From: Acidobacteriota bacterium
Lineage (GTDB): Bacteria > Acidobacteriota > UBA6911 > RPQK01 > JACQSY01
NCBI GenBank assembly: GCA_016211085.1
Contig: JACQSY010000039.1
Span: 3,129 to 67,128 of the forward strand
Length of the DNA stretch: 64,000 nt
Reading direction: 5' to 3'
Each line of letters begins with the position of its first letter. The stretch's first letter is position 1. The notes under the pieces are model-generated. The model was not told the origin of the DNA. It saw nothing but the letters and a program-made list of their open reading frames with translations, and did no database searches. Shown piece after piece: positions 1-64,000 of this stretch. The position numbers and the translations under genes are program-made.

Positions 1-1
1 T

Positions 2-1054
2 AAAGGGGACTTGAAAATACCTGTTCCGGAACGGCGGCGTAAGGGAAACGGCACGGGCATAGAGATTTCGGGGGTTTCTCATAACAACTTGAAGAACATC
101 GATGTCCGTTTCCCCCTTTCCGTCTTTATTGCTGTAACCGGCGTCTCAGGATCCGGAAAATCCTCCTTAGTGGACGAAGTCCTCTACCGTGCCGTCTCGC
201 GTCATCTTTACGGATCATTGCTTGAACCCGGGCCCCACCAGAAAATCGGTGGCCTGGAAAACCTGGACAAGGTAATCGAGATCGATCAGTCGGCGATCGG
301 CCGCACGCCGCGCTCCAACCCAGCGACCTATACCGGTTTGTTTACCCCTATTCGGGAACTGTTCGCCATGCTGCCGGAATCGAAAGTGCGCGGTTACCGT
401 CCGGGAAGATTCAGCTTCAATGTTCGAGGGGGCCGTTGTGAACCATGTCAGGGGGACGGCTTGCGAAGGGTGGAAATGAACTTCTTGCCCGACGTCTATG
501 TTCTTTGTGAAACCTGCCAGGGGGCTCGCTACAATCGCGAAACACTCTCCATCAAGTACAAAGGCTACTCGATAGCGGACATTCTTGACTTGACGATCGA
601 AGAAAGCTATCCGGTATTGGAGAATATACCCTCCATCCGCAACAAGCTGCGGACTCTCCGCGACGTGGGGCTTGGTTACATCAAGTTAGGGCAGTCAGCT
701 ACCACTCTTTCCGGAGGGGAAGCTCAGCGTGTAAAACTGGCTCGGGAACTGAGCCGGAGCTCAACCGGCCGCACCCTCTACATCCTGGATGAACCCACCA
801 CCGGCCTCCACTTTGAAGATGTCAAGAAACTCCTTGACATCCTTAATGAGCTGGTCAATCTTGGGAACTCCGTCATCGTGATTGAACACAATCTAGAAGT
901 AATCAAGTGCGCCGACTGGATTATTGATTTAGGCCCGGAAGGAGGAAAGGAGGGCGGCCGCATTGTGGCGGCGGGGCCTCCCGAGTTGGTGGCTCAATCG
1001 CCACACTCCTATACCGGCCGTGCTCTCCAGAGAGTCCTGAGTGTCCAGGCATAA
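2..1054 (+). CDS. uvrA: Excinuclease ABC subunit A, C-terminal part (5' end outside window)
   Basis: The frame is open from nt 2, so the TTG at 11 in the track is not a real start. Second ABC module motifs are present: GVSGSGKSS (Walker A), [12 protein letters not shown] (signature), [12 protein letters not shown] (Walker B). Zinc-finger cysteines CEPCQGDG...CETCQG. Confidence 0.92.
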
Positions 1055-1979
1055 GCAGTTTCCGACTGAACACCTGAAGACTTACCCTCTCTCCACGCGC
1101 AAGAGCAAGGTAGGCGTACAGAGTTTTGCACGCCCCTTGAGCGGGGATTCTCTCTCCTCTTTCAAGGCGGGCCTTCCAGACATACTGGCGGGCCGCGACA
1201 TACGCCTGCTGGCTGAAAAAATCTTGAAGGCTCGAGACCGTGGCCGGGCCATCATCTGCGGTTTTGGAGGTCACGTCGTCAAGGTGGGGCTGGCCCCTGT
1301 CTTGATTCAGCTCTGTGATGCGGGACTGGTCACCGCATTGGCGACCAACGGAAGCGGAATGATTCATGATTTCGAGATCGCCTGGTGCGGCGCTACTTCT
1401 GAAGACGTCGAGGAGGAGTTGAAGAGCGGAAGTTTTGGCATGGCGCATGAGACGGGCGAACTGCTTAATCGCGCCATTAATAAAGGCGCTCAGGAAGGCA
1501 AGGGACTTGGCGAGTCCATAGGAGCCTTCTTGAACGAATCGACACTCGCACACCCCGAGTTCTCGCTTTTGCTCCAGGCCTATCAAAGAAGTATTCCTTT
1601 TACCGTGCACTCGGCCTTTGGCACCGATATTATCCACGTACACCCCGCCGCTTGCGGAGAAGCTTTGGGAAAAGGTTCGCAGACCGATTTTAGAATTTTT
1701 GTCCAGCAAGTGTCTGAGTTGAATGACGGGGGAGTTTATTTAAATCTTGGCTCTGCGGTGATTCTTCCCGAAGTTTTCTTGAAGGCGGTTTCGCTGGTCC
1801 GCAACAGTGGCTTGCCGCTTGCGGATTTCACCACCGCGAACCTGGATTTTATTCAGCATTATCGCCCTATGCAAAACGTGGTGCGCCGTCCGGTAGCGGG
1901 TTGCGGGACCGGCATAGCGCTTACCGGACATCATGAGCTTTTAGTGCCGCTGCTGGCAGCCTTTTTGCTCGAACCCTGA
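1041..1979 (+). CDS. Deoxyhypusine-synthase-like (DHS-like NAD-binding fold) family protein; function uncertain
   Basis: 312-aa ORF overlapping the uvrA stop by 14 nt. The stretch ...[44 protein letters not shown]... parallels the DHS-family core as I remember it. GTG start, no alternative Met nearby. Confidence 0.45.
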
Positions 1980-2089
1980 AATATCTTCCCGGGGGAATTC
2001 TTCATTGCGCCGCCCACAGGCGAGGTGTCCGGGTGTCCGTGCATGCTTTCCACCGCGGGCAAGGGCGTGGGAGGATGATTTGCGACGCT

Positions 2090-2716
2090 TCATACAGAGG
2101 TTTCTTCGTAGCGGTTGACCAGTTCCGCGAAGGTTTGCTTGATCTGATGGTTGGTGTCCGAGAGTTTGCGGGAATTTTCAATGATGTAGTCAGCGTACTT
2201 GATTTTTTCCAGGAGCGGCATCTGGCTCTGGATTCTCCTGAGAGCATCTTCCTCGCTCAACCCATCACGGCTCATTAAGCGTTTCAGCTGAATGGCTGGA
2301 TGGCAGTAAACCACGATCAGCACTTCATACCGGCGATAAGAACCGACTTCAACCATTAGAGCCGCGTCCACCACTAGAATGGGCGAGCGCAGCCGGGTGG
2401 CATTGTCCAGAATTTCTTGTTTCAAATGCTCTTCCTGTGCCAAGACGTGCGGGTGAACCAGCTCGTTTAAGCGCTGTCTGGCGGATGCATCCGAAAAAAC
2501 GATTTTTCCCAGCTTGCCACGGTCGATGCTCCCCTGTGCATCCAGGATCTCTCTGCCAAAATGATTCACGACCGCCTCATAAGCCGGCTGTCCACGTTGA
2601 ATGACATCATGAGCAATCTGGTCGGCGTCAATGGTATACGCACCAAGCTTTCGCAATTCGCGAAGCGTGTGGCTTTTTCCACAGGCGATCCCCCCTGTAA
2701 GCCCGACCTGGAACAT
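2090..2716 (-). CDS. coaE: Dephospho-CoA kinase
   Basis: N-terminal P-loop VGLTGGIACGKS. Length (208 aa) and overall pattern are typical of CoaE. Confidence 0.9.
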   Translation of the reverse strand: MFQVGLTGGIACGKSHTLRELRKLGAYTIDADQIAHDVIQRGQPAYEAVVNHFGREILDAQGSIDRGKLGKIVFSDASARQRLNELVHPHVLAQEEHLKQEILDNATRLRSPILVVDAALMVEVGSYRRYEVLIVVYCHPAIQLKRLMSRDGLSEEDALRRIQSQMPLLEKIKYADYIIENSRKLSDTNHQIKQTFAELVNRYEETSV

Positions 2717-2807
2717 AGCTTCATATTACTACCACGGGAAGCAGTCGGTGAACGTTTCATCAATTGACGAACTTGAGCCAGTTTTGACACAATCGCGCTT
2801 TGTTTTT

Positions 2808-3788
2808 ATGGGCCTGAACTGGAAGACGGCGATTAAGATTGCACTTTCCCTGGGTCTGCTGGCATTGCTCCTGTCTCGCATGGATCTGCAGAAGTTCGGG
2901 CACACACTGGCTTCCGTAAGTCCCATGCTCCTGCTGACGGCGGTTTTAGTGCAGCTGGTGGAAGCGGTTCTTTCGACCTGGCGATGGAAAACCATCCTGG
3001 AGAATTTCAGGATCCTCATCCATTTTCCTCCGCTGCTGAAAATAACTTTGATCGGCAGCTTCTTTAATCTTTTTCTTCCTTCGTCAATTGGAGGGGATTT
3101 TGTGCGAGCCTACTATCTGTCGCGGCGTCAGGAACGAAGCATGTCCACCACCCTTACCACTACGGTATTGGAGCGCAGTGCAGGGCTGTGCGGGCTCCTT
3201 ATCCTGGGGACGGCGTTTGCAGCCGTGCACCGAATGGATGTCGAGGGGATTTCCCTCCTGCTGGTTTTCTTTATTCTGAACTTCGGATATGCCGCCGCCA
3301 ATTTTGCGCTTTTCAATTCCTGGTTTCACCGTCAGATTTCGCGACTGCTCAGGCGGTTGAGATTTGCTCACCTCGAAACCAAGATGGAGTTGGTCTACGA
3401 GGGGCTCACCACGTTGCGGAAAAACTATTCGGCTATCATGATGTCGATTGGTATCTCATTGTTGATCCAGTTTCTTTCCATTGTCATCGTGTGGATCAGT
3501 GCTTATGCGATTCACTTGAAGGTTCCTTTTTACGTGTTCCTGGTTTTTATTCCGCTCATCAATCTCACCATCATGATTCCTCTGACCATCAACGGAATCG
3601 GCCTGCGGGAGAGTGCTTATTATCTGCTGTTCTCTCAGATCGGCCTGCCAGTGGAAACGGCTGTGACGCTCTCGTTGCTCAATTTTGTGGTGTTGTTGTG
3701 CGCGGCGCTTCCCGGCGCCATTGTTTATTCTCTCTACAAGAAAGATGAGCCTTTTGAAGAGGCATTTGCAAAGGCAGGCGGCTCGTGA
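2808..3788 (+). CDS. Integral membrane protein, flippase-like / lysylphosphatidylglycerol-synthase TM-region family (UPF0104-like)
   Basis: Multi-TM hydrophobic protein. The track ORF starts at 2631 inside coaE antisense. The ATG at 2808 (MGLNWKTAIK...) is the first start outside coaE and precedes the first TM helix. Confidence 0.55.
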   Translation: MGLNWKTAIKIALSLGLLALLLSRMDLQKFGHTLASVSPMLLLTAVLVQLVEAVLSTWRWKTILENFRILIHFPPLLKITLIGSFFNLFLPSSIGGDFVRAYYLSRRQERSMSTTLTTTVLERSAGLCGLLILGTAFAAVHRMDVEGISLLLVFFILNFGYAAANFALFNSWFHRQISRLLRRLRFAHLETKMELVYEGLTTLRKNYSAIMMSIGISLLIQFLSIVIVWISAYAIHLKVPFYVFLVFIPLINLTIMIPLTINGIGLRESAYYLLFSQIGLPVETAVTLSLLNFVVLLCAALPGAIVYSLYKKDEPFEEAFAKAGGS

Positions 3789-4783
3789 AAGTTCTGCTTA
3801 CTGGTGGCGCGGGTTTCATAGGATCACATGTGGCTGAGGGACTGCTTGGACGCGGCGATCAGGTCATGATAGTCGACAACCTGAATGACTTTTATGACCC
3901 GCGGATCAAATTGCGGAACCTGGCCTCCGTTCGAGAGAAGGGGAAATTCTTATTTTATAAATGCGACATTCGCGATCGGGAGGCGCTGAATCGAATCTTT
4001 CACTCCGAGAGGCCCGAGACCGTGGTCCATTTAGCGGCATACGCGGGCGTACGTCCATCCTTGCAGGACCCCGCTTTGTGTACTGACGTGAATGTCACCG
4101 GAACAGTGCACTTGCTGGAAGAGGCGAGGCTCTCGGGTGTCCGCCACTTTGTTTTTGGAAGTTCCTCTTCCGTCTATGGCACCAGCAATTCGCTCCCCTT
4201 CCAGGAAGACGATGCAGCTTTTTCCCCGGCTTCGCCTTACGCGGTAACCAAACGAGCCGGAGAGCTGATGTGTCGGGTTTACCATCAGAACTACGGTTTG
4301 GCTTGCACTTGCTTGCGTTTTTTTACCGTCTACGGGCCGCGGCAACGGCCGGAAATGGCGATCCACAAGTTTACTTGCCAGATAGACCAGGGGAGGGAAG
4401 TCACGGTTTATGACGAGGGCAGGTCCAAGCGCGATTACACTTACATCGACGATATCCTCCAGGGAACGGTGGCCAGTCTGGACCGGCCCTCAGGATTTCA
4501 AATCTTTAACCTGGGAAATTCGCAGACCACTAGCTTGCTCGAGCTCATTTCGATGATTGAACAAGCTCTGGGAAAGGCTGCCCGGATCAAACTTTTGCCC
4601 TCCCAGCCGGGTGATGTACCCATTACCTGTGCCGATATTTCGCGGGCACAGCAATATCTGGGCTATACGCCGGGCACGGGGATCTCAGAAGGAATATCGC
4701 GCTTCGTGAATTGGTATTCACGTAACAAAAGGAGCGACTCTCAAACACTGGCAGCGTTGGACGAATCAACTATTTCAACCTAA
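3785..4783 (+). CDS. NAD-dependent nucleotide-sugar epimerase/dehydratase (SDR family)
   Basis: Rossmann motif TGGAGFIGSH and catalytic YxxxK (SPYAVTKRAGE). GTGA overlap with the upstream gene. Confidence 0.85.
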   Translation: MKVLLTGGAGFIGSHVAEGLLGRGDQVMIVDNLNDFYDPRIKLRNLASVREKGKFLFYKCDIRDREALNRIFHSERPETVVHLAAYAGVRPSLQDPALCTDVNVTGTVHLLEEARLSGVRHFVFGSSSSVYGTSNSLPFQEDDAAFSPASPYAVTKRAGELMCRVYHQNYGLACTCLRFFTVYGPRQRPEMAIHKFTCQIDQGREVTVYDEGRSKRDYTYIDDILQGTVASLDRPSGFQIFNLGNSQTTSLLELISMIEQALGKAARIKLLPSQPGDVPITCADISRAQQYLGYTPGTGISEGISRFVNWYSRNKRSDSQTLAALDESTIST

Positions 4784-5735
4784 AGACCGTGATTTTATTG
4801 TCTTTCTCGGCAGTCACGAAGACTAGATTGCCGTCGGGGGTGAGCAAGACATCCATAGGCCTTTTCCCCGCACGGTAACGAGCCGTACGTTCCAGGCCTG
4901 GATTGAATACGGCCACGGAATCTTCACCTGAAAGCACCACAAAAACTCTTCCGTCCCGCGCCACCGCAATTGAGAAAGGGCGTTCTCCCACCTGGACCCG
5001 TTTCACTTCTAAAAACCCATGGACATCAATGACCGAGAGATCATTGGATCCGCTGTTCGCCACGTACAGGAGCGAACCATCCGACGAAAACGCCAGACCG
5101 TCAGGACCCGACCCCACCGGGATTTTTTTGACCACCTGTCGCGTCTGGACGTCGACTACCCACACTTCATCAGAACCGCCGCAGGCTACAAAGAGGCGAT
5201 CAGCAGTCGGAGTCACCGCCGCGGCAATAGGTCGCGAACCAACCTGGATCTTGTGGAGCATGGCATTGGAACTTGCATCGATAACATCCACGTGTCCCAG
5301 TTTTCCCTGCCCATAGTTGGTGACGAACAAAGGAGAACCACGTGGCGATAGCACCGCACTGCTCGGCCTTCCTCCGACCTTGATATCGTCTAATACGGCA
5401 TAGCTGCGGGCGTCCAGCACCTTGATCAGTCCCGGACCGAAGTTGGTCACGAAAAGTTTGCCTCCGTCAGGTGAGGCTACAATGGCAAGAGGTTCATAGC
5501 CCGCCTGGAAACGCTCCTGGACCTTATGGGTCTCGACATTGATGGCCTGGACCTCGTCATCCGCAAAATTGGTGACATAGAGCAGCCGTCCGTCCGGGCT
5601 GATGTCCATGAAAGAGGGAGCTTTCCCGGTTTTTATGTTACGCAGAGGTTCGATGTCCGCTGCGTCTGCCCGCAAGCACATCATCAGCATGAAGGCACAG
5701 ATGCCTACAGTGCTAAGAGGAATTTTCCTGATCAT
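4770..5735 (-). CDS. Secreted beta-propeller repeat protein (YVTN/YncE-like)
   Basis: N-terminal signal peptide. About 40-aa repeats of the type ...P.G.A.SPDG..LYV.N......V.VID.... Confidence 0.7.
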   Translation of the reverse strand: MIRKIPLSTVGICAFMLMMCLRADAADIEPLRNIKTGKAPSFMDISPDGRLLYVTNFADDEVQAINVETHKVQERFQAGYEPLAIVASPDGGKLFVTNFGPGLIKVLDARSYAVLDDIKVGGRPSSAVLSPRGSPLFVTNYGQGKLGHVDVIDASSNAMLHKIQVGSRPIAAAVTPTADRLFVACGGSDEVWVVDVQTRQVVKKIPVGSGPDGLAFSSDGSLLYVANSGSNDLSVIDVHGFLEVKRVQVGERPFSIAVARDGRVFVVLSGEDSVAVFNPGLERTARYRAGKRPMDVLLTPDGNLVFVTAEKDNKITVFRLK

Positions 5736-6670
5736 CCTCGAGCAAAAACCGCGCGCCGGGCCTTGCAGGCAGTCAGGGTATTTTTCATCAGGTGCGCAAT
5801 CGTGAGCGGTCCGACGCCACCTGGGACCGGGGTTACCGCCGCTGCGATGCCGTACGGGTCGCGGGGATGAACATCTCCAGTAAGAGTATACCCTTTGCTC
5901 CTGGTTTCCAGGACACGCGGAGAATCCGCGCCGAACAACCTCTCGGTTTCTTCCACGCTTTCAACCCGATTCATGCCGACGTCGACAACGACTACTCCCG
6001 GCTTGAGAAATTCGCGCGTGATGAGGGCAGTTCGGCCCACTGCCGCAATCAGGATATCGGCACGCCGGCATACTTCGGGAAGGTTGCGGGTCCGGGAGTG
6101 GCAAACGGTCACGGTGGCGTGTTGATGCAGGAGCAACAGCGCCATCGGCTTGCCAACAATGTCGCTTCTGCCTACCACCACCGCCTCGGCTCCCTTCAGT
6201 GTAATTCCCTCCCGCCGCAACATTTCCAGAATTCCCAGGGGAGTGCAGGGTGCGAGCGTGTAAGTGCCAATGCAAAGTTTCCCTACATTGATGGGATGAA
6301 AACCGTCCACATCTTTTTCAGGACGAACCGCCGCCAGTATTTGTGGCTCGTCAATCTGATCAGGAAGCGGCAGTTGCACCAGAATACCGTCTATTTCCTC
6401 TGAGTGATTGAGAAAATCAATTTTATCGAGCAACTGATCGGTTGTTGTTTCACCGGATAGTTCAACAGTTTCCGAATGCATGCCGAGATCGGCGCAGGTT
6501 TTGATCTTGCTTCGGACATAGATTCGTGAGGCAGGATTGTCACCCACCAGCACTGCGGCCAGCCCGGGCACGATGCTACGGCTCTTCAGTTCACGGATCT
6601 CTTCTGCGACTTCCGCTTTGATTTGTTGGGCTACCTTCTTGCCATCGAGAGGGCGTGTTGCAATCTCCAT
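5732..6670 (-). CDS. folD: Bifunctional methylenetetrahydrofolate dehydrogenase/cyclohydrolase
   Basis: VVVGRSDIVGKPMALLL and PVPGGVGPLT motifs. 312 aa. Confidence 0.9.
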   Translation of the reverse strand: MEIATRPLDGKKVAQQIKAEVAEEIRELKSRSIVPGLAAVLVGDNPASRIYVRSKIKTCADLGMHSETVELSGETTTDQLLDKIDFLNHSEEIDGILVQLPLPDQIDEPQILAAVRPEKDVDGFHPINVGKLCIGTYTLAPCTPLGILEMLRREGITLKGAEAVVVGRSDIVGKPMALLLLHQHATVTVCHSRTRNLPEVCRRADILIAAVGRTALITREFLKPGVVVVDVGMNRVESVEETERLFGADSPRVLETRSKGYTLTGDVHPRDPYGIAAAVTPVPGGVGPLTIAHLMKNTLTACKARRAVFARG

Positions 6671-6698
6671 AGAGGAAGCTATGCTAACAAAAAGGAGC

Positions 6699-7991
6699 CT
6701 ACGGATAAATGCGATAAAGCATTCTCGGAAAAGGGATGGTCTCGCGCACGTGTTCCAGCCCGCAAATCCAAGCTACCACCCTCTCGATGCCCATGCCAAA
6801 ACCAGAGTGGGGCACCGTTCCGTACTTGCGCAGGTCCAGATACCACTCGAAGGCCTCACGGGGCAGATGATGCGACTCAAGCCGCTGGAGCAGCAAATGA
6901 TAATCGTGAACGCGCTGGCTCCCTCCGATGATCTCGCCGTAGCCTTCCGGGGCCAGGACATCCACGCAGAGCGCCAGTGAGAGGTCCTGGGGATCCGGTT
7001 GAACATAGAAAGCCTTGACCTCAACAGGGTAGCGGTGGACCATCACAGGTAAATCAAACTTCTCCGCTATGACCGTTTCGTCGGTTCCCCCAAAATCAGA
7101 ACCAATGGGAGTTTCACTTCCGGCTTCTTGAAGAATCCGGAAGGCCTCATGGTAGGTAATGCGTGGAAATGGAGGATGGATTTTCTCCAGCAACGTTGTA
7201 TCGCGTTCCAACCGTTTCAATTCTTCTTTTTTTCGATCAAGGACCCGCTGAACGACATAACTGACCAATTCTTCGGCCAGCGCCATCACGTCGTCCAATT
7301 CAGCCCAGGCAATCTCCGGTTCCACCATCCAGAACTCCATTAGGTGGCGGCGGGTCTTGGATTTCTCCGCCCGAAAAGTGGGGCCAAAACAGTACACTTT
7401 TCCGAAAGCCATACAAGTTGCTTCGCTATACAACTGCCCGCTTTGTGTCAGATATGCTTTTTGGTCGAAATATTGAGTTTCAAAAAGCGTCGTGGTTCCC
7501 TCACAGGCGGCCGGTGTAAAAATCGGCGTGTCCACGAGAGTGAATCGGCGCTCCGCAAGAAAGTCGCGGCAGGCGTGAATGATCTCGCTACGCACACGCA
7601 GAATTGCCGTCTGCCTCGAGGAACGCAACCAAAGGTGGCGGTTGTCCATCAAAAAAGCAACGCCATGCTCCTTGGGAGTGATGGGATAATTTTCGGCCAG
7701 TTGAAAAATAGTCAGTTCCGACACATCCAGTTCGTACCCGCCTGGAGCCCTTTCGTCAGCCCGGACTTTGCCTTTTATGATCAAAGAGGACTCTTGCGTG
7801 ACCCGGTCGGCGGCTTCGAATACCTCAGGTTTAACGTTCTTTTGAAAGACCACCGCCTGAACCAATCCGGTTCCATCACGCACCATCAGGAAACGAAGCT
7901 TGCCTTTTTCAGTTTTGTGGTACAACCATCCCTTGATGGTGACTTCTTCGCCTTGGTATTGCGAGATTTCTTCGATATAGGTATGAGCCAT
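6699..7991 (-). CDS. asnS: Asparagine--tRNA ligase
   Basis: Class IIb synthetase. Motif 2 [24 protein letters not shown] resembles the AsnRS type (E. coli FRAENSNTSRHLAEFWM...), not the AspRS type. C-terminal ...GFGMGIERV...FPR. Confidence 0.82.
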
Positions 7992-8010
7992 GGTTCAATG
8001 CCTTTTTCCT

Positions 8011-9012
8011 TTAACGGCCCAGTTCTTTTTCCGCCCATGCTTGAATACAGGGGAACTCACCAATTTCCAGTAAAGAAAAATGCACTCGCTCGAGCGACCC
8101 GGAAATATATTGCTCATAAATAAAATTGCCACGCGTCAGAATTTGATAAGCATAAGTTCCCAGAGCCTTCAGGAGACGTTGGATGCTCATCAAGTGAAAC
8201 TGGCGCCGGAAAGCTTCTTCGCTCAGGTCGAGCCCTGCTCTTTCGAAATAATAACCTCGGAGCCAATCGACTTCCCGGCTATCAAGCGGGATCGAGTCTT
8301 TTAAGAGTGAGGCCAGGTCATAGGAGGGAGGTCCCTGGCGCGCGTCCTGAAAATCAATGATAAACAACGTATGCTCGCGAATCATCAAGTTGCGTACATG
8401 ATAATCACGGTGACACAACACGCGGCGGCACGCCGCCAGTTCCCCGGAGATTCTCGCAAACTCCTCATTAATGGTCGCTTCTGGAAGTGCGATCTTACGA
8501 TACCCTTCCAGAAAATATTTCTTAAAGAAGACAAGTTCCCAGGAAAGTTTCTCAACGTCAAAGGCAAGTCGTGATGCTTCCCACGCGGGATCAACGGCGG
8601 CATTTCCCTTTTGCTGGAGGATCAGCAGATGATCGATGGCTTGCTTGAGCAATGCCTGGCGCTGCTCAGGGCCAGCCGTGAGCAGGCGGCGTTGCAGAGA
8701 TTCATTGCCCAGATCTTCTTGAAGCACAATGCCCAGTTTGCCTTCAATAGCGTATATACGAGGTACCGGCAATTCGATTGTTTGTAAGAGGCGGTATACC
8801 TGGCCGAAAGTAAAGTCCTCGGGATTGAACGGCTCAGGATAAACAGCCAGTATGTAAGACAAGCCCGAATCCGCAAAATACCTGAAATACTGGCGCATGG
8901 AAGCGTCTCCCAGGAGGGGGACCACATTGTAAGGGCGCCGCTCGGTTTGAAAATGAGTGCGGATAAATTCCATCAGACGCTGCTGAACCCGGGGAATGGA
9001 TTGGCTTTTCAT
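8011..9012 (-). CDS. Aminoglycoside-phosphotransferase-fold sugar kinase (AmgK-like anomeric MurNAc/GlcNAc kinase candidate)
   Basis: APH-type catalytic loop LCHRDYHVRNLMI. I place the start at the Met giving an ATGA overlap with the upstream nucleotidyltransferase stop (9009-9012), not at the track start 9033. Confidence 0.6.
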   Translation of the reverse strand: MKSQSIPRVQQRLMEFIRTHFQTERRPYNVVPLLGDASMRQYFRYFADSGLSYILAVYPEPFNPEDFTFGQVYRLLQTIELPVPRIYAIEGKLGIVLQEDLGNESLQRRLLTAGPEQRQALLKQAIDHLLILQQKGNAAVDPAWEASRLAFDVEKLSWELVFFKKYFLEGYRKIALPEATINEEFARISGELAACRRVLCHRDYHVRNLMIREHTLFIIDFQDARQGPPSYDLASLLKDSIPLDSREVDWLRGYYFERAGLDLSEEAFRRQFHLMSIQRLLKALGTYAYQILTRGNFIYEQYISGSLERVHFSLLEIGEFPCIQAWAEKELGR

Positions 9013-10007
9013 CGCGATTGCCGCAGAGGCCAAACTGCAAGGGAGCCATTCAAGGTGCCCCCTGCCTCTCGTAGACGCTTTTCATGCTCGGCGAGGGCGG
9101 GCGTAACAATGGCGTTTGAGAGTTTCGAATAGGGAGGTATTCTCACGCCGTCTGAGAGTACAGCATTACGAATTTGGGCGCATTTCCCCAGTTCAATCCC
9201 CTCCCAGAGGACGCAATTCTCCAGGTGGCAACCTTCCGCCGCCTTCAAACCTGAACCTGCAATCACCTGAGTCATTGCGTCTCTGAATTCACCTCCCGCC
9301 ATCAGCTGTTTCAATCCCTTCCGGCAAAGCACCTCAAGGGATTTGGTCAAGTATCTGGCCGGAGTGCTGCACTCACACCAGTAGGCGCTGCTTACAAAAG
9401 TACGGATCCTTCCGGTCGCAAGCAGTTTCAGGTAGACGTCTCGCACAATGTCCGAAGGGCCTGGAGGTATGTGGTCAAGCAGCGAACGCGAGATGACGTG
9501 CACTCCTGTAAAAGTGAAAGCCTGGAATTCTCCTCCGCGAGGCGGGTTTCCAAACTTCACGATTCGGCTTTCGGCATCAGCAAAAACAGGGCTGAAATCG
9601 TCGCGAGGATCTCTCGGAACCACCACCAGCGTAGCGAGAGCCTTCGATTGTTGGTGAGCAACATAAACCCTGCTCAGATCCTCTTCAAAGTAAATCTTTC
9701 CGTTATAAAGGAAAAAAGGCTCCGACCCCTCCACGAAATGTCGGATGTTGGAAATGGCGCCGGCTGTGCCCAGCATCTTGGGCTCGTATACAAAATGAAT
9801 CCCCGAATCCCCGCTCAGTGAGGTCCGGACAGTCTCGGAAAGGTGGTGTAAATTTACGGTGATTTTCGTAACTCCTGCGCGGCGCAACGAATCGACCGAG
9901 TGGCACACCAGGGGACGGTTCAAAAAGGGAATCGACGGCTTGGCTCGAAACTGCGTCAGAGGAAAAAGCCGGCTGCCTAAACCCGCTGCGAGGATCAAAG
10001 CGCGCAT
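9009..10007 (-). CDS. Sugar-phosphate nucleotidyltransferase with C-terminal hexapeptide-repeat region (MurU-like candidate)
   Basis: N-terminus MRALILAAGLGSRLFPLT...KP (NTP_transferase G-loop). The C-terminal region looks like a left-handed beta-helix. Confidence 0.6.
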   Translation of the reverse strand: MRALILAAGLGSRLFPLTQFRAKPSIPFLNRPLVCHSVDSLRRAGVTKITVNLHHLSETVRTSLSGDSGIHFVYEPKMLGTAGAISNIRHFVEGSEPFFLYNGKIYFEEDLSRVYVAHQQSKALATLVVVPRDPRDDFSPVFADAESRIVKFGNPPRGGEFQAFTFTGVHVISRSLLDHIPPGPSDIVRDVYLKLLATGRIRTFVSSAYWCECSTPARYLTKSLEVLCRKGLKQLMAGGEFRDAMTQVIAGSGLKAAEGCHLENCVLWEGIELGKCAQIRNAVLSDGVRIPPYSKLSNAIVTPALAEHEKRLREAGGTLNGSLAVWPLRQSR

Positions 10008-10556
10008 TCAATCCTGGCCCTCTCTGCCCCGTCTATAGATTTCCACATAGGTCTGGCCAACGTAGGAGGAAGGTCCCCACCCCAGTAAACGGGCGAGTTC
10101 ATTTATGGATTCCTCAGAGCCCTCTATTTCCACAAATCCGCCAAAGGGTGTTTCGTCGAAGCACACATAAACATCGGCTCCCAGCGGGGTCACCTGGAAA
10201 ATCTCCCGGTACTTGGAATATTCGAACGCGACCATAAGCCCGAGCTCCCTAAAGATGTTCTGCATGGCTTGCGGTTCATCTACTCGGGTCTCATATTCCA
10301 CTCTTTGCTTGAGAAGTTGGTGGTATGCCGCTTTACCCTTGAATGTAAGGCGCGATTCGCCGTTGTAGGTACGGAGTCTCAAAGCGCATCCTTGCTGCTT
10401 CAAAAGACAGTCCTCAAAATCGAACAAGAGGTTTTGCTCCAGTTGTCGGGGGACGATGCAATGAGCGCCCAGGCTGACCAGGAGCTTGCGAAGCCGCTCG
10501 AATTCGGAAACATCCACCCGAATCTTGACTTCAGTCTCCAGCTTCACGGATGGCAT
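10008..10556 (-). CDS. CYTH-domain protein (triphosphate tunnel metalloenzyme / class IV adenylate cyclase family)
   Basis: N-terminal ExExK motif (LETEVKIRV). Size of 182 aa fits the family. Confidence 0.65.
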   Translation of the reverse strand: MPSVKLETEVKIRVDVSEFERLRKLLVSLGAHCIVPRQLEQNLLFDFEDCLLKQQGCALRLRTYNGESRLTFKGKAAYHQLLKQRVEYETRVDEPQAMQNIFRELGLMVAFEYSKYREIFQVTPLGADVYVCFDETPFGGFVEIEGSEESINELARLLGWGPSSYVGQTYVEIYRRGREGQD

Positions 10557-11091
10557 CCTCGAAAGCTGCTGCCGTCTTGGGATCCATTACAGCAAACCAG
10601 ATTTCCTTGAGAATGCTGCTGCGCTCCTTTAGGAATCGGCGCGCCGCACCCACCATGATCCGGGCACACTGGTCGATGGGAAACCCGCCTACCCCGGTTC
10701 CCAGTGCAGGAAAGGCGATGGTCTTGATTCCAAGCTCATGAGCGCGCTCCAGGGTATTTCTCGTGGCTGTTTCTATGAAAGACGCACTGGTTTTCAGGTC
10801 CTGACCCATGGCAACCGCATGAATCACGTACTGAGCTTTCAGACGACCAGCTCCCGTGATCACCGCCTGGCCTACCTCAACCGGTCCCTTTGACATAGCT
10901 TCTGTTTCGATTTCCACACCTCCTTGGCGCCGTATAGCTCCTGCGACTCCCGAACCCATCCACAATTCGTTGTTGGCTGCGTTGATAATGGCGTCAACTT
11001 CGAGATCCGTGATGCTTCCTACAAAAGTTTTTAAGCGAGTCTTGCTGCCGCCGCTAATCGCAGCGGAGTCGTTTCCCTTTTGTTGCGACAT
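10531..11091 (-). CDS. Macro-domain protein (ADP-ribose / O-acetyl-ADP-ribose binding or hydrolysing)
   Basis: Motifs INAANNEL..GSGVAGAI and IAFPALGTGVGGFP. Confidence 0.8.
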   Translation of the reverse strand: MSQQKGNDSAAISGGSKTRLKTFVGSITDLEVDAIINAANNELWMGSGVAGAIRRQGGVEIETEAMSKGPVEVGQAVITGAGRLKAQYVIHAVAMGQDLKTSASFIETATRNTLERAHELGIKTIAFPALGTGVGGFPIDQCARIMVGAARRFLKERSSILKEIWFAVMDPKTAAAFEDAIREAGD

Positions 11092-11180
11092 CTTGCCCCC
11101 CGGTCCCGCATGTTAGAGTGCCTCGAACAGTAAACAAGCATAAGTTCGATACGAATGAAAACACGTTTTTCAGCGTCCTG

Positions 11181-12353
11181 TTAATACAACAGGTAATTCT
11201 TACGGATTGCGGCAAAGCGTTCGAGATCGTCTCTCCATCTTTCCTCGAGCAACACCGTGTCTGCTCCCGTTTCTAGCTGGAGCCTGATTTGGTCCGTACC
11301 GCACAGGATGTCAATGGGAAGCTTTACCATTTCATACTCATACGGCGGCGACTTCCACTGGAAACGGTCTCCTCCCGTTAGCCGGTATTGCCGCAACATC
11401 TCCAGGCCCGTGCTAAACGGTTTGAAATAACTCCGATCAATGACGTGGATTTGCACCCCTCCCACCATCTCCCCGCACCATTTATGAAAGGTCGGGATGT
11501 AGTACGCGGGCCGGAAGATCACACCGGGCAATTTTGCCTGCTTCAAGCGTGTGACCATCTCTTCAGCACGCACCCAGGGAGCCCCGCTCATCTCAAAGGG
11601 ACGAGTAGTGCCCCGTCCTTCCGATATATTTGTCCCTTCCAAAAGACAAGTTCCGGGATAAACCAGTGCGGTTTCGATGCTGGGCATATTCGGAGAGGGG
11701 AGCACCCAGGGAAGGCCGGTTTGGTCGAAATACATGCAACGGTTCCAGCCTTTCATGCAGACCACGTGAAGAGCGCAGCCGATTTCAAACTCCTCATTGA
11801 AATACCTTGCCAATTCTCCTGGGGTCATACCATGCCGGACAGGTAAGGGAAACATGCCGACAAACGAGGAAAATTCCGGGTCGAGTATTGGACCTTCCAA
11901 CTCAATCCCTCCAATGGGATTTGGCCGGTCGAGCACCACGAACTCCCGGCCTTCTTCGGCACAAGCCTGCATGGCCAGCGCCATGGTGTAAATAAAGGTG
12001 TAATAACGGCTGCCAACGTCCTGCAAATCAAAAAAAAGCACATCAATGTCGGCAAGCATTTCCCTGGTGGGCTTTCGAGTCCTGCTGTAGAGACTATACA
12101 CGGGGAGCCCAATTGCCGGATCGAAGTAGCCACCCCACTCGATCATGTTGTCTTGAGTCTCACCTCGTGCACCATGTTGCGGGCCCATGATTGTCGTCAG
12201 CTGGATCTCTGGATGTTCAAAAAAGAGTTCAACAATGTGGCGGATTTGGGAATCCACCGAAGCCGGATGAGCGATGACTCCAACACGCTTTCCTCTTGCC
12301 AGGCCGAGGCGCTCTTGAAGAAAAACATCCAATCCAGTCTGCACGCAGCTCAT
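11181..12353 (-). CDS. DUF1343 family protein (exo-beta-N-acetylmuramidase NamZ family)
   Basis: 390 aa. The N-terminus GLDVFLQE...GKRVGVIAHPASV and overall length are typical of DUF1343. Confidence 0.65.
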   Translation of the reverse strand: MSCVQTGLDVFLQERLGLARGKRVGVIAHPASVDSQIRHIVELFFEHPEIQLTTIMGPQHGARGETQDNMIEWGGYFDPAIGLPVYSLYSRTRKPTREMLADIDVLFFDLQDVGSRYYTFIYTMALAMQACAEEGREFVVLDRPNPIGGIELEGPILDPEFSSFVGMFPLPVRHGMTPGELARYFNEEFEIGCALHVVCMKGWNRCMYFDQTGLPWVLPSPNMPSIETALVYPGTCLLEGTNISEGRGTTRPFEMSGAPWVRAEEMVTRLKQAKLPGVIFRPAYYIPTFHKWCGEMVGGVQIHVIDRSYFKPFSTGLEMLRQYRLTGGDRFQWKSPPYEYEMVKLPIDILCGTDQIRLQLETGADTVLLEERWRDDLERFAAIRKNYLLY

Positions 12354-12371
12354 GAATCAATGCAAAAGGTG

Positions 12372-13166
12372 TCAGTTGTAAAACTCAAGGGGGCGAACTG
12401 AGGAGATCAGTCCTGATTCTGCTGCCAGGCTGTAAAAGGTGTCCAACCCGCGCAAATTTTCTTCGTCCAGGGAAAAATTCAGATTGTGAAGGAGATAGTC
12501 ACGGACCTCCCCGGCAGACACCGAAAGCTTCGCTGAATATATCCTGGCAATGTCCTCGATATGATTCAAACCTGCCCGGCGCGACTCGTAAAAGATTTGC
12601 ACCAGTTCACCCAGATTCACGCCGTGGCGAATCGACCAGAACGCAAAGACAAAAGGAAGACCGGTAAATTCGTTCCATTGTTCAGCCAGATCGTACACAA
12701 AGAGCGATTGACGAGGGAGCTGAAGCGCCGGATTACCAATCAGAAGCGCAGCGTCATACCATTCCAGCATCCGGTCCGCCAGTGGCGGCTCTTCGGTGTA
12801 TTCAATGTGATCCATGCGGTGGAATTTCTGAAGAAGGATCTGTAGCAGAGCTGCTGAAGTTCTGCTGGAACTGTCCAGGGCCACACGCCGTACCTGTTTC
12901 AGCGGGACCTTGCTCACAAAAAGAACACTTTTCACTTCGTGTTTCGAAGCAATCGAAATTCCAGGCAGTACGCGCAGTCCGACGATTCGCTGGTACTCGA
13001 TCACCGGGATCAGGCCGACGTCCGCTTCTCCCTTCGCCAGGTGCCGCGCGCATTCTGAAGGGACGTCGAAGATGATCTCAAAAGCCTCCCGGTAATCTCC
13101 ATAGAGGAATCCCCAACCTAGGGGAACAGAGTTGAGGAATTCAATGAAGGAAACTTTCGGTTTCAC
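12372..13166 (-). CDS. mqnA: Chorismate dehydratase (futalosine-pathway menaquinone biosynthesis, MqnA family)
   Basis: The N-terminus ...VSFIEFLNSVPL..G and a periplasmic-binding-protein-like layout are typical of MqnA. GTG start. Confidence 0.7.
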   Translation of the reverse strand: MKPKVSFIEFLNSVPLGWGFLYGDYREAFEIIFDVPSECARHLAKGEADVGLIPVIEYQRIVGLRVLPGISIASKHEVKSVLFVSKVPLKQVRRVALDSSSRTSAALLQILLQKFHRMDHIEYTEEPPLADRMLEWYDAALLIGNPALQLPRQSLFVYDLAEQWNEFTGLPFVFAFWSIRHGVNLGELVQIFYESRRAGLNHIEDIARIYSAKLSVSAGEVRDYLLHNLNFSLDEENLRGLDTFYSLAAESGLISSVRPLEFYN

Positions 13167-13202
13167 AAGTTGGATTTTCGCACATTTTGAAGCCGCAGCG
13201 TT

Positions 13203-14315
13203 ATGGTTGGCGTGAAGGAGGTCAGCTTCTTAACGCTGGCACTGACGTTGGTGCCCGGGTTGGGCCTCAACCGTGCCCATCAGCTGCTACAAAAAGTCGG
13301 GACTCCCGCAGACATTTTCCGTCTCCGGCGAGCAGAATTGGTGCGTGACTACCAGCTCCCCGAAGAGGCGGCAGTTGCCATCGCGGGTCGATTTGCCATC
13401 CGAAATGCCGAGACCGCCGCCAGAGAGGCTCGGTCCCGAAATATTTCGATTCTTTCCTATTTCGATGACGCTTACCCGGAATTGCTCAGGCAGATCTATT
13501 CAGCTCCTTTGGTCCTTTATACCTCGGGAAACGTCAATTACCTGCGCACTCCCGCTATAGCGTTGGTTGGCTCACGGCGTTGTTCAATTTACGGCAGGCA
13601 GATTTCGCACAAGCTGGCCCGAGACTTGGCCGAAGTTGGCTTGGTTCTCGTCAGCGGCCTGGCTCGCGGGATCGACTCCTGCGCCCACCTCGGAGCTCTG
13701 GATGCAGGCGGTTACACTATTGCAGTCATGGGCAATGGCGTGGACGTGATCTATCCGCGCGAAAACCGGCGGCTCTACGAGCGTATCCGCCAGCACGGAT
13801 GTCTCATTAGCGAGTTTCCTTGCGGTAGCTTTCCGGCGCCGCAGAATTTCCCCATCCGAAATCGGATTATCAGTGGCCTGTGTTACGGTACGCTGATTAC
13901 CGAGGCCTCCGAATTTTCCGGGTCCCTCATCACTGCGAGGCTCGCCTTGGAGCAAAATAGGGAAGTGTGGGCAGTGCCGGGAAACATCACCAGTCCCGGC
14001 AGTTATGGTCCGAATTACCTTATCAAACAAGGTGCCAAGATCGTCTTGTCGGCACAGGATGTCCTGGACGAACTGCCGCTTTATGTTCTAGACTGCCTCT
14101 CCCATCCAGCTGAGATTCATGCGCCTTCTGGTAAAGTGGAGCCTGAGGAGTTGGCGATTCTGAAACTTTTGCCGCCAGATGCATCCATTCAGTTTGAGCG
14201 CCTATTGAAGTTGAGCGGATTGTCGCAATCTCGGCTGAACGAAGTGCTGCTCGAACTGGAAATGCGCGACCTGATTCGGCAGTTACCGGGTCGTCAGTTT
14301 GCACGGAAACTTTGA
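13203..14315 (+). CDS. dprA: DNA-processing protein DprA
   Basis: Rossmann-like core ...VSGLARGIDSCAH...AVMGNGVDVIYPREN..., followed by a C-terminal winged-helix region. Confidence 0.9.
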   Translation: MVGVKEVSFLTLALTLVPGLGLNRAHQLLQKVGTPADIFRLRRAELVRDYQLPEEAAVAIAGRFAIRNAETAAREARSRNISILSYFDDAYPELLRQIYSAPLVLYTSGNVNYLRTPAIALVGSRRCSIYGRQISHKLARDLAEVGLVLVSGLARGIDSCAHLGALDAGGYTIAVMGNGVDVIYPRENRRLYERIRQHGCLISEFPCGSFPAPQNFPIRNRIISGLCYGTLITEASEFSGSLITARLALEQNREVWAVPGNITSPGSYGPNYLIKQGAKIVLSAQDVLDELPLYVLDCLSHPAEIHAPSGKVEPEELAILKLLPPDASIQFERLLKLSGLSQSRLNEVLLELEMRDLIRQLPGRQFARKL

Positions 14316-14362
14316 TAAGAAGAGTGACTTGTTATGATAAATAGTTTTGTGGAGGACCATTC

Positions 14363-16609
14363 ATGCCCAGGTCGATCGTGATTGTTGAATCACCGGCAAA
14401 GGCCAGGACCATTGAAAAATATCTGGGAAAGGATTTTATTGTTCGGGCTTCTTCCGGCCACATTAAGGATCTTCCTAAAGGCGGTCTCGGTGTTGATATC
14501 AAGCATGATTTTCATCCCACCTATCGCATTATTCCCGGCAAAGAAAAAATAATCAGAGACCTTCGTAAGGATGCCGAGAAATCGGATGCTATTTATCTGG
14601 CTGCGGACCCTGACCGTGAAGGCGAAGCGATTTGCCAGCATCTTGCCGAGGAGCTGGAAGGTGCTCGAAGGGGCGAAATCCGCCGCGTCCTATTCAATGA
14701 AATCACCCGAAATGCCATCCTGAGCGCCTTTAAGAATCCCTCAAGAATCGACCGCAATAAAGTCGAAGCACAGCAGGCTCGCAGAATCCTCGACCGACTG
14801 GTGGGCTATAAGGTCAGTCCGCTTCTATGGCAAAAAGTGCGGCGTGGCCTGTCCGCAGGTCGCGTCCAATCAGTAGCCTTGCGGATGATTGTGGATCGTG
14901 AGCGGGAGATCCGTTCTTTCGTCTCCGAAGAGTATTGGAATATCATCGCGTTGCTTGCAGGGCTGAACCCGCCGCCATTCTCTGCTCGCGCCGTCAAGCA
15001 TGGCGGGAAAAAGCTCAAAATTTCCAACCGGCAGGAAGCCGATTCCATCCTGGCGGAACTCAGGGCTGCCGCCTTTTTAGTTGCGGACGTTCAGAAAAAG
15101 GAGAGAAAAAGGAACCCTGTTCCTCCCTTCATCACCAGCACGTTACAACAAGAGGCGGTACGTAAATTGCGCTTCAGCGTCAGCAAAACCATGAGCGTCG
15201 CCCAACGACTCTACGAAGGAATCGACATCGGTGAAGAAGCCCCCGTTGGTCTGATCACCTATATGCGTAGCGATTCCACTCGAGTCGCTGAGAGCGCTCT
15301 CCAGGAGGTTCGGGCTTTCATAGGGCAAGATTACGGAGCCCAATACCTTCCCTCCAAGCCGGCGATCTACAAAACCCGCAAAGCCCAGGATGCTCATGAG
15401 GCCATTCGCCCCACTTCAGCGCTGCGGCTGCCTGATCTTGTAAAGCCCCACCTCAGCCGAGATGAAGCACGTTTGTACGAGCTCATCTGGAAACGTTTTG
15501 TGGCTTCGCAGATGAACCCCGCGCGATTTGACCAGACGGAAATCAAGATCAAGGCCGGCAAGGTGGAATTGAAGGCCACCGGGTCCGTTTTGAAGTTTGA
15601 CGGTTTCTTGCGCCTGTATCAGGAAACTCCGGATGAGGTGGCGGAGCCGGAAGGCGGTGAATCACTCCTCCCGGAAGTCTCCGTGGGAGAAAAGCTGACG
15701 GTTCAAAAACTCCTTCCTGAGCAGAAATTTACTCAGCCGCCCGCCCGGTATTCGGAAGCTACCCTGGTGAAAGCGCTTGAGGAAAAGGGCATTGGCCGGC
15801 CTTCGACCTACGCGCAGATACTTGGCGTCATCATGCGGCGCGATTACGTCACAAAACAGGATGGCCGTTTTGTTCCCACGGAACTGGGTGAAATCGTCAT
15901 CGAGCTTCTGGTTGAGAATTTCGAGGAGATTTTTAATTACGACTACACTGCCAAGCTCGAGCAGAATCTCGACGAAATTGAGAGCGGCCAGGAAGAATGG
16001 GTGCACACGCTCAAAGATTTTTACTCAGAGTTTTCGAAGGAGCTGCAACAGGCCCGCGCCCACATGAAAAATCTCAAGAAGGAAGAAATCCCTTCGGGAG
16101 TCCTCTGCGAAAAGTGCGGCTCAGAAATGAACCTGCGCTGGGGAAGGTTTGGAAAATTTCTCGCGTGCAGTAATTATCCCCAGTGTAAAAATACTCGTAA
16201 AAGCCCTGAAGAAAATGGAAATACCGTTGAGAAGAACCTGGAGGAGCCTTGTCCTCGCTGTGGATCGCCCTTGCGCTTGCGCTCGGGCCGTTATGGGGAG
16301 TTCATCGCTTGCAGCAGTTATCCCCACTGTAAATACACCCGCCAGGATTCCACAGGAGTTAAGTGCCCGCATTGCAACCAGGGGGAACTGGTGCAAAGGA
16401 AATCGCGGCGGGGCCGTATTTTTTATAGCTGTGACCAGTTCCCTGAATGCAAGTTTGTCGTCTGGAACAAGCCGGTTCCTCAGGAATGCCCTTCATGTGG
16501 AGCTCCCTACCTGCTGGAGAGGAATACCAAGAGAGAAGGCCTAGTCCGTTATTGCGGCGTGGAGAGCTGTCGTTTTAAGCAAGCCGTAGAGCCGGTGGCA
16601 GCCGAGTAA
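14363..16609 (+). CDS. topA: DNA topoisomerase I
   Basis: Toprim N-terminus IVESPAKARTIEKYLG. Active-site region ITYMRSDS. Several C-terminal C4 zinc ribbons (CEKCGS...C.NYPQC etc.). GGAGGA Shine-Dalgarno upstream. Confidence 0.95.
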   Translation: MPRSIVIVESPAKARTIEKYLGKDFIVRASSGHIKDLPKGGLGVDIKHDFHPTYRIIPGKEKIIRDLRKDAEKSDAIYLAADPDREGEAICQHLAEELEGARRGEIRRVLFNEITRNAILSAFKNPSRIDRNKVEAQQARRILDRLVGYKVSPLLWQKVRRGLSAGRVQSVALRMIVDREREIRSFVSEEYWNIIALLAGLNPPPFSARAVKHGGKKLKISNRQEADSILAELRAAAFLVADVQKKERKRNPVPPFITSTLQQEAVRKLRFSVSKTMSVAQRLYEGIDIGEEAPVGLITYMRSDSTRVAESALQEVRAFIGQDYGAQYLPSKPAIYKTRKAQDAHEAIRPTSALRLPDLVKPHLSRDEARLYELIWKRFVASQMNPARFDQTEIKIKAGKVELKATGSVLKFDGFLRLYQETPDEVAEPEGGESLLPEVSVGEKLTVQKLLPEQKFTQPPARYSEATLVKALEEKGIGRPSTYAQILGVIMRRDYVTKQDGRFVPTELGEIVIELLVENFEEIFNYDYTAKLEQNLDEIESGQEEWVHTLKDFYSEFSKELQQARAHMKNLKKEEIPSGVLCEKCGSEMNLRWGRFGKFLACSNYPQCKNTRKSPEENGNTVEKNLEEPCPRCGSPLRLRSGRYGEFIACSSYPHCKYTRQDSTGVKCPHCNQGELVQRKSRRGRIFYSCDQFPECKFVVWNKPVPQECPSCGAPYLLERNTKREGLVRYCGVESCRFKQAVEPVAAE

Positions 16610-16618
16610 GAAAACCTC

Positions 16619-17551
16619 TCAAAGCGTCACCTTGTAGGACAACACCGTAAAACGATCAATGGCAAGCATGGCCGCCACGCAATAGGCAGACATCAGCGCC
16701 AGCGCCAACACCCGCATCCAAAAACGATCTTTGATGACTCGGGTCCTGAACAAGTCATAGACCCGGTAGATCAGATAACACTCCAGAGCGAAAGGTAGAA
16801 AGCCGAGAAATCCCAAGGCAGGCATCTCAAAAATCTTTAAAGAATAAAAGAAAGGTAGAGAATAAATCCATTTAGCCCCTGACCAGAAATTCCAAAACTC
16901 CCAAAGCAGTCCACAGATAAGGCCGGCCGTCATTAGACGTAAAATCCTTTCGTAGTTCCCGCTTTCCGCCTGTCCTAATAAGGATTCGCTTCTATCGTAT
17001 CTATACACGAGGGGGTCAAGCAGAAAGATAAACGCCAGCCACAGAGCCGGGAAAAAGAATACCGGTTTCAACAGTAATGCCGCCAGCATGAGGGCGCCTA
17101 GCAATAACCAACGAACCAAAAGCGGCTGCCCGACTCTTAATCGCGGTCCGGTTCGAGTTGCAAACAACCCTAGGTTTCTTAATAGCCTTTCTGTCTCAAA
17201 GAGCGCAGGCAGCACGGTTCCAAATGCGATGAAGTAGCCCGGCCATCGGATATAGAGCTCAACAGGAACATCCAAATAATGCCAGTTGTTCATCCGCACG
17301 TTGAAGAGCTCGAACATAAACCACACTGGAGCGGAGAACAGAAAAACCCGCACACCCTGGCCTGGAGTATCGACCATCAGGGAGTTGGAGTGGCGATGGT
17401 TGATGGAGGCCACCCCAAAAATGTAAGTCCACCAGGCAATGCTGTAAAAATGGGTGTAAACCGGTTCGACCCGAAAAAGCGCTAGCAGGAACGCGCCAAT
17501 GTGGACCAGGAGGGCGGTCCACCCCATTGAGCCAAAGCTGATGTGTGCCAT
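16619..17551 (-). CDS. Polytopic integral membrane protein, unknown function
   Basis: 310-aa ORF with about 8 hydrophobic helices and an ATG start. Its stop is only 9 nt from the convergent topA stop. I recognise no family. Confidence 0.5.
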   Translation of the reverse strand: MAHISFGSMGWTALLVHIGAFLLALFRVEPVYTHFYSIAWWTYIFGVASINHRHSNSLMVDTPGQGVRVFLFSAPVWFMFELFNVRMNNWHYLDVPVELYIRWPGYFIAFGTVLPALFETERLLRNLGLFATRTGPRLRVGQPLLVRWLLLGALMLAALLLKPVFFFPALWLAFIFLLDPLVYRYDRSESLLGQAESGNYERILRLMTAGLICGLLWEFWNFWSGAKWIYSLPFFYSLKIFEMPALGFLGFLPFALECYLIYRVYDLFRTRVIKDRFWMRVLALALMSAYCVAAMLAIDRFTVLSYKVTL

Positions 17552-17593
17552 CTTTGCGAAAATTGCTGGCTTCGGGAATTCAAGCCAGTCATC

Positions 17594-18496
17594 TCAATCA
17601 TCCCCCTTGATCCGACGCGAAATTTCTGAAAGGCTCTCCAGAACCACCGAGCCGACGATTTGCAGATTCCCTGCAGAAAGCTTGTCGATGGTGTCTTCTG
17701 CAGTGTGCCAATAAGCATAGTCAATATCGATGATGTCAACAGCAGCGATGCCTTCCTCGAGAAATGGGAGGTGATCGTCTTGCACGGAGACAGCGCCGGC
17801 CGGACTAAATACGTCTACACACCCCTTCTCCGCTGCGGTCATCCAGATCAACTGACTTAACCAGGGCGTGGAGAAGGTGTCCTGACGGATCACCAGGTCC
17901 TTTTCACCGACCATATCCAACAAGATGACCGCGCCGATTGTTCCAATTTCGCCTCGCTTCTTAAGCTCGTGCACAAAGTGTCGGCTTCCATACAGGCTGT
18001 CGGCGCTGCTCCATTCCCCAAAGGATTCCTCGCCATCAAAAAAAACAAACCAGAATGTAGAATCCGGTGTCTTCTGCCTGGAAAGGACTTTGGCGATTTC
18101 CAACAGCAGAGCGGAACTGGAGCCGCTATCGTTGGCGCCTACGAATCGAAAATCCCTGAAAAGCTTGGAGTCGTAATGGCTGCCCATGACTATCACGCGA
18201 TTGCTTTTCCCTCTAAGCTCGGCCCAGATGTTGACCATCTGGACCTTCCCCTCGGGTGTTACCGCTTCAAAACTCTGGGTCATGGGAAGCAGGCCGGACA
18301 AGGTAAGTTGTTCTTTGATATATTCACCGACTTTTTTTTGATTTTCGCTACCCGCAGGATGTGGACCGTAAGCAACAATTCTTTCCACATGTCGCAGCAC
18401 GTTTTCTCCGTCAATTTGTGGCTGATCCGCTGAGGTTCCCCCGCAGGTGCTTAAGAGGATGAAAAGCGCCGCCAGGGAGAAAAGTGGCGACTTCAT
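17594..18496 (-). CDS. M28-family metallopeptidase / glutaminyl-cyclase-like lipoprotein
   Basis: Start moved to MKSPLFSLAALFILLSTCGG (signal peptide with lipobox-like LSTC). Metal-ligand regions ...GSHYDS..., GANDSGSSSA, FFDGEE. Confidence 0.72.
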   Translation of the reverse strand: MKSPLFSLAALFILLSTCGGTSADQPQIDGENVLRHVERIVAYGPHPAGSENQKKVGEYIKEQLTLSGLLPMTQSFEAVTPEGKVQMVNIWAELRGKSNRVIVMGSHYDSKLFRDFRFVGANDSGSSSALLLEIAKVLSRQKTPDSTFWFVFFDGEESFGEWSSADSLYGSRHFVHELKKRGEIGTIGAVILLDMVGEKDLVIRQDTFSTPWLSQLIWMTAAEKGCVDVFSPAGAVSVQDDHLPFLEEGIAAVDIIDIDYAYWHTAEDTIDKLSAGNLQIVGSVVLESLSEISRRIKGDD

Positions 18497-18591
18497 TGTC
18501 GACAAGGTTCCCGATAGGGGGAGTTTTGCAAAGTTCTCAAAGCCTGTGCTAAATTTTCCCACGCCCAAATATACCCTGGAAAGGAGTATTT

Positions 18592-20685
18592 ATGAAGGTT
18601 TTCGACAGCGAGAGCATCCGCAACGTAGCCGTGGTAGGGCACGGAGATGCGGGGAAGACTTCGCTGGTCAGTGCGCTGCTTTACTCGGCCGGAGCGGTTA
18701 ATCGATTGGGCCGCGTCGAAGACGGGAACACGGTGACTGATTACGACGAAGACGAAATAGAACGAAAAATAACCATCAATACCTCCCTGGCATATCTGAT
18801 CTGGAAAGATACCAAGATCAATCTGCTCGACACTCCCGGGTACGGGGCATTCATTCTGGACACAAAGGCATCCATGATCGCTGCGGAAACCGCTCTGGTG
18901 GTGGTAGAAGCAGTCTCTGGAGTCGGAGTCCAAACGGAGAATGTTTGGTCATTTGCTGAAGAATTTGGACTTCCGAGAGTTCTGGTGGTCAACAAAATGG
19001 ACCGCGACCGGGCCAGCTTCAGCCGAAGCCTGGAATCCATACAGGAGTTATTCGGCCGCACCTCCGTCCCGGTGCAGCTTCCGATCGGTGAAGAAAAGGA
19101 GTTCCGCGGTGTAGTCGATTTGGTGCGCAACAAGGCCTACTTGTTCTCCACGGACCCAAGTGGAAACTTTGAAGAAGTTGATATTCCGGAAGAGGTACGC
19201 GCAGTAGCCGCGAAAAGCCGCGATCAACTGGTGGAAATGATTGCCGAGAGCGACGACGCTTTAATGGAGAAGTTCTTTGAACAGGGTGGTCTGAGTGAGG
19301 CCGAACTCGTTACCGGACTTCGCAAATCAATTCAGTCGCTGAAAATATTTCCTGTCTTCTGCGCCAGTGCCACATTGAACATGGGCGGCAAACCTCTACT
19401 GGACGCCATTCAAGCCTTTCTGCCCGGTCCCCTGGAGCGAGGACCAGTGCAGCTACGAGATTTGAAGACGAAACAGGAACGAGAATTTGCCATTAGCAAA
19501 GAGGGTCCGGCTGCTGCATTTGTATTTAAGACCTTGGCTGACCCCTTCGCCGGCCGTATCAGCATGCTGAAAGTTTTTGGAGGAACCCTAAAATCGGATA
19601 CCACTTATCGCAACTTCTCCAGGGATATCGATGAACGAGTAGGCTCACTTCAGATCCTCCAAGGAAAATCTCATGAGGCTGTTTCTGAAGTCAGAGCGGG
19701 AGACGTCTGCACCGTACTGAAGCTGAAAGAGGCCACGACAGGTGATACCCTGGCCGATCGTTCATTTGCCGCTGCTTTTCGCTCGGTCGAGTTTCCAGAG
19801 CCCGCCATCAGTTTTGCCGTTGAGCCTAAGTCACGAGGTGATGAAGACAAAATCGGCGGTGCCATCGCCAGGATCATTGAAGAAGATCCGTCCATTGGAT
19901 TCCGCCGGGATCCTCAGACCAAAGAATTCCTTCTTTCAGGAACCGGACAGCTTCACGTAGAGGTGGCGGTTGCAAAATTAAAAAAGAAATACGGTGTCGA
20001 AGTGGTGCTCAAGCCGCCAAAGGTGCCTTATCGCGAGACCATTACCGGGACAGCCGACGTCCAGGGACGGCATAAAAAGCAAACGGGAGGCCACGGCCAG
20101 TTTGGCGACTGTAAGATAAAAATGGAGCCGCTTCCCCGAGATTCCGGTTTGCAATTTGAGGACGCCATTTTTGGGGGGGCAATCCCACGGAATTATATCC
20201 CCGCCGTGGAAAAGGGAATCGTCGAGGCGGCTGAAAAAGGCTTTCTCGCTGGTTTTCCAGTCGTGGATTTCAAGGTAATACTCTACGACGGCAGTTACCA
20301 CGAGGTGGACTCCTCCGAACTGGCTTTTAAGATTGCCGGATCGCTGGCATTTAAGAAGGGAATGGAAATGGCCAAGCCCGTCCTGCTTGAGCCTATAATG
20401 AATGTTGAGGTTTATGCTCCCGAGGAAGATGCAGGCGATCTTATGGGAGACTTGAACAGCCGCCGTGGAAGAATCCAGGGAATGGATTCACGCGGTCATG
20501 TGCAAATCATCCGGGCTCAAGTTCCTCTGTCGGAAATGCTGAATTACTCCTCTGCGTTGACTTCCATGACCGGAGGGCGCGGCAGCTATCATATGGAAAA
20601 CTCACATTACGATATCGTGCCGGCCCATCTGGCTGAGCGCATCATCGCTGAAGCTCGAAAAGAAAAGGAAGAAAAAAGCGCCTGA
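18592..20685 (+). CDS. Elongation factor G paralog (EF-G2-like translational GTPase)
   Basis: GTPase motifs GHGDAGKTS, DTPG, NKMD, followed by EF-G domains II-V. Good AGGAG Shine-Dalgarno. It is not embedded in an rpsL-rpsG-fusA-tuf context. Confidence 0.88.
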   Translation: MKVFDSESIRNVAVVGHGDAGKTSLVSALLYSAGAVNRLGRVEDGNTVTDYDEDEIERKITINTSLAYLIWKDTKINLLDTPGYGAFILDTKASMIAAETALVVVEAVSGVGVQTENVWSFAEEFGLPRVLVVNKMDRDRASFSRSLESIQELFGRTSVPVQLPIGEEKEFRGVVDLVRNKAYLFSTDPSGNFEEVDIPEEVRAVAAKSRDQLVEMIAESDDALMEKFFEQGGLSEAELVTGLRKSIQSLKIFPVFCASATLNMGGKPLLDAIQAFLPGPLERGPVQLRDLKTKQEREFAISKEGPAAAFVFKTLADPFAGRISMLKVFGGTLKSDTTYRNFSRDIDERVGSLQILQGKSHEAVSEVRAGDVCTVLKLKEATTGDTLADRSFAAAFRSVEFPEPAISFAVEPKSRGDEDKIGGAIARIIEEDPSIGFRRDPQTKEFLLSGTGQLHVEVAVAKLKKKYGVEVVLKPPKVPYRETITGTADVQGRHKKQTGGHGQFGDCKIKMEPLPRDSGLQFEDAIFGGAIPRNYIPAVEKGIVEAAEKGFLAGFPVVDFKVILYDGSYHEVDSSELAFKIAGSLAFKKGMEMAKPVLLEPIMNVEVYAPEEDAGDLMGDLNSRRGRIQGMDSRGHVQIIRAQVPLSEMLNYSSALTSMTGGRGSYHMENSHYDIVPAHLAERIIAEARKEKEEKSA

Positions 20686-20711
20686 ATCAGGCGCAGCCTG
20701 CCAGGTCAGTC

Positions 20712-21539
20712 ATGTTTCCTAAACTCGTGGACATCGGCCCGCTGACCCTGCACACCTACGGGCTGATGCTCGCGGTTGCTTACCTTGCCGCCATCACGCT
20801 GACGGCGCGTCTTGCCTCCCGCGAGGGCGTTCCCCGCAATCAAATCTGGGACCTCGGGTTCGTAGTGATCATCTCGGCGATTTTCGGATCCAAGCTGCTC
20901 ATGCTGGTCGCCGACTGGGAAGAATACTCGCGGCGTCCTTCGCTTCTGCTCTCGATGGAGTTTTGGCAGGCTGCCGGGGTTTTCTACGGGGGCCTGCTGG
21001 GAGCTGTCTTAGCGAGTGCTCTCTACCTGTGGAAAAAACCAGGCTTGCCGTTCTGGAAAGTAGCCGATGCGGCTGCTCCAGCCATCGCCTTGGGTCAGTC
21101 CATTGGAAGACTCGGCTGTTTTTCGGCAGGATGTTGCTATGGTCGTCCCGCTGATCTTCCCTGGAGCCTGGTCTTTAGCAGTCAATATGCGCATGATTCT
21201 GTCGGGGTTCCGTTGGGCATTCCGCTTCACCCCACCCAGCTCTACGAATCCGTCTTGGCGTTGATGATCTTTGTGCTTCTGCTTTTTCTGTACCCGCGCA
21301 AACAATTTCCAGGTCAGATTTTTATCACCTATTTGATCTGCTATAGCATCATTCGTTTTATCCTGGAGTTTTTCCGTGGAGACCCCGACCGCGGATTTGT
21401 CTTGGGCGGCCTGCTCTCAACCTCGCAGTTGATCAGCCTCATCCTGGTGCCGATCGCTATGGGTGGATATATCTTTGCTCAACGGAAAGGCAGCGGGGCT
21501 GTGCGAACAAGGGGCCAGGGGCCTCACCCCCGGTCGTGA
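20712..21539 (+). CDS. lgt: Prolipoprotein diacylglyceryl transferase
   Basis: Multi-TM protein with ...YGLMLAVAYL..., GRLGCFSAGCCYGRP and HPTQLYES motifs. Confidence 0.88.
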   Translation: MFPKLVDIGPLTLHTYGLMLAVAYLAAITLTARLASREGVPRNQIWDLGFVVIISAIFGSKLLMLVADWEEYSRRPSLLLSMEFWQAAGVFYGGLLGAVLASALYLWKKPGLPFWKVADAAAPAIALGQSIGRLGCFSAGCCYGRPADLPWSLVFSSQYAHDSVGVPLGIPLHPTQLYESVLALMIFVLLLFLYPRKQFPGQIFITYLICYSIIRFILEFFRGDPDRGFVLGGLLSTSQLISLILVPIAMGGYIFAQRKGSGAVRTRGQGPHPRS

Positions 21540-22477
21540 CCCAGCCGCTTGCGTTTGTGGCGGAACCAGAACAGGAGCGAAAGCGGCTTGACCTGTTCCT
21601 GGTTTCGAAACTCCCCGGAATCACGCGCAGCGCCGTTCAGAGATGGATTAACGCAGGCGCCGTTCTAGTGAATGGGGTCCAGGAGAAGGCAAAATACCCT
21701 GTTAAAACCGGAGATCACATTATCGTCACCCCCCCGGAACCCGAGCCGGCACACCTGAAAGCGGAAGAAATCCCTCTCTCCATTCTCTATGAAGACCCTT
21801 TCCTGGTGGTCATTGATAAACCGGCCGGAATCGTCGTACATCCCGGCGCTGGAAACCGCAGGGGAACGTTGGCCAATGCTTTGGCTTACCATTTTGGAAT
21901 CGACACTGAATCTCAGCATCTGAGACCAGGAATTGTGCACCGCCTCGACAAAGAAACCTCGGGCCTCATGGTGGTCGCCAAGGACGAGCGGACGCAGGAG
22001 TTCTTGGCTTCACAATTTCGCCGGAGAAAAGTGGAGAAACAGTACCTTGCGCTGGTTTACGGTCGGCTTCCTCGAGGCAGACGCAAAATCGAGTTTCCCT
22101 TGGCACGTGACCCTCGCGTCCGCACGCGCTTTAAAGTAGTTCCCCGAGGCGGACGGTCCGCCCTGACGGAATACGAACTTGTCTGCACGTACCACTACAA
22201 GGGCGAGACTTTTTCTTACGTGAGAGTATTTCCTCTTTCAGGCCGCACCCATCAAATTCGCGTGCACTTTCAACATGTGGAACACCCCATAGTGGGGGAC
22301 AAAGTTTACGGAAGGGCCTTGCTACTGAGAGCCGCGCAAAAAGGGGTGCCGGAACTTAACAGGCACTTTCTTCATGCAACCTTTCTCTCTTTTCTTCATC
22401 CCGTGAGCAGGCAAAGGATGAGTTTCGAATCCCCTTTGCCGGAGGAGCTTGCAAGTTTTCTCAAGGATCTGGAATAA
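21536..22477 (+). CDS. RluA-family 23S rRNA pseudouridine synthase (RluD-like)
   Basis: N-terminal S4-like region. Catalytic motif HRLDKETSGLMVVAK. GTGA overlap with lgt. Confidence 0.85.
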   Translation: MTQPLAFVAEPEQERKRLDLFLVSKLPGITRSAVQRWINAGAVLVNGVQEKAKYPVKTGDHIIVTPPEPEPAHLKAEEIPLSILYEDPFLVVIDKPAGIVVHPGAGNRRGTLANALAYHFGIDTESQHLRPGIVHRLDKETSGLMVVAKDERTQEFLASQFRRRKVEKQYLALVYGRLPRGRRKIEFPLARDPRVRTRFKVVPRGGRSALTEYELVCTYHYKGETFSYVRVFPLSGRTHQIRVHFQHVEHPIVGDKVYGRALLLRAAQKGVPELNRHFLHATFLSFLHPVSRQRMSFESPLPEELASFLKDLE

Positions 22478-23433
22478 TGCAATTATTCATGAAACCCCCT
22501 TTTATTCCGCCCGTAAGGGCCGCATTGGCTGCGGCGCTGCTCTCTTTAGGCATTCCGGTTTTCGGACAGGAGCCGAGGCGTGACGAACCGATCCGTGTAG
22601 AGGTAGATGCCGTGAACGTGCTGGTGACGGTTCACGACTCCAAGACTGGTAAGTTCATCACGGACCTCGACCTGAACCATTTTTCCATTGAGGAGGATGG
22701 AATCGGGCAACAGATTACAAATTTCAGCCGGCAGACGGAGCTTCCGCTTGCCATCGCGCTTTGCATCGATACCAGCGCCAGTGTGAAACTGAAGCTGGAC
22801 TTTGAAAAACAGGCAGCAAAGGACTTCCTTTATACCGTGATGAGGCCGACGGACAAGGCTTTGCTTCTCGAGTTCGATACCGGCGTCACCTTACTGCAGG
22901 ATTTTACGAACAACCCCAATGAAATCACAAAAGTCATCGACGACATGAGAGCAGGTGGGGGAACTTCCCTTTACGACGCCATCTATATGATTTCGGAGCA
23001 AAAGCTTCTCGAAGAGAAAGGACGTAAGGCCATCGTTGTCATTTCGGATGGTGCCGACGTCACCAGCCGGCGTACTTTTGAGGAAGCGCTCCAAATGGCC
23101 TATCAGGCCGAAGTTTCCATCTACTCCATCAGCACGTCTCGTATGGGAGCTGATGTGGATCATGAAGGCGATTCCGTGTTGAAACAGCTCTCAGAAGGCA
23201 CTGGGGGCACCGTTTTCTTTCCATACTCAGAAGCGCAGCTGACGAAAGCCTTCAAGACCATTAACGAGGAACTGCGCAGCCAATACAACCTGGCCTATGT
23301 GCCCTCTAACCGGCGCAAAGATGGTTCTTTCCGAAAAATTCAGGTGAAGGTAACCCGAGATGATGTCCGGGTCCGTCATAGAAAAGGTTATTTTGCAGCG
23401 CCCCAGCAGGTGAGCAAGAACCTGCCTCACTGA
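22477..23433 (+). CDS. Secreted von Willebrand factor A domain protein
   Basis: Signal peptide and MIDAS DxSxS motif (CIDTSASV). The C-terminal ...GSFRKIQVKV...RKGYFA tail is one I remember from Acidobacterial VWFA-related proteins. Confidence 0.8.
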   Translation: MQLFMKPPFIPPVRAALAAALLSLGIPVFGQEPRRDEPIRVEVDAVNVLVTVHDSKTGKFITDLDLNHFSIEEDGIGQQITNFSRQTELPLAIALCIDTSASVKLKLDFEKQAAKDFLYTVMRPTDKALLLEFDTGVTLLQDFTNNPNEITKVIDDMRAGGGTSLYDAIYMISEQKLLEEKGRKAIVVISDGADVTSRRTFEEALQMAYQAEVSIYSISTSRMGADVDHEGDSVLKQLSEGTGGTVFFPYSEAQLTKAFKTINEELRSQYNLAYVPSNRRKDGSFRKIQVKVTRDDVRVRHRKGYFAAPQQVSKNLPH

Positions 23434-24256
23434 GGGATTCCCACTGCCTGGAGCTATCGAGGTACATTTTGCTTTCGGCATCTTTCTGTCGATTCCTAAA
23501 ACCCTTGGCCAGGACAGCGCATTTTTTCGCGATCTCCCCGGCAGTTTCCTTTTGCAGGCGAGGCGTCAAAAACCCGGAATCGTACGTCTTCGTCAGGGCC
23601 TTCACGCGATAACGATCCAGACCCCACATGCTTCTGGATAATTGGTCCTCATGCCCCCCTGTTTTGGTGATGAGTGGCTCCTGTATGAACAGGACCGGAT
23701 TTCGCGAGCTGAGCCTGAGCCACAGCTCATAGTCTTCACACACCGGGAGGCTCTCGTCAAAATATCCAATTTCCTCCAGCAGGCTCCGGGTCAGCAGGAT
23801 TGAACTGGGACTGATAATGCACCGCGCCAGGCAATAGGAATAAATCCACCCTCCATACTTGCGGTGAATCTTCTTTTGGTTCACCCGCTTGCCGCGGCGA
23901 ATCCAGATCTCGTCGGTGTAGACGGCGCGATATTCAGGGAATGCGGCCAGTTCAGCAAGCTGTCTTTGCAGCTTGCTTTCATGCCAATAATCGTCGCTAT
24001 CGAGAAAAGCAATCCAGTCACCCCGGGCTGCAGCAATGCCCAGGTTGCGGGCCGTACTCACTCCACGACGCTCCTGGCGCAGCCAACGGATGCGTGGCTC
24101 TTGAACAGTCGCAAGGTAGCCTGTGGTGCCGTCGGTTGATCCATCATCCACCACGATCAGCTCCCAATGGGCATAGGTCTGGCCGCAAACGGAATTCACG
24201 GCCCTGATCAGCAACGGAAGGCGATTGAATGTAGGGATAATAACCGTGATCAGCAC
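23306..24256 (-). CDS. Family 2 glycosyltransferase
   Basis: IIPTFNR, VDDGSTD and LDSDD motifs. GTG start. The last ~45 codons overlap the convergent VWA gene and are probably just read-through to the first available stop. Confidence 0.8.
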   Translation of the reverse strand: MLITVIIPTFNRLPLLIRAVNSVCGQTYAHWELIVVDDGSTDGTTGYLATVQEPRIRWLRQERRGVSTARNLGIAAARGDWIAFLDSDDYWHESKLQRQLAELAAFPEYRAVYTDEIWIRRGKRVNQKKIHRKYGGWIYSYCLARCIISPSSILLTRSLLEEIGYFDESLPVCEDYELWLRLSSRNPVLFIQEPLITKTGGHEDQLSRSMWGLDRYRVKALTKTYDSGFLTPRLQKETAGEIAKKCAVLAKGFRNRQKDAESKMYLDSSRQWESLSEAGSCSPAGALQNNLFYDGPGHHLGLPSPEFFGKNHLCAG

Positions 24257-24261
24257 CAGGG

Positions 24262-26739
24262 TCAGGCGGGATCGGCGTGCTTCTCAAAGGCGACAACCGA
24301 TCCTGAACGGCGCTTGCGCTGGGTGCGGGTAAGCTTGTCCCGGTACATGGCTTGATCCGCAGCAGCCATGAGAACGCTCAACTCCTCACCGTCAGCAGGA
24401 AACGTGGCAGCTCCAATGCTGATGCCAATCTGAATTGCGTTGGTATCGTCAATGGTCATGCGGTGAGTGTCGACTGCACTTTGAATTCTGGAGATGGTTT
24501 GCTGCGCCAGCGTTTTGTTGACACCCGGAAGAACGCCGATAAATTCGTCGCCGCCATACCGCACGCAAGTGTCCGATTTTCGCATTTGATTACGCAAGAT
24601 ATGCGCCACCTGAATCAGGACCCGGTCCCCCACCTGATGGCCGTAGGTGTCATTTACCTCTTTAAAGGACTCCAAATCCATCATGAGCAGGCTGACCGGA
24701 TAATTGATCCGCTCAGCGCGCTTAAGTTCCTGGCTGATAAAGGTGTTGAAGTAACGTGAATTGGGCAGACCGGTCAGAAGGTCGGTGTAAGCGTCTTCCT
24801 GGGTTTCTTCGTAAATCAATGCGTTCTTGATCGCGGCTGCCGCGTGATTGGAGATGGTCTCCATGATGCGCAGGTGATCATAGTGGTAGACGTTGGCAGT
24901 GGTCGAATAAAGCGTGATCACTCCCACTACGTTGTTGTCAAGCGCGAGTGGAACGGCCAGGCAGCTCTTGAATTCCGTCTGGAGCAGCTTGATGTGAGTA
25001 AAATCCGGGGTGGGTGAAACATTCATCAACGTTTTATTGTTAGCAGCCACCCATCCGGTGACTCCCTGCCCCATGTCAAGCTCCACGCTGTCCAACAGCT
25101 CTGAATAAACGCCCGAAGTATGGTAGGCAACGATCTTGTCATTTTGAGAGCTCAACAGATACACGGCGCACGAGGTAAAAGGAACAAGATTCTTGATCTT
25201 GGTGGCCAGGAGCGCAAGTGTCTCGGAAACATTCAATGATTTTCCGACCGTCCGGGAGAATTCGTAAATAGCCGGAATTTCCTTGTGCATCGATGCGATG
25301 TCATGGAAGACAGTTTTTTGAATCCTTTTGGGCTCCTCGACATCCATGCTGCGCAGGCTGGCCTCGATGCGCTGCATGATGCTTTGGGAAAGATTCATCG
25401 CGGTCGCTTCCAGCTCCTCTTCCAGTTCATCAATGTGCTGTACCAATTGATCGACAAGCATTGGATCATACGCCTTAGCCGATTCCTTTTTGATGAACTC
25501 CAGAGCCACCTGGCGACTGAGCTTGGGTCGATAAGGACGGTCGGAGCGAAGAGCATCATAACAGTCGGCAATCGCCAATATTCGAGCGCCCAGCGGTATC
25601 TGCTCTCCCTTTAAGCCTTCCGGATAGCCCGTGCCGTCCCATTTCTCGTGATGGTAACGTACAAACGGCACCACCGGATAAGGGAAGGGAACGGAGTCAA
25701 GGATGTCCGCGCCCACGGCCGGGTGGACCTTCATTTTCTCGAATTCCGATTTGGTCAGCTGCGAAGGTTTATTAAGGATATATTCAGGAATCGCCAACTT
25801 GCCGATGTCATGCAAAAGGGCTGCAGCCCGGAGCCCCTGGAGCTGGTTCTCATCCGTAAGGTTGCAGTATCGGGCAAGGCCGAGAGCCAGCTTCTGCACC
25901 CGTTGCACGTGACCGTGCGTGCACTGGTCCTTGGCGTCGATCGCCATCGCCAGCGATGCAATCGTTGAATGGTAAAGCTCATTCATTTGATCCAAATGAC
26001 GCTGTGTCTGTTTTATGTGATGAAGGGTGATGTTATATGCATAGTAAATTACAACGACTACTGGGACAGCGAGTGTAATTGAATAGAATTGGATTTCTTT
26101 GAAGTAAAGAAAGATCACCGCGGCAGCGGAGGCGCCTGCAAAGTTCGTGACGGAAGCCCAAAGAAAATTCTGCTTCCAGAGACGCCTGACGCTTTGATTT
26201 GTAAAAAGGGCAATCGCCAAGGCAACCGCCCCGGAGTTCAACAAAAAATAGACTAATGCGCAAAATGCCAAATTAACGAGAAGGGTACTAATACCTCCGA
26301 CCTGATTTGGGTCCAATGGGGCAGATTTACCTTCTAAATAGTAGAAAAGCTTCCCTACTGTGAAGGTCACTAGAGTAAGTTCAGCCAAATTGAACAGTTG
26401 TTTATACAGCTTCTTAACTTTGACTCGAAAACTGCTAAGGAACCCTTCTATTACGGAGATAGTGGCGGCTACTTCCGCACCGAAAAGCAAGATAGCTGTA
26501 AACACAAATATGTCATTGACCGTTATTGACATTGATTGCGCTTTTTGATTGGCAGAAGGAATTCGCACCGGGAAAAAACTACCAACCGCGGTCAAACATG
26601 CCAAATAAAACCAGCGCAGGTCGTTATTGGAGAGAGATTTGATAAGGCAGTATGCGAATAAAGGAAAGCCTGAAAGAATTACTACGGATACGTAAAACCT
26701 TGCTCGACGGGGTATGTCGTCTCTGAAAAGCCCTTTCAT
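24262..26739 (-). CDS. Membrane-bound c-di-GMP turnover protein: multi-TM sensor + HD-GYP + GAF + GGDEF
   Basis: About 240 aa of TM helices. HD-GYP motifs HDIGKLAIP and HHEKWDGTGYP (about 25622-25654). GAF-like region. GGDEF domain with intact RYGGDEF (about 24542-24556) and an RKSD I-site 5 residues upstream. Confidence 0.85.
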   Translation of the reverse strand: MKGLFRDDIPRRARFYVSVVILSGFPLFAYCLIKSLSNNDLRWFYLACLTAVGSFFPVRIPSANQKAQSMSITVNDIFVFTAILLFGAEVAATISVIEGFLSSFRVKVKKLYKQLFNLAELTLVTFTVGKLFYYLEGKSAPLDPNQVGGISTLLVNLAFCALVYFLLNSGAVALAIALFTNQSVRRLWKQNFLWASVTNFAGASAAAVIFLYFKEIQFYSITLAVPVVVVIYYAYNITLHHIKQTQRHLDQMNELYHSTIASLAMAIDAKDQCTHGHVQRVQKLALGLARYCNLTDENQLQGLRAAALLHDIGKLAIPEYILNKPSQLTKSEFEKMKVHPAVGADILDSVPFPYPVVPFVRYHHEKWDGTGYPEGLKGEQIPLGARILAIADCYDALRSDRPYRPKLSRQVALEFIKKESAKAYDPMLVDQLVQHIDELEEELEATAMNLSQSIMQRIEASLRSMDVEEPKRIQKTVFHDIASMHKEIPAIYEFSRTVGKSLNVSETLALLATKIKNLVPFTSCAVYLLSSQNDKIVAYHTSGVYSELLDSVELDMGQGVTGWVAANNKTLMNVSPTPDFTHIKLLQTEFKSCLAVPLALDNNVVGVITLYSTTANVYHYDHLRIMETISNHAAAAIKNALIYEETQEDAYTDLLTGLPNSRYFNTFISQELKRAERINYPVSLLMMDLESFKEVNDTYGHQVGDRVLIQVAHILRNQMRKSDTCVRYGGDEFIGVLPGVNKTLAQQTISRIQSAVDTHRMTIDDTNAIQIGISIGAATFPADGEELSVLMAAADQAMYRDKLTRTQRKRRSGSVVAFEKHADPA

Positions 26740-26757
26740 ACGATTGCCGTGATTTAG

Positions 26758-26786
26758 AACGCGTGATAGTCACTATATCACGCGTT
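26758..26786. promoter_or_regulatory. Perfect 11-bp inverted repeat (AACGCGTGATA-N7-TATCACGCGTT): operator or stem-loop
   Basis: Read directly from the sequence. It lies 19 nt upstream of the start of the HD-GYP/GGDEF gene and 105 nt downstream of the S8 protease stop. No U-tract on either strand. Confidence 0.5.
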
Positions 26787-26890
26787 AAATCAGCGACGGA
26801 TATAGAATTTATTTAATCAGTCCAATGCACTATTTTGTTCATCGCCGTTCCTCCCGCTAAGACAACCCTGCACGTCCCGTGTAAACGAGT

Positions 26891-28627
26891 TCAGTCTGAC
26901 CAAATAATCCCGTCTGACCAAATGATGCCGTCTGACCAAATAATCCCGTCTGACCAAATGATGCCGTCTGACCAAATAATCCCGTCTGACCAAATAATCC
27001 CGTCTGACCAAATAATCCCGTCTGACCAAATGATGCCCAAGGGTTGAAAAATCGCCGACATCCAGTCGTACAACTGCAAATCTGCAGCTCCCCAAGAGAT
27101 TCCACTCCCCCACCGAATCGGACGCTGCTTATCTGCTATAGGTTTTGGCAAGCCAACCGCATTCCGATGCGCGAAAGCTCCTCCGGCGTATACACTGCTC
27201 TTCTCAAGGGTCCAGACTGTGCTAGCAGTGCGACTGAGCTTCCGATTTTGAACATCGATTGCTCTTGCTAGTTCAGTGGCAGTTTTTGCGTTAACCAGTC
27301 CGTTTCCTTGCTCGAGCATGTGAGGTTCTTTGAGCTTGATCGCGGTGAGAAGAAGAATGAGCTTCACCAGATTGGGGTTAAGGCTGGGATTGCTTTCGAG
27401 CATTAAAGCGACGGTACCGCTAACAAACGCCGCCCCCAGGCTGGAACCGCTCAAAGTTAAATAATGGCCCCCCACTCGAAGCTGGGGACAGTTCTTATCA
27501 ATCCAGCTGCCCTTTGCCAATAGAGAGGTGATACGGTTTCCAGGCGCCGTCAGATCAGGTTTGAATAACCCATCCTTATAAGTCGGTCCCCGGGATCCGT
27601 AAGTAGTGGCAATGTCGTCCAGGTGTGACAACGTGCCGCGCGTGTTGAGAGGCGAAACCGCAACGACCGCCGGATGGTTGGCCGGGCTGCTGATAGCCCC
27701 CCAGATCTTGGGATACGATTCAGTTTTCCCGAGATTTCCCGCTGAGACAACGCACACGATACCGGCGCCAACCAGTTTTTCAACCGCTTTTCCCAACGGA
27801 TCGTTCTTGTATGATTCAATGGGAGGGTGTCCCAGGGAAAAATTGGCGATGCGAATCTTTAAGCTTTGGGCGTTTTGCAGCGTCCACTCAATCGCACGAA
27901 TGAGATTGCTCGTTGAGCCGACGCCTCTTTCGTTCACCACCCGAATATCGACGAACTCCACCCGGGGCGCGACGCCGGCATAGGCGGGATTGGTTTCGCC
28001 CGAAGCGCCAATGATCCCCCCAACGTGGGTCCCGTGTCCGTAAGCGTCCTCTCCGGGTTCCCGAAAGACCGCTTGTCCTGAAGTAAAATCAACTGCCTGG
28101 CGGACGCGTTTTCGTACCGATAGATCTGGATGGTTCCAAATTCCCGAGTCAAACAGCGCCACTACAACTCCAGCCCCGCTCAGCCCGGAGCGTCTCGACT
28201 GCAGGGCGCCGATGGTCCCTAGCGAGACATTGAGGTCATCGGAGAGATTATCCGAGTCGGAATAAACCTGGATGGCAGGGTCCATGGTAACGTAGTCGAC
28301 TACGTCCGAAGCCTTCAGTATCTCGATCTGGCTTGCAGTCAGATGTGCCGTATAGGAATGAATTAGTCCCAGTTCGCCAAAACCTGGAGAACGGCGAGCG
28401 GATTGGCGATTGTGGGCGTAAAATTCCGTCTTGACTTCAATAATTACCGGAATCGGATAGTCGTAGCGAGGATTCAGCCGCAGAAAATCTATTTCTTCTT
28501 GAAGAATGGGAGAGATTTTCTCTTCTTGCTGGATTCTCTCAGAAGCCCGAACGTCCGGCAGCAGACCGGGCAACATGATGAGCGCGAACAGCGTGAGCGT
28601 TCGAGCGCCCCACTTCGAGTATCGCAT
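26891..28627 (-). CDS. Secreted S8 (subtilisin-family) serine peptidase with C-terminal hexapeptide repeat tail
   Basis: Signal peptide and propeptide-like N-terminus. Catalytic triad contexts VALFDSGI (Asp), HGTHVGGII (His), LSGSSLGAAFVSG (Ser). The C-terminus is (GIIWSD)x8 followed by the stop. Confidence 0.9.
   Translation of the reverse strand: MRYSKWGARTLTLFALIMLPGLLPDVRASERIQQEEKISPILQEEIDFLRLNPRYDYPIPVIIEVKTEFYAHNRQSARRSPGFGELGLIHSYTAHLTASQIEILKASDVVDYVTMDPAIQVYSDSDNLSDDLNVSLGTIGALQSRRSGLSGAGVVVALFDSGIWNHPDLSVRKRVRQAVDFTSGQAVFREPGEDAYGHGTHVGGIIGASGETNPAYAGVAPRVEFVDIRVVNERGVGSTSNLIRAIEWTLQNAQSLKIRIANFSLGHPPIESYKNDPLGKAVEKLVGAGIVCVVSAGNLGKTESYPKIWGAISSPANHPAVVAVSPLNTRGTLSHLDDIATTYGSRGPTYKDGLFKPDLTAPGNRITSLLAKGSWIDKNCPQLRVGGHYLTLSGSSLGAAFVSGTVALMLESNPSLNPNLVKLILLLTAIKLKEPHMLEQGNGLVNAKTATELARAIDVQNRKLSRTASTVWTLEKSSVYAGGAFAHRNAVGLPKPIADKQRPIRWGSGISWGAADLQLYDWMSAIFQPLGIIWSDGIIWSDGIIWSDGIIWSDGIIWSDGIIWSDGIIWSDGIIWSD
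26894..27037 (-). repeat. 18-bp tandem repeat x8, in-frame with the 3' end of the S8 protease gene (encodes GIIWSD x8)
   Basis: Eight contiguous 18-nt units in two sequence variants, in the order A B A B A A A B. The variants differ at 2 positions, both third-codon positions in the protease frame. Confidence 0.95.
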
Positions 28628-28848
28628 AAGAGCCTCAATGCATTGGCAAAGCAGCTTTTCTTAATCGCTGCTCCCACCTCAGGGAAAAGGAAAGGAGCAG
28701 ATACTGCCCCCATTTGCCGGTCCTGCGCGGCGCGTGGATTAGGCCCTATGCTACAGCTAATTTGTCAGATGTCAATCATAAAATGGCTTCAAATGGCGCT
28801 TGGTGTATATTGGATTGGCAAAAATGGCATTTATTGGCTTAATTCGCA

Positions 28849-29346
28849 ATGATTTTTTGGCAGGAGTCCCCCAAGAAACAGCAGACAGGGCACGCTGATC
28901 CGAACGGTCGCCGTATGAGGTCCCGCCCGCGAGGTTCCGAAATTTATCGAGAGGCTCTCAAGCAGGCAAGAGAGGAGCGAAGGGAACTGCTCAGGAAAGT
29001 ACAGGCGCTGGATCAGCTGATTGGGTCGGTCGAGCGTTACCTCGGGGAGGTCCCTGCTGCCCAGAACGCAACACCCGTGCCTTTCCAGGCATCATCCTCC
29101 GCCCAGCCGCTTTACGAGGGTATGTCGGCTAACGCCGCTGCCGTCCTTGTACTGGAGCGGGAAAACAAATGGCTGCATATGGACACCATTATTGAGCGTC
29201 TTCTGAAAGGTGGACTGGCAACCGATCGCGACCGGCTCCGGCGCTCCCTTTATACCACCCTGGTTCGAAACCCCCGTGTTATACGGCATCCTTACCGGCC
29301 TGCCACATTTGGTTTGACTGGCTGGGAAGCAAAGTCGGAGCTTTAG
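28849..29346 (+). CDS. Small protein: N-terminal coiled-coil + C-terminal winged-helix (HARE-HTH-like) domain
   Basis: 165-aa ORF 87 nt upstream of the giant regulator, same strand. The C-terminal pattern AAAVLVLERENKWLHMDTIIERLLKGGL...SLYTTLVRNPRVIR...ATFGLTGWE resembles HARE-HTH/RpoE-delta-like wHTH domains. Start is uncertain (28849 or the ATG at 28915), and neither has a Shine-Dalgarno. Confidence 0.5.
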   Translation: MIFWQESPKKQQTGHADPNGRRMRSRPRGSEIYREALKQAREERRELLRKVQALDQLIGSVERYLGEVPAAQNATPVPFQASSSAQPLYEGMSANAAAVLVLERENKWLHMDTIIERLLKGGLATDRDRLRRSLYTTLVRNPRVIRHPYRPATFGLTGWEAKSEL

Positions 29347-29432
29347 CCCCTCCGCACCCTCCCTTGATTGGTCCAACACTGGGGGGGAAATCCCTCATTT
29401 TCTTCTGGTCTTTGTGAAGCTTCTGGTCGAGA

Positions 29433-32400
29433 ATGAGAAACCAGACGGCGCTTCCTATGCCCTTCCCCTATGAAGTCTTGGAGCCGCTGGAGAGGAGCGG
29501 CAATGCTTCAGTCTTTCGCGCTCGGGACCTGCGTAATTCGGATCTGAAGGTTCTGACATTACTTGCTTCTTCTCCTTCAGGTGAGACAGACCTGCGCAAA
29601 GTGGAAGAAGCCTTTGATCAGCGCCGCAGCCTGGAACACCCCTATCTGATCAGGGTTGAAGACCTCGCTTATCGCCACCGCCGCCTCGGATTAATCAGTG
29701 CTTTTCTACGGGCCAGCCCCCTCAAGAAAGCTCGACTGCACAGAGGAGACCGCTTGAACATGGGTCTGCAGCTTTGCGAATTGGTGGCTTATCTCCACGC
29801 CCGGGATTTCTACTTGGGCCTGCTGAGGCCATCGCAAATTTATTGGAGCGCCGACGGACATATTGAGTGCAACATTCTCTTCACCATCCGGCGCGATGAA
29901 CCCCGGGGCGGCGACCTGATCGTTTGCCGCTATTCCTCGCCGGAGTACCTGGAAGGTGGATCCATCACCAGCTGTTCTGATCTGTATTCGTTAGGCATGC
30001 TTCTTTACCTGGTCTTTACGGGCGTCCCTCCGTTCTTGGAACAAGAGCCGGACCATCTAAGAACGAAGCAGCTTTTCGCACGTCCTCTCTCTCCTAGGCT
30101 GATCGACCCTGATTTACCAGCTCCATTGGAGGAGCTCATTGTAGGGCTTCTTGAAAAGAATCCACTCCGCAGACCCTCAGCAGATTACGCACGGCAGATA
30201 ATTCGTGACGTGTGCGGCAATCCGCCTTCCGCACTTCCCAGATTTCGTTCTGTTCTGGTGGGGAGGAAGCGAGAGGTGGAGGCTTGTAGAAAAAGAATGA
30301 CGGCATTTTTGTCAGAGCCTCGGCTGGCCTGCGTGTTGGTCCAAGGGAAAAGCGGGGTGGGGAAGAGCGCATTATTGAGTCGGATGGAGTTGGCGGCGCG
30401 CCTTCGAGGGCTTGAGACCCTTCAGTTGCGACATCACCGCGGCGGGAAAACCATCACTTTCCAGGGGCTGCTCGAACCCCAAAAGTCAGGCAAGATTTCA
30501 AGACTGCCACAAAAAGGAACCTGCCAAACGCTCGCTCAACTGTTGCGAGAGAGACGTAGACCGCTGGTTCTGCTCCTGGATGATCTGCAATGGATGGATG
30601 AGGCTTCTTTCAGCGCTTACCGCAAGCTGCTCTCTTCCACTGCCGCTCCCCTGCTCATGATTGCGGCGGCCAGGACCGATGAATCCTCACCGGTGCTCGA
30701 ACAATTTCGGGTACTTCTTGAGGGAGTTCCTGATTTGGAGCGGATTTCACTTTCGCCTCTGGCTTTTTCCGACGTAACCGCTCTTACAAAGAATCTCCTG
30801 GGAAGTCCGCCTCCGGAAGGTCTCATGAAACAGCTGGCGTCGCAGTGCGCCGGAAATCCCTTTTACCTGTACGAGCGGCTGCGATGCATTCAGGAAAGAA
30901 AGGAATTGACGTACACGGGGGGACGCTGGCACTGGATGCCCCAAGACCTGACTTCTTCCGATCTCCCCGAAAACGTCGCCGAAGACATCCGTTCGAGGTT
31001 GTCGAGCCTCTCCAAGAGCGAGCTTGACCTCTTGAAACTGCTCTCGTTGTTGGAACGTCCTTGCTCGCTTGCGCTGCTGTCTTCGGTTTTGGCGGAATCG
31101 TGCGAGAAGGTGGCGGATACCCTCCGCTTTCTGGAGTCTCTTGATCTGGTAACGCTCTCCGGCGGCCTAAGCAATACCGTAGTTCAGCTCAGCCATGACT
31201 GGGTGGGGCAGGCGGTACAAACCTTGTTGAGACGGAAGGAAGCGCGCGAGCTGCACTTCAAGATTGCAGGGGCCTTGGAGGCGGCGTCAGGCGGCCCGGA
31301 ACAAGAAGCCATTCTGACCTGGCATTTTGCAAAGGCTTGCGCTTCTCAAAAAGTTCAGGACCACCTCTGGAAGGCAGTCAGAAACCTTCAAAAGCAGCAT
31401 CTGTATCGGGATGCCGCTTACTTGATAGTCGTTGTAAAGGAATGTCGCGCGCTGAAACTCGATTCCTGGGAGAAAACCGAGTTGACTATAGAGGCCTTAT
31501 ATTCATCCGGAAAGTTCGATCTTTGTCTAGAAGTAGCAGAGTCGACATTAGCGAAAGGAAGACTTGCGGACTCGAATCGCACCTATGTCTTTTCAAGAAT
31601 CGCCGAAATTCAGCTACTAACCGGCAATATCTTAAAAGCTAGAGTGGCTCTGGACAAGGCACTCCGTCTCAATAGCACAGAGAAAGCACTGCGAATTCAA
31701 TTAGAGGCTCAACTACTTTGCTTATTGAGCAGGTGCGGAGAACAGGGAGAGTCACTTAGTTTAGCTCAACGGCTGTTGGATTCACTAAATGGCTGTGATT
31801 GTGAGGACAAAGTGGCGCATGCTCTTTGCTCATTTGAAGACTCCAAGGGCGGAGTGCAGGAGGCCATTCGTTGGGAAGCGATAGCGGTTAAAGCAGCATG
31901 TGTGAAAAGGAAGTATGTCAGTATGGTAGGGAGGATTTCTAATCTAAGTCATTTTCATGCTGAGTTGGGGGACCTTCATCAGGCTAAGAGATTTGCACGC
32001 TACAGCTTGGAGTTTTCCAGGCAGTTGGGCAATGTGGAAGTCGCGATCTTTTCTCAGACTATTTCCCACATCATTGACCGAAAACAAGGGAGGCATCAGC
32101 AAGCTCTGCAGGGACTTTCTGAATTGCTGGTTCGCAATCGCCAATCCAACCAGAATCGACATGTTGAAGCTGAAATCTGTGTTGAAATCGCCAAGAATTT
32201 AAATTACCTGGTCAACCCACAGGCAGCACTGCAGTGGCTCGATCAGGCGTCTCAGCAGGTGGGAGAGGATCCCATCGCCTCAACCTTGACCGATATTGCC
32301 GTCGCCCGCGCCTGGAGCTATTTGCTCTTAGGAAGACCCCAGGAGGGCCTGCGCCTCATCTCCGAACTGGATTGGGAAAAACTGGTTCGAGGGCGGGTCC

Positions 32401-34463
32401 GTTTTCACCTCTTCTGCGCCTCTGCCCAGTTGTTCGTCGATAATCTGGAGGCTGCCCGTCAGTCCGTATATCAAGCTCTTGCCTTGCTCACGCCCGAAGC
32501 GGTTTATCAGCGTGCTTTGACCCACTTGATTGCTGCAGAAATCTTGTTGAGAGCCGCTGATATTGCGGGCGCGGCCGAACACCTTCAGACGGCAAAAAAG
32601 CTGTGCGTCGAACATTTCTATGCTCCCTTGCTTTCCCGCTGTTATCTTTTGCAAGCGCGCTTCCAACTGGTTAAGCAGGATGCTGCTTACGCGCGAGTCC
32701 TTTGCAAGCGAAGCCTTCAAGTTGCCCGAAGTGTGGAAAGGCCTTTGCTTTTTGCCGAGATTCATCGGCTGTCCGGACATGTTTACGCCGTGGCGCGAAA
32801 CTACGAAGAATCAATTCGCCACTTTGGCAATGCGCTACAGATATTGAAAGAGAGAGCACTTTTCCTTTCTTCTTCCCATCGGGAGTCTTTCATCAAAGCT
32901 TTCGTCAATCCGGTTGAGAACGAAAGAGACGATGTGGCGAAAGTTCCCAGCCGCCCCAGCAGCCAGTACTTGATTCGCTTGCGTGATCTCTTTTCGGAAT
33001 TGCAAGAGAAGAAAAGCCTTGAAGAAGCAGCTGGGGCTTCTTTGGCGATTCTCCGGAGCCTTTTCCCGGAAATGTCGGCCTGTTTGCTGGTGCAGCGGCA
33101 GACAGCGGATCCTCCGGAAACGATTGCGACGGTGGGCCGTTGCCGGCGTTCAGCGTCCGATCTGATAGGGGAAATGAAAAAAGGCGGCCCGGTGCGAGTT
33201 GTCCAGGGCAGTCCTGATCAGCCTCTTACAATTCCCCTGTCGGCCCATGGCAGGCCCTTAGGACTGCTGCATGTGGAAAGCCACACCCGTGTCTTCTCGG
33301 AGCCCGAGCTCGATTTTCTCGACTGCCTTCGCAGCATTCTGGAATTGGAGATAGCCAAATTCTTGGCGGTTCCCGCAACATCCAGGGCGGCTCGCCAGGA
33401 ATTAGTCTTGGTAAACGGTACCCGGCTCGTCGGTTCCCACCCTGAAATGCAGAAGCTGGCTGAACATGTCAGGAAAGTTGCCGTGACCGACGGTACGGTG
33501 ATTGTCACAGGCGAGAGCGGAACCGGGAAAGAGTTGGTGGCGCGCTCGATTCACGAGCTTTCCCCGCGACGTTCGCGAAGGTTTGTCCCCATTAATTGCG
33601 GTGGTCTGACTCAGGAACTGATCGAAAACGAATTATTTGGGCATGCGCGCGGAAGTTATACCGGTGCCCAGCGGGACAAAGCGGGTCTGTTCGAAGTGGC
33701 GTCGGGGGGAACGATGTTCCTCGACGAGATTGGGAGCATGGCGCTTGAGCTCCAGAAAAAGTTACTCAGAGTCCTCCAGCAGCGGCAAATTCGCAGGATC
33801 GGAGAGACTGAGGAAAGAAACATTGATGTCCGGATCATAGCGGCTACCAATCAGCGTCTTGAATCCCTGGTGGAACAAGGACAATTTCGTGAAGACCTCT
33901 ATCACCGCCTGAACGTGCACCAGATTGAGATTCCTCCTTTACGGGAGCGTGAGTCTGACATCCCGATGTTGTGCGCGTTTTTTGTAGATCAGTTAAACCG
34001 CCGTGAGAAGCAAGATCGCCAGCTTTCAGCTGCAGCCATGGAATTGTTGTGCCGCCACCAATACCCCGGCAATGTTCGTGAACTCGAAAACATTGTGGAG
34101 AGCATATACCACCTGAGCCAGGGCCCGCTAATTGATGCCGAAGTGGTGCGCTGGCGGCTGGCTTCGTCAAGACGGCCGGCAAGTTCTTCGCTTCAACAGC
34201 GGGCAAGGGAGTTGAAAGAAGCGCTTTTTCAGGGACGGTTGGAATTCTGGTCGGGAGTCCGCGACGCTTTTTTAAGACGCGATCTGTCTCGCGCCGAAAT
34301 TCGGGAGATGATTTCGTTCGGGTTGGCCGCCTGCGGGGGACGCTACCGCACCTTGCTTGAGCGCTTTCACATGCCATCCGCAGACTACAAGAAATTCATT
34401 TCGTTTCTATCCAATCACGACTGCAAGGTTGATTTTCGTCCCTATCGCCAGAACCGCGCTTGA
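29433..34463 (+). CDS. Giant sigma54-dependent activator: degenerate Ser/Thr kinase + AAA_16/STAND NTPase + helical (TPR-like) repeats + GAF + sigma54-interaction AAA+ + C-terminal tail
   Basis: Uninterrupted 1,676-codon ORF. Kinase-fold motifs SSPEYLEG and DLYSLGMLLYLVFTGVPPF. STAND Walker A QGKSGVGKS (30345-30368) and Walker B LVLLLDDLQWMDEAS. EBP motifs GESGTGKE (33510-33533), GSYTGA (33651-33668), GGTMFLDEIG, RIIAATN, FREDLYHRLNV, YPGNVRELEN. Confidence 0.9.
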   Translation: MRNQTALPMPFPYEVLEPLERSGNASVFRARDLRNSDLKVLTLLASSPSGETDLRKVEEAFDQRRSLEHPYLIRVEDLAYRHRRLGLISAFLRASPLKKARLHRGDRLNMGLQLCELVAYLHARDFYLGLLRPSQIYWSADGHIECNILFTIRRDEPRGGDLIVCRYSSPEYLEGGSITSCSDLYSLGMLLYLVFTGVPPFLEQEPDHLRTKQLFARPLSPRLIDPDLPAPLEELIVGLLEKNPLRRPSADYARQIIRDVCGNPPSALPRFRSVLVGRKREVEACRKRMTAFLSEPRLACVLVQGKSGVGKSALLSRMELAARLRGLETLQLRHHRGGKTITFQGLLEPQKSGKISRLPQKGTCQTLAQLLRERRRPLVLLLDDLQWMDEASFSAYRKLLSSTAAPLLMIAAARTDESSPVLEQFRVLLEGVPDLERISLSPLAFSDVTALTKNLLGSPPPEGLMKQLASQCAGNPFYLYERLRCIQERKELTYTGGRWHWMPQDLTSSDLPENVAEDIRSRLSSLSKSELDLLKLLSLLERPCSLALLSSVLAESCEKVADTLRFLESLDLVTLSGGLSNTVVQLSHDWVGQAVQTLLRRKEARELHFKIAGALEAASGGPEQEAILTWHFAKACASQKVQDHLWKAVRNLQKQHLYRDAAYLIVVVKECRALKLDSWEKTELTIEALYSSGKFDLCLEVAESTLAKGRLADSNRTYVFSRIAEIQLLTGNILKARVALDKALRLNSTEKALRIQLEAQLLCLLSRCGEQGESLSLAQRLLDSLNGCDCEDKVAHALCSFEDSKGGVQEAIRWEAIAVKAACVKRKYVSMVGRISNLSHFHAELGDLHQAKRFARYSLEFSRQLGNVEVAIFSQTISHIIDRKQGRHQQALQGLSELLVRNRQSNQNRHVEAEICVEIAKNLNYLVNPQAALQWLDQASQQVGEDPIASTLTDIAVARAWSYLLLGRPQEGLRLISELDWEKLVRGRVRFHLFCASAQLFVDNLEAARQSVYQALALLTPEAVYQRALTHLIAAEILLRAADIAGAAEHLQTAKKLCVEHFYAPLLSRCYLLQARFQLVKQDAAYARVLCKRSLQVARSVERPLLFAEIHRLSGHVYAVARNYEESIRHFGNALQILKERALFLSSSHRESFIKAFVNPVENERDDVAKVPSRPSSQYLIRLRDLFSELQEKKSLEEAAGASLAILRSLFPEMSACLLVQRQTADPPETIATVGRCRRSASDLIGEMKKGGPVRVVQGSPDQPLTIPLSAHGRPLGLLHVESHTRVFSEPELDFLDCLRSILELEIAKFLAVPATSRAARQELVLVNGTRLVGSHPEMQKLAEHVRKVAVTDGTVIVTGESGTGKELVARSIHELSPRRSRRFVPINCGGLTQELIENELFGHARGSYTGAQRDKAGLFEVASGGTMFLDEIGSMALELQKKLLRVLQQRQIRRIGETEERNIDVRIIAATNQRLESLVEQGQFREDLYHRLNVHQIEIPPLRERESDIPMLCAFFVDQLNRREKQDRQLSAAAMELLCRHQYPGNVRELENIVESIYHLSQGPLIDAEVVRWRLASSRRPASSSLQQRARELKEALFQGRLEFWSGVRDAFLRRDLSRAEIREMISFGLAACGGRYRTLLERFHMPSADYKKFISFLSNHDCKVDFRPYRQNRA

Positions 34464-34601
34464 TTGGAGAATCGGCAAAAGGATCCAATCCCTCAAGCCG
34501 CGCATCGAACGCAAGCGCACAGCCGATCGGCTTCAGCAACTTCTAAAACTTGCAGTTAAAAGCACGGTTGTAGGGAAGGAGAAAAGCGCGGCCTGAATGT
34601 C

Positions 34602-35602
34602 TCAACAAAGAGAAGACACTTCATTGCTATGCGACACTTCGCTATGCGACACTTCTTTGTGTTCCAGCCAGGGAAAAGCCGGGAAGCGTCCGAGTAAGGC
34701 AAGGCTTTCAATAATCCGCAGCGGTGAGCCCCAGTCGCTCCATTCGATGCCGGACATTGCCAGTACCAGTATGTGCTTGGATGCTTTTTCAAGGAGAGTG
34801 CGGGAGAAGTTGGTCCGTTCGATTTTTCGGACAGTTCAGGAAGATGAAACGACACTGCCGGGACACTCTTTCGCAGCAACTGATCCAACAAATCAAAGTG
34901 TTCCACAACTTCGGGAATATAAAGACGCCCCAGGTCCCAAAGGGTCTGCACCTTCACTGCCATAACCATGGTATTCCAGAGGTATCCCTGGCGGTAAAAC
35001 CTTTCTGCTTCAACCGCTGATGGTTTCTCGTGGAATCCCCGCACGGAATACAGCTCGAGGTCGGAGCCTTGGATGGTTCCAGCCTCAATCCAGCCGTATT
35101 GAGTTTCCGGGCGCCGCGGCCTGGCTGCCAGCAGCACCAGATGTTTGCGGTTCTGCTCGGCTAGCTCGGCAGCCCGCCGGGCATAATCGATAAAGCGGTC
35201 CTCGGGGAAAATGAAGTGGTCGGAAGGCAGAATAATCAAGGTGACGTCGGGATCCAGCGAACGTACATAGGTAGTGGGCAGAAAAATCCCTGGCCCGGTG
35301 TCTTTGTTCTCAGGCTGTTCAACGACCCATCCGTGGAGTTTCGATCTTTGGGTCTTTAGAAAGGTTGAATGCCCGGCTCCGATTACCGTCACAATGTTCT
35401 CAACGGACGCCAGCTGCCGGGCCCGATCCACCGTATGCTGCAGCATGGACCGGGAACCCACAAAGGCGCAGTATTGTTTAGGTAATGGATGCCCCAGCCA
35501 GTTTGTGACCAGGGGACGCATCCGTTCCCCGTCTCCTCCTGCCAGGATGACAGCCCATCGTTTACCACGGTTCCTTCCTTTCATGCTCGTGCTCTTCATC
35601 AT
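34602..35602 (-). pseudogene. Mannose-1-phosphate guanylyltransferase-like sugar-phosphate nucleotidyltransferase, frameshifted (or assembly indel)
   Basis: N-terminal WAVILAGGDGERMRPL and the core match the family in the track frame. The conserved C-terminus (NFSRTLLEKASKHILVLAMSGIEWSDWGSPLRIIESL...) is encoded in a different frame ending at 34602. The switch must lie between 34812 and 34835, which contains a T5 run (34823-34827). Confidence 0.7.
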
Positions 35603-35713
35603 CCGCTCCCAAATCTTTTAGCTGATCCTTTAAGCTGCCCAGTCAAGCATCCCGAAGTGCTGACGATTCAAATGGAGCCCGGGGAAGGTGTAACCGTGCC
35701 ACCCGACTGTAAC

Positions 35714-36478
35714 TTATTTGACCCTTGCCGGCACGTAGCGATTCAAAGCGTCAAGAAATGGCCTGACGACGGAGTTTGAACGGATCTTTCCCCGCATCAA
35801 GATGTCGGTACCAGAGACATCCTTACCAAAAACCTTGTGATTTGCGCTGTCGTTAATGTTGAGCCCAGCCCCATCCAGCGCTATTCCTGCAAACAGCCCC
35901 TTGCTGCGTGAATAGGAATAAATGGAAGCATCCATTCGCACGTTGGTGCTGGCCGAGGCCGTTCGCCCTACCGGCCCGGCTGCAACGGAAGCGTCAACCC
36001 CCATCTTCAGACCCTTGTCATTCAGCAAAGCCTGCAGCCCGTCATCGTCTGTGAAAACGAGTACCAGGTCCATCTTGGTAACGCCGATCTGAAAACCTAA
36101 GCTGGCCCCGCCCAGGTCGACGAAGCAGGGCGTGCTCCAAGCTTTTGCAGAAGTTCGTCTGGAAAGCAGTCCTTTTCCATAGGAACCACCAATGCCGAAA
36201 GCTCCTTTAACCATTCCGGGAATCACGGCGATGGCATGGGCGCGCTCCAATAAATCCTTCGGTATTCCTTTCTCAGGAACTCCAGAAAGCTCGGCTAAGA
36301 CTTCCGCCGCTTCCTTGGAACGTTCTATGTAATCCTCGAGGTCCTTCTGCTTCTCGTCACCCGGAGACTTTCGAGGAGCTTCGGCCGCTAAGACCAAGTA
36401 CGGCAGAAACGCGAGGGTCATTATGGAGACCCGCGCCCGTAATGAAATGAAAGATACCCATGATCCACGTCGATACAT
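35714..36478 (-). CDS. Secreted SYLF (Ysc84/DUF500) lipid-binding-domain protein
   Basis: Core ...AIAVIPGMVKGAFGIGGSYGKGLL...GGASLGFQIG... is typical of SYLF. Start placed at MYRRGSW... (36478), which has a GGAGGGAGG Shine-Dalgarno and lies downstream of the predicted sigma54 promoter. Confidence 0.72.
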   Translation of the reverse strand: MYRRGSWVSFISLRARVSIMTLAFLPYLVLAAEAPRKSPGDEKQKDLEDYIERSKEAAEVLAELSGVPEKGIPKDLLERAHAIAVIPGMVKGAFGIGGSYGKGLLSRRTSAKAWSTPCFVDLGGASLGFQIGVTKMDLVLVFTDDDGLQALLNDKGLKMGVDASVAAGPVGRTASASTNVRMDASIYSYSRSKGLFAGIALDGAGLNINDSANHKVFGKDVSGTDILMRGKIRSNSVVRPFLDALNRYVPARVK

Positions 36479-36537
36479 GTGTGACTCTCTTCCTCCCTCC
36501 TTCCGAAACTTCATGGACGGTGATTGCTCTAATGGAG

Positions 36538-36552
36538 GCAAGTCGGATGCCA
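36538..36552 (-). promoter_or_regulatory. sigma54 (-24/-12) promoter candidate P2: TGGCAT-CCGAC-TTGC
   Basis: The minus strand reads aacTGGCATccgacTTGCCtcc. The GG and GC dinucleotides have the canonical spacing. It lies about 60 nt upstream of the SYLF gene start at 36478. Confidence 0.6.
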
Positions 36553-36719
36553 GTTCCGTTTCAGAATCACAGAAAGTTAAGACTGTATCTTTTCAAGCTT
36601 TACCGTTTGGAAGAGAGCAGGACGCTTTCCGTCACACAGGAATTTTTCTCAGCAGAAAAGAATTTTTTCCCTTTTTGAGACGGCTCGCTTGAGGAAACCG
36701 TTGGTTCTCACCGGCGAGA

Positions 36720-36890
36720 TCACAGCCGGCGCGGTCGGATCAATCCGGTGATCAGGAAAATGAGAAACATTGCTATGAAAATCAAGAAAAGAATTTTGGC
36801 GATCCCGGCAGCCGTGGCAGCAATTCCTCCGAAGCCGAGCAAGGCGGCTACCAGCGCGATTGCTAGGAAAACAAGAGCCCAATAAAGCAT
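36720..36890 (-). CDS. DUF1328 (UPF0391) small membrane protein
   Basis: [39 protein letters not shown]... is the characteristic DUF1328 sequence. The start at 36890 is preceded by GGAGGTG. The longer track ORF would swallow the promoter. Confidence 0.8.
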
Positions 36891-36919
36891 GAGAAACAGC
36901 ACCTCCGAAAAGCTTTCTG

Positions 36920-36934
36920 GCAACTTATGTGCCA
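36920..36934 (-). promoter_or_regulatory. sigma54 (-24/-12) promoter candidate P1: TGGCAC-ATAAG-TTGC
   Basis: The minus strand reads caaTGGCACataagTTGCCaga, about 30 nt upstream of the DUF1328 start. The element is part of a TGGCA-N7-TGCCA palindrome, so a weaker plus-strand reading (TGGCAA-CTTAT-GTGC) faces the CBS gene. Confidence 0.65.
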
Positions 36935-37000
36935 TTGCCGTCCCGGGTTCGGATCAGTGGTGCTAATATGAAATAAAGAATCTTCTATTGGAGGTATGTC

Positions 37001-37417
37001 ATGAAAGCCCGCGAGATCATGACCAAACATCCGGCAACGTGCACGGAGGATGATCCCATCTTGAACGCGGTTCAAATCATGAAGCAGCACGACTGTGGTG
37101 CTGTGCCGGTCACCGACCTGCAGGGGCGCTGCGTAGGTATAGTGACCGACCGTGATATTTGCCTTGAAGTAGTACTCAAAGGCTTGGGGCCGGAGAAATC
37201 CCGGCTTCGTGAGATCATGAGTTCCCACCCCGTTACCTGTAATCCACAAGAAGACATAGAACGGGTTCTCCAAAAGATGGAAGAGCACCAGATCCGTCGC
37301 ATTCCTGTGGTGGATGAATCGGGGAAATGCGTGGGCATCATCGCACAGGCAGACCTGGCCCTAAAGGTTCAAGAAAAGGAAAAAGTCAGTGAGCTGGTCG
37401 AGGCGGTCTCTCGATAG
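37001..37417 (+). CDS. CBS-domain pair protein
   Basis: Two CBS motifs (...IMTKHPATC......VQIMKQHDCGAVPV... and ...IMSSHPVTC...HQIRRIPVVDESGKCVGII). GGAGG Shine-Dalgarno 5 nt upstream of the ATG. Confidence 0.85.
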   Translation: MKAREIMTKHPATCTEDDPILNAVQIMKQHDCGAVPVTDLQGRCVGIVTDRDICLEVVLKGLGPEKSRLREIMSSHPVTCNPQEDIERVLQKMEEHQIRRIPVVDESGKCVGIIAQADLALKVQEKEKVSELVEAVSR

Positions 37418-37714
37418 CTGAGGCAGTATCAGCTCACGAAAATAAGTCTTTCAAGCGGGACGGCGGCCACGGTGCCCATTTAGAAAACGACAGGAAGACC
37501 GCCCCCGCAACCCCGTGCAGACGCCGGTGTTTGTCTCCGGAACACGTTGAATTTTTCCAGTGGGGCTTGCGCCCCGAAATCACCAAGCGACGAGGAGCCA
37601 GACCAGACGTGAGCTGTCGGCGACGAGCAAGAGTTCGGCAACAACCCCCACCGCCCCGAAGGGTTGCGGCACTCCTTCTCCGAGATGGCTCTGCGTATTT
37701 CAGAAGGTGGGACA

Positions 37715-38482
37715 TTAAAAAAGCAATTTCAACCCCGCCAGGAATATGAGGACGGTGACGCTCAGCTTCAGCACTCGTTGGGGTGTTCTGTTGCAGAGGA
37801 TTGTCCCCAAGAACACCCCGGGGGCTGAACCACAAAAAAGCGCCACGAGCAGGCTCCAGTCTACGTGCCCCATGAGCATGTGAAGAAGGGCCGCTGAAAA
37901 CAGCAAGATATTGGCAGTAAAGACGCTGGTTCCAACTGCCAGTCGAGGCAGGCAGCGATAAAAGAGCAAGAAAATGGCTGAAAAAAGTGTGCCGGACCCC
38001 GAACTGGTGATTCCCACCATTAAACCAACGATTACTCCGGCGACTATTGATTTCAGGGGTCGAGCACCGAAAATGCCCGGGTCTGCGTCGGTGGTCAAGC
38101 CGTTCCCTCGCGCCATGTACAAATCCAGGAGCAGAGCAGCTGCAACAACCATTAGAGAAACACCGAGAAGACGCTTGAAAAGGGCTGGAGAAGTCAGGTG
38201 CCCAATTACAACACCGGCCACCTCTCCTGGGATCGCCCCGATCAGCAGATTTCGCGTCAGGCTTAAGACAACGTGCCGGTAACGGTAGTGCCGGTATGAG
38301 CCGACGATCTTTATCAAAAAGCCGTTTAGAGTGTTGGTTCCTACCGCAATCAGCGGATCCTGTTGAAAAAACATGACCAAGCCTGCGGTACCGATCGATC
38401 CCAGACCGATCCCGGTCAAACCAATCAGCAGACCAAAAAACAGCGACCAACCGAAAATTGCCAAAAAGTGTGCGAGATCCAC
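37715..38482 (-). CDS. TauE/SafE-family anion (sulfite/organosulfonate) exporter-like membrane protein
   Basis: 255-aa polytopic membrane protein with glycine-rich TM helices typical of the family. GTG start. Confidence 0.75.
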   Translation of the reverse strand: MDLAHFLAIFGWSLFFGLLIGLTGIGLGSIGTAGLVMFFQQDPLIAVGTNTLNGFLIKIVGSYRHYRYRHVVLSLTRNLLIGAIPGEVAGVVIGHLTSPALFKRLLGVSLMVVAAALLLDLYMARGNGLTTDADPGIFGARPLKSIVAGVIVGLMVGITSSGSGTLFSAIFLLFYRCLPRLAVGTSVFTANILLFSAALLHMLMGHVDWSLLVALFCGSAPGVFLGTILCNRTPQRVLKLSVTVLIFLAGLKLLF

Positions 38483-38715
38483 CCTGAATTCCTAAGAAAA
38501 CCGTTAACTACCTGGCATCAATCCTCAAGCCTGCCAGGCTAAGGCATCTGCGGTTTTCTGATTAAATCGATCAAAATAGGCTATATTGAGCGACTGGTGG
38601 GAGACTGTCAAGGCCAGAAGCACTCCATTGTTTATTGTGATCGGTGACATTGACAATCTGAAAAATGGGAACCTAAGATCAAATCCTGTTTATTTTTCCT
38701 AACGGGAGGGTGTCT

Positions 38716-39882
38716 ATGCCGGCTGGGAGGGACCATTCCGCAATCATCCTGGGTGTCACAGAATCTCTAATCGAGTTCGGTGAAAAACTGGAGCAGTTCC
38801 GGTCGCTCTTACAAAAGCTGCAGGACCAGATTCAGGAGCAAATAAAGGATCTTTCTGTAATTTCAGTATCCCCAAGAGAGTCACCTGCGGAACTGAATTT
38901 CGTTAACACGGCATTCCAGTACCTTGCCGCGGGAAAGACGCAGGAGGAGATTCTTGAAAACTTCTTACAGGAGGCACAGCGATTTACGCGTCGCGCCATT
39001 CTTTTTTTAAAGGAGGGAAACCGTTGGCTGCCTTGGAAAAGTTTCGGCTTTCCCTCTCAGGCCGTTGAGAACCTAGTGTTGGAGCACCCACAGGATCAGG
39101 TGGTGCGGGCTGCTCAGGATAAAAAACTGATCACTCGAAGCGAAGGAATCGAGAAAAGTTTTCCCTGGGTTTGTGAAGCCGGAACTCTTCCAGCTTTTAG
39201 TGTATGCATTCCACTGGTTTTTGTGGATTCGGTTCCCGTTGTTTTCTACGGCGATGCCGATGGCGCCATTGCCGTGGACTCTCTGGAGTTGCTGGCTCAC
39301 CTCACCGAGGTCCTCATCAAGAACCACTATTTACAACTCCGGTTGAGCGAGCAACACTCGACGGGGGAGCTTGAAGCAGCTCTTCCGACCGTCCCGGAAA
39401 CAAGACCCGTTACGGTGGAAGAAACCCAGGAGGGTTCAACCGATACACAGGCGGTAGCCGTAGTACCGGAACCGCAAACGGTTTCGGCAACGGTTGAGTT
39501 GCCGACAGTTGAGGAATCAGCAAGACCCTTGCAGGCTGGGGAGGGTGGAGCCGTGGATGTCTCACTTGGTGCTGAGACCGCAAGGGCTGCAGCCGAGGAG
39601 GAGACACGTTTTCACAGTGACGCGAGGAGGTTTGCCCGTTTGTTGGTTTCTGAAATCAAGCTTTATCATGAGCAGGAAGTACTAAACGGGCGTGAAAACA
39701 AGGACCTTTATCAACGGCTAAAGTTTGACTTTGATCGAAGCCGCGAAATGTACGAAAAAAGAATCAGTCCCATCGTGGCCTCTACAACGGATTACTTTCA
39801 TCAGGAGGCGGTTCGCCTGCTCGCAAAAGGCGATCCCAGTTTGCTTGGTTCAGATTATCCGGGTGAGATGATCCGGAACTGA
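38716..39882 (+). CDS. Hypothetical protein: GAF-like N-terminal half, low-complexity linker, conserved C-terminal helical domain
   Basis: Start at the ATG 5 nt after GGGAGGG. A TTGACA-18-TAAGAT promoter-like element lies at 38650-38679. The C-terminal motif ARRFARLLVSEIKLYHEQEV..GR...DLYQRLK.DFDRSREMY is one I recall as a conserved but unnamed module. Confidence 0.5.
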   Translation: MPAGRDHSAIILGVTESLIEFGEKLEQFRSLLQKLQDQIQEQIKDLSVISVSPRESPAELNFVNTAFQYLAAGKTQEEILENFLQEAQRFTRRAILFLKEGNRWLPWKSFGFPSQAVENLVLEHPQDQVVRAAQDKKLITRSEGIEKSFPWVCEAGTLPAFSVCIPLVFVDSVPVVFYGDADGAIAVDSLELLAHLTEVLIKNHYLQLRLSEQHSTGELEAALPTVPETRPVTVEETQEGSTDTQAVAVVPEPQTVSATVELPTVEESARPLQAGEGGAVDVSLGAETARAAAEEETRFHSDARRFARLLVSEIKLYHEQEVLNGRENKDLYQRLKFDFDRSREMYEKRISPIVASTTDYFHQEAVRLLAKGDPSLLGSDYPGEMIRN

Positions 39883-39894
39883 CCGCCGCATGTA

Positions 39895-41094
39895 ATGTCC
39901 TTGACGCGAAGCCGTATTAGCCATAAAGCCTCTCGATTCACGGAATCAGTGATTCGTGAAATGACCAGGCTCGCCAACCGGCACAATGCCATCAACCTTG
40001 CCCAAGGTTTTCCCAATTTCCCTGCGCCAGAAGAAATCAAGAATGCTGCCTGTGCTGCGATTCAAAACGATGTGAACCAGTACAGCATTACCTGGGGTTC
40101 AGCGGAATTCCGGAGGTCGATAGCGGAAAAATACCGGACTTTTTACGGATGGGAAGTGGATCCGGAGCGAGAGATCACGGTCGGCTGCGGCTCCACTGAA
40201 TGCATGATTGCCTCCATTTTAGCCCTGGTGGATCCGGGTGACCGGGTGGTGATCTTCGAGCCTTTCTATGAGAACTATGGTCCGGACGCCATCATCGCTG
40301 GGGCCCGACCTGTTTTCATCCCCCTGGATTCAACAAAGGGATGGAGCTTCGATCCGGAGTTGCTTGAGAATAAAATCAGGTCCGCTTCGAAAGACACTGG
40401 AATACGGGCTTTGATTTTGAATACACCCAACAATCCCACTGGCCGAGTTTTCTCGCTTGCCGAATTGCAATGCATTTCGGAGCTAGCACAGCGTTATAAC
40501 TTTTATGTTCTCACTGACGAGATTTATGAACACATCACTTATGAGGGGTGCCGGCACTACCCTATCGCCTTGCTGCCCGGTATGGAGGAGCGAACCGTCA
40601 CTATTAGCGGCCTCTCCAAGACATTCAGCGTAACGGGTTGGCGAATCGGGTACATCATCGCGCCGCCGGACTGCTCGTCAGCCATTCGCAAAATGCACGA
40701 TTTCCTTACGGTCGGAGCGGCAGCTCCGCTGCAAGAAGCCGGAGTCGCTGCCTTCCAATTGGGTCAAGATTACTACCGTAAGCTCGCCGAGGATTACACT
40801 AAGCGTCGTGATTTTCTGGGCGCGGCTTTGACGGAAGCAGGATTTAAGATCTGGAAACCTTTCGGGGCTTACTATATGATGGCGGATATTTCAGGATTGA
40901 CCCATCTCGGTGACGTGGAGTTTGTAAACGAAATGATCTGCAGGTATGGAGTTGCGGCCGTACCTGGCAGCAGCTTCTTCCATGATCCTCAGCTGGGAAA
41001 GCACTTGGTGCGATTCGCATTCTGCAAGTCCTTGGACGTGCTAAGTCAAGCTGCCGAACGGCTCATGGAGCTTGGTAAAGATTTCAAGTCGTGA
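39895..41094 (+). CDS. Class I/II pyridoxal-phosphate aminotransferase
   Basis: NLAQGFPNFP, NTPNNPTG and the PLP-lysine context SGLSKTFSVTGWRIGY. Confidence 0.85.
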   Translation: MSLTRSRISHKASRFTESVIREMTRLANRHNAINLAQGFPNFPAPEEIKNAACAAIQNDVNQYSITWGSAEFRRSIAEKYRTFYGWEVDPEREITVGCGSTECMIASILALVDPGDRVVIFEPFYENYGPDAIIAGARPVFIPLDSTKGWSFDPELLENKIRSASKDTGIRALILNTPNNPTGRVFSLAELQCISELAQRYNFYVLTDEIYEHITYEGCRHYPIALLPGMEERTVTISGLSKTFSVTGWRIGYIIAPPDCSSAIRKMHDFLTVGAAAPLQEAGVAAFQLGQDYYRKLAEDYTKRRDFLGAALTEAGFKIWKPFGAYYMMADISGLTHLGDVEFVNEMICRYGVAAVPGSSFFHDPQLGKHLVRFAFCKSLDVLSQAAERLMELGKDFKS

Positions 41095-41705
41095 TTAGAA
41101 AAACAATAAAACGAGTCAAAAACGAAGATCAGGAAATCATCCGTCGCATTCTTGACGGAGAGCAATGGCAGTATCAGTATTTGGTGGAAAAGTACCAGCA
41201 GCGGGTCATAAACATCGTGGCCTGTATAACGGGAGACCGCACGGAGGCCGAGGACATTACACAGAAGGTTTTCATCAAGATCTACTATTCTCTGGACAGG
41301 TTCGATCCTTCGCTCCCCTTCTTCCCATGGCTCTATCGGGTGACTGTTAATCAATGCTATGACGAGCTCAGGCGATTTCGAAGGAAACGCCAGACCATTT
41401 TCTCGGACATGGACGGCTCCGAGACGCAAATCGTCGCAGAGCCGATTCGCAGGCCGGACCATCATCTGGAGCGGAAAAACCTGGCTGGACTGGTCCGCAA
41501 GCTGCTATTTTCGCTTCCCCGGCGCTACCGGGACATTTTGATATTGAAGGATGTTGCCGACCATTCTTATGACGAGATTTCAGAAATACTCGGGTGCAGT
41601 ATGCAGGCAGTTCGGCTGAAGGTTTTCCGGGCCCGTAACTTATTAAGAAAAAAAATTTCACATTTGATGAAAGAAGAACGGCGTTTTCTCAGTAGTTATC
41701 AATGA
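41091..41705 (+). CDS. ECF-type RNA polymerase sigma-70 family factor
   Basis: Region 2 (FPWLYRVTVNQCYDELRR) and region 4 HTH (SYDEISEILGCSMQAVRLKVFRARNLL). GTGA overlap with the upstream gene. Confidence 0.85.
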   Translation: MIRKTIKRVKNEDQEIIRRILDGEQWQYQYLVEKYQQRVINIVACITGDRTEAEDITQKVFIKIYYSLDRFDPSLPFFPWLYRVTVNQCYDELRRFRRKRQTIFSDMDGSETQIVAEPIRRPDHHLERKNLAGLVRKLLFSLPRRYRDILILKDVADHSYDEISEILGCSMQAVRLKVFRARNLLRKKISHLMKEERRFLSSYQ

Positions 41706-42154
41706 TGAGATGCTCACCATTTTTGAGTATTTCGCGCTTGATCGACGGCGACCTGTCCGAGCATGAGTGCGCTCAGGTACGCCGCCATCTGGAAAGCTGT
41801 GTGACTTGTGCGCGGCTTTATGGCGAAATGTGTGAGGCGCGAGAAGTGGTGCGTGCGTTCAGTCGGCAGGAGCTTTCCACATCGCTGTGGCCTGCCGTCC
41901 GGAGAGGTTTGCACGAGCAGCCGGTGAGCGTTTGGTGTTCGTTTTACCAATTGGCGCGTGCGATAACACCCTTGATGGCCGGTCTGGCGGCGGTAGTTGT
42001 GTTCTTTATCACTTTAGGGTTCGTGTCCGGCGAAGGCTCGCGTTTGCGCTCTTGTCGGCAGGATCACCTGATTATTGAGCAGGACAGGATTACCCATCGC
42101 GATATTTTGTCATCGCTGGCGGAAATCAGCCGGGTTGGAATGGATGAAGATTAA
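41702..42154 (+). CDS. Anti-sigma factor (zf-HC2 type) with one TM helix
   Basis: ATGA overlap with the sigma gene. HLESCVTCARLYGEM zinc-binding anti-sigma motif. Central hydrophobic helix. Confidence 0.65.
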   Translation: MMRCSPFLSISRLIDGDLSEHECAQVRRHLESCVTCARLYGEMCEAREVVRAFSRQELSTSLWPAVRRGLHEQPVSVWCSFYQLARAITPLMAGLAAVVVFFITLGFVSGEGSRLRSCRQDHLIIEQDRITHRDILSSLAEISRVGMDED

Positions 42155-42521
42155 AACCAAAGCAGTCTTGTACTTGAGCGGCGTCTTTATTTCCGGCTTG
42201 CTTCTTGGAATGGTGATCGGCATATATACCGAGCGCAGCACAGACGCCTCTCCTCCGTTGTCGTTTACGGAATATCACGGCAAGTCCCAGGTCGTGGCCA
42301 AGCTCCGCGCCGAGCTGGATCTCAACGACCAGCAGGTGGCAAGTATTGAAAAAATTGTCGATTCATGCCGCCAACGTTTTCTTGCATTGCGAGACGATTT
42401 CAAACCCCTCTCAGACCGGCTGGTCTCAAAAATGAACGCAGACATACGGGCAATTCTGACGTCTGAACAGAGAGAACGGTTTGATAAATTTCTAGACCGC
42501 GAATTCAGAAAACGAAGGTAA
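42144..42521 (+). CDS. Periplasmic Spy/CpxP-like (LTXXQ-motif) protein
   Basis: Start at MKIKTKAVLY..., overlapping the anti-sigma stop. N-terminal TM/signal helix and two LxxxQ motifs (LNDQQVASIEKI, LTSEQRERFDKF). Confidence 0.6.
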   Translation: MKIKTKAVLYLSGVFISGLLLGMVIGIYTERSTDASPPLSFTEYHGKSQVVAKLRAELDLNDQQVASIEKIVDSCRQRFLALRDDFKPLSDRLVSKMNADIRAILTSEQRERFDKFLDREFRKRR

Positions 42522-42546
42522 GCTATCCGCTCTGTTCGATCTTCCC

Positions 42547-44313
42547 ATGGAAAACCGAGAACTGGCGAGAGTCTTCTCGGAAATGGCCGACATCCTTGAA
42601 TTGACCGAAGGAAATTCTTTCCGAATCCGGTCCTTCCGCAGAGTCTCCCAAACCATAGAAAATCTAGGTTTTAGCCTTGCCAAAACTTTCCGTGAAGATA
42701 TTGAAAAAGTGCGCCAGCTTCCGGGAATCGGTGAGGGGACTATCCGTAAGATCCAGGAATTGCTCGATACCGGGACGTGTCAGGAATACGAGCAGCTGAA
42801 GGCGAAACTGCCCCCCATGCTTATTTCCATGCTGGAGCTACAGGGTGTCGGTCCCAAAAAAATCTCTCTCTTCTGGCACGCTCTCGAAATCACTTCAATT
42901 GACGAGTTGGAAGCCGCTGCGCGCGCACAAAGACTGAGAGTCCTCCCCGGGATGGGAGAGAAGAGTGAAAAAAAGATATTCAGAGCGATCCAAGAGTATC
43001 GTCAGCGGGGAGGACGGATCCGTCTCGACGAGGGTCTTGAAATCGCGGCATCTTTAATTGCTAACCTCCAGGAGAGGGTCGCTCCTGAGCAGATTGCATA
43101 TGCAGGAAGCTTGCGGCGCCGCAAGGACACCGTGGGGGACGTCGACCTGCTGGTTAGCTGCGGTGTTGCACCGTCCCAGGCCATAGAGGCATTTACGAGT
43201 CATGGGTCTGTTCGGTCCGTCCTCGCCAAAGGCGATACCAAGGCTTCCGTCATACTTTCTCGTGGAGTTCAGGCTGACCTGCGTGTGATCGACTCTCAAT
43301 CCTTCGGTGCTGCTTTGCAATACTTCACCGGGTCGAAGGAACACAATGTAGCCCTCCGTGAACGAGCCAAAAGAATGGGTTACAAGATCAATGAGTATGG
43401 AGTTTTCCGAATTGACGATAATTCAAGAATTGCCGGTACCGAGGAGTTGGAGGTTTACTCTGCGCTTGACCTGCCGTTGATTCCTCCTGAACTGCGTGAA
43501 GGCCACGGAGAAATCGAGAAAGCAGAGCGCAATGAATTGCCCCGTTTGATTGAGCTCAGGGATATCCAAGGCGACCTCCACGTTCACACAGTCGCTTCGG
43601 ATGGCCGCGATACGGTTTTTGCAATGGCTCAAGCTGGCTTGGAGGCGGGCTACCAGTACATTGGAATTACCGACCACAGCAAAGCTGTAGCCGTCGCACA
43701 TGGACTGGACGAAAAACGATTGATCGCACACTTGGACGAAATCGATCGAGTGCGTAAAGCACAACCAGGCATTGCTATCTTGAAAGGCATCGAGGTGGAT
43801 ATCCTGGCGGAAGGGGCCCTTGACCTGAGTGAGGAGGCGCTCTCGGGTCTTGATGTGGTAGTTGCTTCCATACACAGCCGATTCAATATGAGCGAAAGAG
43901 AAATGACTCTTCGCGTGTGCAGAGCGCTGGAAAATCGATTCGTGAACATCCTGGCCCATCCGACGGGGCGGCTGCTCACGAGAAGAGAGCCTTACCCGGT
44001 AAATTTGCAGGAAGTCATCAAAGTAGCTCTCCAGAACCGAGTGTGCCTGGAAATTAATGCTTACCCGGAACGACTCGATCTATCCGATGTGCACTGCAGA
44101 ATGGCCAAGGAGAACGGAGTTCTTTTGAGCATTAATTCTGACAGTCACAACCGGCAGATGCTCCATTACATGAAGTACGGTATCTACACTGCTCGACGAG
44201 GATGGTTAGAACCCCAGGATGTTATAAATACATACGTATTGGATGACTTAAGACGGGTGCTCAAGAAGGAAATCTATGCCGGATCGATTTCTAGGAGCCT
44301 GGAGAAAAGATGA
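42547..44313 (+). CDS. Family X DNA polymerase with C-terminal PHP phosphoesterase domain (PolX)
   Basis: HhH motifs (LPGIGEGT, LQGVGPKK). Pol-beta nucleotidyltransferase motif GSLRRRKDTVGDVDLLV. PHP domain GDLHVHTVASDG...ITDHS. Confidence 0.9.
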   Translation: MENRELARVFSEMADILELTEGNSFRIRSFRRVSQTIENLGFSLAKTFREDIEKVRQLPGIGEGTIRKIQELLDTGTCQEYEQLKAKLPPMLISMLELQGVGPKKISLFWHALEITSIDELEAAARAQRLRVLPGMGEKSEKKIFRAIQEYRQRGGRIRLDEGLEIAASLIANLQERVAPEQIAYAGSLRRRKDTVGDVDLLVSCGVAPSQAIEAFTSHGSVRSVLAKGDTKASVILSRGVQADLRVIDSQSFGAALQYFTGSKEHNVALRERAKRMGYKINEYGVFRIDDNSRIAGTEELEVYSALDLPLIPPELREGHGEIEKAERNELPRLIELRDIQGDLHVHTVASDGRDTVFAMAQAGLEAGYQYIGITDHSKAVAVAHGLDEKRLIAHLDEIDRVRKAQPGIAILKGIEVDILAEGALDLSEEALSGLDVVVASIHSRFNMSEREMTLRVCRALENRFVNILAHPTGRLLTRREPYPVNLQEVIKVALQNRVCLEINAYPERLDLSDVHCRMAKENGVLLSINSDSHNRQMLHYMKYGIYTARRGWLEPQDVINTYVLDDLRRVLKKEIYAGSISRSLEKR

Positions 44314-44561
44314 TCAAGAATTTGCTTCCCAAACAGACGGTCTGTAATCAGAAAAATGAAAAGGGAGAAACCTGTTTTGGTTTGTTGAAGCGTTATTATC
44401 CCTTTGCAAGCTACTACAATGAGACGGATGCCACTCTAGCCGCCAAAATCAAGAAGGAGGTGGGTAGCGATGCCGGCTTGGTTCTTCTCAAGTGCGAATT
44501 GTGCAGCACTGTTTACCGCCTGCCCGAGGTCTTGGAGCGCAAGTACGCAGCAAAACAGTAA
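44310..44561 (+). CDS. Small Cys4 (zinc-ribbon-like) protein
   Basis: 83 aa with an ATGA overlap with polX. Cys pairs Cx8C and CxxC (CNQKNEKGETC ... CELC). Confidence 0.45.
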   Translation: MIKNLLPKQTVCNQKNEKGETCFGLLKRYYPFASYYNETDATLAAKIKKEVGSDAGLVLLKCELCSTVYRLPEVLERKYAAKQ

Positions 44562-44570
44562 GGTTTATTC

Positions 44571-45449
44571 ATGCAGCGGTCCGGTTTAAAGCGCGCGGTT
44601 TATATCTGTATAGTGCTTTTACTGATAGGGGAGGACTTTCTCTATTCATGGGGTGCGCTCGGCCATCGGCTGATTACAGGAATGGCGGTGGATTATTCAA
44701 GAGGGGAGTATCGTGCTGCTCTTATGCGCCATCGCAACTACCTGATCGACCACTCGATGGATGCCGATCACCGCAAAGAAACGGATCCCAATGAAAGCGT
44801 GCGGCATTTTGTGGACCTGGATCGCTATGGGCCTTTTCCGTTTAATGAGTTCAGTCTTGATTTTCGAATCCTCTCGCGCAAGCTCGGCGAGCAACGGGTC
44901 AAGAAAAATGGCGTTTTGTTATGGGCGATTGAGGAAAGCTACAGGAATCTGGTCCGGGCATTTGAAAAACACGACCCTCAAGCGATAAGAAGATACCTGT
45001 CCGATGTGGCGCACTACGTGGCTGATCTGCACCAGCCGCTCCACACCACCGAGAACTATGATGGACAACTTTCAGGTCAGGAGGGAATTCATTACCGGTT
45101 TGAATATGAACTGGTCAGTTCTCTTCTGCCGGTAATTAGCTTTTCGCCCGACCCGCCCCAAGACCTGGGTAGCGTTCTGCCGTCACTTTATCAATTTGCC
45201 CTCGACAGCTATGTTTGCGTTGACGATATCCTTAGAGCGGACCAAAGAGCTGTGGAACAACTGAAAATCAACCGGAAGGAATACGAGAGGACAAAGGGAG
45301 AAAAACGCAAACCCTATCCCGTCCCATACTATGCGTTGCTGGAGAAAGAACTGGGCTTGCTTCTCAAAGAGAGAATGAACAAGGCGGTTTTTGCGTTATC
45401 CTCCCTGTGGATGATGGCATGGCAGGCTGCAGGCCGGCCGTCATTTTAA
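44571..45449 (+). CDS. S1/P1-nuclease-family zinc-dependent nuclease
   Basis: Signal/TM N-terminus, then WGALGHRLI (mature N-terminal Trp/His zinc ligands) and HYVADLHQPLH. Confidence 0.7.
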   Translation: MQRSGLKRAVYICIVLLLIGEDFLYSWGALGHRLITGMAVDYSRGEYRAALMRHRNYLIDHSMDADHRKETDPNESVRHFVDLDRYGPFPFNEFSLDFRILSRKLGEQRVKKNGVLLWAIEESYRNLVRAFEKHDPQAIRRYLSDVAHYVADLHQPLHTTENYDGQLSGQEGIHYRFEYELVSSLLPVISFSPDPPQDLGSVLPSLYQFALDSYVCVDDILRADQRAVEQLKINRKEYERTKGEKRKPYPVPYYALLEKELGLLLKERMNKAVFALSSLWMMAWQAAGRPSF

Positions 45450-46472
45450 AAATTTCCAGAAATCGCTCAGTGCCCGCCGGTACTGCTCCGAGTAACGGGT
45501 GTAGTCTTCCAGGTTCGCGGGCTCGATGGTCATTTCCTGCGGCGTCAGGGAAGAGCTCACCGTCATCCTGACACAGTTTCCGAGAGCGGTCAGATTGTAA
45601 CCCCCTTCCAGGACATAGATGATTCGATGCTGCGCCACTTCGGCAGCGATCGAATTCAACAGGTGAACCATCTGCGCATAGCCGGCTTCATCCATCCTCA
45701 TGCCTCCCAATGAGTCATCACGGTGGGCATCGTAACCTGCTGAAACAATGATAAGCTCAGGCCTGTACTGTCTCAAAATAGGGATTACGAAATCCTGAAA
45801 GGTTTTACAGTAGAAATAATTTCCCATGCCGGAGCGGATTGGGAAATTTGCGGTGAACCCTTCACCCATGCCGGATCCAGTTTCGGAAAAATGCCCGGTG
45901 CCTGGATAGAAAGGGTATTGATGCAGTGAGACGTACAGCACGTCGTCGCGCTCATAAAAGATCTCCTGCGTGCCATTTCCGTGGTGAACATCGAAGTCAA
46001 CGATGGCCACACGCTTGAGTCCCGCTTTGCGAGCTTGTTGGGCGGCGATTGCCACATTGTTGAAGAGACAGAATCCCATGGCCCGGTCCCGTCCGGCATG
46101 ATGTCCAGGGGGGCGAACGATTGCAAATCCCGACTTAAGCTGGCCGGTGAGAACATGGTGTAAGAGTTCCAGGGTGCTTCCTACAGCGCGGGTCGCAGCT
46201 GCAAAAGAGTAAGGTCCAGCATAAGTGTCTGCATCGAGTTGTGAAAAGGAAAGTCCTGCGGTTCTCTTGATTCTTTGAAGATGGGCCGTCGTATGCACGC
46301 TGCAGATCTGCCCTTCTTCTGCATCTCTTCCGGCCACCAGCGTCAGCTGGTCAAATTGGTCCCAATCTCGGAGCGCTCTTTCGATGGCGACGACTCGATC
46401 GGGACTTTCTGGGTGTCCTGGTGGAGTAAAGTGTTCCCGGAAGGTTGGATCCAAGACCAGACCAAAGTTCAT
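45441..46472 (-). CDS. Histone-deacetylase-family (class II/AcuC-like) deacetylase
   Basis: RPPGHHA, DFDVHHGNGTQ and EGGYN motifs. Confidence 0.85.
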   Translation of the reverse strand: MNFGLVLDPTFREHFTPPGHPESPDRVVAIERALRDWDQFDQLTLVAGRDAEEGQICSVHTTAHLQRIKRTAGLSFSQLDADTYAGPYSFAAATRAVGSTLELLHHVLTGQLKSGFAIVRPPGHHAGRDRAMGFCLFNNVAIAAQQARKAGLKRVAIVDFDVHHGNGTQEIFYERDDVLYVSLHQYPFYPGTGHFSETGSGMGEGFTANFPIRSGMGNYFYCKTFQDFVIPILRQYRPELIIVSAGYDAHRDDSLGGMRMDEAGYAQMVHLLNSIAAEVAQHRIIYVLEGGYNLTALGNCVRMTVSSSLTPQEMTIEPANLEDYTRYSEQYRRALSDFWKFLK

Positions 46473-46774
46473 ATTTCAAGCGCCACGTGTTCTAGTGAAT
46501 CCTACCGTCTCCAAAACGTGTTGAGTTTTGTTGCGGCGGGACAGCCATCTCCTTGATGCTCCTCTTCCAGGATGACTCGGAGTCGCGCTGATCGTCGTTT
46601 AGCGGAATCAGAAATGCTTTCTTATCCATGAGCAGACCAAGAACTGTAATACGCGTCTCTGCTTTTTTCTAAGCAGTGTTACGGACCAGGGGTCGATGTT
46701 AGCCGATTTGGTGAGCCTAAAAAAGCAGATTGCTCACAGAGCATTAAGAATGGATGTTGATTTAAAATGTCGTT

Positions 46775-47125
46775 ATGACGATGAATGAGAACTCTCGCCT
46801 GAAGACGCTGCAAGGGAGATTAAGTAAGAATCCACAGGACATATTCTCCTGGTATGGATTGGCAATGGAATACAAATCCCAGGGCAGGTTTGCCGAGGCG
46901 ATTGAAGCTTTTAAAAATCTGATCGAGCGCGACCCACATTATTGCGCTGCTTATTACCAGTATGGTGCTGCTCTGGCGGAAGCGGGCGACCATTCTGAAG
47001 CAGAGCAGGTGTTGAACGCTGGGATCCAGGTGGCGGAGAAAAAAGGCGACTGGCATACGGTAAGCGAGCTGCAGGCCGCTTTAAGCCAGCTTCACGACCA
47101 ACGTTCTTGGCCGAACAGTCCATGA
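46775..47125 (+). CDS. Small tetratricopeptide-repeat protein
   Basis: 116 aa with TPR-like helices (WYGLAMEYKSQGRFAEAIEAFKNLIERDPHY...). Confidence 0.6.
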   Translation: MTMNENSRLKTLQGRLSKNPQDIFSWYGLAMEYKSQGRFAEAIEAFKNLIERDPHYCAAYYQYGAALAEAGDHSEAEQVLNAGIQVAEKKGDWHTVSELQAALSQLHDQRSWPNSP

Positions 47126-47670
47126 AATCTAGACTTCTTTACACGGATACATTGTCTGCGATTCGTCATGCCACACCGGCCGACCTGCCGAGGCTTATTG
47201 AGCTCGAGCAGGTCTGCTTTGAAAGCGACCGTTTTACCCTGAAGCAGTACCGTCAGCTCATTGGCCGTAGAAGGGCTGAGGTCGTGGTGTACGAAAGCGC
47301 CGGTAAAGTAGTGGGTTCTGCGACGATCTTGTTGAATCGCAGGGTCGGCGGCGCCCGTTTGTATAACCTGAACGTTCATCCTGATTTTCAGAGAAGGGGC
47401 ATCGGAAAAGCACTCTTGCGGTGGACGGTTGAACACGCGGCTTCGGCCCGGTGTGATTGGGTCAGCCTGGAAGTCAAAGTGAACAATCCTGTTGCTCTGA
47501 GCTTATACAAGAAATTCGGCTTTGAGACCATTCAGCGCCTGTGTCGATTTTATGAGGATGAATCTGATGCTTTTCGAATGGTCCTTTCGCTGGGTGATTC
47601 CAAGGAAAGCAGGAAAAGGGCCAAATGTATATTTGAGAATATCCCTGCTGGAACTATTTTCCCGATTTAG
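47122..47670 (+). CDS. GNAT-family N-acetyltransferase (RimI-like)
   Basis: Acetyl-CoA motif QRRGIGKALL. Start moved to the ATG forming an ATGA overlap with the TPR gene stop. Confidence 0.8.
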   Translation: MKSRLLYTDTLSAIRHATPADLPRLIELEQVCFESDRFTLKQYRQLIGRRRAEVVVYESAGKVVGSATILLNRRVGGARLYNLNVHPDFQRRGIGKALLRWTVEHAASARCDWVSLEVKVNNPVALSLYKKFGFETIQRLCRFYEDESDAFRMVLSLGDSKESRKRAKCIFENIPAGTIFPI

Positions 47671-47832
47671 CATCCCCCGACATAAATAAGCACGGTTGCG
47701 GCCGAACCCTTTGGTGCCCGTCGTCGCCGACGGCTTATATGCGACTCCTCACCGCTTCGCGATTTTCGCACGCAAGCCCCACCGGCAAAATCCGACGTAC
47801 TTCGGAGACGGCCCAGTAAAGGAGCACAAGAG

Positions 47833-48684
47833 TCAACGCTCCCCCCATTTCAGCTTTTTCCTGAGCACGTCAAAAAAGCTTTTCTCTCCCGGAATTATCA
47901 AATTGATATTGTATTCTGAGCGCGTGCACACCACCGCATCTCCCTCACGCAGCGGTAAACCGATCTGACCATCAAGCGTCAGCATGACATCATCCCCGGA
48001 TCTTAGTACTACTTGAATGCGGCTTTCCGCGGGAACCACCACCGGTCTATTGGTGAGCGTATGGGGACATATGGGAGTAATGACCGTGGATTCAATAGAT
48101 GGGAACAAGATAGGCCCACCAGCGGAAAGGGAGTAAGCAGTTGAACCGGTAGGGGTAGAAATAATGAGCCCATCTGCCAGGAATTGTGCGACAAAGTTGT
48201 CATCAACGAAGGTGTCCATGGCAATGATCCGAGCCAACGCCCCCTTATTTATGACGGCGTCATTGAGGACGTGATGGTATTCGGGTGCCTTGCCGTTCTT
48301 TCGCACCTCAACCTTCAGCATCCCTCGCCGATTGACCCGATGCTCCCCCCCGATGATACGCTCCAGAGCGGGGTACAGCTCTTCCAGGGTGACTTCGGTG
48401 AGGAATCCCAGTGATCCAAGATTGACGGCAAGCAAGGGCGTGGTTGCATCGCGCATCAGCCGGGCAACGGAAAGAATGGTACCGTCGCCGCCGAACACGA
48501 TGAGGATATCTGCCTCTCGGGGAAGGGACTCGCGATCAGCCACTGGGCATTTTAAGCCGAAGCTGTCGGCTGTTCCCCGTTCGATGACCACCTGACAGTC
48601 ACGATTCTGGAGCCAGGCGACCGCTTCCCGGAGTTTTCCCGCAAACTCTTTTTTGTGGGTCTTGGCAATAATTCCGAATTTCAA
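47833..48684 (-). CDS. nadK: NAD kinase
   Basis: GGDGTILS motif, ...STPTGSTAYSLSAGGPI.... TTG start per track. Confidence 0.9.
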   Translation of the reverse strand: MKFGIIAKTHKKEFAGKLREAVAWLQNRDCQVVIERGTADSFGLKCPVADRESLPREADILIVFGGDGTILSVARLMRDATTPLLAVNLGSLGFLTEVTLEELYPALERIIGGEHRVNRRGMLKVEVRKNGKAPEYHHVLNDAVINKGALARIIAMDTFVDDNFVAQFLADGLIISTPTGSTAYSLSAGGPILFPSIESTVITPICPHTLTNRPVVVPAESRIQVVLRSGDDVMLTLDGQIGLPLREGDAVVCTRSEYNINLIIPGEKSFFDVLRKKLKWGER

Positions 48685-48714
48685 AGGATGAGGTCCTGGC
48701 CTGCAGATCGAGTT

Positions 48715-48987
48715 TCAGTTCTTTTCCGATCGAGAGAACGCCTCCTTACACTGGTCAGAACAAAAATACAGCGTCTCCCCTTTGTGACGAAGTGGAACAG
48801 CCAGATTCTGGGCGACGTAAATACCGCATTGCGGGTCCTTAAAAGTCTTGCCCTCAATAGTGCGGGTCGGCCCACGCCTATAAGTGCTACGCCACCCGCT
48901 TCGAATTACTCTGGGTGCACCGAAGATTCTTGACAGGATGAACCTAAGAAGAATCAGAAACAAAAGAAAGAGAAGGAAGCGAGTCAT
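48715..48987 (-). CDS. Membrane-anchored YHS/TRASH-domain metal-binding protein
   Basis: N-terminal TM helix, then CGIYV....A.....G.TLYFCSDQCKEAF. Confidence 0.65.
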   Translation of the reverse strand: MTRFLLFLLFLILLRFILSRIFGAPRVIRSGWRSTYRRGPTRTIEGKTFKDPQCGIYVAQNLAVPLRHKGETLYFCSDQCKEAFSRSEKN

Positions 48988-48989
48988 GG

Positions 48990-49580
48990 CTACGACTGCT
49001 TTTTCAGACGTGAGCGCGCGTCCTGAATCTGTTTTTGAATATCTTCCTTATGGGGATAGTCAGGATGCTCCTTTAAAAGCTTCTCCCAGCTTTGGATGGC
49101 ATCGGCGAATCTTTCTGCTGCAAAGAATGCAAATCCCAAATTTTGAAGAGTTTGTGGATGGTCAGGCTGGATTTCCAGAGATTTCTGGTACATCTCAATC
49201 GCTTTTCCAGCGTTTCCCGTGTACAGGTAAGAGGTGCCGAGATCCGTGCGCACATTTACATTGCTTTGGTCGAGAGCTAACGCCTGTTCATACCATGTGA
49301 TGGCGGCGTCAAAACGTCCCATGTCGTAATAGATATTGCCCAGGGTAATTCGAACTTCCTTGTTCTGTGGCTCTTTTTCGGTTTGTGCCAGAAGTTGTCG
49401 AACCTGTTCCATGACCTCCGGCGGCGGATGGTTCTCGGGCATCTGGGAACTTTCGCCAGCCTTGCCCGTCGCCGGTGAAGATGCCGATTGTGGCTGGTTC
49501 ACCACGAGCGAAACAAAGAATCCAAGAATAAAGCCGACCACAACTCCAACAATTCCGGTGACGATCTGCTTATTCTCCAT
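48990..49580 (-). CDS. Membrane-anchored tetratricopeptide-repeat protein
   Basis: Start moved to MENKQIVTGIVGVVVGFILGFFV (TM helix), which removes the overlap with the divergent HEAT-repeat gene. Followed by 3-4 TPR units. Confidence 0.6.
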   Translation of the reverse strand: MENKQIVTGIVGVVVGFILGFFVSLVVNQPQSASSPATGKAGESSQMPENHPPPEVMEQVRQLLAQTEKEPQNKEVRITLGNIYYDMGRFDAAITWYEQALALDQSNVNVRTDLGTSYLYTGNAGKAIEMYQKSLEIQPDHPQTLQNLGFAFFAAERFADAIQSWEKLLKEHPDYPHKEDIQKQIQDARSRLKKQS

Positions 49581-49648
49581 AAGTGCTCTTATGTTATCAT
49601 ACCGCCTTGACTGCGTATCCCGGGGGTAAAGTTGGTCATCTACGGACA

Positions 49649-50353
49649 ATGTACCGCGGCAAGGACATCCAGAATCGGGAAAAACTGATTGAAACCTGCT
49701 TACGGATTCTCCAGAGCGGTAATCAAAGAGAGCTGCATAAAGTTCTTCCCCATATCAGCATCATTCGATCTCCGCTGTTTGTAACACCCCTTCTTCAGCT
49801 CCTGAAGACAGGAGACCGCAACCAAAAGGAACTGGCTGCGCTGGCGCTGGGTAGTTTAGAAGATGTGGCCTGCATCGGGCCCCTCTACGAAGTTTTTATG
49901 GAAAACGCTTCCAGTGTGGGAGGCGGCAGCAATTACTCTTTGCAGGCAGCGATTATCGCGGCACTCGGAGAGATCGGAAACGATGCTGCGATTGAGCCAC
50001 TGCTTCAAATTTATCATCTGCACCCGAAGGAAGACCGGTTCGGACTCCGTCGAAAAAAGCTAGTGATTTCTGCTCTAGGAGCGCTGGCGCAACAGGGAAG
50101 CAAGAAAGCCGAAGAAGCGTTATCTGTTTTCATGGAAGAAAAGAATGCGTCATTAAGGGCTCACGCACTCGGTGAACTCTCAGTTGCTTACTGGCACCGG
50201 CCCAACAAGATCCCGCAAGGCGTGCTTGACCGGATAGCCGCCCTCGCCGAAGAACGCTCCCGCGAAGTTAGAGAAGCGGCGCTGTCGGCTCTCTCCAATC
50301 TTGCTGACCTGGGGTGTAGCAGAGCCGAGCGACTCTTTCAGGCGGAAGAGTGA
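49649..50353 (+). CDS. HEAT/PBS-lyase-like repeat protein
   Basis: Start at MYRGKDIQ.... Repeated ...A..ALG.IG...AI.PL... helices. Confidence 0.55.
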   Translation: MYRGKDIQNREKLIETCLRILQSGNQRELHKVLPHISIIRSPLFVTPLLQLLKTGDRNQKELAALALGSLEDVACIGPLYEVFMENASSVGGGSNYSLQAAIIAALGEIGNDAAIEPLLQIYHLHPKEDRFGLRRKKLVISALGALAQQGSKKAEEALSVFMEEKNASLRAHALGELSVAYWHRPNKIPQGVLDRIAALAEERSREVREAALSALSNLADLGCSRAERLFQAEE

Positions 50354-50497
50354 AGCTCTTTTGTGAAGCGGTCTCCCCTCGGAGACGCCAGAAGCCTCAA
50401 CGCTGAACACGCTTTATTTCAGCAGGTTCGCAATCCTTTGGCTCCTCGCCCCTCTGATCAGGCACACCTCCGACAACTCTTGAATCGAATCGGAGAT

Positions 50498-51475
50498 TCA
50501 GTTCGCTGAAAGTTGCTTGATCAGCTCCTTGGCAACTTCAGCATCGCCGCCGGTCGGCGAAAGTTCCAGAAACTTCTTGAGGTGATCGATCCCTTCTGCC
50601 ATCTTGTTTACGCCTATGAGGGTGACACCGAGCTGGTAATGGGCTTGTGGATGTAAAGGGTCTGCAGCCAGGGCTTTTTCAAGAGCTTCAATGGCTTCAT
50701 TGCTCTTCCCGGAATTAATGTAGGTCACTCCCATGTTGTAGTAGTTATTTGCCGCATCCTTGGGATTGGTGGTGGCGCTCATGCTGGCAGCTTTTTCGAA
50801 GGTTTCTTTAGCCTTCTCCACCTCGCCCATCTCTGCGTAGACATTACCCAGATTCTGATAAAGGGCAGGGTCGTCGGTCTTCAAGGTTAGAGCCTTGTTA
50901 AAGGCTTCAATGGCCTCATTGTATTGCTTGATCTTGGCATGCGCCTGGCCGAGGTTGGCCCAGATGTACGGCTGATCTTCGGCCTGCGCCAGCGCTTGCT
51001 TGTAGGAATCTACCGCTTCCTGATATTTGCCTTCGTTAAAGAGTTGCAAACCTACCTCAAAGACCTTTCTTGCCTCAGCCAGCTTCTTGGCCGCCTCTGC
51101 CTGCTTTTGTTTTTGCTCTTCGGTGGCGCCGGCTTGTCCTCTCCTCAAAACCAGGTTTACTCCCCGGCTGGTTGCGTCGTTGCGGGTGGATGGCGTGACT
51201 CCGTCAACAATATCCCCCAAACCATCCTTCTGGGCTGAGACACGGTAGCGCCCTTGAAGGCTTATTCCACCATGGAAAAATTTGCCGTCTTTGTCTGTCT
51301 TTACTTCGTATGACTTCGAAGAATCCAATCCCTGTATGCGTACCACAACGTCTTTAACCGGGTTTCCCTGCTCATCTTTAACTTCTCCCCGAATGGTTCC
51401 TACCTGTGCAAAGGCGGAGGAGCCAACCAAGAATAGCAGGAATGCTAAAACCATATATTTCCTCAACAATTTCAT
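50498..51475 (-). CDS. Secreted CarboxypepD_reg-like domain + TPR protein
   Basis: Signal peptide. N-terminal GTIRGEVKDEQGNPVKDVVVRI (carboxypeptidase-regulatory-like beta-sandwich). C-terminal TPR array. Confidence 0.65.
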   Translation of the reverse strand: MKLLRKYMVLAFLLFLVGSSAFAQVGTIRGEVKDEQGNPVKDVVVRIQGLDSSKSYEVKTDKDGKFFHGGISLQGRYRVSAQKDGLGDIVDGVTPSTRNDATSRGVNLVLRRGQAGATEEQKQKQAEAAKKLAEARKVFEVGLQLFNEGKYQEAVDSYKQALAQAEDQPYIWANLGQAHAKIKQYNEAIEAFNKALTLKTDDPALYQNLGNVYAEMGEVEKAKETFEKAASMSATTNPKDAANNYYNMGVTYINSGKSNEAIEALEKALAADPLHPQAHYQLGVTLIGVNKMAEGIDHLKKFLELSPTGGDAEVAKELIKQLSAN

Positions 51476-51494
51476 AAAGCTCTCCTTAACAGTA

Positions 51495-53423
51495 CTAATG
51501 CGACTTGTCTCTCATAAAGAAATTTTTTAGGTCTTCAATATTATCGGTTAGAGGGCAGTTTGGCAAGCTTCGGAGGAACAATGGTCCGTAGCTTCGCCGA
51601 TGTAATCTACTATCGAAGATGGCTAGGATTCCGCGGTCTTGCCGTGAGCGAATCAACCTTCCTAGGCCCTGCTTGAGATTGATGATCGCTTCGGGGAGCA
51701 CATAACTTAAGAAGGAATTCTGACCCAGACGTTCCAGTCGGCTCAGGCGAGCCGCCGCCACCGGTTCGGTGGGTACCAGAAAAGGAAGCTTGTCAACAAT
51801 GACAGCTCGAAGCGCATCCCCCTGAACATCAACACCTTGCCAAAAGCTCGCGGTGGCGCAGAGAATCGCGTTGGGGGTGGTCTTAAAGAGCTCTAGGAGC
51901 TGAGTCTTGGGCTGATCTCCCTGCCTGAAAACGGGATACGGGAGACCGTCGACGAGCGAATCATAAACGCGGTTCATCTGCTGAGTGCTGGTAAATAGAA
52001 GAAAAGCATGTCCTTCCGTGATTTCCAGGATTCTTCTAATCTCGGACAAGATGCGGGGAAAATACCCCGGGGTGCCCGGCTCCGGTAGGTGCGCCGGCAG
52101 ATATAAGATGGTCTGGGTTGCGTAATCGAACTCGCTGGGGACCATCAGTTCGTCAGAATCGTCGAGTCCCAGACGCCCCCGAAGGTAATTAAAATCTTGC
52201 CCGGTCGTCAGCGTGGCTGACGTGAGAATAACACTGTCGGTCCGCTTGAAAAGCTTCTCGCGCAGGATTTCGGCCACATCAATAGGAGTCATATGCAGGA
52301 AGACACCGCGGCCCCGGCGTTCAAACCAATAAATATTTTCCGGCTCCTCGGTAAAGATTTCCTGTATGCTGCTGACCAATTGCTCCAGTCTTCGCGAAAT
52401 GGCGTCTGCTTCCAAACCACCCTGTTGCAATAGACGGTAGAGGAGAGCTTCTAGTGAGGATTTCAACCGGGACGCCTGATTGGCTATTCCTGACCTGATA
52501 TCAACAATTTCTCCGTCGGACGCGCGAAAGTAATTGAGAGAGTGCCGCCCTTCCTGAAGAGGTAACAGCGCAAACAATTCCTGTGCGGCGTGTTCAATCC
52601 TTTGCACGTCCTGCTGCTGGTCTGAGGATGCTGCAAAGGTTTTCCAAAAATCCCGGCAAAATTCTTCGATTTGATAGTTACTGAGCTGCCTACCAAAGTG
52701 ACTAGTGGCAATATCCTCAATTTCGTGACCTTCGTCCAGAATCAGCACGGAATAGTCAGGGAGTATCTTTCCGATCTCGTCGGTTTGCAAAGCCAAGTGT
52801 GAAAACAACAGGGAGTGATTCACGATGATGATATTGGCCTCCAGAGCCTGGCGTCTCATTTGAGTGATATAGCACTGCTCGAATTGGGGACACTTCTGGC
52901 CGACGCAATGCTCACTCCTTGCGTCGATATCCTTCCAGAGGGGTTCCTCATCTCGTAACCATGAGACTTCTGACCGGTCTCCGGTCCTGGTTCCACTGAC
53001 CCAAGAGAAGAGATTTGCCATCAGTTGCGCTTCTGCATCGGACATGTGGAGCGAAGTTTTTTGTTCCATGAAGCGCTTCAAGCAGAGGTAGTTTTGCCTG
53101 CCCTTCATGCAACTGGCAGCAAGCTGGGGGAAGAGGTGTTGTTTAACAAAAGGGATGTCTTTATAGAACAGCTGTTCCTGGAGATTCCTGGTGGCCGTGG
53201 AAATCACCACACGCTTACAGCTGAACAGAGCCGGAATCAGATACGCCAGAGTCTTGCCGGTTCCGGTGCCTGCCTCCACACAAAGGTGCCTCCGCTGCTC
53301 AATCGCGCGGAGCACCGCTTTAGCCATTGTCAACTGGGATGGACGGTATTCGTAATGAGGAAGCCTGGAATGAAGGATCCCTTTGGGCGAAAAAATTTCG
53401 TCGAGGTTAAGGCTTGGCTTCAC
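51495..53423 (-). CDS. DinG/Rad3(XPD)-family ATP-dependent DNA helicase
   Basis: Walker A VEAGTGTGKT, DEGH box (LILDEGHEIED), and Fe-S cluster cysteines between them (C..C...CVGQKCPQFEQC). GTG start. Confidence 0.85.
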   Translation of the reverse strand: MKPSLNLDEIFSPKGILHSRLPHYEYRPSQLTMAKAVLRAIEQRRHLCVEAGTGTGKTLAYLIPALFSCKRVVISTATRNLQEQLFYKDIPFVKQHLFPQLAASCMKGRQNYLCLKRFMEQKTSLHMSDAEAQLMANLFSWVSGTRTGDRSEVSWLRDEEPLWKDIDARSEHCVGQKCPQFEQCYITQMRRQALEANIIIVNHSLLFSHLALQTDEIGKILPDYSVLILDEGHEIEDIATSHFGRQLSNYQIEEFCRDFWKTFAASSDQQQDVQRIEHAAQELFALLPLQEGRHSLNYFRASDGEIVDIRSGIANQASRLKSSLEALLYRLLQQGGLEADAISRRLEQLVSSIQEIFTEEPENIYWFERRGRGVFLHMTPIDVAEILREKLFKRTDSVILTSATLTTGQDFNYLRGRLGLDDSDELMVPSEFDYATQTILYLPAHLPEPGTPGYFPRILSEIRRILEITEGHAFLLFTSTQQMNRVYDSLVDGLPYPVFRQGDQPKTQLLELFKTTPNAILCATASFWQGVDVQGDALRAVIVDKLPFLVPTEPVAAARLSRLERLGQNSFLSYVLPEAIINLKQGLGRLIRSRQDRGILAIFDSRLHRRSYGPLFLRSLPNCPLTDNIEDLKNFFMRDKSH

Positions 53424-53434
53424 CTACTCGGTTT

Positions 53435-54721
53435 CTAGACCGCCGTGGATTCCAGACGACGTGCGTACAAAGGAAATTTTCCCGTGACAGTGCGGACTTC
53501 TTTTCTCACCTGTTCCTGAACCGTTTCGTCTTCGATTCGCAGCAGCACGCGGCTGATCCATTCGGCAATTTGGCGCATTTCCGGTTCCTTTAAGCCACGG
53601 GTGGTTACAGCAGGCGTTCCGATTCTGATCCCGCTGGTTATCAAAGGAGGATGTCTGTCAAAAGGAATCGTGTTCTTATTAACGGTAATGGAAGCTTTTT
53701 CCAAAGCCTCTTCCGCCTGCTTCCCAGTGAGTCCCTTGGAAAAAACATCTACTAAAAAGAGATGGTTGTCGGTGCCGCCGGAGACAATTCTAAAATCTTT
53801 TTGAGCCAGGGCAGATGACAGCGCGCAGGCATTCAAGACAATTTGCTTCTGGTAAAGCCGGAAATCCTCGGTCATTGCTTCCTTAAAACAGACTGCTTTA
53901 GCGGCGATGATGTGCACCAATGGCCCACCCTGGACACCGGGGAAAACTACTTTATCGAGTATTTTTTTGTGTTCCTCCTTGCACATGACCATTCCGCCGC
54001 GGGGGCCCCGGAGTGTCTTGTGGGTGGTTGAGGTAACGAAATCGGCATATGGAACAGGATTGGGGTGCAGTCCGGCTGCAACCAGTCCGGCGATGTGGGC
54101 AATGTCCACCATAAGGTAAGCGTTGGCGCTCTTGGCAATTTCGGAAAGTAGATCAAATCGAAAGGTACGGCTGTAGGCGCTGGCTCCTGCCACAATCATT
54201 TCGGGCCGTTCCGCCCGGGCGAGGTCCGCCAGAGCATCGTAGTCAATTTGCTCCGTTTCTTGACTGACTCCGTAGGGCACCACTCGGAAGTATTTTCCGG
54301 AAAAATTAAGGGGGTGGCCGTGGGTAAGGTGGCCGCCATGCGAAAGGTTCATGCCGAGAATCGTGTCTCCCGGAGAAAGGGCAGCCATGTACACGCTCAT
54401 GTTGGCCTGGCTGCCTGAGTGGGCCTGGACGTTCACGTGATCAGCGCCAAAAAGGGCCTTCGCTCGCTCCATAGCCAGGCTTTCCACGACATCCGCAAAC
54501 TGGCAGCCGCCGTAATATCTTCTCCCAGGGTATCCTTCAGCGTACTTGTTGGTGAACACTGAGCCCATGGCCTCAAGGACAGCCTCGCTGACGAAGTTTT
54601 CGGAAGCAATCAGCTCTAAAGTTTCGTACTGGCGTCTGGTTTCAAGGGAAATAGCTTCAGCAACTTCAGGGTCGACTTCGCGAAGGCTTTGTTCCATTGG
54701 ATTAGAGCGGTCGTTGGTCAT
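53435..54721 (-). CDS. glyA: Serine hydroxymethyltransferase
   Basis: LELIASENF and the PLP-lysine context [14 protein letters not shown]. The track start (54799) would overlap proS, so I use 54721. The ATG at 54697 is an equally possible start. Confidence 0.9.
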
Positions 54722-54786
54722 GCTCAGGCGGTCGAATGGTAGCTTACTTGACTTGCCCCGGTCAAACGGATAAAAAGACCGTCCTG

Positions 54787-56484
54787 ATGCGCTGGTCACA
54801 GCTCTTTATTCCCACCCTAAGGGAGGTTCCGGCTGAAGCGGAAGTCGTCTCTCACCAGCTTTTGTTGCGTGCGGGTTTTATTCGCCAACTAGGGGCCGGA
54901 ATCTATTCGTATCTGCCGCTTGCTCGCCGCACTCTTCAAAAAATCGAACGAATTATCAGAGAAGAGATGGAGCGGATTGGCGCCCAGGAATTTTATTTGC
55001 CGGCGCTCCACCCGGCCGAATTATGGCAGGAAACCGGGAGATGGACGGAAATGGGCGATAACATGTTCCGACTCAAGGACCGCACAGGGCGAGAGCTTTG
55101 TCTCGGGATGACTCATGAAGAAGTGTTTACCTCTATTGCCCGCAATGAACTGCGCTCCTATCGCGACCTTCCTCAGCTCTGGTATCAGATTCAGGTGAAA
55201 TTCAGGGACGAGCCGCGTCCCAAGGCAGGCTTGCTGCGTGTTCGCCAGTTCACGATGAAGGACTCCTACAGTTTTGACTTGGACGCCAACGGGTTGGAAA
55301 AAAGTTATCGGTTGCACGAACAGGCATACCGCCGGATCTTTGATCGTTGCGGCCTGGAGTACACGGTGGTTCAGGCTGAGTCAGGGGCTATGGGTGGCAG
55401 CGAGTCAGAGGAATTCATGGTGCGTACGGATGCGGGTGAGGACATGGTAGTGAGTTGCGCCTGTGGCTACGCTGCGAACCTGGAGCGAGCCGTGTCGTGC
55501 TTGGTTCCAATCACCGATGACCCCGCTGAGAGATCACCCGAACTGGTCCATACACCTCAACAAAAGACTATTCAGGAGGTCAGCGAGTTCCTCAAGGTGC
55601 CTAAATCAAGACAAATCAAATCGCTGGTTTATGTAGTAGAGAGCAAGCCCGCATTAATCCTGATGCGGGGGGATCATCAACTCAATGAATCAAAACTCTC
55701 CCGCGCCATGGAGACTGACCAATTCCGCCCGGCGACCCCTGATGAAATTCGGGACCTGTTTGGGGCGGATCCAGGCAGCCTTGGTCCTGTGGGAATGCAA
55801 GGCAAAGGTGTCGCAATTATCGCGGATCTTTCCCTCCAGAATCGCAGGAATCTTATTTGCGGGGCCAATCGCGACCACTACCACTTGCTTAACGTCACAG
55901 CTGGAATAGATTTCACCGCCGCCTTTTACGATTTGAGGAGGGTGGAGGCAGCCGACCCATGTTCGTGCTGTGGGCGGCCATTGGATATTTTCAAGGCTTT
56001 GGAAGTGGGGCACATTTTCAAGCTGGGCTATAAATACAGCCGTTCCATGAAGGCCACCGTGCTCGATCCCGAAGGCAAGGAGGTTCCCATCATTATGGGG
56101 AGTTATGGTATAGGGCTGGAACGAATCATGGCTGCTGCAGTCGAGCTTTATCACGACGAAGCCGGGATCGTTTGGCCGCGCTCCATCGCCCCTTTTCAGG
56201 TTTTGATCACTTTGCTGGGAACACAGGAAAATCAGAAACAATTGGCGAAGAGAATCTATGACGCTTTGAACCAAATGGGTATCGATTGTCTGCTGGACGA
56301 CCGTGATGAACGTCCCGGCGTCAAATTTAAAGATGCTGAACTGATCGGGGTCCCTGTCCGTGTCACCATTGGTAAGAAATTTGAGCAGGGGAAGGTTGAG
56401 ATATTTTGCAGAAGTCAGAGGGAGTTAAGAGAAGTGGATGCGGATGAAGCGTTGCTTGAAATAATTCGGGCTCTTGGAGATTGA
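54787..56484 (+). CDS. proS: Proline--tRNA ligase (bacterial type with editing insertion)
   Basis: Start [15 protein letters not shown]. Class II motif 2 [22 protein letters not shown]-terminal anticodon-binding domain. Confidence 0.93.
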
Positions 56485-56545
56485 ACTGAAAGATGGCCTC
56501 TTTCAGGCGGCATCTCGCAGGCCTTAACCGTCCTTGATAAAAAGT

Positions 56546-57295
56546 TTAGCGCCCACGCGCCGCGTTTCGGGTTCCAATCAGGTCGGCAATATTACGGCGT
56601 CTTTCCCTCAACGAAGGGTGTGAAGAGAAAAAGCCGCTGGCACCGCGCTGGCTGGAGCGCTCGAGTCTCTCCAGAAATGTCAACATCCCCATAGGGTTGA
56701 AGCCACTGTGCCGCATGAGTTGAACCCCGAGTCGATCGGCTGCGCGCTCGGCATCCCGACTGTATTTAAAGAAGATTCCGCCGCCGACCATCTGGCCGGC
56801 GAGATTTGCAATCTGCCCTCCGGTTCCTCGTCCAACCAGAAGGTCGAGAATTCCCAACCCTAAACCGATCCGCTGCGCTCTCTGGAGCTGTTCGACGCTG
56901 TGGCGCAGGGTGACATGTGAGATTTCGTGGGCCAGTACACCAGCAACTTCGCTGTCGCTGCGCGCCGTATCCAGGACTCCACGATTGAGGAAAATGTGGC
57001 CGCCGGGTAAAGCGAAAGCATTGATTTCATCCCGATCCAGAACGGTGAAATGATAGGGGATGTTCCGTCCTGAATTCCGTGCCAGCCTCTGTCCCAGGCG
57101 GTTCACGTAATTTTGCGCAGCACGATTGCGTAACACCGGATGGGTTCGAAGTACTTCTTGTGCGGCTTCCCGGCCGAGTTCGATTTCCTGTGTTTCGCTG
57201 AGGCGCTGAAATTGGCCATGAAGCGGTTGACAAGCAGGAGCGCCAACGGCCACAAGAGTAAACAAAATGTATTGCGGAAGATATCGACTTCTCAT
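56546..57295 (-). CDS. M48-family zinc metallopeptidase (secreted/periplasmic)
   Basis: Signal peptide and HEISHV (HExxH) motif. Confidence 0.8.
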   Translation of the reverse strand: MRSRYLPQYILFTLVAVGAPACQPLHGQFQRLSETQEIELGREAAQEVLRTHPVLRNRAAQNYVNRLGQRLARNSGRNIPYHFTVLDRDEINAFALPGGHIFLNRGVLDTARSDSEVAGVLAHEISHVTLRHSVEQLQRAQRIGLGLGILDLLVGRGTGGQIANLAGQMVGGGIFFKYSRDAERAADRLGVQLMRHSGFNPMGMLTFLERLERSSQRGASGFFSSHPSLRERRRNIADLIGTRNAARGR

Positions 57296-57472
57296 AATGA
57301 ATTCTGTCTTACCTTCAAGACGATCAGTGCATGCAAAAAGTTGTAATCAACGCTTGAAAAACCAAAAAAGGTAAAAATTCCCGCGCGGCGGGGGAGTTAC
57401 CCGGAGGTGATTTGTCGTTCTTTCTGCTGCTAAACCTTTGAATTTATGAGAGCAGATCCATGGGGGCGGCAC

Positions 57473-57487
57473 TGGCACGCCGGTTGC
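57473..57487 (+). promoter_or_regulatory. sigma54 (-24/-12) promoter candidate P3: TGGCAC-GCCGG-TTGC
   Basis: Reads cacTGGCACgccggTTGCCtga on the plus strand, 150 nt upstream of the OmpA-family gene start. Matches the consensus TGGCAC-N5-TTGC. Confidence 0.7.
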
Positions 57488-57636
57488 CTGATGAAGAGCC
57501 GTCGCTCCACCAAGGAGCGAAAAAGGGAAACCGCAGGTGGGGAACATTTCATCCCACCTCTCCCCCAGGTTTAGGAATGCAACCGCCTGCGGTTTCAAAG
57601 TCTAGAGAAATAAGATTCTTTTAAGGAGTAAGCGAA

Positions 57637-58380
57637 ATGAGGATCCGCTGCCTGTTGGCGACAGCCGCTATCTTTATCCTTTTTACCAGCGCCTGCGCCA
57701 CCAAGAAATTTGTACGCAAAGAGGTACAGACCGTACGCTCGGAGATGGAAACCGCGACCGGCGAACTGTCCCAGAAAACTGAACAGATTTCGGAAGAAGT
57801 AGACTCGACCCGCTCCGACGTGAGACAGATGGGTACTACGGTTGAGGAATTGTCGCAAGCGCATCGGGATACCTCCCGGGAACTGGCTGGACTCTCGGAA
57901 TCCACTAAGCGCGTCGAGGGCATTGCGACTCGCGCCTCTGCAGACGTGGGTACCCTCAATGAGGCATTTCTCAATCGAAACCGATACGAGATTATCGCTG
58001 AAACCCAGGTAAATTTTGCCCTGGGGAGTTCGCGACTGCAGCAGGGAGCGCTAGAGGTTCTCGATGAAATTGCCGGGATGCTTTTGGAGAATTCCGACGC
58101 CATCTTGACCCTTGAAGGACGCACGGATTCAAGCGGAAGCGATCAGTACAACATTGTGCTCGGGGACCTTCGGGCGGAGTCAGTGATTCGGTACCTGGTT
58201 GTCGAGAAAGGCATACCGATGTTCCGAATCTCCAAGGTGAGTTTTGGCGAAGCACGGCCCATTGCTTCTAACACGTCGCGGGAAGGGCGCAAACAGAATC
58301 GAAGCGTAGTGATGAAAGTTTTTGCCCCTATCGCCAAAGGGGTGATGGCTTCAGGGGAGACCCCTGAGCCGCAACAGTAG
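57637..58380 (+). CDS. OmpA-family (peptidoglycan-associated) lipoprotein with coiled-coil N-terminal half
   Basis: Lipobox LFTSAC. C-terminal OmpA-like domain (LEGRTDSSGSDQYNIVLGDLRAESV...NRSV). AAGGAG Shine-Dalgarno. Confidence 0.85.
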   Translation: MRIRCLLATAAIFILFTSACATKKFVRKEVQTVRSEMETATGELSQKTEQISEEVDSTRSDVRQMGTTVEELSQAHRDTSRELAGLSESTKRVEGIATRASADVGTLNEAFLNRNRYEIIAETQVNFALGSSRLQQGALEVLDEIAGMLLENSDAILTLEGRTDSSGSDQYNIVLGDLRAESVIRYLVVEKGIPMFRISKVSFGEARPIASNTSREGRKQNRSVVMKVFAPIAKGVMASGETPEPQQ

Positions 58381-58391
58381 CCCGCCACTCT

Positions 58392-58427
58392 GGGGGTGAC
58401 AGGACAGGTTGTCGCCCCCTTATTCTC
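58392..58427 (+). terminator. Rho-independent terminator candidate after the OmpA-family gene
   Basis: GGGGGTGACA-ggacaggt-TGTCGCCCCC forms a 10-bp stem with one G.U pair, followed by TTATTCTCCCTTT. It sits in the convergent junction and overlaps the stop of the minus-strand lipoprotein gene. Confidence 0.55.
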
Positions 58428-58917
58428 CCTTTGGACTATACCCGTCGGAATTTTTTCGTGGTTGAAGGTCAATACTTTTCAGCCGTTGGAGATCTTTCTG
58501 AAGCCGTTCGATTTCCCGATCCCGCGCAGCCGTCTCAGATCGGGATCGCTCCGCATCATTGTGCAATTTCAAAAGAAGCGCAGCTTCCTGAGCGTAGGTT
58601 GTACCGGGATGGTTTTCAATGAGCTGCTTAAAAACGATGGGTGCCTGCGAACTCTTTTCGCTTACTGAGATATAGCAGAATCCCAACCTCAAGAGCGCTT
58701 GAGGCACACCGTCAGCGGATGGGAACTCTTGGAGGTATTGCTCATAAGCTTCTGCTGAAAGTTCGTATTGGCCGGAAGCAAACAGATTGTCGGCTGCAAG
58801 GAGTTCCGTCTGGCCTGCGGCGATCGGAGGCAGTGGAAGCGTGCGAGGTTTTTTTTGGCAACCCGCCAGGAGAATCAGGCCCAACACGATCGCCGCTGTG
58901 CGCTTTTTCCTGTTCAT
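58420..58917 (-). CDS. Lipoprotein with TPR-like helical domain, last gene of the two-component operon
   Basis: Lipobox LLAGC. ATGA overlap with the histidine kinase stop. Helical repeats (...LFASGQYELSAEAYEQYLQEFP...). Confidence 0.5.
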   Translation of the reverse strand: MNRKKRTAAIVLGLILLAGCQKKPRTLPLPPIAAGQTELLAADNLFASGQYELSAEAYEQYLQEFPSADGVPQALLRLGFCYISVSEKSSQAPIVFKQLIENHPGTTYAQEAALLLKLHNDAERSRSETAARDREIERLQKDLQRLKSIDLQPRKNSDGYSPKGE

Positions 58918-60449
58918 ACGGGGGCTGAATGCACCTCCGGAAGACGCTGGTCGGTGCGCAGAAGCACAGAGAAAACACTGCCCGAGGAATCGGGCCGATC
59001 CTGGACCCAGATAGCGCCCCCATGAGCTTCCACGATAGTCCGACTAATAGCCAGCCCCAGCCCCACACCCTGTCCGAAAACTTTTTTTCCTTGTTTGACC
59101 TGATGGAATTTTTCAAAGATCAGCTCTTTTTGTTGATTGGGGATTCCCGGGCCGGCATCGGCTACGGAGACCATAGCGAAAGGAGAACGGAATCCATTGC
59201 TCAGTGATTTCAAAAATCGTTCCGGCAGGTCGGAAGGAAGCTCCGCGACGGATTCGACTTGTACGCGAATTGAAGAACCGGACGGAGAAAAATTCAAGGC
59301 GTTGCTGAGCAGATTCTCTACGACCTGCAGAATTCGATCAGGATCACAAGGAACCACAACTGATTCGGCGGGCGCGTTTAGTTCAAGCTTGTTTCCCTTC
59401 TCTCGTGCAGGCGCGTCGAACTCCGCAACTGCGGTCCGTACCAGACTCACAAGGTCCTGGGGTTTTATCTCGTAACGCATCACGCCCGCCTCCATTCGTG
59501 AGAGATCCAGGAGGTTACTAATCATGGAGGACAAGCGTTTACTACTTTGCAGGCTGAGCTGCAGCAGGCGCCTCTGCTTTTCGCCCAGCGGTCCTGGTAT
59601 CTCCTCCAGCAAAAGGCTGAGAGTTTCATGGATAGATGCAAGAGGGGCTTTCAGTTCGTGTGATACGTGTGAAACGAAATCTTTTTTTAATTGATCCAGC
59701 TCATTGAGGCGCATGGCCATGTTGTTGAAGGCTCGGCTCATCTGGGTAAACTCGTCCTTGCCGTTTTCTGAAAGGCGGTACGAGAATTGCCCTCTAGCAA
59801 TGGCTCGCGTCCCTTCAGTCAGTTTTTTCAATCGGTTTGAAAGCGGCTGAAGCGAGAAATAAGAAACCAGCAGGGCCAGGGCCAGCGCGCCGGCTGCCGA
59901 CAACCAGAACACGCGCGTAGCTGTTTGCACTGCTTGCTGAGACGTTTGAACTTCACGCACGATCGACTGCTTGGTGGATTCGAGTACGGAGTCGGTTAAA
60001 CGGTGCAAACGCGCGAAGGATTTTTCCAGATCGCTGCGAAAGGCATCTTCGGCAGCAGGTGCTGCGGAGGCCAGGGTGGCGGCGTTGCCGTCCCGCAGAA
60101 AATCCCTCCAGGAGGAACGAAGTACGGTAAAGGCCTTTTTTTCACGCGGGTTCTGCAGGGTGCTTCCTAGTTCCTCGAGATGCCGTGTAAAACTATGTTG
60201 CAGCTCTTCCAGCTTCTCTTGATAGCCTGCGTCACCCCGGGTCACCAGCAGCTTCCACGTGTATTCTTCGACTTCTTCGAGTTCACGGATTAGTTGCAAA
60301 GATGCCGAGGCTGCTTTGAATTGGACCTGGGCTAGATCGTGGGTGAGTCTTTGCAGTTGGTGCAGCACCGCAACCTGGTAGGCAAGGACCGAAAGGATCA
60401 GGAGGATAAGAACGGCAAAACCCGTTGCTATCCTGGTGGAGATTTTCAC
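58914..60449 (-). CDS. Sensor histidine kinase (TM + HAMP + HisKA + HATPase_c)
   Basis: H-box SHELKAPLASI, N-box LLSNALNFS, G-boxes DAGPGIP and GQGVGLGLAISR. GTG start. Confidence 0.85.
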   Translation of the reverse strand: MKISTRIATGFAVLILLILSVLAYQVAVLHQLQRLTHDLAQVQFKAASASLQLIRELEEVEEYTWKLLVTRGDAGYQEKLEELQHSFTRHLEELGSTLQNPREKKAFTVLRSSWRDFLRDGNAATLASAAPAAEDAFRSDLEKSFARLHRLTDSVLESTKQSIVREVQTSQQAVQTATRVFWLSAAGALALALLVSYFSLQPLSNRLKKLTEGTRAIARGQFSYRLSENGKDEFTQMSRAFNNMAMRLNELDQLKKDFVSHVSHELKAPLASIHETLSLLLEEIPGPLGEKQRRLLQLSLQSSKRLSSMISNLLDLSRMEAGVMRYEIKPQDLVSLVRTAVAEFDAPAREKGNKLELNAPAESVVVPCDPDRILQVVENLLSNALNFSPSGSSIRVQVESVAELPSDLPERFLKSLSNGFRSPFAMVSVADAGPGIPNQQKELIFEKFHQVKQGKKVFGQGVGLGLAISRTIVEAHGGAIWVQDRPDSSGSVFSVLLRTDQRLPEVHSAPV

Positions 60450-60457
60450 GACTCAGA

Positions 60458-61816
60458 TCACTCAAGCCCGTAAGATTTTAGCTTGTTGCGAATCGTCTTA
60501 ACATCCAGCCCCAAAACCCGGGCGGCCTCAGCTTTGTTGTTGCCCGACTTGGCCAATGTTTTCATGATCAGCTCTTTTTCCGCCTCGGCCACGGTGGTTC
60601 CCACGGAAAGGAAGATTTTTTCTCCGGAATCAGCCCTGGGATTCTGAATATAGGGAGGCAGATGAGAACCCTCGATCCATTCGCCGCGAGCCAGAATAAC
60701 TGCCCGTTCAATGATATTCTTCAGCTCTCGCACGTTGCCCGGCCAGTCGTATGCTTTGAGCATTTCCATCACACCGTCACGCAACGCTTGAATCCGGGTA
60801 TTGTGCTTGCGATTGAATTCACCGATGAAATGCTGCACCAGCAGGGGTAAATCTTCTTTGCGTTCCCGCAGAGGAGGAATGGTCACAGTAAATACGTTCA
60901 GCCGGTAATAAAGATCCTCTCTCAGACGGCCATCCTCGACAGCTTTTTTGGGATCCTGGTTCGTCGCTGCCAAAACGCGGACGTCAAAAGACATTTCTTG
61001 ACGCCCTCCCAGTCGACGCACTTTACCGTCCTCAAGCACACGTAAGAGCTTAGGCTGAAGAGACATCGGCATTTCGGCAATTTCGTCCAGCATCAGTGTG
61101 CCTCGGTTCGCCAACTCAAAACAGCCTGGCCGCACCCCGGCGGCTCCAGTAAACGCCCCTTTTTCGTGTCCAAACAACTCGCTTTCGATCAGAGTCTCAG
61201 GAATTGCCGAGGCATTAATGGCGATGAAGGGACCGGTAGACCGGCTGCTCAACTCATGGACGGTGCGTGCTGCGAGCTCTTTTCCAGTTCCGCTCTCCCC
61301 GGTGATCAGAGCGATCGCATCGGTGCCGGCAAGGCTCTGGAGGAGTTCATAGACTTCTTTCATGCGGCGGCTGGTTCCTATGAAATCTCCGAAACCAGAT
61401 CCTTTTTCCAGTTTCGAACTTAATTTGCGCGACTCTCGTCGAAGTTGTATTTCTTTCTCTGCGGCCTCGAGGGTGGCCTTGAGCTTTGGATGATCAAGCG
61501 GCTTGGTCACGAAATCCTGAGCACCCTGCTTCATGGCTTCCACGGCCATATCCACACTTCCTTGCGCGGTAATCAGGATCACCGGCCTGGAGGGATTGCC
61601 GGACTTGAGCAGGCGCAGCAGCTCGAGACCCGAAGTCCCCGGCATGACGATGTCCGAAATGACGATGTCAGGGTCCTGACTCTCTACGATTTTTTGTCCT
61701 TCGATTCCATCCGAAGCCATCAACACCTCGTATCCCCAGTGCTCTAGCAGCAGCTGAAGGGACTCGAGCATGCCCGCTTCGTCGTCCACAACCAAGATTC
61801 GAGTTGGAGTCGTCAC
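60458..61816 (-). CDS. NtrC-family sigma54-dependent response regulator
   Basis: Receiver (ILVVDDE...DIVMPG), AAA+ (GESGTGKE, canonical GAFTGA at 61142-61159, RVLAATN) and a C-terminal Fis-type HTH (NKAEAARVLGLDVKTIRNKLK). Confidence 0.9.
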   Translation of the reverse strand: MTTPTRILVVDDEAGMLESLQLLLEHWGYEVLMASDGIEGQKIVESQDPDIVISDIVMPGTSGLELLRLLKSGNPSRPVILITAQGSVDMAVEAMKQGAQDFVTKPLDHPKLKATLEAAEKEIQLRRESRKLSSKLEKGSGFGDFIGTSRRMKEVYELLQSLAGTDAIALITGESGTGKELAARTVHELSSRSTGPFIAINASAIPETLIESELFGHEKGAFTGAAGVRPGCFELANRGTLMLDEIAEMPMSLQPKLLRVLEDGKVRRLGGRQEMSFDVRVLAATNQDPKKAVEDGRLREDLYYRLNVFTVTIPPLRERKEDLPLLVQHFIGEFNRKHNTRIQALRDGVMEMLKAYDWPGNVRELKNIIERAVILARGEWIEGSHLPPYIQNPRADSGEKIFLSVGTTVAEAEKELIMKTLAKSGNNKAEAARVLGLDVKTIRNKLKSYGLE

Positions 61817-61945
61817 TACCGAGTCCCCCAGGGAAAAAACTCCTACACTTCAATCATATTCCGGTGCGTGTGACGTTACAAACTAAAGGGTGATTTCAGT
61901 GCAAAATAAAGCAACGCCAACCATGATTCAGAATAGCATAATCGC

Positions 61946-61960
61946 TGGTACGCCGGTTGC
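61946..61960 (+). promoter_or_regulatory. sigma54 (-24/-12) promoter candidate P4: TGGTAC-GCCGG-TTGC
   Basis: Reads cgcTGGTACgccggTTGCGtgc, 51 nt upstream of the ATG at 62011. 18 of 20 nt are identical to P3. Confidence 0.62.
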
Positions 61961-62010
61961 GTGCAGGAAAGCGGGAGGCGTTCCACGTGTCGCCTCAGGA
62001 GGCATAGCAT

Positions 62011-62601
62011 ATGAGGCTTCTCGCCTATATTTACATCGTCTTTACCCTTGTTTTGTTTGGGGTGCTGGAACTGGCCGGGGCCGAACATCCCGTGACAGGA
62101 ACTGAACTGCGAGTTCGCCTGATGGACACCATCAGCACGGAAGACAACGAGGTAGGTGACCGTTTTACTGCGCGTGTGGTTTCTCCGGCCAAGTACGAAG
62201 GCTCGACCGCATACGGAAGAATCTCCAGCATTCAGAAGTCTGGAAAACTGAAGGGCCGGACCCGGCTGGGCCTGAGGTTTGATCGAATAGACCTTGCCGG
62301 CGGAGGATCCGTGCCCGTTCGTGCGGACGTTATCCGGGTTTATGAATCTGAAGATGAAAATGTAAGGGAAACCTCTGAAGAGGGTTCTTTGGAGACCGGA
62401 AAACAAAGTAAGGAGGCCCTGAAACGTGGAGCGATCGGGGCGGCAGCTGGAGCGGTTATCGGGGGCCTTGCCGGAGGGAAAACCGGTGCTGCCATCGGAA
62501 TTCTCGTAGGAGGTGCTGGTGGCGCCGGCTCGGTTTGGGTGACTGGCCGAAAGGAACTGGAACTGGAACGAGGCACTGAAATGTTGATAAGGGTCCGATA
62601 A
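62011..62601 (+). CDS. Secreted protein with C-terminal glycine-zipper segment
   Basis: Signal peptide, AGGAGG Shine-Dalgarno, and GAIGAAAGAVIGGLAGGKTGAAIGILVGGAGGAG near the C-terminus. The longer antisense ORF 61876-62625 is Ser/Arg/Pro-rich and looks spurious. Confidence 0.6.
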   Translation: MRLLAYIYIVFTLVLFGVLELAGAEHPVTGTELRVRLMDTISTEDNEVGDRFTARVVSPAKYEGSTAYGRISSIQKSGKLKGRTRLGLRFDRIDLAGGGSVPVRADVIRVYESEDENVRETSEEGSLETGKQSKEALKRGAIGAAAGAVIGGLAGGKTGAAIGILVGGAGGAGSVWVTGRKELELERGTEMLIRVR

Positions 62602-62795
62602 CCGTTTCGTCCGTCTCCAGGACACGTTTTGTTGCAGCGGGGCGAAGCCGTCTCGCTTGTTGCTCTTCCTCGCCGTGAGGCGGCATCAACTCGCCCGTCC
62701 CTCTCCGACGCTCAAGCAAGGTTATCTTTCGTTAAACCAGTCCAGGACGGCTGTTTTGCAATTCCTCTAAACATAAGGCGTTTTCCCTTTTTTGT

Positions 62796-62824
62796 TTGAC
62801 ACGGGTCGCCACTCGCCCTATATT
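62796..62824 (+). promoter_or_regulatory. sigma70-type promoter of the mraZ/dcw cluster (TTGACA-17 nt-TATATT)
   Basis: -35 TTGACA (62796-62801), 17-nt spacer, -10 TATATT (62819-62824), 56 nt upstream of the mraZ ATG. Confidence 0.6.
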
Positions 62825-62825
62825 A

Positions 62826-62862
62826 GGACTAATTTGGACTAAAAAAGACCAAAAAGGTCCAA
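62826..62862 (+). promoter_or_regulatory. Four direct repeats at exact 10-bp phasing (GGACTAA, GGACTAA, AGACCAA, GGTCCAA): candidate MraZ operator
   Basis: Repeats start at 62826, 62836, 62846 and 62856, immediately downstream of the -10 box and upstream of the mraZ Shine-Dalgarno. Confidence 0.5.
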
Positions 62863-62879
62863 TTAGGAAGAGCCTGTCC

Positions 62880-63323
62880 ATGATGTTTCGAGGGAATTTC
62901 CCGGCGACTGTCGATCCGCAAGGTCGGATTAAAATCCCGACCGCGCATCGCAAGATCCTCGAGGAACAGTACGGCCCGGACCTCTATGTGACGAGCATCA
63001 CCGGTGAAAACGCGCTGATTTATCCGTTAGATGAATGGGAACAGATCGAACAGAGACTCCTTGAGCCGCCAAAGATGCTCCCCGGAAAGACCAAATTTCT
63101 CCGCAACGCCAGTTACTACGGGCAAGTTGCATCCATGGACAAGCAGGGACGAGTCATGATTCCGCCTCATCTGCGTGAAGCGGCTCAAATCGAAGGCGAG
63201 GTCGCGGTGATGGGTTACCTGAATTATCTTCAGGTTTGGAATAAAGAGAGATTCCAGAATCTACTTCGCTCCGACCCCTATACCGACAAGGACGCCTCTG
63301 CGCTGGCGGATCTTGGGATTTAG
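62880..63323 (+). CDS. mraZ: Transcriptional regulator MraZ
   Basis: MMFRGNFPATVDPQGRIKIP plus a second SpoVT/AbrB-like half (...MDKQGRVMIPPHLRE...). Start at the ATG at 62880 (or 62883), not the track TTG at 62796, which is the -35 box. Confidence 0.9.
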   Translation: MMFRGNFPATVDPQGRIKIPTAHRKILEEQYGPDLYVTSITGENALIYPLDEWEQIEQRLLEPPKMLPGKTKFLRNASYYGQVASMDKQGRVMIPPHLREAAQIEGEVAVMGYLNYLQVWNKERFQNLLRSDPYTDKDASALADLGI

Positions 63324-63325
63324 TA

Positions 63326-64000
63326 ATGGCAATCATGGCAGTTCAGCACAGTCCGGTACTGGCTCGAGAATCTTTGCGACTCTTAAAGGTACGTCCGGGG
63401 GGTACTTATGTTGACTGCACGGTGGGTTTGGGCGGTCACGCCGAGCTGATTTTGGAGCAGCTGCAAGGCAAGGGGGAGTTAATAGGGCTCGACCGGGACC
63501 GAGCGGCTCTTACTCTTGCCGAGGCCCATCTTCGATCACGTTTTTCTAATTTTCGACTGTTTCATCGCAATTTTAAGGAGCTCCCACAATTGCTGACAGA
63601 ACTGGAAATAAACGGCTTTGACGGATGTCTGGCGGACCTAGGCCTCTCTTCATTTCAACTGGACGATTCCCAGCGAGGTTTTAGCTTTCGCTTTGCGGGC
63701 CCACTCGACATGAGGATGGACAGGAGTTGCGGGGTGACTGCAGGCGAGCTGGTCAATACCCTTCCAGAGGACGAGCTGGTAGATCTTTTCCGTAGGTATG
63801 GGGAAGAAAAGATGGCACGCAGGATCGCGGCTGCTATTGCAGACCGCCGGCGAAGCGCCCCCATCACCGACACGGTGGATCTCGCAACGATTGTCGAGGG
63901 GGTCAAGGGTCGGCGCCGCGGGACACGAATACATCCGGCCACGCAGGTTTTTCAGGCCTTGCGGATACGTGTCAACGACGAGCTTTCCGGGCTGGAAACT
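63326..64000 (+). CDS. rsmH: 16S rRNA (cytosine1402-N4)-methyltransferase RsmH, N-terminal 225 codons (3' end outside window)
   Basis: Not in the ORF track because there is no stop inside the window. My translation from the ATG at 63326 gives MAIMAVQHSPVLARESL...GGTYVDCTVGLGGHAE...GLSSFQLDDSQRGFSFRFAGPLDMRMD...HPATQVFQALRIRVNDEL. Confidence 0.9.
   Translation, partial: MAIMAVQHSPVLARESLRLLKVRPGGTYVDCTVGLGGHAELILEQLQGKGELIGLDRDRAALTLAEAHLRSRFSNFRLFHRNFKELPQLLTELEINGFDGCLADLGLSSFQLDDSQRGFSFRFAGPLDMRMDRSCGVTAGELVNTLPEDELVDLFRRYGEEKMARRIAAAIADRRRSAPITDTVDLATIVEGVKGRRRGTRIHPATQVFQALRIRVNDELSGLET

Follow-up and report, generated by a model that had tools for sequence, protein, structure and literature searches.

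Results

The window analysed here, a stretch of 64,000 nucleotides from the metagenome-assembled genome of an Acidobacteriota bacterium, carries a single open reading frame of 1,676 codons whose stop-free translation is an exact match to MBI4445150.1, listed at NCBI as a "sigma 54-interacting transcriptional regulator" of an Acidobacteriota MAG (Table 1). An alternative start at M9 (29457) agrees with the N-termini of orthologues. The initial annotation had read the frame as one uninterrupted gene and its product as a chain of six parts, namely a degenerate kinase, an AAA_16/STAND P-loop module, TPR-like helices, a GAF-like domain, a complete sigma-54 AAA+ domain and a tail. The reading frame held, and the six-part reading proved right item by item in Pfam, profile–profile and structure searches.

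Table 1. Features at the activator locus; positions are those of the window, and dN/dS values were calculated per module from eight orthologues of 1,693 codons
Feature	Residues	Position	Strand	dN/dS	Identified by
Whole gene (pseudokinase–STAND–TPR–GAF input, sigma-54 activator)	1–1676	29433..34463	+		Identity to NCBI MBI4445150.1
Pseudokinase, PknB-like fold	12–267	29466..30233	+	0.29	Pfam, PknB alignment
STAND nucleotide-binding oligomerization module (NOD), AAA_16	275–480	30255..30872	+	0.28	Pfam, motifs
Winged-helix/arm and about 650 aa of helical TPR/MalT-like repeats, presumed sensor	481–1160	30873..32912	+	0.43 (arm), 0.31 (TPR)	Pfam, end-to-end matches
Divergent GAF	about 1176–1310	32958..33362	+	0.38	Profile–profile and structure searches
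Sigma-54 interaction AAA+ and lid	1332–1583	33426..34181	+	0.095	Pfam, motifs
Clade-specific five-helix domain, presumed DNA-binding	1584–1676	34182..34460	+	0.065	Predicted structure (pLDDT 93.9), dN/dS
MASE9–HD-GYP–GAF–GGDEF c-di-GMP enzyme gene		24262..26739	-		Recurrent neighbour; HD, GYP, RxxD I-site and GGDEF motifs intact

MBI4445150.1 is collinear with four other proteins (P0002–P0005; 32–37% identity, 99% coverage), and the same architecture is found in about 25 representatives (50% clustering) with end-to-end matches over aa 1–1156, so that the order of the domains is not due to chance. Most of the 25 tail-bearing Acidobacteriota loci have open frames of 1,670–1,745 codons, eight orthologues being exactly 1,693 codons each with zero stops. 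The source of the contig, a metagenome-assembled genome, does raise the question of a chimeric assembly or of read-through across two or more adjacent genes. However, orthologues with all six modules in the same order, in the same chromosomal neighbourhood, occur in more than 20 independent Acidobacteriota assemblies, complete chromosomes included, and on these grounds we dismiss a chimera; the uniform length of the eight orthologues and the GC content along the gene (0.50–0.56, continuous, with no compositional break) likewise speak against an artefact, the probability of which we consider negligible. The frame is a genuine, intact chromosomal gene encoding an Acidobacteriota one-component transcription activator. 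Judged by the substitution ratios, purifying selection acts on every domain of the activator, and all of its modules are predicted to be functional.

The N-terminal domain is recognized as Pkinase (PF00069; aa 25–253, 39.8 bits against a cut-off of 31.7), its best solved relative being PknB of M. tuberculosis (3f61, E 1.5e-15). Alignment with PknB places LGL at the HRD motif (aa 128–130), with Leu for the catalytic Asp, Gln 135 at the catalytic-loop Asn, I(L)FT at DFG (148–151) and ERSGNA at the Gly-loop GFGGMS (aa 20–27). The marks of an active Hanks-type Ser/Thr kinase (HRD Asp, loop Asn, DFG Asp and Gly-rich loop) are therefore all missing, and the same losses are seen in each of 19 clade representatives. 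K39, E58, SPE (169–171), DLYSLG (183–188) and KNPLRRP (242–248) are kept. To judge from these residues, the domain is a catalytically dead pseudokinase, whose most probable role is in docking or dimerization, without catalysis.

The module that follows matches AAA_16 (PF13191; aa 275–410, 53 bits, cut-off 32.6) and contains Walker A GKSGVGKS (aa 305–312; 30345–30368), Walker B LVLLLDD (aa 378–384, inside DDLQWMDEAS; 30564–30608) and GNPFY (aa 474–478; 30852–30866), the last invariant in a five-sequence alignment. The GNPF motif is typical of LAL/AAA_16 proteins. The protein thus has three marks of a STAND NTPase: a GxxxxGK[ST] Walker A, an hhhhDD Walker B, and GNPF after the NTPase core. Four of the 19 clade representatives (P0005, P0151, P0158 and P0162) have a degenerate STAND Walker A, and across the set Walker B is highly variable at its first acidic position, whereas the AAA+ motifs are invariant; a STAND nucleotide cycle therefore cannot be essential clade-wide. 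Since both P-loops are intact in MBI4445150.1, it is reasonable to suppose that this protein passes two ATPase checkpoints, but to judge from the degenerate Walker A motifs such an arrangement would not be general to the clade. In the region of helical repeats one model, TPR_2, exceeds its curated threshold (34.4 bits, cut-off 27), with TPR_MalT (29.8, cut-off 45) and ARM_TT21_C (28.7, cut-off 35) below theirs; these matches support a region of repeated helices, a single repeat model being above threshold.

The GAF region is missed by Pfam (16.5 bits, E 0.01, under the cut-off), yet it aligns in hhalign with the GAF domains of paralogues (probability 90.8%, E 1.2e-6, 116 columns), and its AlphaFold2 model (pLDDT 81) retrieves GAF domains exclusively among solved structures (67 matches at E<=1e-3, TM 0.6–0.67; the best 3trc, E 8.3e-6, TM 0.65). 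On the model, the region adopts a highly divergent form of the GAF alpha/beta fold, within which the motif G-x-C-R-x-x-G/S (1235–1241) is conserved in the clade.

The motor itself gives strong matches to Sigma54_activat (PF00158; aa 1332–1499, 236.6 bits, cut-off 20.2) and AAA_lid_14 (aa 1504–1583, 74.4 bits), and every motif quoted in the initial annotation could be located: Walker A GESGTGKE (1360–1367), Walker B FLDEIG (1429–1434), RIIAATN (1467–1473), FREDLYHRLNV (1485–1495) and sensor II PGNVREL (1545–1551). The L1 loop that contacts sigma-54 reads GSYTGA (aa 1407–1412; 33651–33668), two deviations from GAFTGA, and is G(S/A)(F/Y)TGA throughout the clade. The NCBIfam equivalogs NifA, NorR, RtcR and NtrC score at best 295–314 bits, on the AAA+ core only, against cut-offs of 476–650 (NifA and NorR 309–314, cut-offs 528.85 and 476, respectively), and MBI4445150.1 is hence orthologous to no named regulator.

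No classical Fis-type helix–turn–helix had been seen in the tail, and Pfam agrees, with no match to HTH_8 (PF02954) or to any other family even at E<=10; structure prediction, recommended at the same time, yields a confident domain of five helices. Foldseek of the whole 93-residue tail against the PDB gave nothing significant (best E 4.6). The tail was found in Acidobacteriota only, where it takes the place of the HTH_8 of paralogues and also terminates shorter activators (L025 and L029). It is the most constrained segment of the protein, carries 18 K/R against 11 D/E, and ends in the conserved sequence H-x-C-K-V-D-F-R-P-Y-R (1662–1672), of which H1662, C1664 and D1667 are invariant. Helices 3–5 (1621–1634, 1638–1644 and 1649–1661) align weakly to Fis-type HTH. 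The position, the alignment to HTH_8 tails, the basic charge, the strength of constraint and the recurrence on shorter activators lead us to presume that the tail is a DNA-binding domain. Its assignment as an HTH is weakly suggested by one 30-column profile alignment with the HTH_8 tails of paralogues (hhalign probability 85.6%, E 5.6e-6) and by sub-threshold HMMER alignments that land on the HTH of FleQ and ZraR. Apparent 'stand-alone' copies of the tail (92 aa) are fragments, and P0129, for one, belongs to an orthologue that two IS insertions have interrupted and represents its end; similarly, an apparent short GAF-activator in locus L030 is a copy of P0007, a protein of 1,818 aa, broken up by frameshifts.

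The order EF-G–LGT–pseudouridine synthase–GT2–(GGDEF–S8)–activator is common to the window and to locus L001. The c-di-GMP enzyme gene, a recurrent neighbour, is at most a candidate member of the activator system and is missing from L001-type loci. Exact TGGCAC-N5-TTGC sites lie 30 nt before a DUF1328 gene (36934–36920, minus strand) and before an OmpA-family gene (57473–57487, plus strand), and the window encodes a second activator, canonical and NtrC-type with GAFTGA (60458–61816); from these sites and this activator the organism appears to use sigma-54, although rpoN is not among the ORFs of the window. A scan for TGGCAC-N5-TTGC in the window and 22 related loci found no site conserved beside the activator gene, and no sigma-54 promoter or enhancer was found to be conserved next to the gene across orthologues. 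The DUF1328–Ysc84–NTP_transferase genes behind the first of the two sites, which is the closest good site to the activator in the window, were considered as a target and dropped, the arrangement not being conserved in other loci; a Ysc84 gene with a weak sigma-54 site does precede the orthologue P0005 by 4.3 kb. Two palindromes between the GT2 and activator genes (GCTCA-N2-TGAGC and GATCAA-N3-TTGATC) were uninformative, being confined to closely related L001-type loci, and an upstream 165-aa ORF (28849–29346) resembling HARE-HTH (E 0.038) has no counterpart in related loci and was not taken as part of the system.

A supposition that this architecture might be rare or unique was not sustained. 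Apart from the presence of the protein itself at NCBI, the combination Pkinase, AAA_16 and Sigma54_activat was found in at least 24 clusters (90% identity) among the best 120 matches, from Myxococcota, Planctomycetota and Acidobacteriota, most of them adding GAF and HTH_8; about eight further clusters in the same set combine Pkinase with Sigma54_activat. Nor is it accurate that regulators with kinase, AAA_16 and TPR normally end in LuxR/MalT domains: among the best 120 matches, most kinase-bearing relatives either lack a DNA-binding domain or have a C-terminal module of the HisKA/HATPase, GGDEF/EAL, cyclase or STAS kind, and it is kinase-less AAA_16 proteins that end in LuxR/GerE or BTAD/Trans_reg_C. 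The view of the initial annotation that no member had been characterized agrees with a full-text literature search, which found no paper on a kinase/STAND–sigma-54 activator fusion. The Sorangium genome paper is said to mention kinase–activator fusions. The layout is thus uncharacterized yet visible in databases, recurring in dozens of public genomes.

Discussion

Sigma-54 activators are a textbook example of AAA+ machines in which sensory domains control when the ring assembles, and STAND proteins are textbook platforms for ligand-gated oligomerization. From their motifs and order, the domains of MBI4445150.1 would seem to unite the two: an input of about 1,150 residues corresponding to MalT/PknK-type STAND machinery (pseudokinase, AAA_16, arm and TPR-like sensor), and an output corresponding to a bacterial enhancer-binding module (GAF, sigma-54-type AAA+ and a C-terminal helical domain of DNA-binding type). 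STAND proteins, whose logic has been defined biochemically in MalT, have TPR-type sensors and carry effector domains at either end; their nucleotide-binding domain opens on passing from ADP to ATP, after which multimerization depends on the inducer (PMC4381067). Enhancer-binding proteins are hexamers that oligomerize on upstream DNA and use the GAFTGA loop to contact sigma-54; in most of them regulation comes in cis, from domains at the N-terminus (PMC7057263). Our working hypothesis, to which we would give a probability of roughly 55%, is that in this one-component sigma-54 activator the AAA+ ring assembles under licence from a STAND switch like that of MalT. By analogy with MalT, the resting protein would be a monomer or dimer, with the STAND module closed and ADP-bound and the AAA+ ring unassembled; binding of inducer to the TPR sensor, perhaps supplemented by input at the GAF pocket and by a nucleotide or partner engaging the pseudokinase, would be followed by opening of the nucleotide-binding domain, replacement of ADP by ATP and multimerization. 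Multimerization would gather the GAF–AAA+ modules on enhancer DNA held by the C-terminal domain, and a hexamer could then form whose GSYTGA loops touch sigma-54 and whose ATP hydrolysis opens promoters. MalT multimers are, however, polydisperse and not hexameric (PMC4381067), so the geometry of a STAND assembly may not fit an AAA+ ring. A broader model, that of sigma-54 control by induced proximity, would bring together the STAND switch with a pseudokinase adaptor, two nucleotide-dependent oligomerization steps per chain, a new five-helix DNA-binding domain specific to Acidobacteriota and c-di-GMP wiring through the neighbouring HD-GYP/GGDEF enzyme; we put it forward tentatively, with the odds against it as a whole.

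The protein might instead be an activator controlled through its GAF domain, as are NorR, NifA and FhlA, with a largely structural N-terminus that has ceased to cycle nucleotide and serves as scaffold, partner-docking platform or negative regulator, which would leave a single ATPase checkpoint. Such control by the domain adjoining the AAA+ core is the rule for most activators of this type (PMC7057263), and it would sit well with a kinase that is dead in every clade representative, with a STAND P-loop that decays in some members beside an invariant AAA+ motor, and with dN/dS values in the N-terminal part (0.28–0.43) that are 3–6 times those of the AAA+ domain and tail. Those values are nevertheless well below 1 across 1,150 residues, which argues for kept function, while Walker A, the DD of Walker B and GNPF are intact in MBI4445150.1 and most members of the clade, and the GAF domain, itself too divergent to pass the Pfam cut-off, is conserved no better than the STAND part. 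On balance we find control through the GAF domain unlikely. A defence role, for instance as an anti-phage (Avs-like) STAND protein, is scarcely credible: STAND NTPases and kinases do occur in defence systems, and the PADLOC models PD-T4-6, mad6 and RtcR-type match individual domains, but these matches are to generic kinase and AAA+ domains only, the output is a transcription motor, and the gene lies in conserved synteny among housekeeping genes (EF-G, LGT and pseudouridine synthase) with no defence island.

Other doubts attach to the output. The tail might be a protein-interaction or ligand-binding module of an enhancer-independent activator acting from solution or via a partner; H. pylori FlgR and Chlamydia CtcC are activators without a DNA-binding domain. 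The failure of Pfam to find an HTH, the lack of a significant structural neighbour in the PDB and the invariant His, Cys and Asp, which might hint at binding of a metal or ligand, are consistent with this, but the tail occupies the HTH_8 position of paralogues, aligns to HTH_8 and, below threshold, to the HTH of FleQ and ZraR, is net basic and is under the strongest purifying selection in the protein, and we think the idea distinctly improbable. Still further from likely is that the protein represses transcription or serves promoters of sigma-70, in the manner of TyrR, DhaR, HupR or VpsR, as might be proposed from the unusual DNA-binding domain and from a loop with two changes from consensus, given that GAFTGA changes often abolish activity (PMC3162934). 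The homologues that depend on sigma-70 differ by deletions or by a changed T4 and not by A2 to S or F3 to Y, which are known from working sigma-54 activators, the first from LevR and the second from TouR (PMC3162934). GSYTGA would thus be compatible with sigma-54, each substitution being tolerated singly, and the constancy of the loop pattern in the clade, together with the score of the AAA+ domain and its full set of ATPase motifs, points the same way.

A natural fusion of a STAND switch and a sigma-54 motor would let one ask whether one oligomerization switch can license another, and it bears on the role of bacterial pseudokinases. Acidobacteriota are abundant soil bacteria, for which we know of almost no characterized regulators; the highly constrained, clade-specific tail may represent a new DNA-binding module, with the help of which their regulons could be predicted. 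Present understanding is unchanged unless the mechanism is tested.

The next-best matches after the orthologues are proteins of 1,600–2,300 aa with the same order of modules, Pkinase–AAA_16–(TPR)–GAF–Sigma54_activat–HTH_8 (P0008–P0027, P0035 and P0042). Many of these keep HRDxKxxN and DFG (P0012, P0014 and P0016) and are probably active kinases; their GAF is above the Pfam threshold, their loop is mostly canonical GAFTGA, with GSFTGA in P0019 and P0023, and HTH_8 forms their C-terminus. The clade of MBI4445150.1 differs from them in its dead kinase, divergent GAF, G(S/A)(F/Y)TGA loop and different tail. With the GAF-type enhancer-binding proteins NifA, NorR and FhlA the protein has in common the succession of GAF, sigma-54 AAA+ and a C-terminal region that is presumed to bind DNA, but it is longer by about 1,150 residues at the N-terminus, has another tail in place of HTH_8, and its GAF is too divergent for Pfam. 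FleQ and VpsR, transcription regulators of AAA+ type, have a functional link to c-di-GMP; their domain architecture is different, and the likeness, one of genomic association only, is a lead.

On the input side, a search with the N-terminal 1,156 aa retrieves 24,748 library proteins at E<=1e-10. PknK of M. tuberculosis and the other Pkinase–AAA_16–TPR STAND kinases likewise have an N-terminal PknB-like fold, AAA_16 and TPR-like repeats, but they are active kinases in which HRD and DFG are present (P0052–P0056) and the kinase is the output, whereas in MBI4445150.1 the kinase is catalytically dead and the output transcriptional. MalT and PknK are members of one subfamily (PMC4381067). E. coli MalT and the LAL/AAA_16 regulators have, in common with MBI4445150.1, the AAA_16 P-loop, the hhhhDD Walker B and a GNPF-type motif, followed by the arm and a sensor of TPR/SUPR-like type, presumed in MBI4445150.1; in both, one chain also carries the output, which in MBI4445150.1 would likewise bind DNA. 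The logic presumed common to both would be inducer-dependent multimerization. MalT recruits sigma-70 RNA polymerase by means of its effector, a LuxR-type HTH, in place of which MBI4445150.1 has a full GAF–AAA+ sigma-54 motor and a non-LuxR helical domain, with a pseudokinase added at the N-terminus.

Domain organization of the activator

The activator is encoded by a single uninterrupted frame. Its product matches NCBI MBI4445150.1 residue for residue; that entry, 'sigma 54-interacting transcriptional regulator [Acidobacteriota bacterium]', derives from a MAG contig of 75 kb. The anatomy proposed in the initial annotation, a degenerate kinase followed by a STAND NTPase, helical repeats, a GAF domain, a sigma-54 motor and a C-terminal tail, was confirmed in full, and four Pfam families exceeded their curated cut-offs, arranged as proposed (see table). 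The stretch of about 650 aa between AAA_16 and GAF contains one TPR_2 match above its cut-off, with TPR_MalT and ARM_TT21 below theirs.

Features of the activator, of the window and of related loci (coordinates are those of the window unless a locus is named)
Feature	Location	Strand	Remarks
Activator gene	29433-34463	+	1,676 codons
Pkinase	aa 25-253		Pfam 39.8 bits, above cut-off
AAA_16	aa 275-410		Pfam 53 bits, above cut-off
Sigma54_activat	aa 1332-1499		Pfam 236.6 bits, above cut-off
AAA_lid_14	aa 1504-1583		Pfam 74.4 bits, above cut-off
C-terminal tail	aa 1584-1676
MASE9-HD-GYP-GAF-GGDEF gene	24262-26739	-	Two genes upstream of activator; HD, GYP, RxxD I-site and GGDEF motifs intact
HD-GYP/GAF/GGDEF gene	L007, L008, L009, L026		Two genes upstream of activator
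HD-GYP/GAF/GGDEF gene	L010, L024		Near activator
MASE9-HD-GYP-GAF-GGDEF gene	L032 7656-10106		Directly downstream of P0007, convergent, 2 nt away
GAF-HD-GYP gene	L005 8418-9620		Adjoins IS-disrupted orthologue
P0007 gene	L032 2198-7654		1,818 aa
IS-disrupted orthologue	L005 583-8279		ENA ERZ25069017 contig_5
PFK-containing frame	L029 7550-10231		CP070717.1, Acidobacteriota bin48 chromosome; 893 codons
165-aa ORF	28849-29346	+	87 nt upstream of activator
Nucleotidyltransferase gene	35602-34556	-
Ysc84/SYLF-domain gene	36541-35714	-
DUF1328 gene	36890-36720	-	56-aa membrane protein
Sigma-54 promoter TGGCACATAAGTTGC	36934-36920	-	Exact; 30 nt upstream of DUF1328 gene
Tandem-CBS protein gene	37001-37417	+	Divergent from DUF1328 promoter
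ECF sigma factor gene	41091-41705	+
PolX-PHP DNA polymerase gene	42547-44313	+
-24/-12 site TGGCACGCCGGTTGC	57473-57487	+	Exact; before OmpA-family gene
HAMP histidine kinase and receiver-Sigma54-HTH_8 regulator genes	58914-60449, 60458-61816	-
-24/-12 site TGGTACGCCGGTTGC	61946-61960	+	Nearly identical to TGGCACGCCGGTTGC
Ysc84 gene near P0005 orthologue	L003 2992-3669
Intergenic palindromes	L001 7768-7781, 7883-7897

The best solved relative of the kinase region is Mycobacterium tuberculosis PknB (E 1.5e-15). Relative to PknB, the HRD Asp is replaced by Leu, the catalytic-loop Asn by Gln, DFG by I(L)FT and the Gly-rich loop by ERSGNA, with the C-lobe signatures SPE, DxYSLG and KNPxxR retained. 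All 19 representatives of the orthologous clade show the same losses, and most still have the alphaC Glu and, where beta3-Lys would stand, a basic residue. The description of the kinase as degenerate is borne out, and the domain is catalytically dead. In contrast, HRDxKxxN and DFG are often intact in less closely related proteins with this architecture. In the sister protein P0007, which shares the activator's tail, the G-loop, VAVK and DFG are intact and HSN replaces HRD; it is a pseudokinase that is probably still able to bind ATP, and it also has a canonical GAF domain and a GAFTGA loop.

Despite a Pfam hint of only 16 bits, the proposed GAF domain is backed by two approaches. A profile built on this part of five orthologues matched the Pfam-positive GAF domains of the paralogues (probability 90.8%, E 1.2e-6, 116 columns), and an AlphaFold2 model built from 15 sequences (pLDDT 81) retrieved nothing but GAF domains from the PDB (67 matches at E<=1e-3; best matches the PtsP GAF domain 3trc, E 8.3e-6, and 3ci6, TM 0.66). 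Profile and model point to a real but divergent GAF domain. The sigma-54 AAA+ module is complete. The NCBIfam models for NifA, NorR, RtcR and NtrC aligned with the AAA+ core only and scored far under their equivalog cut-offs, so the activator is orthologous to no named regulator. Its sigma-54 contact loop reads GSYTGA (GSFTGA in most of the clade); since functional LevR carries A2->S and functional TouR F3->Y in the GAFTGA loop, and sigma-70-dependent homologues have loop deletions or T4 changes instead (PMC3162934), we take GSYTGA to be compatible with sigma-54.

The paralogues end in Pfam HTH_8, whereas the activator clade has its own conserved C-terminal module (consensus FW..VRD.FL.RDLSR..vR.ii..GL.aCgGsYr.L...F.lP..DYKkF..FLs.H.CKVDFRpyR). 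No Pfam family matched the last 93-106 residues, in agreement with the initial annotation, in which no classical Fis-type helix-turn-helix had been seen. AlphaFold2 confidently modelled five helices (pLDDT 93.9), for which a Foldseek search of the PDB gave no significant neighbour (best E 4.6). In profile-profile comparison, helices 3-5 aligned to the Fis-type helix-turn-helix of the paralogues' HTH_8 (probability 85.6%, E 5.6e-6, 30 columns); sub-threshold HMMER alignments landed on the helix-turn-helix of FleQ and ZraR, and the tail is net basic (18 K/R versus 11 D/E). We read the tail as a putative divergent, extended derivative of a Fis-type DNA-binding domain, the weakest among the domain assignments. 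Activators shorter than full length, at the related loci L025 and L029, also end in this tail. At L029, the tail follows PFK and Sigma54_activat in one frame; the PFK domain is full (aa 26-333, E 8e-99), and the frame is either a genuine PFK-activator fusion or the product of a lost stop codon.

Distribution and selection

A scan for the tail motif across one genome per GTDB species found 25 loci, all 25 in Acidobacteriota, most with open frames of 1,670-1,745 codons and the same motifs. Among the complete chromosomes with an orthologue are OY764083.1, OZ220706.1 and OZ253580.1. The shorter frames at L007, L008, L010, L022, L024 and L030 are activator genes broken by frameshifts or insertions, and at L005 the orthologue lies in three pieces, with IS3-family (rve) and IS256-family (Transposase_mut) insertions, and is a pseudogene in its genome. 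Searched exhaustively with phmmer, the first 1,156 residues gave about 25 end-to-end representatives (1,636-1,707 aa) at 50% clustering, and 24,748 proteins at E<=1e-10, a large Pkinase-AAA_16-TPR superfamily.

Genes for EF-G, LGT, a pseudouridine synthase and a divergent GT2 glycosyltransferase lie upstream of the activator gene in the window and at L001 alike, where the orthologue is 37% identical; window-type loci have two insertions in that synteny, the MASE9-HD-GYP-GAF-GGDEF gene and a gene for an S8 peptidase. GC content is continuous, with no break. Among eight orthologues of exactly 1,693 codons each, dN/dS was 0.065 for the tail, 0.095 for AAA+, 0.28 for the NOD (AAA_16), 0.29 for the pseudokinase, 0.31 for TPR, 0.38 for GAF and 0.43 for the arm. 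From these comparisons we conclude that the gene is real and has been inherited vertically, and that it is functional over its full length; a chimeric assembly is, for practical purposes, excluded.

Neighbouring genes and sigma-54 sites

The sole recurrent neighbour of tail-bearing activators, in at least three sub-lineages, is a gene for an HD-GYP/GAF/GGDEF c-di-GMP enzyme, which is absent from L001-type loci; a connection of the activator with c-di-GMP is possible, a lead and not a finding. None of the related loci has an equivalent of the 165-aa ORF immediately upstream, whose N-terminal half is coiled and which matches HARE-HTH weakly (E 0.038). Between the GT2 and activator genes lie two palindromes, GCTCA-N2-TGAGC and GATCAA-N3-TTGATC, at L001 and at equivalent positions in L011, L012, L016, L021, L027 and L028; as they are confined to closely related genomes, their conservation may be phylogenetic.

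No conserved sigma-54 promoter was found beside the activator gene in the window or the related loci. The organism appears to use sigma-54, since well-placed exact -24/-12 sites occur in the window, and none of these is assignable to the activator. One precedes the DUF1328 gene, with the Ysc84/SYLF-domain and nucleotidyltransferase genes downstream on the same strand, the group being convergent with the activator gene; the P0005 orthologue, too, has a Ysc84 gene nearby, behind a weaker sigma-54 site. The other, before an OmpA-family gene, is nearly identical to a further site, TGGTACGCCGGTTGC, and both adjoin a two-component pair of a HAMP histidine kinase and a canonical NtrC-type regulator with GAFTGA. 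The tandem-CBS, ECF sigma factor and PolX-PHP genes show nothing unusual.

Discussion

We infer the mechanism of the activator mostly from the logic of MalT-type STAND proteins and of sigma-54 activators. STAND proteins such as MalT, which belongs to one subfamily with PknK, rest as closed, ADP-bound monomers; once an inducer binds the TPR/SUPR sensor, the arm is freed and the nucleotide-binding domain opens and exchanges ADP for ATP, after which multimerization gathers the effector domains (PMC4381067). Sigma-54 activators require AAA+ hexamers, formed on upstream DNA, and most are regulated in cis by their N-terminal domains (PMC7057263). In the simplest combined model, STAND multimerization would license assembly of the AAA+ ring, GAF would serve as a second small-molecule input or as an intramolecular brake, and the pseudokinase might be a non-catalytic docking or dimerization module. 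In the chief rival to this model, the STAND part has turned scaffold and GAF alone gates the sigma-54 motor, as the decay of STAND motifs in some clade members would suggest: 4 of the 19 representatives have a degenerate Walker A, and Walker B varies at its first acidic residue, unlike the AAA+ module, whose Walker A and G(S/A)(F/Y)TGA loop are constant across the 19. Against this rival stand the purifying selection seen among the orthologues and the STAND motifs kept in the window activator (GKSGVGKS as Walker A, a Walker B with the canonical DD within DDLQWMDEAS, and the invariant GNPF motif).

The rarity implied by the initial annotation was overstated: among the top 120 matches of the full-length search, Pkinase, AAA_16 and Sigma54_activat are combined in at least 24 clusters, most of which also have GAF and HTH_8, and Pkinase and Sigma54_activat in about 8 further clusters, the source names pointing to Myxococcota, Planctomycetota and Acidobacteriota. 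No published characterization of any kinase/STAND-sigma-54 fusion was found in a full-text literature search, in line with the earlier statement that no characterized member was known. The expectation that kinase-AAA_16-TPR proteins normally end in LuxR/MalT domains was slightly wrong, LuxR/GerE and BTAD endings being found in the full-length search on kinase-less AAA_16 proteins. In other relatives, the kinase-AAA_16 part is followed by histidine-kinase, GGDEF/EAL, cyclase or STAS domains, or by no output, so that the STAND family has several interchangeable outputs, of which the sigma-54 motor is one. The activator itself belongs to an Acidobacteriota-specific subfamily in which the kinase is dead, GAF is divergent, the contact loop reads GS(F/Y)TGA and the C-terminal domain is new.

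Follow-up and report, generated by a model that had tools for sequence, protein, structure and literature searches.

The window analysed here is a 64-kb stretch (64,000 nucleotides) of a contig from an Acidobacteriota bacterium, in which a gene for a small membrane protein of the DUF1328 family and a divergently oriented CBS-pair gene are separated by a 110-nt spacer. Within this spacer, intergenic and in the sense orientation for the DUF1328 gene, lies a sequence with the features of a sigma-54 (RpoN) promoter (Table 1). On the minus strand positions 36934 to 36920 read TGGCACATAAGTTGC(C), that is, TGGCAC-ATAAG-TTGC and then C and A, and direct reading of the plus strand gives TGGCAACTTATGTGCCA for 36918-36934. 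An earlier note on this DNA had described the minus-strand sequence TGGCAC-ATAAG-TTGCC as a full match to TGGCAC-N5-TTGC about 30 nt before a DUF1328 start at 36890, and the sequence confirms both parts of the description: there are zero mismatches, and 30 nt separate the C of the -12 element (36920) from the ATG at 36890. The invariant GG (36933-36932) and GC (36921-36920) of the minus strand are exactly 10 nt apart, the arrangement that defines a sigma-54 site, and relative to the longer consensus TGGCAC-N5-TTGCW the sole deviation is a C at the final W. Given the 30 nt between the -12 C and the ATG, transcription would be expected to start near 36908 and to leave a leader of ~18 nt. Only two sites in the 64-kb window match TGGCAC-N5-TTGC at zero mismatches, the DUF1328 site among them; the other (TGGCACGCCGGTTGCC, 57473-57487, plus strand) stands 150 nt before a gene for an OmpA-family lipoprotein (PF00691), and an NtrC-type sigma-54 activator gene is found at ~60884-61381 on the minus strand. 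A two-hexamer scan of the DUF1328/CBS spacer detected no full -35/-10 promoter of the sigma-70 type on either strand, and the spacer gave zero matches to Rfam families. Its sequence is 100% identical in both public contigs that bear the same CBS protein, and is thus uninformative on strain variation. Contigs of this organism are present in SRR12113390 and SRR12113401.

Table 1. Genes and sequence elements at the DUF1328 locus (positions in the window)
Feature	Position	Strand	Remarks
Pseudokinase-STAND-TPR sigma-54 activator gene, 1,676 aa	29433-34463	+	2.3 kb from DUF1328 gene
SYLF/Ysc84-domain gene	35714-36478	-	PF04366, E=8e-36; downstream of DUF1328
Second sigma-54-like site, TGGCATCCGACTTGCC	36537-36552	-	One mismatch; 60 nt upstream of ATG 36478 (SYLF/Ysc84)
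DUF1328 (YtjA/UPF0391-type) small membrane-protein gene, 56 aa	36720-36890	-	PF07043, E=1.2e-13
Shine-Dalgarno GGAGG of DUF1328	36902-36906	-	1-2 nt past predicted transcript start; leader ~18 nt
TGGCA-N7-TGCCA palindrome, 17 bp	36918-36934		Holds promoter core; judged incidental
Putative sigma-54 -24/-12 core, TGGCAC-ATAAG-TTGC	36920-36934	-	Predicted transcript start ~36908
Candidate extended -10, TGCTAATAT (TGcTAATAT)	36961-36969	+	By eye; could drive CBS gene with housekeeping sigma factor
CBS-pair gene, divergent	37001-37417	+	PF00571, E=1.6e-35; plus-strand reading of the element points at this gene

Translation from 36890 gives a 56-aa product whose match to Pfam DUF1328 begins at residue 6 (51.6 bits, against a gathering cut-off of 27) and which is 48-67% identical to 11 homologues. 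Homologues without exception begin ML(Y/R/S)W at the position of ATG 36890, fifteen bases ahead of the domain. Public gene callers, too, give a 71-aa ORF from 36935; since the homologue N-termini align at ATG 36890, that ORF is over-extended and the true start is this ATG. The claim in the earlier note that the track ORF is too long is thereby borne out, by the homologue N-termini together with the GGAGG that precedes ATG 36890. At the other end of the gene, a 14-nt inverted repeat (TCACCGG...CCGGTGA, 36708-36751, minus strand) spans the DUF1328 stop codon. The GC-rich hairpin that it forms is not followed by a U-tract and may act as an mRNA 3' stabiliser or as a non-canonical terminator; a scan of the interval between the DUF1328 and SYLF/Ysc84 genes found no canonical intrinsic terminator. 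A low-complexity 13-nt sequence, AGAAAAGAATTTT, is exactly repeated in direct orientation, with one copy ahead of the second sigma-54-like site, in the spacer (36654-36666), and the other within the DUF1328 coding sequence (36785-36797).

Sigma-54 and its candidate sites across the genome

The assembly comprises 3.54 Mb in 152 contigs and is 87% complete. It contains 13 exact matches to TGGCAC-N5-TTGC where a first-order Markov model predicts ~10, so the exact-motif count alone is not significant and is not used as evidence; the match at the DUF1328 gene becomes significant only through its position and through conservation in other genomes. For genome-wide ranking, GG-N10-GC sites were given a simple consensus score, a heuristic and not a calibrated matrix, and gene boundaries in these statistics were taken from a crude longest-ORF caller. 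By this score the DUF1328 core is among the 11 best sites of the whole assembly, and eight of the 11 lie outside deep coding sequence, compared with 2.9 expected (P=0.0017). Genes preceded by good sites include those for a type IV pilin and the small subunit of a NiFe hydrogenase, which belong to the classic sigma-54 targets, and also BON, OmpA lipoprotein, DUF4159 and FeoA genes. The -12 element TTGCC, as found at the DUF1328 site, is common among the good sites. The sigma-54 consensus is in use in this genome.

The earlier note had made its proposal depend on the presence of rpoN. The gene is present and complete, as an intact 485-aa ORF on contig C42 (Sigma54_DBD, 190.9 bits), and is followed by a gene whose product we recognise by eye as HPr-kinase-like. 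The encoded RpoN is 45-46% identical to the proteins of Bryobacterales, Acidiferrales and a deltaproteobacterial MAG alike, and Sigma54_activat proteins are represented by 14 matches above 200 bits. Contig C4 provides an internal positive control in the form of TGGCATGCCTGTTGCC (-12 position 1169, minus strand), which lies 38 nt upstream of the type IV pilin gene (N_methyl motif); a sigma-54 activator gene (C4:1823-2323) adjoins the pilin gene, in the classic PilR-type arrangement. On contig C62, tandem sigma-54-like sites with -12 positions at 19740 and 20410 (plus strand) precede a gene for a BON-domain (OsmY-like) lipoprotein and then a gene for a small secreted protein. In E. coli, osmY and ytjA are neighbours, so these tandem sites hint that a broader group of stress genes is under sigma-54 in this genome.

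DUF1328 loci in other genomes and the neighbouring genes

DUF1328 loci were compared across other genomes that share the order and phylum of this bacterium (n=35), with sense sigma-54-like sites scoring at least 5 counted within 250 nt upstream of the gene, and the comparison indicates that the element has counterparts elsewhere. Eight of the 35 loci carry such a site, where their own flanks would predict 0.73 (Poisson P ~1e-6, a value that overstates the case because related genomes are not independent), and antisense sites were found only three times. The best of the same-phylum sites are TGGCACATCTCTTGCT in G415 and TGGCGCAGAGCTTGCT in G021, both at 49 nt, TGGCATCGAACTTGCT in G303 at 60 nt, and TGGAACGGGCCTTGCA in G024 at 97 nt. 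The relatives' sites thus vary in sequence and in distance, and what appears to be conserved at DUF1328 loci is the regulation and not the sequence. The spacing of the present site does recur, in that a distance of 27-31 nt between the -12 C and the ATG is also seen in G342, G407, G438 and a Bryobacterales MAG (L125). Among named DUF1328 loci from all bacteria (n=80), seven have sense sites compared with 2.7 expected, and six of the seven are outside Proteobacteria (Syntrophales, Bryobacterales, Pirellulales and Myxococcales MAGs, Schlesneria and Botrimarina), the seventh being Pseudomonas oleovorans; the Planctomycetota, Myxococcales and Bryobacterales are thus among the groups with good sites. 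In the Syntrophales MAG, which contains the nearest named homologue (80% identity), TTGGCACATGTTTTGCTT lies 142 nt upstream of the gene with no intervening ORF. No sigma-54-like site was found at 27 of the 35 same-phylum loci or at most of the proteobacterial ones, and the link between DUF1328 and sigma-54 is therefore lineage-patchy. Two loci, L055 (G342:C1, ~2646000) and L060 (G438:C2, ~1692000), have divergent sigma-54-like sites arranged back to back in the interval between DUF1328 and an oppositely oriented neighbour, which in G342 encodes a lipoprotein (antisense site TGGCACCGCGCTTGCT) and in G438 reads by eye as an Fe/Mn superoxide dismutase.

The SYLF/Ysc84 gene downstream may be co-regulated with DUF1328. 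Its own sigma-54-like site has weak comparative support, since two sense sites were found at 29 loci of SYLF/Ysc84 homologues where 0.4 were expected. The gene order itself is also found in G065 (L203, G065:C35:42948-43998), where a tandem DUF1328 pair is followed directly by a Ysc84/SYLF homologue of 56% identity; no sigma-54-like site was detected at that locus. The very large activator gene 2.3 kb away is a candidate regulator of the DUF1328 promoter by proximity. A tblastn search of eight relatives' DUF1328 loci (20 kb each, ~10 kb per side, one of them 13 kb) found an activator in one of the eight and the giant protein in none, so that the connection to the giant activator rests on its proximity, and its candidacy as a conserved partner was rejected. 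In the search for an activator binding site, the DUF1328 and SYLF/Ysc84 promoters were compared for repeats and dyads, and 14 candidate promoters for 8-mers in common. This search yielded no repeat or dyad common to the DUF1328 promoter, the neighbouring promoter and the other candidates; the words that were shared are A/T-rich and without fixed position, and a shared activator site was rejected. The stretch ~80-200 nt upstream of the DUF1328 promoter falls inside the CBS gene.

For the CBS gene, the candidate extended -10 in the spacer would leave a 25-nt leader. Loci of CBS homologues (n=20) contain two sense sigma-54-like sites compared with 0.56 expected, both in paralogues of one genome. 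These are the CBS-pair genes of L080 and L083 (G050:C250 and G050:C59), which have in common an upstream block of ~70 nt ending in TGGAACGGCGG(A/G)TGC and may be sigma-54-driven.

Readings of the palindromic element

The intergenic sense position of the site, the failure to detect a sigma-70 promoter and the recurrence of such sites in relatives make a genuine sigma-54 promoter the most likely identity of the element, and we regard minus-strand 36934-36920 as probably a working promoter of the DUF1328 gene. On this model sigma-54 RNA polymerase would bind the GG at -24 and the GC at -12 and wait there as a closed complex, which an ATP-hydrolysing enhancer-binding protein would open on a signal. 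Transcription of DUF1328 would proceed from ~36908, with a leader of ~18 nt whose 5' end all but coincides with the Shine-Dalgarno sequence, and the SYLF/Ysc84 gene would probably be switched on in parallel from its own weaker site. Both sigma-54 dependence and the transcript start are features that we infer, and the very short predicted leader was counted against the promoter reading.

The main competing explanation is that the sigma-54 match is due to chance and that DUF1328 is driven from an unrecognised promoter by a different sigma factor, perhaps an ECF or housekeeping one with a lineage-specific consensus. That the exact-motif count equals expectation genome-wide and that no activator site was found are what this explanation would predict, and the family is indeed under other sigma factors elsewhere, YtjA being controlled by sigma-S in Salmonella (PMC5437024). 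However, at the genome-wide rate an exact match would fall on the correct strand of a 110-nt spacer with a probability of ~2e-4, and a chance origin would not account for the independent sigma-54-like sites that recur at DUF1328 genes in several lineages, for the recurrence of the short -12-to-ATG geometry, or for the spacer in which a sigma-70-like promoter was undetected. We consider a chance match unlikely, if still worth bearing in mind. The remaining explanations concern the palindrome that encloses the core. As the earlier note had described, TGGCA-N7-TGCCA is present at 36918-36934 and the plus strand reads TGGCAA-CTTAT-GTGCC, a weak match (score 4.0) directed toward the CBS gene. Its further proposal, that a single element could support two divergent sigma-54 binding modes, found no support, as the plus-strand score is at background and the dyad is neither recurrent nor conserved. 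The genome has 2,745 sites that reach a score of 4.0, or about one per 2.6 kb per strand. The mirror on the plus strand arises because any TGGC...TTGCC has GG-N10-GC on both strands, and mirrored sites make up 52 of the 506 that score at least 5 in this genome and five of the 11 best; where TTGCC is followed by a final A, for which the chance is 1 in 4, TGGCA-N7-TGCCA is complete. The palindromic extension looks incidental, a by-product of a -12 element that reads TTGCCA.

Binding of the holoenzyme to the single palindrome in either direction, so as also to drive the CBS gene or to tune both genes by competition, is improbable. The possibility draws on the GG-N10-GC present on both strands, on a normal distance of 69 nt from the plus-strand -12 C (36932) to the CBS ATG, on the conserved upstream sequence of the two G050 paralogues, and on the back-to-back sites at the DUF1328 loci of G342 and G438, although these are in each case two separate sites aimed at other genes. 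What opposes it is the background level of the plus-strand score and the automatic nature of the mirroring, to which can be added that the palindrome is conserved at no relative's site, that the two CBS homologues nearest in sequence (43% and 40% identity) are without a site, and that the candidate extended -10 recognised by eye offers the CBS gene an ordinary alternative. The stricter form of this idea, a true dual-orientation site occupied by one holoenzyme at a time, with mutually exclusive expression of DUF1328 or CBS decided by the activator, we judge to be a little more improbable still. Such a site would call for a significant match on each strand and for its conservation in relatives, which was not found at the DUF1328 locus, where none of the relatives' sigma-54-like sites is palindromic, and we know of no description of a shared dual-orientation sigma-54 promoter of this kind. 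The perfect 5-bp arms, the 7-bp spacer and the central position in a divergent intergenic region would suit an operator at which a dimeric transcription factor controls the divergent pair, with the likeness to sigma-54 sites being coincidental. Yet TGGCA-N7-TGCCA is present in five genome copies, no more than the same arms show at spacings of 3-10 nt, and the crude gene caller puts all five inside ORFs, the DUF1328 copy being included because its ORF is over-extended; with no excess over other spacings, a recurrent operator was rejected. Relatives moreover keep the sigma-54 features (GG, GC and TTGC) and not the dyad, and the locus is without an adjacent regulator gene, all of which makes the operator very improbable.

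Relation to known sigma-54 systems

The DUF1328 element has the sequence features of a sigma-54 promoter and is, at that level, an ordinary one. Its modest uses are that it settles where a mis-annotated small gene begins and that it offers a way to test the regulation of DUF1328/YtjA, a small membrane protein that is very widespread and uncharacterised. Because the SYLF/Ysc84 gene has its own weaker sigma-54-like site, it and DUF1328 probably make up a module that is inducible and serves the envelope or the stress response. In Salmonella, ytjA is tightly controlled by RpoS (sigma-S) (PMC5437024), and with that precedent an envelope or stress module run by sigma-54 is the most economical reading. 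A role in stress is one that we infer from these associations, and the giant protein encoded nearby is a candidate for the activator by its position. Published sigma-54 regulons and the literature, as surveyed here, yielded no link of DUF1328 or ytjA to sigma-54.

Divergent transcription from sigma-54 promoters has a known form in zraP/zraSR of E. coli, a divergent promoter pair, and the known divergent sigma-54 pairs consist of two separate promoters around a common enhancer. The back-to-back sites at the DUF1328 loci of G342 and G438 are similar to this arrangement, whereas the element proposed for the present locus would be one fully overlapping palindromic site, for which neither support nor precedent was found. 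Canonical -24/-12 promoters include glnAp2 and pspA of E. coli, nifH of Klebsiella and pilA of Pseudomonas and Myxococcus. The putative DUF1328 promoter is like these in its TGGCAC-N5-TTGC sequence, in the GG and GC ten bases apart, and in its genomic setting with a sigma-54 gene and AAA+ activators, and the pilin and hydrogenase genes of this genome, which correspond to canonical targets, carry similar sites. It is unlike them in its unusually short predicted leader (~18 nt) and in its target, a 56-aa DUF1328 membrane protein.

The comparison with YtjA of Salmonella and E. coli places this target in a broader context. The proteins belong to the same family (PF07043), are of the same size and have two predicted membrane helices, and both genes would be under an alternative, stress-linked sigma factor. 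The difference is in the factor itself: ytjA is RpoS-dependent, whereas the signal upstream of the gene in this genome, and in several lineages outside Proteobacteria, is of the -24/-12 type, which needs an ATP-driven activator. Recurrence of such sites in Acidobacteriota-type genomes, Planctomycetota, Myxococcales and Syntrophales supports the idea that some phyla use sigma-54 activators where enterobacteria use RpoS.

Follow-up and report, generated by a model that had tools for sequence, protein, structure and literature searches.

Two -24/-12 promoters, P3 and P4, were found beside an NtrC-type two-component operon in a 64,000-nt stretch of DNA (the window) from an uncultured MAG of an Acidobacteriota bacterium (GCA_016211085.1 JACQSY010000039.1:3129-67128). 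They are probably genuine sigma-54 promoters serving a small regulon that is encoded locally; we put the probability of this reading, including the mechanism proposed below as a whole, at about 0.75. In the sequence, the promoters are accompanied by copies of an enhancer motif that keeps a fixed spacing from such promoters in related genomes, by an operon whose products have the domain content of a sigma-54-dependent two-component system, and by a linkage conserved among relatives. A regulatory unit of this type is ordinary in kind and, in the Acidobacteriota, undescribed so far.

Two sigma-54 promoters next to a two-component operon

P3 and P4 were located where the sequence-only reading had placed them (Table 1), and its statement that both conform to the -24/-12 consensus was borne out, P3 matching perfectly and P4 with one mismatch. 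The claim that they share 18 of 20 positions had to be corrected to 17/20; within the 19-nt core the identity is 17/19, and it does include the entire 5-nt spacer, as claimed. Transcription was predicted to start at about position 57499 from P3, judging from the -12 spacing, and at about position 61972 from P4, leaving a leader of ∼39 nt in the latter case. The rpoN gene was not found in the 64-kb window; sigma-54 itself is therefore assumed.

Table 1. Positions of the features discussed, counted from the first nucleotide of the window
Feature	Position	Strand	Sequence	Remarks
Candidate UAS for P3	57370-57382	unstranded	GGTAAAAATTCCC	Two mismatches to GGGAAA-N-TTTCCC
P3, sigma-54 (-24/-12) promoter	57473-57487	+	TGGCACGCCGGTTGC	Perfect consensus match; intergenic; right distance from candidate UAS
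Long structured 5′ leader of OmpA-family mRNA	57499-57636	+		Two hairpins
Target gene 1, OmpA-domain lipoprotein	57637-58380	+		Lipobox FTSAC; N-terminal coiled coil (∼90 aa); OmpA_C-like peptidoglycan-binding domain
G+C-rich hairpin between the OmpA and TPR genes, which converge with a 39-nt gap	58392-58419	unstranded		Called terminator-like on + (T-rich tail)
TPR lipoprotein, last operon gene	58420-58917	-		Lipobox LLAGC; C-terminal coiled coil; TPR_6
Sensor histidine kinase	58914-60449	-		Two TM segments; 4HB_MCP-type domain; HAMP; HisKA; HATPase
Response regulator/bacterial enhancer-binding protein	60458-61816	-		REC; AAA+ Sigma54_activat (GAFTGA); Fis-type HTH_8
Candidate UAS for P4	61831-61843	unstranded	GGGAAAAAACTCC	Left half-site perfect; right half-site degenerate or shifted by 1 nt
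Sigma-70-like promoter candidate of the operon	61853-61881	-		TTGTAA, 17 nt, TATGAT
P4, sigma-54 promoter	61946-61960	+	TGGTACGCCGGTTGC	Consensus with one mismatch; intergenic
Target gene 2, secreted protein	62011-62601	+		Signal peptide ...LAGA|EH; beta domain with inserted glycine zipper (aa ∼130-175)
Terminator-like hairpin after the glycine-zipper gene	62636-62657	+

It is scarcely credible that P3 and P4 are chance matches and that a housekeeping sigma factor transcribes the genes. Sequences with up to one mismatch to TGGCAC-N5-TTGC occur 11 times in the window, with 5.6 expected, and single matches are therefore common. However, only two perfect matches exist in the 64 kb, P3 being one of them, and the 19-mer CTGGYACGCCGGTTGCSTG is found in the window at P3 and P4 only (0.05 occurrences expected with up to three mismatches). 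Both lie between genes in the correct orientation, P3 150 nt before the ATG at 57637 and P4 51 nt before the ATG at 62011, which is preceded by an AGGAGG at 61997-62002. Each also has a copy of the family enhancer at the distance seen in the family, as described below. Further, the nearest relative (L043) keeps P4 as TGGAACGGCTGTTGC, ahead of a 67%-identical orthologue of target gene 2; there the promoter diverges from a truncated gene with a receiver-domain-like sequence.

The two promoters had been said to point outward, which is wrong: both are on the + strand and therefore cannot do so. P4 diverges from the response regulator gene, while P3 and its OmpA-family gene converge on the 3′-end of the operon, where the TPR gene lies. 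The operon for the response regulator, histidine kinase and lipoprotein does lie between the promoters on the other strand, as claimed, but since P3 points toward it, the OmpA-family gene lies between them as well. Both target units are bounded by terminator-like hairpins. That located between the convergent genes probably ends the P3 transcript and possibly serves the opposite strand too, the terminator call being for the + strand, while that following the glycine-zipper gene implies that the P4 unit is monocistronic.

No good sigma-54 site for the two-component operon was found on the - strand, and the sequence suggests that the operon is driven by sigma-70. Its candidate promoter is a consensus match only, not above chance (one found in the region, 2.0 expected). 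Most orthologous loci have a TATACT-like -10 box ahead of the response regulator gene; in many loci the upstream activating sequence (UAS) adjoins this box, and in several it occupies the would-be -35 position.

A palindrome at a fixed distance from the promoters

Inspection of more than 100 orthologous Acidobacteriota loci encoding this response regulator-kinase pair revealed a palindrome, GGGAAA-W-TTTCCC, that precedes -24/-12 promoters, in most cases by 92-99 nt. The promoters with the palindrome drive OmpA-family, glycine-zipper and other small genes, and several of the products are predicted to be secreted. When 34 orthologous genome loci were scanned together with 12 kb of the window surrounding P3 and P4, GGGAAANTTTCCC was found at 26 sites with no more than one mismatch, the expectation being ∼1 (hand calculation over ∼440 kb); 23 of these 26 sites were in non-coding regions flanking two-component genes. 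Paired -24/-12 sites clustered 92-99 nt from the palindrome centre in the genome loci, and 17 of 21 pairings fell within the same distance in a separate collection of ∼77 metagenome loci, some of which duplicate the genome loci. This association across genomes points to the palindrome as a candidate enhancer on which the response regulator would act.

The candidate UAS for P3, measured from its centre to the T of the P3 TGG, lies 97 nt upstream (98 nt by another way of counting), in the commonest distance class, and scored 12.3 bits with the family PWM (rank 5 of ∼64,000 window positions). That for P4 is centred 109 nt upstream of the TGG and scored 7.8 bits (rank 15 of ∼64,000); its counterpart in L043 is AGGAAAAATTCCT. 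Both copies are weak compared with the training sites, which scored 16-28 bits. Palindrome-like 13-mers with up to two mismatches occur 12 times in the window, mostly in coding DNA, versus ∼2.7 in shuffled sequences, and only two of the eight top UAS-like sites checked, those of P3 and P4, have a good sigma-54 site nearby. Helical phasing between enhancer and promoter was marginal (Rayleigh p 0.05-0.4).

The weakness of the window copies would fit activation of P3 and P4 by another enhancer-binding protein encoded elsewhere, the adjacent two-component system being a mere neighbour, and the genome does encode at least one further sigma-54-type AAA+ protein (29433-34463). This is unlikely, however, given that the palindrome accompanies orthologues of this very response regulator-kinase pair at more than 100 loci with rearranged neighbours. 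The palindrome is also found upstream of the response regulator gene itself, which in addition suggests autoregulation. The candidate UAS for P4 is 15 nt from the response regulator start codon, just downstream of the operon's predicted -10 region, and overlaps the very start of the sigma-70-type transcription unit of the operon itself; by this overlap the activator probably damps its own synthesis.

Regulon membership varies among loci. Considering loci of at least 8 kb, OmpA-family homologues were present in 19 of 46 and glycine-zipper-like homologues in 8 of 46. In subclade A (L022, L023, L027 and L029) the target positions are swapped with respect to the window, with an OmpA-domain gene divergent from the operon and a weakly glycine-zipper-like gene convergent with it; a separate sigma-54 promoter precedes each target, in most cases along with a UAS that can be recognised. 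Locus L039 is similar, but the product of its convergent gene did not qualify as glycine-zipper-like by score. The layout of L011 is that of the window, while in L008 and L050 the OmpA and glycine-zipper-like genes are adjacent on one strand. In L044, the glycine-zipper gene keeps the UAS and a GG-N10-GC promoter on a 4.2-kb contig with no two-component gene. The motif was not found at the glycine-zipper homologues of Blastocatellia. The palindrome at a fixed distance, and the recurrence of the same target families when swapped or unlinked, strongly support the sequence-only proposal of a local sigma-54 regulon with envelope targets under the adjacent NtrC-type system.

Products of the operon and of the target genes

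The domains found in the three operon products agree with their earlier description as a sigma-54 response regulator with GAFTGA, a histidine kinase and a lipoprotein. The response regulator falls short of the equivalog cut-offs for AtoC, NtrC, ZraR and GlrR. The extracytoplasmic domain of the kinase is helical, of the 4HB_MCP type and ∼140 aa long, and is flanked by the two TM segments; orthologues in more than 100 Acidobacteriota loci showed 39-53% identity over the full length and up to 58% on partial fragments. The TPR lipoprotein gave BamD- and YbgF-like TPR matches below cut-off. It may be a periplasmic co-sensor, a prediction that fits the 4-nt overlap of its gene start with the kinase stop codon and the presence of a homologue after the kinase gene in 68 of 93 orthologous loci; one whole subclade lacks the gene.

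Target gene 1, downstream of P3, is indeed an OmpA-family lipoprotein gene in the right orientation, as had been proposed. The four homologues whose context was looked up all adjoin operons for a response regulator, a kinase and a TPR protein. The product is likely an outer-membrane-to-peptidoglycan tether. The leader of its mRNA includes a 14-bp stem (57527-57540/57583-57596), with an MFE of -50.6 kcal/mol. At 140 nt this structured segment is of unusual length, and its folding goes well beyond that of shuffled controls (z = -3.4), as might be expected if P3 mainly served to make a regulatory RNA or a riboregulated leader, OmpA expression being secondary; the closest analogous system drives an sRNA (glmY, next to qseEGF) from an adjacent sigma-54 promoter (PMC6075780). 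We nevertheless consider this quite improbable: no terminator or T-run was found after the hairpins, the leader had no Rfam match and is unlike the leaders of the orthologous OmpA genes inspected, which vary in length, and it is the OmpA gene itself that is conserved across loci.

The description of target gene 2 as coding for a secreted glycine-zipper protein holds; the product has a signal peptide and a weak Pfam YMGG glycine-zipper match, below the cut-off (19.6; gathering score 28.9). The protein is not a lipoprotein. Its AF2 model had pLDDT values above 80 for the beta domain and below 50 for the zipper, and the best PDB matches, with marginal scores, were all VirB10-type C-terminal domains.

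The shared promoter core

The similarity between P3 and P4 is confined to the core; identity upstream is 27%, and further downstream there is none. Among 28 family promoters (378 pairs), P3 and P4 are the only pair with 5/5 spacer identity, and their identity at non-consensus positions (10/14) is the highest of all, orthologous promoters of related genomes reaching 9/14. Among the other 26 related promoters the spacers varied without a consensus, promoter pairs within one genome (L022, L023, L027, L029, L039 and L006) shared 0-2 of the five positions, and the closest orthologue of P4 has the spacer GGCTG. The suggestion of an extra constraint behind the identical spacer does not survive this comparison: the identity is kept in no relative and is therefore not a family-wide constraint. 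An added function, for instance recognition of GCCGG by a second protein or through a special sigma-54 contact, is accordingly very unlikely, the identity itself being the one observation in its favour. The spacer identity is best described, from these comparisons, as a lineage peculiarity and not a requirement of the system, arising either from a copy of the core or by chance.

Since P3 and P4 are the most similar of the 378 pairs, a short promoter cassette might have been copied in this lineage by duplication or gene conversion. Just downstream of the core, identity over 30 nt is slightly raised (13/30, p ∼0.03), in line with such an event. We hold this possibility only tentatively, at odds well below even. 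The flanks are dissimilar, so that any copied unit would be only ∼20-50 nt long; the observation was made post hoc; and the spacers GCCCG (L006) and GCCGA (L024) show that near-matches arise independently. Among the orthologous loci, which the sequence-only reading had proposed to compare for both promoters, P4 is kept in L043 and -24/-12 promoters recur, but a close relative with both promoters, which would date the event, was not found among those searched.

Proposed mechanism

For the local regulon favoured here, the membrane kinase would sense a signal via its helical extracytoplasmic four-helix bundle, possibly modulated by the TPR lipoprotein, and would phosphorylate the NtrC-type activator. 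This would bind to enhancers of the GGGAAA-W-TTTCCC type, present here as the degenerate copies GGTAAAAATTCCC (P3) and GGGAAAAAACTCC (P4), and open the sigma-54 closed complexes at both promoters via DNA looping and ATP hydrolysis. Two monocistronic genes, for the OmpA-domain coiled-coil lipoprotein and the secreted glycine-zipper protein, would be switched on, while the activator would probably repress its own operon through the P4 enhancer. The likely physiological role would be remodelling or repair of the cell envelope.

Comparison with known systems

The QseE/QseG/QseF (GlrK/YfhG/GlrR) 'three-component system' of Enterobacteriaceae likewise combines a kinase, a lipoprotein and a sigma-54-dependent response regulator in one operon (PMC6075780; PMC12691602). 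Other likenesses are a helical periplasmic kinase domain of ∼140 aa between two TM segments, a response regulator acting via a UAS on a sigma-54 promoter directly adjoining the operon, and an output that concerns the cell envelope. All orthology tests failed, however. The gene order is response regulator-kinase-lipoprotein here and qseE-G-F there, the response regulator scored 342 bits with the GlrR equivalog model (cut-off 763), and the lipoprotein here, whose gene follows the kinase gene in an arrangement reminiscent of that in E. coli, is a TPR protein. The enhancer is GGGAAA-W-TTTCCC instead of TGT-N12-ACA, and the targets are OmpA-type lipoprotein and glycine-zipper genes, with no Rfam match, instead of the sRNA glmY or rpoE. 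Finally, the enhancer here overlaps the promoter region of the operon, in contrast to qseEGF, which is not autoregulated.

ZraPSR, an envelope-stress system of Escherichia coli and Salmonella, is also a sigma-54-dependent two-component system (PMC4987338), with a secreted accessory or effector gene divergent from the operon under a sigma-54 promoter controlled by the system's response regulator. The response regulator described here scored 382 bits with the ZraR model (cut-off 760), and the gene divergent from the operon codes for a glycine-zipper protein whose beta domain is VirB10-like and which has no Pfam match to a ZraP-type family. The present system also differs in its apparently sigma-70-driven operon, its second, convergent target, its lipoprotein partner, and its kinase, which has a 4HB sensor and no sign of zinc sensing.

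With NtrB/NtrC-glnA, the system shares a REC-AAA+-HTH_8 activator and palindromic sites that precede a -24/-12 promoter by ∼100 bp or more. NtrC sites also overlap and repress a sigma-70 promoter. The NtrC motif, TGCACC-N5-GGTGCA, differs from the palindrome described here, the locus contains no nitrogen-metabolism gene, and the response regulator scored 417 bits with the NtrC model (cut-off 559).

As for the targets, target 1 combines a coiled coil with the OmpA_C-like domain known from Pal and YiaD, and an OprI-type alanine zipper occurs in its larger relatives at other loci. The glycine zipper of target 2 is of the YMGG/SlyB type, and homologues of this protein are named 'SlyB' by JGI. The NCBIfam YiaD model, a fused glycine-zipper/OmpA lipoprotein, touches both targets, although no score comes anywhere near an equivalog cut-off. 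Unlike SlyB or YMGG proteins, target 2 is a non-lipoprotein with its zipper inserted in a VirB10-like beta domain.

P3, P4 and the genes that they precede

The two sigma-54 (-24/-12) motifs picked out in the sequence-only reading, P3 and P4, were both found at the positions listed in the Table. To count as a sigma-54 promoter, a site had to have GG and GC at a distance of exactly 10 nt within TGGCAC-N5-TTGC(W) and to precede a gene in the same orientation, an arrangement present at both sites. The 64-kb window contained two perfect TGGCAC-N5-TTGC matches, P3 being one of them, and 11 matches with at most one mismatch versus 5.6 expected, so that a lone match carries little weight. The 19-mer CTGGYACGCCGGTTGCSTG occurred in the window only at P3 and P4, even when three mismatches were allowed (0.05 expected). 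The 20-mers spanning the two promoters were identical at 17 positions, one fewer than the 18 originally counted. Outside this core, 27% of upstream positions and 13/30 immediately downstream were identical, with background levels farther out; a longer duplication was discarded, no similarity extending beyond the core. Transcription is predicted to start about 12 nt past the GC element, near 57499 for P3 and 61972 for P4. No RpoN box was found in the 64-kb window.

Both promoters had been described as pointing outward from the two-component operon. This holds for P4, which diverges from the response regulator (RR) gene, but P3 and its gene converge on the operon; as P3 and P4 lie on the same strand, they cannot both point outward. 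The P3 gene is separated from the last gene of the operon (58420-58917, - strand) by 39 nt. A terminator-like hairpin follows each target gene, which suggests monocistronic units.

Features of the P3/P4 region of the window
Feature	Position	Strand	Description
P3 leader	57499-57636	+	138 nt; 14-bp stem at 57527-57540/57583-57596
Candidate UAS of P3, GGTAAAAATTCCC	57370-57382		97 nt before P3; PWM rank 5 of ~64,000, 12.3 bits
P3, TGGCACGCCGGTTGC	57473-57487	+	TGGCAC-N5-TTGC, 10/10 consensus positions; intergenic, oriented with its gene
OmpA-family lipoprotein gene (P3 target)	57637-58380	+	coiled coil of ~90 residues plus OmpA_C-like domain
Terminator hairpin	58392-58419		in the 39-nt gap between the OmpA and TPR genes
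TPR lipoprotein gene	58917-58420	-	lipobox LLAGC; start overlaps HK stop by 4 nt
HK gene	60449-58914	-	two TM segments around a ~140-aa 4HB_MCP domain, then HAMP, HisKA, HATPase
RR gene	61816-60458	-	REC, AAA+ (GAFTGA), HTH_8 (Pfam)
Candidate UAS of P4, GGGAAAAAACTCC	61831-61843		109 nt before P4; PWM rank 15 of ~64,000, 7.8 bits
Sigma-70-like site of the operon	61881-61853	-	TTGTAA-17-TATGAT; scan not above chance
P4, TGGTACGCCGGTTGC	61946-61960	+	9/10 consensus positions; intergenic, oriented with its gene
Glycine-zipper gene (P4 target)	62011-62601	+	secreted non-lipoprotein; beta domain plus glycine-zipper segment

In the RR, Pfam searches detected REC (E-value 7e-30), Sigma54_activat (8e-67; GAFTGA at about residue 220) and a C-terminal Fis-type HTH (HTH_8, 1e-12), the combination taken to define the NtrC family. 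Its scores were below the NCBIfam cut-offs for AtoC (427/714, score/cut-off), NtrC (417/559), PEP-CTERM RR (395/503), ZraR (382/760) and GlrR (342/763). The 4HB_MCP_1 match in the histidine kinase (HK) covered residues 1-155, between two TM segments. The P3 product (N-terminus MRIRCLLATAAIFILFTSAC) carries a lipoprotein signal peptide and an OmpA_C-like domain (PF00691, 61.7 bits versus a gathering score of 27.2), and scored below the equivalog cut-offs for Pal, YiaD and YfiB. The P4 product (locus tag HY645_04660 in the NCBI copy; the sequence is from an uncultured Acidobacteria MAG) did not reach the Gly-zipper gathering score (PF13441, 19.6 bits versus 28.9); its GxxxG-rich segment was invariant across 46 homologues. 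The P4 leader is about 39 nt long and includes an AGGAGG Shine-Dalgarno sequence.

An AlphaFold model of the P4 product showed a confident beta domain formed by residues 30-111 and 174-195, the glycine zipper (115-172) being a low-confidence insertion within it. The only PDB matches to the beta domain were C-terminal domains of VirB10, TrwE, ComB10, CagY and DotG, and these were marginal (E 1e-3 to 1e-2, TM about 0.3). Such an insertion is reminiscent of the membrane-spanning 'antenna' of VirB10.

An enhancer palindrome upstream of the sigma-54 sites

Scans with the kinase as query yielded 34 orthologous RR-HK loci in Acidobacteriota genomes and about 77 in metagenomes (loci are designated L0xx). 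At the genome loci, identity to the window proteins was 40-53% for the kinase and 54-74% for the RR. Side-by-side comparison of the regions upstream of the sigma-54 sites revealed the palindrome GGGAAA-W-TTTCCC, a putative RR-binding site (UAS). The 34 genome loci plus 12 kb of the window around P3 and P4 contained 26 matches with at most one mismatch, whereas a hand calculation for roughly 440 kb gave an expectation of about one. Of the 26, 23 were in non-coding DNA flanking the two-component genes. Where a genome locus had a -24/-12 site, the distance from the palindrome centre to the T of TGG was mostly 92-99 nt, with a minority at 62-149 nt. In the metagenome set, a separate collection that overlaps in part with the genome loci, 17 of the 21 palindrome-promoter pairings fell at 92-98 nt. 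Helical phasing of these distances was weak.

A matrix (PWM) built from strong copies placed a candidate UAS ahead of each window promoter. Both copies score below the training sites (16-28 bits), and the right half of the P4 copy is degenerate. Their distances (97 and 109 nt) lie inside the spread seen at orthologous loci and, among the eight top-scoring window sites checked, only these two had a good sigma-54 site nearby. Sites at 53471, 11526, 52056, 10195, 58008 and 62891 were considered as additional regulon members and rejected; none was accompanied by a sigma-54 site, and wherever the context was checked the DNA was coding. The octamer GGTGATTT, present at 57407 and 61890, was also considered as a possible UAS or IHF-binding site and dismissed: a hand calculation for two 130-nt regions already predicts about 0.26 shared 8-mers, and the octamer is missing in L043, the closest relative available.

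Good palindrome matches were also seen in coding DNA. That at 53471-53483 corresponds to glyA codons for residues T-G-K-F-P, and those in many HK genes (e.g. L003 9144, L004 9144, L033 8168 and L072 6150) appear, by hand translation, to be the HATPase N-box A-V-K-F-S-P. None of these matches in HK genes or glyA was paired with a sigma-54 site; such coding matches are a caveat for genome-wide scans with the motif.

Recurrence of promoters and targets in relatives

When promoter and UAS conservation was checked at orthologous loci, both the -24/-12 sites and the palindrome were seen to recur. In L043, whose glycine-zipper protein is 67% identical to that of the window, P4 and its UAS are kept: AGGAAAAATTCCT occupies the position of the P4 UAS and is followed by TGGAACGGCTGTTGC, opposite a divergent truncated gene that is receiver-domain-like by sequence. 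No relative with both P3 and P4 was found in the genome scans, metagenome scans or protein searches, in which the best identities were about 53% for a full-length HK and 43% for OmpA; glycine-zipper orthologues at 63-67% identity were on short contigs only.

A distant subclade (L022, L023, L027, L029 and L039), which lacks the TPR gene and has kinases about 41% identical to that of the window, also has two sigma-54 promoters flanking the RR-HK pair. Its divergent promoter leads into a gene for an OmpA-domain protein (DUF5666, alanine zipper, OmpA) followed by one for a VWA protein, and its convergent promoter into a gene for a secreted protein of 175-210 aa, with a weak glycine-zipper profile match in four of the five loci; target functions are those of the window, with their positions swapped. 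L011 has the layout of the window. In L006, one perfect palindrome (3878-3890) lies between two back-to-back perfect sigma-54 promoters (3757-3968), one reading into OmpA-VWA-RR-HK-TPR and the other into the gene for a Crp/cNMP-binding regulator. OmpA and glycine-zipper-like genes are neighbours on one strand in L008 and L050. A UAS and a perfect promoter precede a glycine-zipper lipoprotein gene in L024, and a UAS and a GG-N10-GC promoter precede a glycine-zipper gene in L044, a 4.2-kb contig with no two-component gene. More distant Blastocatellia homologues of the glycine-zipper gene had neither UAS nor promoter.

All four OmpA homologues whose context was fetched lie beside RR-HK-TPR operons. 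Among the 46 loci of at least 8 kb, OmpA-family homologues were present in 19 and glycine-zipper-like genes in eight; the TPR gene was located 3' of the kinase gene at 68 of the 93 loci with enough sequence. Other targets included REC-only proteins followed by an M48 peptidase, small secreted proteins of ~100 aa, and a Crp-like regulator. Regulon membership is variable across loci. The conserved palindrome, its spacing and the recurring targets support the proposal of a local sigma-54 two-component regulon with envelope targets; the sigma-54 sites are real, and their main interpretation as a local regulon is probably sound.

The window has its own gene for an M48 (BepA/LoiP-like) peptidase (56546-57295, - strand), divergent from P3 and starting 75-87 nt from the P3 enhancer; no convincing sigma-54 promoter was found for it. 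In L002 (4308-4940) and L018 (4615-5461), a UAS and a sigma-54 promoter precede a REC-only gene and, after it, an M48 homologue, so that other lineages may count the peptidase among their regulon members.

The identical spacers of P3 and P4

The 5-nt spacer, GCCGG in both window promoters, had been thought to reflect duplication or an extra constraint. The spacers of 28 family promoters were varied, with no conserved consensus; promoter pairs within other genomes shared 0-2 of the five positions, and the nearest orthologue of P4 has GGCTG. These observations leave a conserved extra constraint unsupported. A general preference for G+C-rich spacers was also rejected as the cause, only position 1 being biased (G in 14/28), which is insufficient. 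P3 and P4 were nevertheless the most similar of 378 promoter pairs, sharing 5/5 spacer and 10/14 non-consensus positions. Orthologous promoters of related genomes shared at most 9/14 of the latter. Lineage-specific copying of a promoter core of ~20-50 nt is a plausible if rather unlikely origin of the identical spacers. Chance is another possible explanation: the pair was singled out post hoc, and the near-matches GCCCG and GCCGA occur elsewhere.

A proposed circuit and its autoregulation

The best-supported model is a standard enhancer-dependent sigma-54 circuit, which beyond sequence, spacing and synteny is our inference. The kinase would sense an extracytoplasmic signal, perhaps via the TPR lipoprotein or jointly with it, and phosphorylate the RR activator; this would bind the palindrome and, by looping and ATP hydrolysis, convert the closed sigma-54 complexes of P3 and P4 into open ones. 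The expected result is induction of a likely outer membrane-to-peptidoglycan tether and of the glycine-zipper protein. The circuit predicts that mutating GGTAAAAATTCCC or GGGAAAAAACTCC abolishes the activity of P3 or P4, and that converting them to GGGAAAATTTCCC raises it.

The P4 palindrome lies directly 3' of the sigma-70-like site of the operon; 15 nt separate it from the start codon of the RR gene. A TATACT-like -10 box was seen ahead of the RR gene in most orthologous loci, several of which have the palindrome at the place expected for a -35 box. This placement relative to the sigma-70-like and -10 elements suggests that the operon is negatively autoregulated. Negative autoregulation by NtrC is established at glnAp1 and glnL. 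No convincing sigma-54 promoter was found for the RR operon, the best - strand site having three mismatches and being misplaced. The arrangement in L011 (4554-4665, + strand) differs from the sigma-70-like one of the window and most other loci: there, the RR gene is preceded by a UAS and, at a distance of 92 nt from it, TGGCAAACAAATTGC. Judging from these elements, the L011 operon seems to be sigma-54-dependent, which would amount to positive autoregulation.

The P3 leader

The P3 leader folds far better than shuffled controls (MFE -50.6 kcal/mol, z = -3.4). No terminator was found in it, and an Rfam scan of 56000-64000 with E-values up to 1 gave zero matches, indicating that it is not a known RNA family. 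Its sequence is unlike the inspected leaders of orthologous OmpA genes. In one subclade, these leaders share GTGCCGG...GATCCGGCGAWTTCGGAGGAAA just 5' of the start codon (L026, about 2290-2302; L048, about 6770-6819; L052, about 7950-8000), an element absent from the window leader. It could fold into a small hairpin with its 3' arm over the Shine-Dalgarno sequence, in which case OmpA might be under translational control.

A possible second sigma-54 circuit

Another ORF of the window (29433-34463, + strand; 1676 aa) appeared by eye to encode a protein-kinase-like N-terminus, a long repeat/ATPase-like middle and a sigma-54-interaction AAA+ domain with GSYTGA in place of GAFTGA. The opposite strand carries two sigma-54-type sites some 2-2.5 kb downstream of the ORF: one, at 36934-36920, is a perfect TGGCACATAAGTTGC; the other, at 36552-36538, has one mismatch and is found just before gene 35714-36541. 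The ORF and these sites may constitute a second sigma-54 circuit.

Significance and comparison with known systems

Acidobacteriota are a dominant phylum of soils and sediments with few genetic tools and, to our knowledge, almost nothing is known of their transcriptional regulation. The analysis yields a testable cis-regulatory code (enhancer palindrome, spacing and -24/-12 promoter), a defined sensor/activator/lipoprotein module, and a set of envelope targets that recur at more than 100 loci. With this code, the full regulon of any acidobacterial genome can already be predicted. We would give a probability of roughly one in three to a broader reading: that many Acidobacteriota lineages share an undescribed 'three-component' envelope-surveillance system, made up of a 4HB kinase, a TPR lipoprotein and a sigma-54 activator and using a dedicated enhancer code, mostly 92-99 nt from the -24 element. 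This system would adjust tethers (Lpp/OprI-like coiled coil and OmpA fusions) and VirB10-fold glycine-zipper proteins, the promoter core having been copied between members in the window lineage. No description of the palindrome or of an acidobacterial sigma-54 envelope regulon was found in the searchable literature.

Functionally, the closest system is QseE/QseG/QseF of Enterobacteriaceae, in which the periplasmic domain of the kinase is helical, a lipoprotein encoded in the operon activates the kinase, and a sigma-54 RR acts through UAS elements on an adjacent sigma-54 target (PMC6075780; PMC12691602). The window operon likewise encodes a helical-domain HK, a lipoprotein and a sigma-54 RR. 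The lipoprotein, a putative partner of the HK, co-occurs with it at 68/93 loci and is missing from the L022/L023/L027/L029/L039 subclade. The QseEGF UAS is TGT-N12-ACA, whereas the motif of the window and its family is GGGAAA-W-TTTCCC; the QseEGF target is the adjacent sRNA glmY, whereas no Rfam match was found in 56000-64000. In ZraPSR, a periplasmic protein is encoded by a divergent sigma-54 gene (PMC4987338), and the P4 gene is similarly divergent, with a sigma-54 promoter and a secreted product. However, zraP and zraSR are both sigma-54-driven, while in the window only the outward P4 is of the sigma-54 type, and no ZraP-type Pfam match was obtained for the divergent product. With an RR below the named cut-offs, a different motif and an operon not visibly driven by sigma-54, the locus belongs to neither system. 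It reveals no new mechanism, the circuit being of a well-known kind, and provides a phylogenetically distant example of lipoprotein-assisted envelope sensing (PMC6075780) and of the established theme that sigma-54 governs the bacterial exterior (PMC3162934).
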